A stretch of DNA of 18,696 nt from the NCBI GenBank assembly GCA_017518445.1, contig JAFWVB010000045.1, forward strand, positions 1 through 18,696. Direction: 5' to 3'. Of the stretch, positions 1-18,696 are shown one piece after another (position 1 is the stretch's first letter; the number at the start of each line of letters is the position of its first letter). A program made the translations under genes and the position numbers. The stretch comes from Oscillospiraceae bacterium. GTDB taxonomy: Bacteria > Bacillota > Clostridia > Oscillospirales > Oscillospiraceae. The notes beneath the pieces were generated by a model that worked only from the letters and a program-made list of their open reading frames with translations, made no database searches and had not been told where the DNA came from.

Positions 1-948
1 AAAAAGTTCCCGGAGGAGGCGCTCGGACACAACGCCATCGTCGGCGGCTTCCAGGGTCAGCGCCAGTGGACGGATTTCTATCCGAACTGCGATTTCCCGG
101 AGGCTCTGCTCTCTACTACCTTCGACTACGACGGTCCTCGCGATCCGTATGTGCTGTCGACGGAAAACGACGTGCTCAACGGCATCTGCATGCTGTTCCA
201 GAAACAGCTCACCGGCATGGCTCCGATGTTCTCCGATGTGCGCACCTATTGGAGCGCAAAGGCGGTCAAGCGCGTTACGGGCTACAGCATAACCGGCAAC
301 GCCAAAAAAGCCGACGGATTCCTGCACCTTATAAATTCCGGCGCGTCCGCACTGGACTGGTCCGGCGTGTGCAAGGAAAAGGGGAAATCGGTCTGCAAGC
401 CGTGGTGGGACATCACCGAGGCTGATCAGAAGAAGATACTTGCGGCTACGATATGGCCGCCTGCCGACAACGGCTACTTCCGCGGCGGCGGATATTCTTC
501 CCGTTTTGTAACGAAGGCTGAAATGCCGATGACGATGATGCGTCTCAATCTCGTAAAGGGGCTCGGACCCGTCCTGCAAATCGCGGAGGGCTGGTCGGTA
601 GAGCTTCCCGACGAGGTTACGGACATTCTCTGGAAGAGAACCGACTACACATGGCCCTGCACATGGTTTGTGCCGCGCACCGACGGCATAGAGGGCAGCG
701 TATTCAAGAGCGCGTATGAAGTAATGCGCGCATGGGGTGCAAACCACGGCTCCTCGATCTACGGACACGTCGGCGCCGATCTTATAACTATGGCGTCGAT
801 GCTCCGCATACCGGTCGCAATGCACAACGTACCGGAGGAAAAGATATACCGTCCCGCCGCATGGAACGCTTTTGGGACCGGTGATAAAGAGAGCGCCGAT
901 TTCCGCGCATGCGCCGCCTTCGGACCGCTGTATAAGCCGTACAAGTAA
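1..948 (+). CDS. fucI: L-fucose isomerase, C-terminal ~315 aa (5' end lies upstream of the window)
   Basis: Frame 1 is open from nt 1 with no stop before the listed ORF at 151, so the gene enters from upstream. The translation carries [53 protein letters not shown] and [11 protein letters not shown]. From memory these are near-collinear with the C-terminal half of E. coli FucI. Stop TAA at 946-948. Confidence 0.9.
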
Positions 949-959
949 AGGAGGCAGGT

Positions 960-1445
960 ATGCTTAAAGGAATTCCACCGATCCTCTCTCCGGAACTGCT
1001 GTCGGTACTCGATGAAATGGGACACGGCGACCGTATATGCATAGGCGACGGCAACTTCCCCGGCGCGAGTTACGCGGCGGAGGGCGGCGCGAAGCTCATA
1101 CGGGCTGACGGCCACGGCGTCTGCGCGCTGCTGGACGCGATACTTCAGGTAATGCCGCTGGATGCGTATGTGGATACGCCGGCGATGATAATGGAGGTCG
1201 ACCCGAAGGACGCGGGGCTTCAGATCCCGATCTGGGACGAATTCAAAAAGATAATAGCAAGGCATGATGAGCGCGGCGCCGCCGCGGTAGGCAGCTATGA
1301 GAGATTTGCCTTTTACGGAGAGGCCAAAAGGAGCTACTGCGTACTCCAGACCGGTGAAACGGAGATATACGCGAATATAATTCTCCAAAAGGGCGTTGTA
1401 AAGGCGGAGCGTGACGATAAGGAAAAGGGGACAGTGTATGGGTGA
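960..1445 (+). CDS. fucU: L-fucose mutarotase (RbsD/FucU family)
   Basis: The N-terminus MLKGIPPILSPELLSVLDEMGHGD... and C-terminal ..RFAFYGEAK..QTGE..YANIILQKGV match the FucU/RbsD pattern. RBS AAAGGAGG at 947-954 lies 5 nt before the ATG. The gene sits immediately downstream of fucI. Confidence 0.85.
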   Translation: MLKGIPPILSPELLSVLDEMGHGDRICIGDGNFPGASYAAEGGAKLIRADGHGVCALLDAILQVMPLDAYVDTPAMIMEVDPKDAGLQIPIWDEFKKIIARHDERGAAAVGSYERFAFYGEAKRSYCVLQTGETEIYANIILQKGVVKAERDDKEKGTVYG

Positions 1446-2955
1446 TGTTATCTTAAAAATGACCGGCATCGAAAAATCCTTCCCCGGCGTACATGCGCTC
1501 TCCCAGGCACAGCTTGAGGTACGCGCCGGCGAGGTAATGGCTCTTGTCGGAGAAAACGGCGCGGGAAAATCCACGCTGATGAAGGTGCTTACTGGCATTT
1601 ACCCGAAGGACGACGGAAAAATCGAGTTTTTCGGTAAAGAGATAGAGCTGCGATCTCCGAAGGACGCGCAGGATCTGGGTATATGCATCGTGCACCAGGA
1701 GCTCAATCTGATGCAGCATCTCACCGTCGCGGAGAACATATTCATCGGACGCGAGCCGGTTATCGGTCCGTTCGTAAATCAGCGTGAACAAAACCGCATG
1801 ACGACGGAGCTGCTTGAAAGTCTGAACATAGATTTGAATCCAAAGCGCGTCGTAAAAACGCTGTCGGTCGCAAAGCAGCAGATGGTCGAGATAGCAAAGG
1901 CGCTCTCGTTCAACAATACGAAGCTCCTTATATTCGATGAGCCGTCGGCGGTGCTTACCGACACCGAGATAGACGATCTCTTCCGATTTATAAATCAGCT
2001 CAAGGCGGACGGTCTCGGAATAATATACATCTCGCACCGCATGGACGAATTAAAGCGCATATCGGACCGCATTACGGTCATGCGCGACGGACAGTATGTC
2101 GACACGCTCGTCACGGCGAACACCGATATAGACGAGGTCGTCCGGCTTATGGTCGGCAGAGTCATCTATGAGGAGCCGAGAACGCACTCGATGGTCGCTC
2201 CCGACGCACCGACGGTGCTTGAAGTGGAACATTTGAACTCCTTGGACGTCAAAGATGTATCCTTCCATTTGAAAAAAGGAGAGATACTCGGCTTTGCCGG
2301 ACTTGTGGGCGCGGGGAGAACGGAGACGATGCGCCTGATCTGCGGAGCCGATCCCAAGGATAGCGGCACGATAAGGGTCAACGGAAAAGAGGTCAGGATA
2401 AAAACGCCGGAGGACGCCGTCAGAAACGGTATCGGCTACCTATCCGAGGACCGCAAGCGTTATGGACTGTGCATCGGTCGCAGCATAACCGAAAACACGG
2501 TGCTTACAGATCTCGGCAAGGTATCAAAGGGGCTCTTCGTCAACGACCGCAAGGCTGACAGGATCTCACAGGATTACATCGACAAGATCAAGACAAAGAC
2601 TCCCTCAACGCGCACGCTTGTCCGAAGCCTTTCGGGCGGCAATCAGCAAAAGATAGTCATTTCAAAATGGCTTTTCAAAAACTGCGACATTCTGATATTC
2701 GACGAGCCCACGCGCGGTATCGACGTCGGCGCGAAAAGCGAGATATATCACCTTATGACCGAGCTTGCTAAAGAAGGCAAGTCGATCATAATGATATCCT
2801 CCGAGCTGCCGGAGCTGCTGCGCCTCTCCGACCGCATAATGGTAATGTGCGAGGGCAAAGTTACCGGAGAGCTCGATATCGCGGAGGCGTCGCAGGAGGG
2901 TATAATGCGGTTTGCAACCGACAGAAATGTGGGGGTAAGTAAAAATGCTGGGTAA
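1438..2955 (+). CDS. sugar ABC transporter ATP-binding protein with duplicated ABC domains (RbsA/MglA type)
   Basis: Walker A GENGAGKST and GLVGAGRTE; signature LSGGNQQK; Walker B LLIFDEPS and ILIFDEPT. I prefer ATG 1438 (MGDVILKMTGIEKSF) over the track's GTG 1411. It follows GGAAAAGGGG and overlaps the fucU stop (ATGGGTGA), which fits translational coupling. Confidence 0.9.
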   Translation: MGDVILKMTGIEKSFPGVHALSQAQLEVRAGEVMALVGENGAGKSTLMKVLTGIYPKDDGKIEFFGKEIELRSPKDAQDLGICIVHQELNLMQHLTVAENIFIGREPVIGPFVNQREQNRMTTELLESLNIDLNPKRVVKTLSVAKQQMVEIAKALSFNNTKLLIFDEPSAVLTDTEIDDLFRFINQLKADGLGIIYISHRMDELKRISDRITVMRDGQYVDTLVTANTDIDEVVRLMVGRVIYEEPRTHSMVAPDAPTVLEVEHLNSLDVKDVSFHLKKGEILGFAGLVGAGRTETMRLICGADPKDSGTIRVNGKEVRIKTPEDAVRNGIGYLSEDRKRYGLCIGRSITENTVLTDLGKVSKGLFVNDRKADRISQDYIDKIKTKTPSTRTLVRSLSGGNQQKIVISKWLFKNCDILIFDEPTRGIDVGAKSEIYHLMTELAKEGKSIIMISSELPELLRLSDRIMVMCEGKVTGELDIAEASQEGIMRFATDRNVGVSKNAG

Positions 2956-3916
2956 AAAAATCAATCTGCAAAAGCTGCTCGCGCCGGTGGTATTGGTGAT
3001 CCTGTATGTGCTGTTTTCCATAATCGGCAACGGCTTTTTCACGACCGATACCTTAAAAACCATACTTGAGTCGAGCTATTACATAGGCTTTATGGCTTTC
3101 GGCGTAACCTTCATAATCATCACCGGCGGCATAGATCTGTCGCTCGGCACCGTCATGATGTGTTCCGCTCTGCTCGGAGCGTACAGCTTCAAGGTCGCGG
3201 GCTGGCCGCTCGCGCTGTCACTGGTGCTGACGGTCGCTGTCGGCGTTATGTTCGGTCTGGTAAACGGCGTGTTCGTCGCAAAGCTCAAGCTCCCGCCATT
3301 TATCTCGACGCTTGGCACGATGATGATGGCGCAGGGCGTAGGCTCGATCATCACAAAGGTGCAGTCACAGACGTGGCCGACCTCGACCGACCCGCTCGGC
3401 GGCTGGTTCAAGAAGGTGTTTATCCGTTATAACGGCATGCCCGTCGGCGCGTTCTGGCTTGCGGCGTTCTTCATCATCGCCGTGCTGATACTGCATAAGA
3501 GCAAATTCGGACGTTATGTTTTCGCTATCGGCTCCAACGAGGAGGCGGCGCGTCTGTCCGGCATCAATGTCGAGAAGTGGAAGATAATGGTATACGCTCT
3601 GTCCGGCTTTTTCGTCGGCATGGCAGGCATCTTCTACGCGGCGGCATATACGACGATCACTCCGGGCACCGGAAACGGACAGGAGATGAACGGCATAACC
3701 GGCGCCGTCATCGGCGGCGTTTCGATGGCGGGCGGCTCCGGCTCGATGGTCGGCACTCTTATCGGCGTGTTCATCATGTCGGTGCTGAAAAACGGACTCG
3801 CCTCCTGCGGACTGCAGGCGCCGTGGCAGACATTCTTCACGGGACTTGTCGTCGTGCTGGCGGTGCTGCTCGACAACTACCGCACACGCGCCGCAAACCG
3901 CGTCCGCAAGAGCTGA
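2945..3916 (+). CDS. sugar ABC transporter permease (RbsC/AraH-type)
   Basis: Highly hydrophobic multi-TM protein with the family-typical ITGGIDLSLG motif. The ATG overlaps the ATPase stop by 11 nt. Position matches rbsC in the rbsDACB order. Confidence 0.85.
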   Translation: MLGKKINLQKLLAPVVLVILYVLFSIIGNGFFTTDTLKTILESSYYIGFMAFGVTFIIITGGIDLSLGTVMMCSALLGAYSFKVAGWPLALSLVLTVAVGVMFGLVNGVFVAKLKLPPFISTLGTMMMAQGVGSIITKVQSQTWPTSTDPLGGWFKKVFIRYNGMPVGAFWLAAFFIIAVLILHKSKFGRYVFAIGSNEEAARLSGINVEKWKIMVYALSGFFVGMAGIFYAAAYTTITPGTGNGQEMNGITGAVIGGVSMAGGSGSMVGTLIGVFIMSVLKNGLASCGLQAPWQTFFTGLVVVLAVLLDNYRTRAANRVRKS

Positions 3917-4004
3917 AAAAGCGAGCGGGCATTACAGTGAATAAGTGTGGGATGAACCCCGCTTAGAATACATTTTCAAAATTTAATGAAAGGAATGGAA
4001 TTGT

Positions 4005-5162
4005 ATGAAGAAGTTTTTAGCGCTACTGTTGAGTCTTGTCCTCTTGGTTGCATGCTTTACCGCGTGCGCCCCGAAGCAGGAGGAAAAGACCGAGACGAAG
4101 ACCGAAACCGAGACCAAAACCGAGACCAAAACAGAGACCGAAACCAAGACAGATAATCCTCCCGCGGAAGAAAAAGTTTACATCCCGGTCATGGCAAAGG
4201 GCTTCCAGCACCAGTTCTGGCAGGCTGTCAAGGCGGGTTCCGACGCCGCTGCGGAAGAGCTTGGCATCGAGATCTACTTCGACGGTCCGGCTTCAGAGAC
4301 CGACATCGACGTGCAGGTCAACATGATCAAGCAGGAAATGGCGAAGAAACCGAAGGCAATGGCGCTTGCCGCCCTCTCCACGGACGCTGTCAAGGAGATC
4401 CTTGAGGAGTGCGCCGAGAAGAACATTCCGGTCATAGGTTTTGACTCCGGTGTTCCGGACGATACCTCCGGTGCTGTTAAGGCTACCGCCGCGACGAACA
4501 ACGAGGCAGCCGCAGCTCTTGCCGCCGAGAAATTCGGTGAAAACGCCGATATCGTCGCCGCAATGCAGGCTGCTACCTCGGATAACCCCGTCATCATCGC
4601 CTGCCTGTCTCAGGATGCGGTCTCCGCTTCCGTTACTGGCCGTACGACCGGCTTTGTCAACAAGATGAAGGAAATCGCAGAGACGTATCAGGCCGGCAAG
4701 GTCTCCGTTGAAGGCCACACCAAGTGGGAAGCAAAGGTCAGCGATCCGGCTATCATTATCCGCGTTGAGGTATCCGCAACGACTGAGGCTACCGCTGTTC
4801 AGACCTCCGCTAACACCCTGCTCAACCTCAAGGGGCTGAAGGCTGTGTTCTGCTCCAACGAGGGCACGGTCACCGGCTTCCTCGCCGCTGTTTCCGACGG
4901 TGAAGATCTCGCCGACGGCGGCAAGTACGCTGATCTGGTAGTCGCGGGCTTCGACGCAGGCTCCGCGCAGAAGAACGCTATCCGTCAGGGCTGGTTCTAC
5001 GGCTCCGTGACGCAGGATCCGTTCTCCATCGGCTACAACGCAGTCAAGATGGCATACGCCGCTTACAACGGTGAGAGCGTATCCGACGTCGACACCGGTG
5101 CGAAGTGGTACAATTCCGAGAACATCGACGACGCGGACATCGCGCTCCTCGTCTACGATTAA
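4005..5162 (+). CDS. sugar ABC substrate-binding lipoprotein (type I periplasmic-binding fold, RbsB-like)
   Basis: Signal peptide MKKFLALLLSLVLLVAC with lipobox L-V-A-C17 (a second candidate is F-T-A-C21). A low-complexity (E/K)T linker follows, then a PBP1-like body (IPVIGFDSG, VAGFDAG). It directly follows the permease. Confidence 0.85.
   Translation: MKKFLALLLSLVLLVACFTACAPKQEEKTETKTETETKTETKTETETKTDNPPAEEKVYIPVMAKGFQHQFWQAVKAGSDAAAEELGIEIYFDGPASETDIDVQVNMIKQEMAKKPKAMALAALSTDAVKEILEECAEKNIPVIGFDSGVPDDTSGAVKATAATNNEAAAALAAEKFGENADIVAAMQAATSDNPVIIACLSQDAVSASVTGRTTGFVNKMKEIAETYQAGKVSVEGHTKWEAKVSDPAIIIRVEVSATTEATAVQTSANTLLNLKGLKAVFCSNEGTVTGFLAAVSDGEDLADGGKYADLVVAGFDAGSAQKNAIRQGWFYGSVTQDPFSIGYNAVKMAYAAYNGESVSDVDTGAKWYNSENIDDADIALLVYD
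4083..4151 (+). repeat. in-frame 6-nt-period (GAR/AAR-ACN) tandem repeat encoding EKTETKTETETKTETKTETETKT linker
   Basis: Read directly: gaa aag acc gag acg aag acc gaa acc gag acc aaa acc gag acc aaa aca gag acc gaa acc aag aca. It sits immediately after the lipobox cysteine(s). Confidence 0.85.
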
Positions 5163-5203
5163 TAGGTGAGCGTTGATACGCGAGCCTGAAGAAACAAACG
5201 AAC

Positions 5204-5242
5204 GACCGGCGCCGCGGGCATGGCTTCCTTGCGGCGCCGGTC
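5204..5242 (+). promoter_or_regulatory. intercistronic GC-rich stem-loop after the binding-protein gene (no U-tract)
   Basis: Perfect 12-bp stem: gaccggcgccgc (5204-5215) pairs with gcggcgccggtc (5231-5242), with a 15-nt loop. It is followed by ctgccaaatg, which is not T-rich. It lies between the SBP stop (5162) and the kinase start. Confidence 0.6.
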
Positions 5243-5261
5243 CTGCCAAATGGGAATTAAA

Positions 5262-6737
5262 ATGGGAAAGAAAAGACATTTTATCGCCCTTGATCTCGGT
5301 GCGAGCAACGGGCGAGCGATCCTCGGATCTTTTGACGGGGAGCGCATAACCATGGAAGAACTGCACCGTTTTGAAAACCATTATCTTGAAATGAACGGCG
5401 TTTACTACTGGGATACGCCTTATCTATATGAGCAGTGCAAGCAGGGGCTTCTCGCTTTCGCAAAGCGCGGCGTCGGTGAACTGGATGCCTTCGGTATCGA
5501 CACATGGGGAGTTGACTACGGTCTGCTGGACAGAAACGGACAGCTCCTCGGACTGTCGCGCTCCTACCGGCTTGGTACGCAGGAGGACGTGGACGCTGTC
5601 AAGGCGATCGTGCCGGAGGAGGAGCTTTTTGCGCGCTGCGGAATTGATACGAATCTCGCCTTCAATACGCTTTATCAGCTCTATCGCCGCAAGCGAGAGG
5701 GCGACACGGCTCTCGAGGCGGCGGATAAGCTGCTCTTCACTCCGGATCTTTTGGGATATTTTCTCACCGGCGAGACCGGGACGGAGTATACGATGGCGAC
5801 GACCTCGCAGATATACTCGCCTACTGCAAGGGCTTGGGATATGGAGCTTTTGCGCAAGCTCGGACTTCCGGAACACATCTTTACAAATATAGATCCGAGT
5901 GCTACCGTGCGCGGCGCGCTTCGTCGTGCCGTGCAGGAGGAGACGGGCGTCGGCGACGCGCGCTTCGTCGCGGTCGGAAGCCATGATACGGCGTCCTCCG
6001 TCGCGGCTATCCCCGGACGCGGGAGCTTTGCCTTCTGCTCGTCTGGGACATGGTCGCTGATAGGGGTTGAGACGGAAAAGCCGGAGCTTTCCGATGAGGC
6101 GAGACGGCTCGGCTTCTCGAACGAGGGGACAGTACAGGGCGGCTTCCAGCCGCTTCGCAATATAAACGGACTATGGATAATCCAGGAATGCCGCCGCGAA
6201 TGGCGCAGAGACGGAAAAGCCCTCACCTGGGACGCGATAGTCAGCGAGGCGTCCTTTGTAAAGCCGCTGCGTTCGGTCATAGACACGGACGCCCCCGAAT
6301 TTTACGGCGGCGGAAACATGGTTGAAAAAATACGCGGCTATTGCGCCGCTTCCGGTCAGCCCGTACCCGATAGCGTCGGAGAGGTTGCGCGCTGCGTTTA
6401 TGAGTCGCTCGCCCTGAAATACCGCCTCGCGGTCGAGGGGCTTGAAAAGATCAAGGGAGAGCGCATAGACTCTCTCAACATAGTCGGCGGCGGCATACAA
6501 AACCGCCTTCTCAATCAGATGGCGGCGGACGCTCTCGACCGCGTCGTTGTGACCGGACCGACAGAGGGCGCGGCGATGGGAAATCTGCTTACACAGGCGC
6601 TCGCTCTCGGCGACATTGCAAACATCGGAGAACTGCGAGAGGTGGTGCGCGCCTCCGAGCACGTCGAGACATGGGAACCGAGGCACAGTGGAGCGTGGGA
6701 GGACGCATACGGCAGACTTCGCTCGCTTATCGGATAA
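5262..6737 (+). CDS. rhamnulokinase-family FGGY ketose kinase (RhaB-like; possibly acting as L-fuculokinase here)
   Basis: ALDLGASNGR, HRFEN, GIDTWGVDYGLLD, GSHDTASSVAA, SSGTWSLIG and NIVGGGIQNRLLNQMAADA are collinear with E. coli RhaB as I recall it. The track's ATG 5220 lies inside the loop of the 5204-5242 hairpin, so I prefer ATG 5262 (MGKKRHFIALDLG). ATG 5250 is an alternative. Confidence 0.8.
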   Translation: MGKKRHFIALDLGASNGRAILGSFDGERITMEELHRFENHYLEMNGVYYWDTPYLYEQCKQGLLAFAKRGVGELDAFGIDTWGVDYGLLDRNGQLLGLSRSYRLGTQEDVDAVKAIVPEEELFARCGIDTNLAFNTLYQLYRRKREGDTALEAADKLLFTPDLLGYFLTGETGTEYTMATTSQIYSPTARAWDMELLRKLGLPEHIFTNIDPSATVRGALRRAVQEETGVGDARFVAVGSHDTASSVAAIPGRGSFAFCSSGTWSLIGVETEKPELSDEARRLGFSNEGTVQGGFQPLRNINGLWIIQECRREWRRDGKALTWDAIVSEASFVKPLRSVIDTDAPEFYGGGNMVEKIRGYCAASGQPVPDSVGEVARCVYESLALKYRLAVEGLEKIKGERIDSLNIVGGGIQNRLLNQMAADALDRVVVTGPTEGAAMGNLLTQALALGDIANIGELREVVRASEHVETWEPRHSGAWEDAYGRLRSLIG

Positions 6738-6758
6738 CAGCGCGAAAGGAGAGAAGAG

Positions 6759-8336
6759 ATGGGCATTCGCACCGAGGACTGCGTGCTGGGTATAGAGCTC
6801 GGCTCAACGCGCATAAAGGCGACGCTTATAGACAATGAGCATCGACCCGTCGCAAACGGCAGTTTTGTCTGGGAAAACCGCCTTGAAAACGGCGTCTGGA
6901 CATATCGGCTTGAGGACGCCGTTGAGGGCGTTCGCGCCTGCTACGCGGAACTCAAGCGCGACGCTAAGGCGCGTCTCGGCGAGACGATAACAAGGCTCAA
7001 GGGTATAGGCGTATCGGGAATGATGCACGGCTATCTCGCTCTGGACGCAGATGGTAGACAGATTGCGCCGTTTCGGACATGGCGCAACACGATTACAGGA
7101 CAGGCGGCGGCGGAACTCACGGAGCGGTTTCGCTTCAACATACCGCAGCGGTGGAGCATTGCACATCTATATCAGTCAATTCTGAACGGAGAGGAGAGTG
7201 TGGGGTGTATCGCCCACCTCGTGACGCTCTCCGTGTATGTGCATCATCTGCTCACCGGTCGCTGGGCGGTCGGCGTCGGCGAGGCGTCCGGGATGTTCCC
7301 GTACGACGATGCTGCAAAGAATTTCGACGCGAAGCGGATAAAGCTTTTTGACGCGCTTATAGCTGATCGCGGCTTTTCTTGGAAGCTCGCGGATATTCTG
7401 CCGGAGGTACTTCCCGCCGGATCTGTCGCGGGCATTCTGACAAAAGAGGGCGCGGCGCTGCTGGATCCCGACGGAGACCTTCTCCCCGGAATTCCGTTCT
7501 GCCCGCCGGAGGGCGACGCGGCAACCGGAATGGTCGCCACCGGCGCGGTACAGCCGCGCACCGGCAGCGTGTCCGCCGGTACATCGGCGTTTTCGCTTCA
7601 GGTGCTCGAAAGACCGCTCAAAGGGTATTACACGAAAATAGACGTCGTCGCTACACCGACCGGCAGACCTGTCGCGATGGCGCACACGAACAACTGCACA
7701 GGCGAGATAGACGCATGGGCGCGCCTCTTCTCGGAGGTGAGCCGTCTGTGCGGCGGCGAGGACGACCTCGGAGAGCTGTTCCCGAAGCTCTACCGTATAG
7801 CGCTTGACGGCGCGGCTGACGCGGGAGGAATGGTCGCGTTCAATTATTCAGCCGGCGAGGTGCTGACCGATGTAAAGCATGGCAGACCGCTCTTTCTGCG
7901 GCTGCCGGACGCTGAATTTAATCTTGCGAGCTTCATGCGCGCGCAGCTTTACGGAGCGATAGCGACATGGAAGCTCGGCATAGATTTCCTGTATGAAAAT
8001 GAGCGGGTGGTTTCCGACCGTATGCTCGGTCACGGCGGGTTTTTCAAGACTCCCGGAGTGGGGGCGCAGATATTGGCGGACGCGCTGAATTTGCCGGTGT
8101 ACACCATGGAGACCGCCGGAGAGGGCGGACCTTGGGGCATGGCTCTGCTGGCGGCTTATATGTGCCGCGCAGAAGACGGAGAAAGCCTTGAGGACTATTT
8201 GGAAAAGCGCGTGTTTTCCGGGGCGAAGTCGGAGATGTTTCTTCCGAAAGCTGAAGGCGCCGCCGGATTTGCCGCGTATATGGAGCGTTACAAGGCGGCA
8301 CTGTCCGCGGAACGCGCATCAGGAGAGGTAGTATGA
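6759..8336 (+). CDS. FGGY-family carbohydrate kinase (xylulokinase-like, substrate unknown)
   Basis: GIELGSTRIK (phosphate-1 loop), GVSGMMHGYL, PEGDAATGMVATG, SAGTSAF and GHGGFFKTP. RBS AAAGGAGAG at 6746-6754 precedes the ATG at 6759. Confidence 0.75.
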   Translation: MGIRTEDCVLGIELGSTRIKATLIDNEHRPVANGSFVWENRLENGVWTYRLEDAVEGVRACYAELKRDAKARLGETITRLKGIGVSGMMHGYLALDADGRQIAPFRTWRNTITGQAAAELTERFRFNIPQRWSIAHLYQSILNGEESVGCIAHLVTLSVYVHHLLTGRWAVGVGEASGMFPYDDAAKNFDAKRIKLFDALIADRGFSWKLADILPEVLPAGSVAGILTKEGAALLDPDGDLLPGIPFCPPEGDAATGMVATGAVQPRTGSVSAGTSAFSLQVLERPLKGYYTKIDVVATPTGRPVAMAHTNNCTGEIDAWARLFSEVSRLCGGEDDLGELFPKLYRIALDGAADAGGMVAFNYSAGEVLTDVKHGRPLFLRLPDAEFNLASFMRAQLYGAIATWKLGIDFLYENERVVSDRMLGHGGFFKTPGVGAQILADALNLPVYTMETAGEGGPWGMALLAAYMCRAEDGESLEDYLEKRVFSGAKSEMFLPKAEGAAGFAAYMERYKAALSAERASGEVV

Positions 8337-9001
8337 AAAACAACGAAAAACGGAGCATACGAGAGTGGATCGTCCGTATTCTGCTTCTTTTTATCGGCGT
8401 GACGATCGCCCATTTCGGAGTGACGTTGTTTCTGCTGTCGGACATGGGCTCCGACCCTTTTAACGTGCTGGTGCAGGGGACTTACCGTGCGCTATCATCC
8501 GCGACGGGGCTCGGCTTTTTGACGCACGGGCGCGTGCATATCCTGCTCTGCGCCGTGATAATTGTTGTTCTTCTTTTTATCGACCGCAGCTACATAAAGC
8601 TCGGCACATTCATATGCATGGTGATTGGCGGACCTATAATCGACATATTTACAAAGATTTTGTCGCCGCTTTTTAACAGCGTGCCGCCTATTCCGGTCGC
8701 ACTTGCTCTCGTTGTGGCGGGATGCGTGATATTGGCGTTCGGCATGACTGTCGTTATAAATTCCGACGCGGGCACGGGACCCAACGACCTTGTTTCCGTC
8801 GCGCTTGCCGACAAGCTGAAAAAGAAATTCAGCATAATACGTATCATAACGGACGTCGCCTTTGTGCTCATAGGCCGGCTTCTCGGAGGTACGGTCGGCG
8901 TCGGCACGCTTGTTTGTATGTTCCTTGTCGGGCTTGTAGCCGGGGTGTTTCTACCTGTAAACAAAAAGCTGGTTGATTGCGCTGTCCGACGATTTTCATA
9001 A
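8333..9001 (+). CDS. YczE/YitT-like integral membrane protein of unknown function
   Basis: Multi-TM protein with an internally duplicated motif (MGSDPFNVLVQG and AGTGPNDLVSVAL), typical of YczE-like proteins. The ATG overlaps the kinase stop (ATGA at 8333-8336). RBS AGGAGAGG at 8321-8328. Confidence 0.6.
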   Translation: MKNNEKRSIREWIVRILLLFIGVTIAHFGVTLFLLSDMGSDPFNVLVQGTYRALSSATGLGFLTHGRVHILLCAVIIVVLLFIDRSYIKLGTFICMVIGGPIIDIFTKILSPLFNSVPPIPVALALVVAGCVILAFGMTVVINSDAGTGPNDLVSVALADKLKKKFSIIRIITDVAFVLIGRLLGGTVGVGTLVCMFLVGLVAGVFLPVNKKLVDCAVRRFS

Positions 9002-9047
9002 TATGCCATTGTTTGCGCGATACGCGCGGGGAAACGGGAGAATGCTT

Positions 9048-10049
9048 ATGCAAGATAAAAAGCTGTATGACGCTGTAGCTCTCGGGGAGCTGCTCGCGGA
9101 TCTGACCGAAGTGAAAACCGACGCCGACGGATACCCGACGCTCGAGTCGCATCCGGGCGGCGCGCCCGCGAATTATCTAGCGGCGCTGGCGAAGTTCGGG
9201 GCTGAAACGGCGATGATAGGAAAGGTTGGCGCAGACGCTTTCGGCAGGGCGCTGCGCGCAACGCTCGAAAAGGCGGGTGTCGACACGCGCGGCGTAATAG
9301 TCGATGAAAACGTTTTCACCACTTTGGCGTTTGTAACGCTTGATGAGGCGGGAAACCGCGAATTCTCATTTGCAAGAAAACCCGGAGCTGATACACGTCT
9401 TGCGGAAGAAGAACTGGACTTTGATATTATCGGCGCGTCGCGGGTATTTCATTTCGGAACGCTCTCGCTGACGGACGAACCGGCGAGAACGGCGACAAAA
9501 CGCGCCGTGGAATATGCGAAAGAGCGCGGCGTCACAGTCACATTTGACCCGAATTTGCGAAAACCGCTTTGGCGGGATTTGAATGAAGCAAAAAAACAGA
9601 TGCTCTGGGGGCTGTCGCAGGCGGATATCGTAAAGATAAGCGACGAGGAGATAGATTTTCTGTTTGGCTGTTCTCCGGAGGACGGAGCGGCGCGAATTAT
9701 CGACGATTTCGGCGCAAAGCTCGTCTTTGCGACCTGCGGGGAGAAGGGCTGTTATTACAAAAACAGAAACGCAAGCGGAAGCGTCACGGCGCTTTCCGGC
9801 GTGCGCGCTGTAGATACAACGGGAGCCGGCGACATCTTCGGCGGCAGCGCCGTATGGCGATGGCTTCAGACGGGAAAATCGGCGGAGGAACTGGACGGCG
9901 ACGAACTGCGGGAGATCGCGCTGTTTGCCGCCGCGGTCGCCGGACTTTCAACCGAAAAGCCCGGAGGCATATCGAGTGTGCCGTCGCTCAGCGAGGTGAC
10001 GGAGAAGCTGCGGGCGGCTTCCCAGACAGTGCACTTTGATAAATTTTAA
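9048..10049 (+). CDS. PfkB-family sugar kinase (fructokinase-like)
   Basis: PfkB signatures GGAPAN (N-terminal) and DTTGAGDIFGG (C-terminal), with an overall fructokinase-like layout. The track start is TTG 8973. I prefer ATG 9048 (MQDKKLYDAVALGELL), 8 nt after GGGAG. ATG 9042 is possible. Confidence 0.8.
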   Translation: MQDKKLYDAVALGELLADLTEVKTDADGYPTLESHPGGAPANYLAALAKFGAETAMIGKVGADAFGRALRATLEKAGVDTRGVIVDENVFTTLAFVTLDEAGNREFSFARKPGADTRLAEEELDFDIIGASRVFHFGTLSLTDEPARTATKRAVEYAKERGVTVTFDPNLRKPLWRDLNEAKKQMLWGLSQADIVKISDEEIDFLFGCSPEDGAARIIDDFGAKLVFATCGEKGCYYKNRNASGSVTALSGVRAVDTTGAGDIFGGSAVWRWLQTGKSAEELDGDELREIALFAAAVAGLSTEKPGGISSVPSLSEVTEKLRAASQTVHFDKF

Positions 10050-10068
10050 TGAAAATCAGGTATATGAC

Positions 10069-11055
10069 ATGATATTTTACAATTCGCCGAGCACAGATCC
10101 CTATTGGAATTTGGCGCTTGAGGAGTATGCCTTTGAAAGGTTTGACTCATCACAGCCCGTCTTTCTGCTGTGGCAAAACGACAATACGATAGTCGTCGGC
10201 GTTCATCAGAACACGGCGCAGGAGATAAACGCAGCCTATGTCAAAGAACACGGCGTCCGCGTCGTGCGCAGACTGACAGGAGGCGGCGCTGTTTACCACG
10301 ATCTCGGAAATCTGAACTATACGATAATCGCCGACAAGGACGAGCACGAGGCGTTTTGCTTCAACGTATTCGTAAGCCCGCTTATCCGCGCCCTTCGGAC
10401 TTTCGGAGTCAACGCTTCCTTCAGCGGCAGAAACGATCTTCTGATAGACGGCAAAAAAATATCAGGAAGCGCGCAGATGGTGCGCCGAGGGCGGATACTT
10501 CACCACGGCTGTATAATGCTGGACTCCGATTTGGAGGCGGTTTCCGAGGCGCTGTGCGTACGTGAGGCAAAGTATGACTCGCGCGGCATCCCATCGGTGC
10601 GAAGCCGAGTTACCACCGTAAACCGCGAGGCGTCCGCGCCGATATCGATAAACGATTTCCGTGCGGAGCTTACCGCTGCCGTGCGCGAGGGAGAGCCTAC
10701 GTTTGAGGAATATACTCCGACGCTTGAGGCGCTCGCCGAGATCGAAAAGCTGCGAAACGATAAATACGCCACATGGGAATGGAACTACGGCGAATCGCCG
10801 GATTACAATGTTGAAAAAGAGCGGCGCTTTGCAGGCGGTCTCGTAACGGCGCAGATGTCCGTTTCGGGAGGCAGAATACAGACAGTGCGATTTTTCGGAG
10901 ATTTTTTCGGAGAGGGCGATCTGCGCGAGCTTGAGGCGTCACTTGAGGGACTGCCTGTCGGCGGAGAAATCGGCGAGCGTCTTTCCGAGATAGGAGTGGA
11001 GCAGTATTTTCACGGCATAAGCGCGAAAGAGATAGCGAGCTTACTGACGGATTAA
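10069..11055 (+). CDS. lplA: lipoate-protein ligase A
   Basis: YWNLALEEY, RRLTGGGAVYHDLGNLNYT and DGKKISGSAQ (lipoyl-AMP lysine motif), plus a C-terminal accessory domain. The track start is TTG 10036. ATG 10069 (MIFYNSPSTDPYWNLA) gives the usual LplA N-terminus. Confidence 0.85.
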   Translation: MIFYNSPSTDPYWNLALEEYAFERFDSSQPVFLLWQNDNTIVVGVHQNTAQEINAAYVKEHGVRVVRRLTGGGAVYHDLGNLNYTIIADKDEHEAFCFNVFVSPLIRALRTFGVNASFSGRNDLLIDGKKISGSAQMVRRGRILHHGCIMLDSDLEAVSEALCVREAKYDSRGIPSVRSRVTTVNREASAPISINDFRAELTAAVREGEPTFEEYTPTLEALAEIEKLRNDKYATWEWNYGESPDYNVEKERRFAGGLVTAQMSVSGGRIQTVRFFGDFFGEGDLRELEASLEGLPVGGEIGERLSEIGVEQYFHGISAKEIASLLTD

Positions 11056-11074
11056 AATATGGGGGGCGCAAAAC

Positions 11075-11947
11075 ATGGATATGGAAAAGCTGCTTAAAAC
11101 AGCAAAAGAACGAATTCACGACAGATTGGACGGAGTCGGGAGGCTTTCCGGAAAGGTCGTCATCGTCACCGGCGCGGCGCAGGGCTTCGGGCGCGGTATT
11201 GCCGAGGAGCTTCACCGCGAGGGCGCGACGGTCATAATCGCGGATATGCAGTTTGCCGCCGCGAAGGAGGTCGCGGAAGGGCTTGGTGAACGCGCTGCGG
11301 CGATAAGGGTCGACGTGACCGACGAGGACAGCGTACGTGAGATGTACGCGGAGACGGTGGAGCGCTTCGGCGGCGTCGATCTTCTGGTCGCAAACGCGGG
11401 CGTCCTCCGCGCGGGCGCGCTTGCATCATATGAAAAAAAGGACATGGAATTCGTCACAAATGTGAACTATATCGGGACCTTCCTCTGCTGTAAATACGCG
11501 GCGGCGGTCATGCAGGCACAGCATGAGGCGGACCCGTCGGCGACCTTTGACATCGTGATAATGTCGTCAAAATCCGGACTTGAGGGCTCAAACAGGAATT
11601 TCGCTTATGCAGGCTCAAAATTCGGCGTTATCGGACTTGCGCAGAGCTTTGCGCTTGAGCTGTGCTCGAGCGGTATAAAGGTCAACGCCGTCTGCCCGGG
11701 TAATTATCTGGACGGTCCCCTTTGGAGCGATCCGGAAACGGGGCTTTTCGTACAGTATCTGCGCTCCGGCAAGGTTCCGGGCGCGAAGACGGTGGACGAT
11801 GTGCGCCGTCATTACGAGGCGAAGGTTCCGATGAACCGAGGATGTCTGCCGATCGACGTTGCCCGCGCGATTTTGTACTGCGTGGAGCAGAAGTACGAGA
11901 CGGGTCAGGCGATCCCCGTCACGGGCGGACAGGTGATGTTAAATTAA
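11075..11947 (+). CDS. SDR-family oxidoreductase resembling sorbitol-6-phosphate 2-dehydrogenase (SrlD-like)
   Basis: TGAAQGFGRG (TGxxxGxG), LVANAG and YAGSK (YxxxK). The C-terminal KVPMNRGC...ETGQAIPVTGGQVM closely parallels the E. coli SrlD C-terminus (KVPLKRGC...NVTGGQVMF) as I recall it. RBS GGGGGG at 11061-11066. Confidence 0.8.
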   Translation: MDMEKLLKTAKERIHDRLDGVGRLSGKVVIVTGAAQGFGRGIAEELHREGATVIIADMQFAAAKEVAEGLGERAAAIRVDVTDEDSVREMYAETVERFGGVDLLVANAGVLRAGALASYEKKDMEFVTNVNYIGTFLCCKYAAAVMQAQHEADPSATFDIVIMSSKSGLEGSNRNFAYAGSKFGVIGLAQSFALELCSSGIKVNAVCPGNYLDGPLWSDPETGLFVQYLRSGKVPGAKTVDDVRRHYEAKVPMNRGCLPIDVARAILYCVEQKYETGQAIPVTGGQVMLN

Positions 11948-11959
11948 GAGGCAAGCTAT

Positions 11960-13120
11960 ATGATAGAGCTTTCGATACTTGAAAAACTGAACGTGCCGGA
12001 GCGCGAGGCGCGCCTTGAAAATCTCCGCGCTATCACGGAGAAGGCTGCGTTTCCGACGCGCGATCCGCGCTATATCAACAACCATATACACACGACGTTC
12101 TCGTTCTCTCCGTATTCGCCGACGGCCGCTGTATACGCCGCGGCTGCGGAGGGACTGTGTACGGCGGGGATCGTCGACCACGACACGATGGCGGGCGCGC
12201 GGGAATTTCTGGAGGCGGCGAAGATACTTAAAATGCCCGTGACCGTAGGCATGGAGTGCCGAGTCTCCCTCGCGGGTACGCCGTTTGAAAACAGACGGCT
12301 CAACAATCCTGATCAGACGGGCGTTGCGTATGTGACCATTCAATCCGTGCCGCACGGCAGGATAGAGGATATGACGGAGTTTTTCGCGCCGTACCGTGCG
12401 CGAAGAGAGGCGCGAAACCGACGTGTGCTCTCGCGCCTTGCGGAGCTGCTTCCCGAATACACGCCGGATTATGACAGAGACGTGCTTCCGCTGACAATGC
12501 AGGCGGCGGGCGGCACGGTGACGGAGCGTCATATGCTGTTCGCGCTTGCCCGAAATATGACAGTTAAACTCGGACGCGGCGAAAAAATCGCGTCGGTTCT
12601 CGAGGGAAACGGGGTGGGGCTTTCCGAAAAGCAGAGAGAAAAGCTGCTCTCCGACAGCGGATTTTTCTATGAATACGACCTTTTGGGCATACTCAAAAGC
12701 GCGTTTCTGCCGCGCATTTATCTGCCTGCGACGGACGAGTGCCCGACGCTTGCCGCCGTGGTGGAAAAGTGCCGCGAGGTCGACGCATTTCTGTGTTACG
12801 CATATTTAGGCGATATTGCGGAGAGCGTCACCGGCGACAAGCGCGCCCAAAAGTTTGAGGACGATATACTTGAGGAGCTGTTTTCGTTCCTGAAGAAAAA
12901 CGGCGTCAACGCAGTAACCTATATGCCGACGCGAAACACCGAGACGCAGCTTCGGCGTCTGCGCTCGCTATGCGAGGAATATGGGATGCTCCAGATTTCC
13001 GGCGAGGATATAAACTCGCCTTCGCAGAGCTTCGTGATACGCGCGATGGAGGATCCGCAGTTTGCAAATCTCATCGACGCCACATGGGCGCTTATAGAAC
13101 ACGAAAACAAGGAGGTATAG
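11960..13120 (+). CDS. PHP-domain metal-dependent phosphoesterase with a long C-terminal extension, substrate unknown
   Basis: PHP motifs NNHIHTTFSFS (HxH), GIVDHDT and VGMECRV. The protein is 386 aa. RBS AAGAGG at 11946-11951. Confidence 0.7.
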   Translation: MIELSILEKLNVPEREARLENLRAITEKAAFPTRDPRYINNHIHTTFSFSPYSPTAAVYAAAAEGLCTAGIVDHDTMAGAREFLEAAKILKMPVTVGMECRVSLAGTPFENRRLNNPDQTGVAYVTIQSVPHGRIEDMTEFFAPYRARREARNRRVLSRLAELLPEYTPDYDRDVLPLTMQAAGGTVTERHMLFALARNMTVKLGRGEKIASVLEGNGVGLSEKQREKLLSDSGFFYEYDLLGILKSAFLPRIYLPATDECPTLAAVVEKCREVDAFLCYAYLGDIAESVTGDKRAQKFEDDILEELFSFLKKNGVNAVTYMPTRNTETQLRRLRSLCEEYGMLQISGEDINSPSQSFVIRAMEDPQFANLIDATWALIEHENKEV

Positions 13121-13126
13121 GTAGTT

Positions 13127-14386
13127 ATGAAAACGAAATGCGTAAGACTTCACGGCAAGATGGATCTCCGTCTTGAGGAGATCGAACTGCCGGAGATAGG
13201 GCCGGACGACGTGCAGGTAAAAATCGTCTCGGACAGTATATGTATGTCCTCGTACAAGGCGGCGGTCGAGGGCGAGGATCACAAGCGCGTGCCTGACGAC
13301 GTAGCTGAAAATCCGGTGATAATCGGGCACGAGTTTTGCGGCGACATAATCGCGGTAGGTGAGAATTGGAAGCACCGCTACAAGGTCGGAGACCGATTCT
13401 CGATCCAGCCCGCGCATTTTTACGAGGGCTCGCTGAAAGCGCCGGGCTACTCCTACGCATACTGCGGCGGCTCGTCACAGTACGCGAATATCCCGATAGA
13501 AACGCTCAAAATGGACTGCCTGCTGCCCTATGCCTCGGACACATATTTCTACGGCTCTCTGTCCGAGCCGATGAGCTGTATTGTCGGCACTTACCACGCC
13601 ATGTACCACACGAACGGCGGCAGCTATGAGCACGAGATGGGCATACGCGAGGGCGGAAAGATGGCTATGCTCGCCGCCGTCGGACCAATGGGGCTCGGCG
13701 CGATAGACTACGCGCTGCACAGTGACCGCCGCCCGTCGCTTCTGGTCGTCACGGACATAGACGACGCGCGGCTCGAGAGGGCAAAGACGCTCTACACCGT
13801 CGAAGATGCGGCAGAATGCGGCGTGAAGCTCGTATATGTGAACACGAGAATGGATAACGCGGCGGAGTATCTGCGGGATCTGACCGGAGGCACGGGCTAT
13901 GACGACGTGATATGCTTTGCTCCCGTGCGGCAGGTAGTCGAGCAGGCGGACGCAATCCTCGGTGAAAACGGATGTCTCAACTTCTTCGCCGGTCCGACCG
14001 ACACTCAGTTCAAGGCGGAATTCAACTGGTACAACGTGCATTACGCCGGAACCCACGTCGTCGGCACGTCCGGCGGAAACACGGATGATATGCGTGAGTC
14101 TATCGAGATGATGACGGGCGGAAGGCTGGATCCCGCTTCCATGGTCACGCATATCGGCGGGCTTGACGTCGTGGCGGAAACAGTGAAAAATCTGCCGAGC
14201 ATACCCGGCGGCAAAAAGCTGATCTACAACCACATATCCCTGCCTCTGACCGCGATCGTGGACTTTGAAGCCCTCGGGAAATCGGACCCCATGTTCGCGG
14301 AGCTTTATCGCATTTGCAGCAAACACAACGGGCTGTGGAACGCTGAGGCGGAAAAATATCTGCTCGCCGCCGCGCAGTCCATTTGA
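13127..14386 (+). CDS. zinc-type medium-chain dehydrogenase/reductase, long form (L-sorbose-1-phosphate reductase SorE-like)
   Basis: GroES-like N-terminus with SDSICMSSYK and the GHEFCGDII zinc motif. Rossmann region AAVGPMGLGAIDYAL. At 419 aa it is longer than classical ~350-aa MDRs. RBS AAGGAGG at 13109-13115. Confidence 0.7.
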   Translation: MKTKCVRLHGKMDLRLEEIELPEIGPDDVQVKIVSDSICMSSYKAAVEGEDHKRVPDDVAENPVIIGHEFCGDIIAVGENWKHRYKVGDRFSIQPAHFYEGSLKAPGYSYAYCGGSSQYANIPIETLKMDCLLPYASDTYFYGSLSEPMSCIVGTYHAMYHTNGGSYEHEMGIREGGKMAMLAAVGPMGLGAIDYALHSDRRPSLLVVTDIDDARLERAKTLYTVEDAAECGVKLVYVNTRMDNAAEYLRDLTGGTGYDDVICFAPVRQVVEQADAILGENGCLNFFAGPTDTQFKAEFNWYNVHYAGTHVVGTSGGNTDDMRESIEMMTGGRLDPASMVTHIGGLDVVAETVKNLPSIPGGKKLIYNHISLPLTAIVDFEALGKSDPMFAELYRICSKHNGLWNAEAEKYLLAAAQSI

Positions 14387-14490
14387 TAAAGCGTATGATT
14401 TGAAAGCTAAAGCTTTTTTCATTTTCTATTTTCAATCGGGCAATTTGCATTTTCCCTCCATGATGACAGGTGCAGCCTGCCATGAAAAAG

Positions 14491-14525
14491 CACAGCCCCC
14501 TCCGCCATGAGGGGGCTGTGTTTTA
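14491..14525 (+). terminator. rho-independent terminator closing the sugar operon (potentially bidirectional)
   Basis: The 11-bp stem cacagccccct (14491-14501) pairs with agggggctgtg (14510-14520) around an 8-nt loop. TTTT follows at 14521-14524. An A-run (14485-14489) precedes it. Confidence 0.85.
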
Positions 14526-14575
14526 CATATTTTATAGCTACGATTTTGCACCTTGAAAAACCGCCGCTATAAACG

Positions 14576-14606
14576 GCGAAAACCCTGATAAAATCGGGGT
14601 TTTCGC
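14576..14606. repeat. 14-bp-stem hairpin (one G.T pair), AAA loop
   Basis: gcgaaaaccctgat (14576-14589) pairs with atcggggttttcgc (14593-14606). It partly overlaps a smaller alternative hairpin, cgccg(14562-14566)/cggcg(14574-14578). Confidence 0.6.
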
Positions 14607-14611
14607 GGGCT

Positions 14612-14659
14612 ATATCTTTTTTATAGTCTCTTGATGTAAAAGGACTATAAAAAAGATAT
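14612..14659. repeat. perfect 17-bp AT-rich inverted repeat with 14-bp spacer
   Basis: atatcttttttatagtc (14612-14628) is the exact reverse complement of gactataaaaaagatat (14643-14659). It lies between the operon terminator and the HTH-gene promoter, at the compositional junction. Confidence 0.9.
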
Positions 14660-14682
14660 TTCGGCGTTTTGGGTGTATGGAG

Positions 14683-14713
14683 TTGAACCCTCGGAAGTCA
14701 TTTATGCTACAAT
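14683..14713 (+). promoter_or_regulatory. putative sigma70/sigA promoter with extended -10 for the HTH gene
   Basis: TGcTACAAT (TG 14705-14706, -10 14708-14713). A possible -35 TTGAAC at 14683-14688 has a long 19-nt spacer. RBS AAAGGAG at 14721-14727. The TGCTACAAT block is conserved in the second copy at 17532-17540. Confidence 0.5.
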
Positions 14714-14734
14714 TCTCTCAAAGGAGTTGATGGT

Positions 14735-14968
14735 ATGAATCAAAAATACACCGAAAGCGAGAAATTAATCATTACGACTCGCTACAAAAAGGGAGAAGCC
14801 GTTTCCGATATTGTAATGAATACAGGCATTCCCCGCAGCACCATATACGCTTGGATCAAACATTCGGCAGACATGGATACCAACAAAAAATCTGTTTCTC
14901 TCAAGAATTACCGCATTCTGGAAAACAAGGTCGCACGCTTGCAAGGTATCATTGAAATCATGAAGTGA
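14735..14968 (+). CDS. small HTH protein resembling an IS3-family transposase OrfA (no OrfB follows)
   Basis: The 77-aa product has KYTESEKLIITTRYKKGEAVSDIVMNTGIPRSTIYAWIK (transposase-type HTH). A heptad-like LENKVARLQGIIEIMK tail resembles the OrfA leucine zipper. No DDE ORF follows on this strand. Confidence 0.65.
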   Translation: MNQKYTESEKLIITTRYKKGEAVSDIVMNTGIPRSTIYAWIKHSADMDTNKKSVSLKNYRILENKVARLQGIIEIMK

Positions 14969-15086
14969 AAAACCGCAGCCAATACCGTTATCGCCCCTTG
15001 TTTCGGCAACGCAGTTGTGAAACCATGCAGCAATTTTCTCTACGTTCGCCGCTGTCATATCCGGCGTTTCGAATTAAATTTTTCCA

Positions 15087-16052
15087 TTACTGCGCTCCTC
15101 CCATTTTTACAGAATAATTCTCATAATCAATATCTGCAATGGTCTCATTTATACACTGAAATACCGCAGCGTGTGCTTCCACAAGTGATTGCAGTTTTTC
15201 ATCAATATCGATTTCGACCGGTGATTTAAAATCTTTTATTCTATATTTCTCATCGGGTAATACGCGCGGAATTGATTGAAGACTACCTGCATTCCGATCC
15301 TCCTCAACTGGAACAAAATACATCGCAAAAGGTGCCTCCGCCTCCAAATATTTGTAATCGATTCCGCCTTTATGCTTGATATAGTGAGCCCATTTACGCA
15401 CTTCTTCAATTTTTGATGAACAAGTAGTTAGATGCTTGCGGCAGTCAGTTAGTCCCCTCGCTTTTAGCGCTCCAACAACAAATTCATATGTACAGTTCTC
15501 CATGATTTTCTTTGCATCCCATGTGTCATCATAAGGCTGAGCGTTTCGAGCAGTTGCAGAAGTATATAGCTTTTTAGCCCAATACACCGATTGAAGTACT
15601 TGATCAAAAGCATTTGAAAACCATGTTGTTGAAGTTCCAAAATAGATACAGCGGAACAAAAACTGCGGAACATACCCTTGGCTCCAATGAATATTGTAGT
15701 CGGTATCAAGAAGTAGTGAACTCTTCATAGTGAAGAACCTTGCAAATTGAAGACATTCTATAGCCTTTTTAGTAAAATATGCAGCGGCTCTTACTGAATC
15801 TTCCAATATAATATGCGGTTTTCTGAAGCTAACAAACTCCATTTTCTCGGAAAAGGCTGTGTATTTATCTTCGTAATCCTTATATGTAAGCTCTCTGCCC
15901 CTATAATTCAAAGTGCATGAATTCAAAAAGTCTTCTGTAACATCCGGATGATCCTTGATAAAACAATCTATGGTTTGAAACTCACCATCGGATAAGCGTA
16001 TTTTTAGGAACTGTTCACATTCAGGTTTGTTTGTTGCGGTTAATGTATACAT
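15087..16052 (-). CDS. hypothetical protein, 321 aa, no family recognisable by eye
   Basis: An uninterrupted 966-nt ORF in AT-rich, stop-codon-rich DNA is very unlikely by chance. A purine-rich GAGGAAGGAAA lies upstream of the ATG and a dedicated promoter lies upstream of that. Only a short, evidently spurious ORF is present on the opposite strand. Confidence 0.8.
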   Translation of the reverse strand: MYTLTATNKPECEQFLKIRLSDGEFQTIDCFIKDHPDVTEDFLNSCTLNYRGRELTYKDYEDKYTAFSEKMEFVSFRKPHIILEDSVRAAAYFTKKAIECLQFARFFTMKSSLLLDTDYNIHWSQGYVPQFLFRCIYFGTSTTWFSNAFDQVLQSVYWAKKLYTSATARNAQPYDDTWDAKKIMENCTYEFVVGALKARGLTDCRKHLTTCSSKIEEVRKWAHYIKHKGGIDYKYLEAEAPFAMYFVPVEEDRNAGSLQSIPRVLPDEKYRIKDFKSPVEIDIDEKLQSLVEAHAAVFQCINETIADIDYENYSVKMGGAQ

Positions 16053-16139
16053 AATGTATCCATTTCCTTCCTCAGACTTTTATAACCAATCTTCATTTGA
16101 ACACATCTCGTCGTTTGTGTGATAAAAAGGATCATATTT

Positions 16140-16168
16140 ATTATAACATATGATTTTATTTTACAAAC
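16140..16168 (-). promoter_or_regulatory. putative strong promoter (extended -10) driving the 321-aa gene
   Basis: The minus strand reads gTTTGTAAaataaaatcatatgtTATAAT. The consensus -10 TATAAT is the complement of 16140-16145. The TG of an extended -10 is the complement of 16147-16148. -35-like hexamers TTGTAA/TTTGTA/GTTTGT lie at 15-17-nt spacing. Confidence 0.55.
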
Positions 16169-16266
16169 AGCGTCCGCATACCAAAAATGGATACAAGACA
16201 CCTTTCAAGAAAGAACAGGATTTTCTCAATAAACAAGCCCTTTTCGAGATGAAATCAAATTAGACA
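16150..16266 (+). pseudogene. 3'-terminal remnant of a DDE (rve/integrase-core type) transposase gene
   Basis: The translation ..ILFYKQRPHTKNGYKTPFKKEQDFL..* carries the (F/Y)YN-x-x-RPH-x3-GY-xTP signature found at the C-terminal end of rve-domain transposases. The frame is closed by TAA three nucleotides upstream of the ATG and there is no usable RBS. Confidence 0.5.
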
Positions 16267-16295
16267 TGGGGGTTCAGATTGCAAAGGATGTTTCA

Positions 16296-17357
16296 CTAGC
16301 TTCTTTGCCCGTACACTTTTATATACCTCGATGCTTTTCCTGCGCCGATTCGCTGAATCGTACCGTCTTTTACCATGGCGCCCAGCACAGCCTCCACCGT
16401 CGTTGGGCTGACATCCGGCAGGATTTTGCAGATCTCCGCTTTTGAAATCGGCGTCAGGCTGTTTAAGACTGTTGCCTCGATGCACGCCCTCTTGGTAATC
16501 TTTTTCCCGTGGACGACGGCAAACCGTTTATCCAGCTCCTTATAGCACATATACAGGGTGGAGAGGAAGTTCTCAATAAATGGGAAGTAGCTGTTCTCAT
16601 TCGTATGCCAGCCATTTGAAGACTGCCGAAGGGATTCGTAATAAAACGCTTTATGGTTATTGATCTGTTCTTCGAAGGAAACATACTTCCCTACATCATA
16701 GCCGTTTTTATAGAGCAGCAGCAATGATAATAGTCTGGACATCCTTCCATTCCCGTCTCGGAAAGGGTGGATGCAAAGGAAATCTAAAATCACGCAGGGA
16801 ATCAGCAAAAGTTGATTGATATTAGCATCGCTACAGGCGTCCAAATAAGCGAGCTCCAACTGCTCCATGGCTGTCTCCGTCTCAGCTGACGGCGTTGGAG
16901 AAAATCGCACCTTTCGATTTCCCGCAGCATCCACTTCAAGGATCACTTTGTCATCAGTTTTATAACGGCCGCCGTACTCATATCCGGCAATGGAAAGCAG
17001 CATTTCATGCAGCCGTAGGATGTCGCGCTGGCGGAAATTGATGTGCTCATAGCCAAGATGAATCTCATTCAGTGCGTCTCTGTATCCGGCAATCTCCGCC
17101 TCATCGTGATTAAGCGGGGCGCTGTTCTGATTGACGATGGCAACGATACGTTCATCGCTGGTGACGATTCCCTCTATAGCGTTAGAGCTCTTGACAGATT
17201 GCACTTTTGCTATGGCTTCCAATTCCGTGAAGACACGGATATACTCTTCTTTTCGGATGCCAGCCATTGTCTTCAGGCTTGCGATACTTGCGGTAAGGTT
17301 TACCAGCTTTGCGGGTAACAGTCCATTATCTAAGAAAGAATAGTCAAATCTTCTCAT
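16296..17357 (-). CDS. Fic-family protein (class II, N-terminal inhibitory motif; C-terminal winged-HTH)
   Basis: Canonical Fic motif HPFRDGNGRMSR (complement of 16734-16769). Inhibitory [ST]xxxE[GN] motif SNAIEG (complement of 17169-17186). The C-terminal LTPISKAEICKILPDVSPTTVEAVLGAMVKDGTIQRIG looks like a wHTH. I prefer the ATG at 17357 (MRRFDYSFLDNG), 6 nt after GGAGGGA, over the track's ATG at 17387. Confidence 0.9.
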   Translation of the reverse strand: MRRFDYSFLDNGLLPAKLVNLTASIASLKTMAGIRKEEYIRVFTELEAIAKVQSVKSSNAIEGIVTSDERIVAIVNQNSAPLNHDEAEIAGYRDALNEIHLGYEHINFRQRDILRLHEMLLSIAGYEYGGRYKTDDKVILEVDAAGNRKVRFSPTPSAETETAMEQLELAYLDACSDANINQLLLIPCVILDFLCIHPFRDGNGRMSRLLSLLLLYKNGYDVGKYVSFEEQINNHKAFYYESLRQSSNGWHTNENSYFPFIENFLSTLYMCYKELDKRFAVVHGKKITKRACIEATVLNSLTPISKAEICKILPDVSPTTVEAVLGAMVKDGTIQRIGAGKASRYIKVYGQRS

Positions 17358-17561
17358 TGTGCGTCCCTCCAATCTGCACATAATCATAACATATTATATG
17401 CAGAAACGCAAGGAATAGAAGTGATAATCTGCATATTATTATCGGTTTATATATGTAGAAACAAATAATTGATAAACAGCATATTCGCGCGCTTCAAGTC
17501 TTTTTATGGCACAGCTACTTGTTTACGTTCATGCTACAATGCTCTCAAAGGGATTGATATT

Positions 17562-17752
17562 ATGAACAAACTCACTGAAAGCGGGAATCAATCATTGTGA
17601 CTTGCCATAAAAACGGAGAGTCCGTTTCCGACCTTTTAATAGAAATCGGCATCCATCGTCGCGCCAGCTATGCATGGACTAAAGAGGCGACGAACAGAGA
17701 TTTCCTTCAGTCACATGTGAACACCCTAATTTATCGCTTACGCTATTCTTAA
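17562..17752 (+). pseudogene. frameshifted paralogue of the 14735-14968 HTH gene
   Basis: ATG 17562 reads MNKLTESGNQSL* (stop 17598-17600). Shifting frame at ~17588 gives SIIVTCHKNGESVSDLLIEIGIHRRASYAWTKEATNRD..*(17750-17752), homologous to LIITTRYKKGEAVSDIVMNTGIPRSTIYAWIK. Relative to copy A there is a 1-nt deletion (gaaagcgg-gaat versus gaaagcgagaaat). The upstream 34 nt match copy A at 29/34 positions. Confidence 0.7.
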
Positions 17753-17776
17753 CAACTCGTCTGACGAGTTGTTTTA
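17753..17776 (+). terminator. rho-independent terminator after the HTH pseudogene
   Basis: The stem caactcgt (17753-17760) pairs with acgagttg (17764-17771) around the loop ctg. TTTT follows at 17772-17775. Confidence 0.6.
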
Positions 17777-17820
17777 CTCTACAAAAATCAGCGGCGCAAG
17801 CTAATCTTTACGGAAAATAC

Positions 17821-17856
17821 AAAACACGGGATACCCATTCGGATATCCCGTGTTTT
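17821..17856. terminator. bidirectional terminator (serves the minus-strand helicase gene)
   Basis: The 13-bp perfect stem aaaacacgggata (17821-17833) pairs with tatcccgtgtttt (17844-17856) around a 10-nt loop. A/T runs inside and flanking the stem give a U-tract in both orientations. It lies 64 nt past the helicase stop (17920). Confidence 0.7.
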
Positions 17857-17919
17857 GTATAACCTTTACACTAAATATGCCAGATTATTATCATCTTACT
17901 GCATTCTTTTGCACCAAAT

Positions 17920-18696
17920 TTAAGACAAAAAAGGCTTTATCATCTCTATGCTCATATTATCTTTGGTTTCCGCTTTAAACCCTTCAATTATTCTTGTCAT
18001 TGTATCAGCGCTCCAGAAGATTTTTAGTTTTTCCTTTGTGCGGGTGATTGCAGTATAAAATATACCATGCGTAATTCTCTCTGAGTTGCTACTAGGGATT
18101 ACAACTTTGATTGAGCTATACTCTAAACCTTGCGCTTTATGAATTGAAACCGCGTATGCTAACTGAAACGGCACTATTGACTTTATTCGCTCATCATCTG
18201 AATCTTCTTCTGTATTGCTCTCATAGGTTTCAAAAACGCCAAAGCGAATACGAGTTTTGTTTTCCTCATGGGATACTATCTGTAAATCACTCCCCCTTAC
18301 ATCCAGTGAAGTCAATACAATGGGAATATCTACAGTAAAATAAATACTGTCATTGTTTTTTTCTATATCAACGATTAATCCCTTTAAGTTGTTATACAGC
18401 ATCGGAAACCGTCGGCTTTCATTAAACAGAACCGGATCCCCTATTTTGTACTTCCAATCTGACCAATAATAAGCTTTCGACGAAGGATTTGCATCTTGAA
18501 AATAATTGTTTATACAATTCAATCCAAATTTTCCATCATAGTTTAAGCATAGCACGACTTCATCATCATCCGTCCGTTCAAGTAGCTCTTTTCCAATGTT
18601 TTTTGAAAATGGGCCATCAATTATCAGCTTTTCTGTGATGAGCGGGCCTAAGTGTCGAACTTCTTCCCACAGATTAATAATATTTTCTTTTTGTGT
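17920..18696 (-). CDS. SF1 helicase, C-terminal part (RecD/TraA-like, UvrD_C_2-type); 5' end beyond the window
   Basis: AYAVSIHKAQGLEYSSIKVVI and FYTAITRTKEKLKIF are classic SF1 motifs V/VI. An SH3-like insert is present (KIGDPVLFNE...LKGLIVDIEK). My own translation shows the frame stays open from 18555 to 18696 (..TQKENIINLWEEVRHLGPLITEKLIIDGPFSKNIGKELLERTDDDEVVLCLNYDGK..). The track's GTG start is therefore internal. Confidence 0.8.
   Translation of the reverse strand, partial: TQKENIINLWEEVRHLGPLITEKLIIDGPFSKNIGKELLERTDDDEVVLCLNYDGKFGLNCINNYFQDANPSSKAYYWSDWKYKIGDPVLFNESRRFPMLYNNLKGLIVDIEKNNDSIYFTVDIPIVLTSLDVRGSDLQIVSHEENKTRIRFGVFETYESNTEEDSDDERIKSIVPFQLAYAVSIHKAQGLEYSSIKVVIPSSNSERITHGIFYTAITRTKEKLKIFWSADTMTRIIEGFKAETKDNMSIEMIKPFLS

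Follow-up and report, generated by a model that had tools for sequence, protein, structure and literature searches.

Gene Content of the Locus

The window analyzed here is the whole 18,696-nt stretch of contig JAFWVB010000045.1 from an Oscillospiraceae bacterium. The gene under study, designated X, lies on the minus strand between remnants of other genes. The features around X were as follows, with the evidence for each in parentheses.

14700..14968, plus strand: left IS remnant, a transposase orfA HTH fragment of 77 aa (ORF 14735-14968)
14983..15087, minus strand: pseudogene stub of the Mod 5' end (tblastn, DNA alignment, blastn limits)
15087..16052, minus strand: X, an intact CDS of 966 nt and 321 aa (ORF list, family, conservation, model)
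16053..16081, minus strand: ~25-30 nt of DNA upstream of X, the end of the operon-derived block (blastn block limits)
16140..16166, minus strand: promoter-like element (read from sequence)
17528..17752, plus strand: right IS remnant, the same orfA in a degenerate copy with a broken frame (repeat and identity)

X is a genuine gene under strong purifying selection (dN/dS ~0.03-0.07), as the original prediction had held in calling the ORF almost certainly real, and its start codon matched that of the homologues. The G+C content of X also differed from that of its surroundings as predicted (38%, vs. 48% in the neighboring Fic gene and 56.5% in bases 1-14400). The neighbors named in that prediction were recovered as well, namely the Fic gene (PADLOC SoFic, E=1e-32), the IS debris, and the helicase, the last being a C-terminal fragment (PADLOC PDC-S53, E=5e-87). 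The two IS remnants are in direct orientation, show ~75% identity over ~230 nt, share a 39-nt direct repeat (17528-17566 in the right copy), and bracket the segment that carries X and Fic; the left one truncates the Mod stub.

A block of ~1.1 kb (14983-16081), consisting of X and the frameshifted Mod stub, was derived from an operon. The stub matched the N-termini of intact Mod proteins in tblastn (E=4e-6 and 4e-7), and its ATG overlaps the stop codon of X (TAATG). DNA alignment against four intact operons revealed a 1-nt deletion after codon 2 that breaks the frame, and homology stops at approximately codon 35. On the other side of X, positions 16053..16081 correspond to the 3' end of the DUF4391 gene in intact operons, and the Shine-Dalgarno sequence GAGGAAGGA of X is at 16073-16065. 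Blastn homology to three family loci (L035, L011, and L014) stops at 16074-16081, and no DUF4391 remnants were found upstream of X within the window. The near-consensus extended -10 described previously is present (TATGtTATAAT, 16150-16140); however, the -35 is weak (TTGTAA, 16166-16161, 15-nt spacer), and a generic -35/-10 consensus scanner returned nothing above the shuffled expectation at this site, so the element amounts to an extended -10 only.

The X Family and Its Home Operon

X had been regarded as an orphan, but it is a member of an uncharacterized Clostridia protein family. In our searches, this family comprised 130 clusters when grouped at 90% identity and 185 representatives at the 50% level, every one of them from Clostridia. 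The members are 250-330 aa in length and include a short subfamily. No Pfam, PADLOC, or NCBIfam assignment was obtained across these clusters and representatives, and scans of the same three collections with the single X sequence gave no match. In PHROGs, this sequence gave a weak match only, to a function-less entry (phrog_8205, E=0.0065, residues 30-70). PDB sequence searches with the X protein and two profiles returned chance matches only, and a deep search with the short-subfamily profile returned 26 matches, all of them unnamed and devoid of Pfam domains. Tblastn of X yielded nothing in plasmid and phage collections, and the single match in a scan of viral contigs was the same operon.

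The home operon of the family is co-directional, with the order [HTH]-SNF2-DUF4391-[cargo]-Mod-[cargo]-Res, and its Mod and Res were type III by PADLOC (E=6e-222 and 2e-286). In ~17 of 20 lineages, the gene immediately downstream of X is the type III Mod gene; X adjoins Mod on the upstream side in 26 of the 30 loci having downstream DNA, and the X-Mod order was also observed in loci L035/L036, L097, and L123; of this restriction-embedded arrangement, the window keeps the Mod stub only. Intact operons are present in, among others, Angelakisella massiliensis Marseille-P3217 (L020) and Syntrophomonas wolfei JCM 14075 (L029). The nearest homologue with genomic context (80% identity) has an intact DUF4391-X-Mod order. 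In intact loci, the start and stop codons of X overlap those of its neighbors by 1-20 nt. These overlaps show that X is presumably co-transcribed with, and translationally coupled to, its operon neighbors, since the stop/start codon overlap at X-Mod implies such coupling.

We then surveyed the cargo of 80 related operons and counted the state of the slot in 65 of them. At the DUF4391-Mod junction, 15 of the 65 operons were empty, with DUF4391 abutting Mod (42-86 nt), and the other 50 were filled by inserts belonging to ~25 unrelated gene clusters; X itself occupied the slot in 2 of the 80. The DUF4391-Mod junction is a hypervariable cargo slot and X is optional cargo, not a core component of the SNF2-DUF4391 system. 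The slot cargo comprised SLFN_AlbA_2 (Schlafen/AlbA2), AAA_13 ATPase, HATPase_c (GHKL), and DUF6680 genes together with many domain-less genes, and the X-type operons further carried TIR, Thoeris ThsA/ThsB, RES, and DUF1016 (PDC-S02) genes. The Mod-Res junction constitutes a second hypervariable cargo slot in the SNF2-containing operon. In line with the general idea of the original prediction, the X family sits inside a restriction operon slot common to TIR, Thoeris, Schlafen-like, and ATPase genes.

The junction of X with Mod was never interrupted, and other cargo was always upstream of X (ThsAB-X-Mod, TIR-X-Mod, and 609aa-293aa-X-Mod). This fixed position, together with the translational coupling implied by the overlap, would suit a nontoxin accessory subunit or regulator of Mod or of the restriction complex, acting in methylation, assembly, or expression timing; moreover, several genomes that lack Mod/Res retain an intact X, which is what a harmless protein would lead one to expect. 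We nevertheless consider an accessory role improbable. X is missing from 78 of the 80 related operons and the 5' ends of Mod are still similar there, which indicates that Mod does not need X. In addition, X occurs outside restriction loci beside TIR and Tmn genes, its distant relatives occur beside AbiH or a KAP NTPase, and the invariant polar pattern described below would seem to resemble an active site more than an interface.

Secondary State of the Window Copy

Comparison with the intact loci indicated that X in the window is very probably the relic of a restriction-operon cargo gene. The state of an orphan with its own promoter is secondary, X being a relic cut from the operon. The promoter had been proposed to belong to the gene; where the locus is intact, however, X overlaps both neighbors and has no promoter of its own, and the window element lies outside the conserved block. 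The same comparison shows the extended -10 to be a putative captured promoter, situated in DNA non-homologous to the operon. An IS-associated rearrangement destroyed the operon in the window and left X, with a 35-codon Mod stub, beside Fic and downstream of the captured promoter.

A stranded gene could also be an inert, decaying remnant whose promoter is a chance match in AT-rich DNA, a reading that concerns the window copy only and fits any reading of the family. The operon partners are gone, the adjoining Mod stub is frameshifted and truncated, and promoter-like matches in the region were at the shuffled expectation. Position 223, which is 95-98% N in the family, has become H in the window copy (N223H), position 168, 92% conserved, has changed as well (D168A), and the dN branch of this copy is ~1.5-2 times longer than those of its two nearest relatives. 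However, the 966-nt frame is unbroken throughout, X departs from the family at only 2 of 69 conserved columns, a typical number for a member, and the element is a strong Firmicutes-type match to TRTGnTATAAT ~90 nt upstream of a gene with a Shine-Dalgarno sequence. Furthermore, at least four other lineages independently lost the operon yet kept X intact, pointing to a benefit of X on its own. We regard inertness as rather unlikely, and the window copy may be impaired, given N223H. Relaxed constraint after detachment could not be read from dN/dS in either direction, since dS was saturated.

Besides the window, intact X without Mod/Res was found in L014/15, L025, and L031, and in L026/27 X lies outside the restriction operon, beside a TIR gene and a Tmn/YobI NTPase gene. 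Among the distant relatives, one has AbiH 11 nt upstream, one lies beside KAP_NTPase and DUF3800, and one adjoins a peptidase gene with no defense context.

Predicted Structure and Conserved Residues

AlphaFold models were obtained for X (pLDDT 90.4) and for a distant relative (pLDDT 92.5). The X model consists of a small N-terminal alpha/beta domain (residues ~1-70) followed by a long helical bundle, with helices at 85-112, 128-159, 189-227, and 283-308. The C-terminal part had been read as a beta/alpha segment; in the model, residues 228-282 are largely loop with short strands, and the single long helix 283-308 follows. Foldseek searches returned nothing with E < 0.3 for the full X model against PDB and BFVD or for the model of the distant relative against PDB.

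Conserved polar residues of X are R105, R134, D150, Q154, C187, N223 (H in the window copy), K226, H227, D282, D284, and H294, of which D150, Q154, N223, K226, H227, and H294 form the core subset in the family. D150, Q154, K226, and H227 are 95-100% conserved in close and distant relatives; D150 (95-100%) and Q154 (98-100%) are both on the long helix 128-159. To judge from this pattern, the conserved cluster on the long helices is most likely a catalytic or ligand-binding center, to which helix 128-159 would contribute D150/Q154, the end of helix 216-227 would contribute N223/K226/H227, and helix 283-308 would add H294. For the KHKGG...DID segment, nucleotidyltransferase (G[SG]...DxD) and HD-domain assignments were considered and rejected: in both cases, the spacing and the all-alpha fold were a misfit, and the DxD was unconserved across the superfamily.

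The original prediction proposed that X is a PD-(D/E)xK nuclease with a core formed by P266-D267...D284-E285-K286. All five residues are present in X, D284 is invariant among its close relatives, and true members of this superfamily (DUF1016/YhcG) were found as cargo in the same operons. However, the motif is poorly conserved: P266 (54%) and D267 (64%) both lie inside a gapped variable linker, E285 and K286 are conserved at 68% and 72%, other members having E, Q, N, or D in place of K286, and D282 and D284 fall to 55-60% in distant relatives, the DxD being missing from the short subfamily. The pattern PD.{10,30}[DE].K arises by chance, occurring in 13.5% of shuffles of X, or in 95% when the P is not required. 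The two confident models show helical bundles in which beta structure is limited to short bridges, and the alpha-beta-beta-beta-alpha-beta core with its central mixed beta-sheet is missing from both. Finally, no nuclease match was obtained in the Pfam, PADLOC, NCBIfam, PDB sequence, and Foldseek searches. These results leave the nuclease proposal with scarcely any probability, and we concluded that X is not a PD-(D/E)xK nuclease. As for the wider suggestion that X is a candidate defense effector, the defense and mobile neighborhood stood, whereas the specific nuclease mechanism fell.

Possible Functions of X

The other slot occupants, and PrrC of the EcoprrI locus, suggest by analogy that X is probably a defense effector, which would back up the restriction system as a second line. 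With regard to its chemistry, we tentatively suggest that X may be a divergent HEPN-like, metal-independent RNase, a possibility raised by sub-threshold profile matches. The consensus of the distant relatives matched Pfam HEPN_Cthe2314 (PF18730) with E=2.3e-4 over model positions 16-174 of 174, a match that scored 21.7 bits against a cutoff of 27.1 and was obtained with the consensus sequence only. The same consensus matched DUF4145 (E=0.018) on the R.WAN..KH block, and CARF_HEPN was the sole PADLOC match of the pooled consensus (E=0.0046). When Pfam matches to HEPN were tallied by member, only 2 of 42 members matched, hhalign against the HEPN-like family encoded next to RES in these operons yielded a probability of 0.1%, and the deep search with the short subfamily yielded no annotated relative that would link X to HEPN. 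HEPN structures did not match either model (best PDB E 0.3-0.6, TM < 0.3, with Csm6 only in the noise).

Alternatively, X could act in defense, as an effector or a sensor, through a new fold and a chemistry other than that of HEPN proteins, a reading that we regard as unlikely on balance. In one version, X would be a metal-dependent hydrolase acting through D150/H227/H294, joined by D282/D284 in the long branch; in the other, it would be a helical ligand-binding module that responds to a signal, for example a nucleotide made by TIR. Both PDB and BFVD lack a significant fold match despite pLDDT > 90, the canonical HEPN Arg is unconserved in the X family, and the cluster of Asp, His, Lys, Gln, and Asn would fit metal or nucleotide binding. 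TIR genes adjoin X in three lineages (L001-4, L005-7, and L026/27) but occur as cargo in only 2 of the 65 generic operons. On the other hand, most X loci are without a TIR gene, the only named families touched by the consensus, all below threshold, are of HEPN type, the DxD proposed for the hydrolase is unconserved across the superfamily, and no SLOG, SAVED, CARF, or Macro domain was detected in X for the sensor. A bolder proposal, which we put forward as doubtful, is that X is the first member of a new structural class of defense effectors. This class would be a helical bundle built around a D/Q...N-x-x-K-H...H center, without structural relatives among solved or predicted viral proteins, and X would back up an undescribed SNF2-DUF4391 type III-like restriction system. 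Taken together, our preferred explanation, in which X is relic cargo, a second-line defense effector, and, as a guess, HEPN-like, stands as a whole about evenly poised between right and wrong.

The window copy is of modest significance, being a stranded relic of uncertain activity. If X works as an effector, it adds a family without fold relatives to the defense genes that back up restriction systems. If the new-class reading is true, the X slot represents a catalogue of ~25 or more interchangeable defense genes, mostly domain-less, and a discovery handle in gut and rumen Clostridia, in which few defense systems have been tested so far. The DUF4391-Mod and Mod-Res slots mix known defense modules with many unknown genes and thus provide a guilt-by-position discovery rule; this by-product may matter more than X itself.

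Comparison with Known Systems

Compared with PD-(D/E)xK nucleases, the likeness of X is limited to the short D...DEK string in the window copy, whereas fold, conservation pattern, and profile searches all disagree. The likeness to HEPN proteins is broader. In that family, helix 3 ends in an Rx4-6H motif whose R is followed by a polar residue, and helix 2 has a conserved acidic residue near the motif (PMC3710099). X likewise has an all-alpha core with long inserts, and in the models its motif lies at a helix end before a long loop and the final helix, D150 on the long helix before it being a candidate counterpart of the acidic residue; HEPN proteins are often embedded in restriction operons, and the sub-threshold matches of X span nearly the whole PF18730 model. 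The motif of X, however, is R219-x7-H227 and not Rx4-6H. Its Arg is unconserved across the superfamily: conservation of R219 is complete (100%) among close relatives but drops to 60% among distant ones, and the short subfamily frequently has S, K, A, or N there. The invariant part is N223-x2-K226-H227, in which N-x-x precedes K-H. X also differs in its scores below the gathering threshold, in the lack of a structural match to any HEPN entry, and in its length of 250-330 aa, compared with ~100-120 aa for a typical HEPN domain.

PrrC and RloC, which combine an ABC ATPase with a C-terminal anticodon nuclease, are second-line abortive-type effectors in type I restriction loci (PMC12707154; PMC3710099). 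As in these systems, X is nested co-directionally in a restriction-modification operon, beside the modification component, and ABC-type AAA_13 ATPases fill the same slot in sister operons. In contrast, X has no ABC-ATPase/P-loop domain and no homology to PrrC detectable with Pfam, PADLOC, and NCBIfam, and its host system is type III with SNF2/DUF4391, not type Ic. Moreover, an indirect hint speaks against PrrC-style latency: intact X persists after the loss of Mod/Res in the window and in the three loci named above (L014/15, L025, and L031) and occurs outside the operon in L026/27, which counts against a toxin strictly restrained by Mod/Res.

No description of the in-operon SNF2-DUF4391 hotspot was found in the searchable literature, where the mentions of DUF4391 were unrelated. 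Like known defense-gene hotspots, the X slot has conserved flanks (DUF4391/Mod, and Mod/Res for the second slot) that bracket interchangeable, unrelated cargo, which includes Thoeris ThsA/ThsB, TIR, RES, DUF1016 (PDC-S02), and Schlafen-like genes. It differs from them in lying inside a single co-directional and, to judge from the codon overlaps, translationally coupled SNF2-DUF4391 type III-like operon.

The X Gene and Its Family

The ORF of the X gene was confirmed as predicted (15087-16052, 321 aa), and the homologues back its start codon, as their N-termini coincide with it and share the pattern M-x-[YF]-T-[LF]-T-A...PEC. The window spans a whole contig (18,696 nt) from a metagenome-assembled genome of Oscillospiraceae, and the deposited database entry identical to the X protein is named hypothetical protein. 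The gene had been described as an orphan; this label has to be withdrawn. A word-indexed search (E≤1e-3) recovered 130 clusters at 90% identity, with members 40-80% identical to window X and nearly all of 310-335 aa, and a profile search run exhaustively over 1.84 billion representatives recovered 185 of them at E≤1e-3, including a distant branch of 250-290 aa that does not have the first ~45 residues. No Pfam domain or informative name was found in any of the 130 clusters. On GTDB contigs (one genome per species), just 13 species carried the family, and all of them are Clostridia (Oscillospiraceae, Lachnospiraceae, Christensenella, Ruminococcus, and Peptococcaceae), including the isolates Angelakisella massiliensis and Syntrophomonas wolfei. 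It was absent from the plasmid and phage collections searched and occurred once in 2.9 million viral contigs. Pairwise dN/dS values between window X and its in-operon relatives were ~0.03-0.07, rough values because dS was saturated, and the sequences clearly point to purifying selection on X.

The Home Operon of the Family

Genes were called around six homologues located on long contigs, and these calls together with tblastn mapping of all fetched loci gave a recurrent order on one strand:

[HTH_26] - SNF2 helicase (~1075 aa) - DUF4391 - [optional genes] - X - Mod - [optional genes] - Res

Here, Mod and Res match the PADLOC type III methyltransferase (E=6e-222) and type III restriction enzyme (E=2e-286), respectively; the best PADLOC match of the SNF2 protein is a candidate model labelled 'HKD+Snf2', and DUF4391 is present in one or two copies. 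X was immediately 5' of Mod in 26 of the 30 tblastn-mapped loci having DNA downstream of X, and also in L035/L036, L097, and L123; overall, this adjacency was observed in ~17 of 20 independent lineages. Coding overlaps of 1-20 nt were found at both ends of X in the home operons, where X is therefore without a promoter of its own. The co-resident genes of the interval were always upstream of X: ThsA and ThsB (loci L001-L004), a TIR protein (L005-L007), or two proteins (L019/L020). In L020 of A. massiliensis (7053-9967), the two cargo genes between DUF4391 and X encode a 609-aa protein with no family match and a 293-aa protein with an N-terminal match to the Stk2 kinase model of PADLOC (E=3e-12). 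The same operons vary at a second place, between Mod and Res, which carried RES, a HEPN-like protein (190-207 aa) with or without RES, or DUF1016/YhcG (PADLOC PDC-S02).

Variable position between Mod and Res
L001, 11028-12996
L005, 10944-12086
L011, 8852-10314
L019/L020, ~12900-13550

A Stranded Relic in the Window

Features around X in the window
14700-14968, left IS remnant, orfA 5' region, same orientation as the right copy
15087-16052, minus strand, X ORF, 321 aa, ATG start
12 nt before the X ATG, Shine-Dalgarno GAGGAAGGA, read from the sequence
16150-16140, upstream of X, extended -10 of the TRTG type (TATGtTATAAT), read from the sequence
16296-17387, Fic gene (PADLOC SoFic, E=1e-32)
17528-17752, right IS remnant, same orfA in direct orientation, frame-broken
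17920-18555, helicase fragment ORF, 211 aa (PADLOC PDC-S53, E=5e-87, C-terminal fifth only)

The neighbours originally reported, namely a Fic gene, an SF1 helicase, and IS debris, were all found, the helicase as a fragment, and, as had been claimed, X (38.3% G+C) differs in G+C content from its neighbour Fic (47.6%). Bases 1-14400 have 56.5% G+C, and the low-GC segment 14500-18696 has 40.5%. The helicase ORF covers only positions 692-886 of the 900-position model, and the gene is truncated or disrupted, because a stop lies upstream and the contig ends at 18696. At 14487-14524, exactly where the metabolic gene block (56% G+C) gives way to the island (40% G+C), lies a GC-rich hairpin of 16 bp that has T-runs on both strands and resembles a bidirectional terminator.

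The window resembles intact operons at the DNA level only within 14983-16081. On the 3' side of X, the Mod start codon is retained in a TAATG overlap with the X stop, one base is lost after codon 2, and similarity stops at about codon 35; on the upstream side, similarity stops 25-30 nt before the ATG, and a search for DUF4391 upstream of X in the window found no remaining trace. The two IS orfA copies, ~75% identical over ~230 nt, bracket the X-Fic segment, and the closest homologue with context (80% identity) has the intact DUF4391-X-Mod arrangement. Thus, X in the window is a stranded relic of the operon, and its state as an orphan with a promoter to itself arose secondarily. In their placement, the IS copies recall the two ends of a composite element that has decayed.

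The strong promoter assigned to X stands in part: the extended -10 is present, but the -35 is weak (TTGTAA, 15-nt spacer), and the extended -10 escaped a generic promoter scanner, whose match count in the region equalled the shuffled expectation. Moreover, the extended -10 is ~60 nt past the upstream breakpoint of the operon-homologous DNA and is therefore part of the newly joined DNA.

A 69%-identical homologue was found in a similar wreck (L014), in the order HicAB, X, Mod cut at residue 132, a C-terminal scrap of Res, a transposase fragment, and Fic; this Fic (11841-13049) is 84% identical to that of the window (16296-17387). Fic genes recur near X, with a Fic-VbhA pair just beyond Res in L011-L013 (13538-14424 in L011), and the gene order of the Fic-X arrangements is not alike in the window and L014. 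The operon seems to have lost large internal stretches repeatedly: in L014 (9966-10753), the cut Mod is followed by the scrap of the Res C-terminus, and in P0120, a 360-aa protein, the first half of X is fused to an RE_endonuc domain of the Res type (PF19778, E=3e-34). In L025 (6094-9325), X has again, and independently, survived the restriction genes; there SNF2 is broken into two frames that overlap, Mod and Res are gone, DUF4391 and X are intact, and a chloride-channel gene follows X.

The X frame in the window is intact, with 2 of 69 highly conserved columns off consensus, which is ordinary for the family. Position 223, the Asn of an N-x-x-K-H block, is Asn in 49 of 50 close relatives and in 95% of distant ones, and the window His (N223H, codon CAC, 15386-15384) is the sole such case among the 50; D168A falls at a 92%-conserved column. 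Judged from these substitutions, the window copy may be impaired.

A Hypervariable Slot between DUF4391 and Mod

To survey the DUF4391|Mod junction, the best 80 of at least 563 related operons from metagenomes (L037-L116) were collected by DUF4391 protein alignment; loci L001-L031 show the variability of the junction as well. Among the 65 with both genes, DUF4391 abuts Mod in 15 (42-86 nt), and the other 50 carry an insert of 0.4-3.6 kb, whose ORFs fall into ~25 mutually unrelated clusters. Therefore, the junction is a hypervariable slot filled with defence-type genes, and X is one occupant: an optional cargo, not a core subunit, present in only 2 of these best 80 loci. The commonest other cargo was a Schlafen/AlbA_2 protein (9 loci), followed by a 720-aa AAA_13/SMC-like ATPase (5), DUF6680 (4), and GHKL (HATPase_c; 2); TIR and Thoeris genes also occur, TIR in only 2 of the 65 generic operons. 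Several common clusters (601, 378, 210, 294, 241, and 407 aa) had no Pfam match and provide a ready list of candidate defence genes. No description of the operon or slot was found in the searchable literature, where 'DUF4391' appeared only in two papers on unrelated matters, and the cargo slot in this SNF2-DUF4391 type III-like operon is the more general finding.

Fold and Possible Chemistry of X

A PD-(D/E)xK nuclease core (P266-D267...D284-E285-K286) had been proposed for X, and we rejected this reading on motif conservation, shuffle frequency, and two helical models. In a 50-sequence alignment, P266 (54% conserved) and D267 (64%) lie in a gapped, low-confidence linker, and E285 reaches 68% and K286 72%, the latter giving way to E, Q, N, or D; D282 and D284 do not vary among close relatives, are conserved at 55-60% in the distant branch, and are absent from the short subfamily. 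The pattern PD.{10,30}[DE].K occurred in 13.5% of shuffles of the X protein, and in 95% once the P was left out. The AlphaFold model of X (pLDDT 90.4, pTM 0.86) has a small N-terminal alpha/beta unit followed by long helices (85-112, 128-159, 189-227, and 283-308), residues 228-282 forming a loop with short strands, and that of a distant relative, built independently (pLDDT 92.5, pTM 0.91), shows the same arrangement. Neither contains the mixed sheet of a restriction-endonuclease-like core, and no significant structural neighbour was found in the PDB (best E=0.6 and 0.3, TM below 0.3) or in BFVD (best E=0.3).

Conservation in the distant branch of X residues that both branches conserve
R105, 81%
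R134, 76%
D150, 95%
Q154, 98%
C187, 93%
N223, 95%
K226, 100%
H227, 100%
H294, 86%

The short subfamily keeps only D, K, and H invariant, with Q, C, and N conserved at 90% or more. Each long helix carries at least one of the listed residues, a distribution that would fit a putative active or binding site at the bundle centre.

The only named families touched by consensus searches were HEPN-type, always below threshold: HEPN_Cthe2314 of Pfam (distant-branch consensus, E=2.3e-4, 21.7 bits against a cutoff of 27.1, model positions 16-174 of 174; pooled consensus, E=0.0034), DUF4145 (distant-branch consensus, E=0.018, exactly on the R.WAN..KH block), and CARF_HEPN, the sole PADLOC match of the pooled consensus (E=0.0046). 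In the HEPN survey, Rx4-6H closes helix 3, where the chain enters the loop leading to helix 4, helix 2 has a conserved acidic residue, and long inserts are tolerated (PMC3710099). The X motif occupies an analogous position, and D150 may do so; however, the X spacing is Rx7H, and its Arg is not conserved across the superfamily. Because, in addition, only 2 of 42 single members gave HEPN matches, hhalign against another HEPN-like family gave a probability of 0.1%, and a deep search started with the short subfamily led to no annotated protein, X was not filed as a HEPN member. A HEPN-like RNase is the most specific mechanistic guess that the sequences suggest, and a doubtful one.

Function from Genomic Context

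X adjoins TIR-domain genes in three separate lineages, as ThsA+ThsB-X (L001-L004), TIR-X (L005-L007), and X-TIR (L026-L027); the last, a close relative outside any restriction operon, also adjoins a Tmn/YobI-type NTPase. This adjacency may reflect a functional link, or coincidence given the small numbers. Among distant relatives, one is 11 nt downstream of an AbiH gene, one adjoins a KAP NTPase and DUF3800, and one adjoins a peptidase gene with nothing suggestive nearby. It is thus reasonable to regard the family as an undescribed defence-type gene, as originally proposed, on contextual support (the slot company, AbiH, KAP NTPase, and TIR) and shorn of the orphan label and the nuclease mechanism. 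Uncharacterised and structurally unmatched, it is a fair candidate for experimental work, for which an intact operon would be better than the window relic.

PrrC of EcoprrI, an 'RM guardian' set off by inhibition of restriction (PMC12707154), is the precedent for the nesting of an effector within a restriction locus. X is still intact where Mod and Res have been lost (the window, L014/L015, L025, and L031), which cuts against a strict guardian-toxin model; if toxic, X must need an activating signal, not mere release from Mod.
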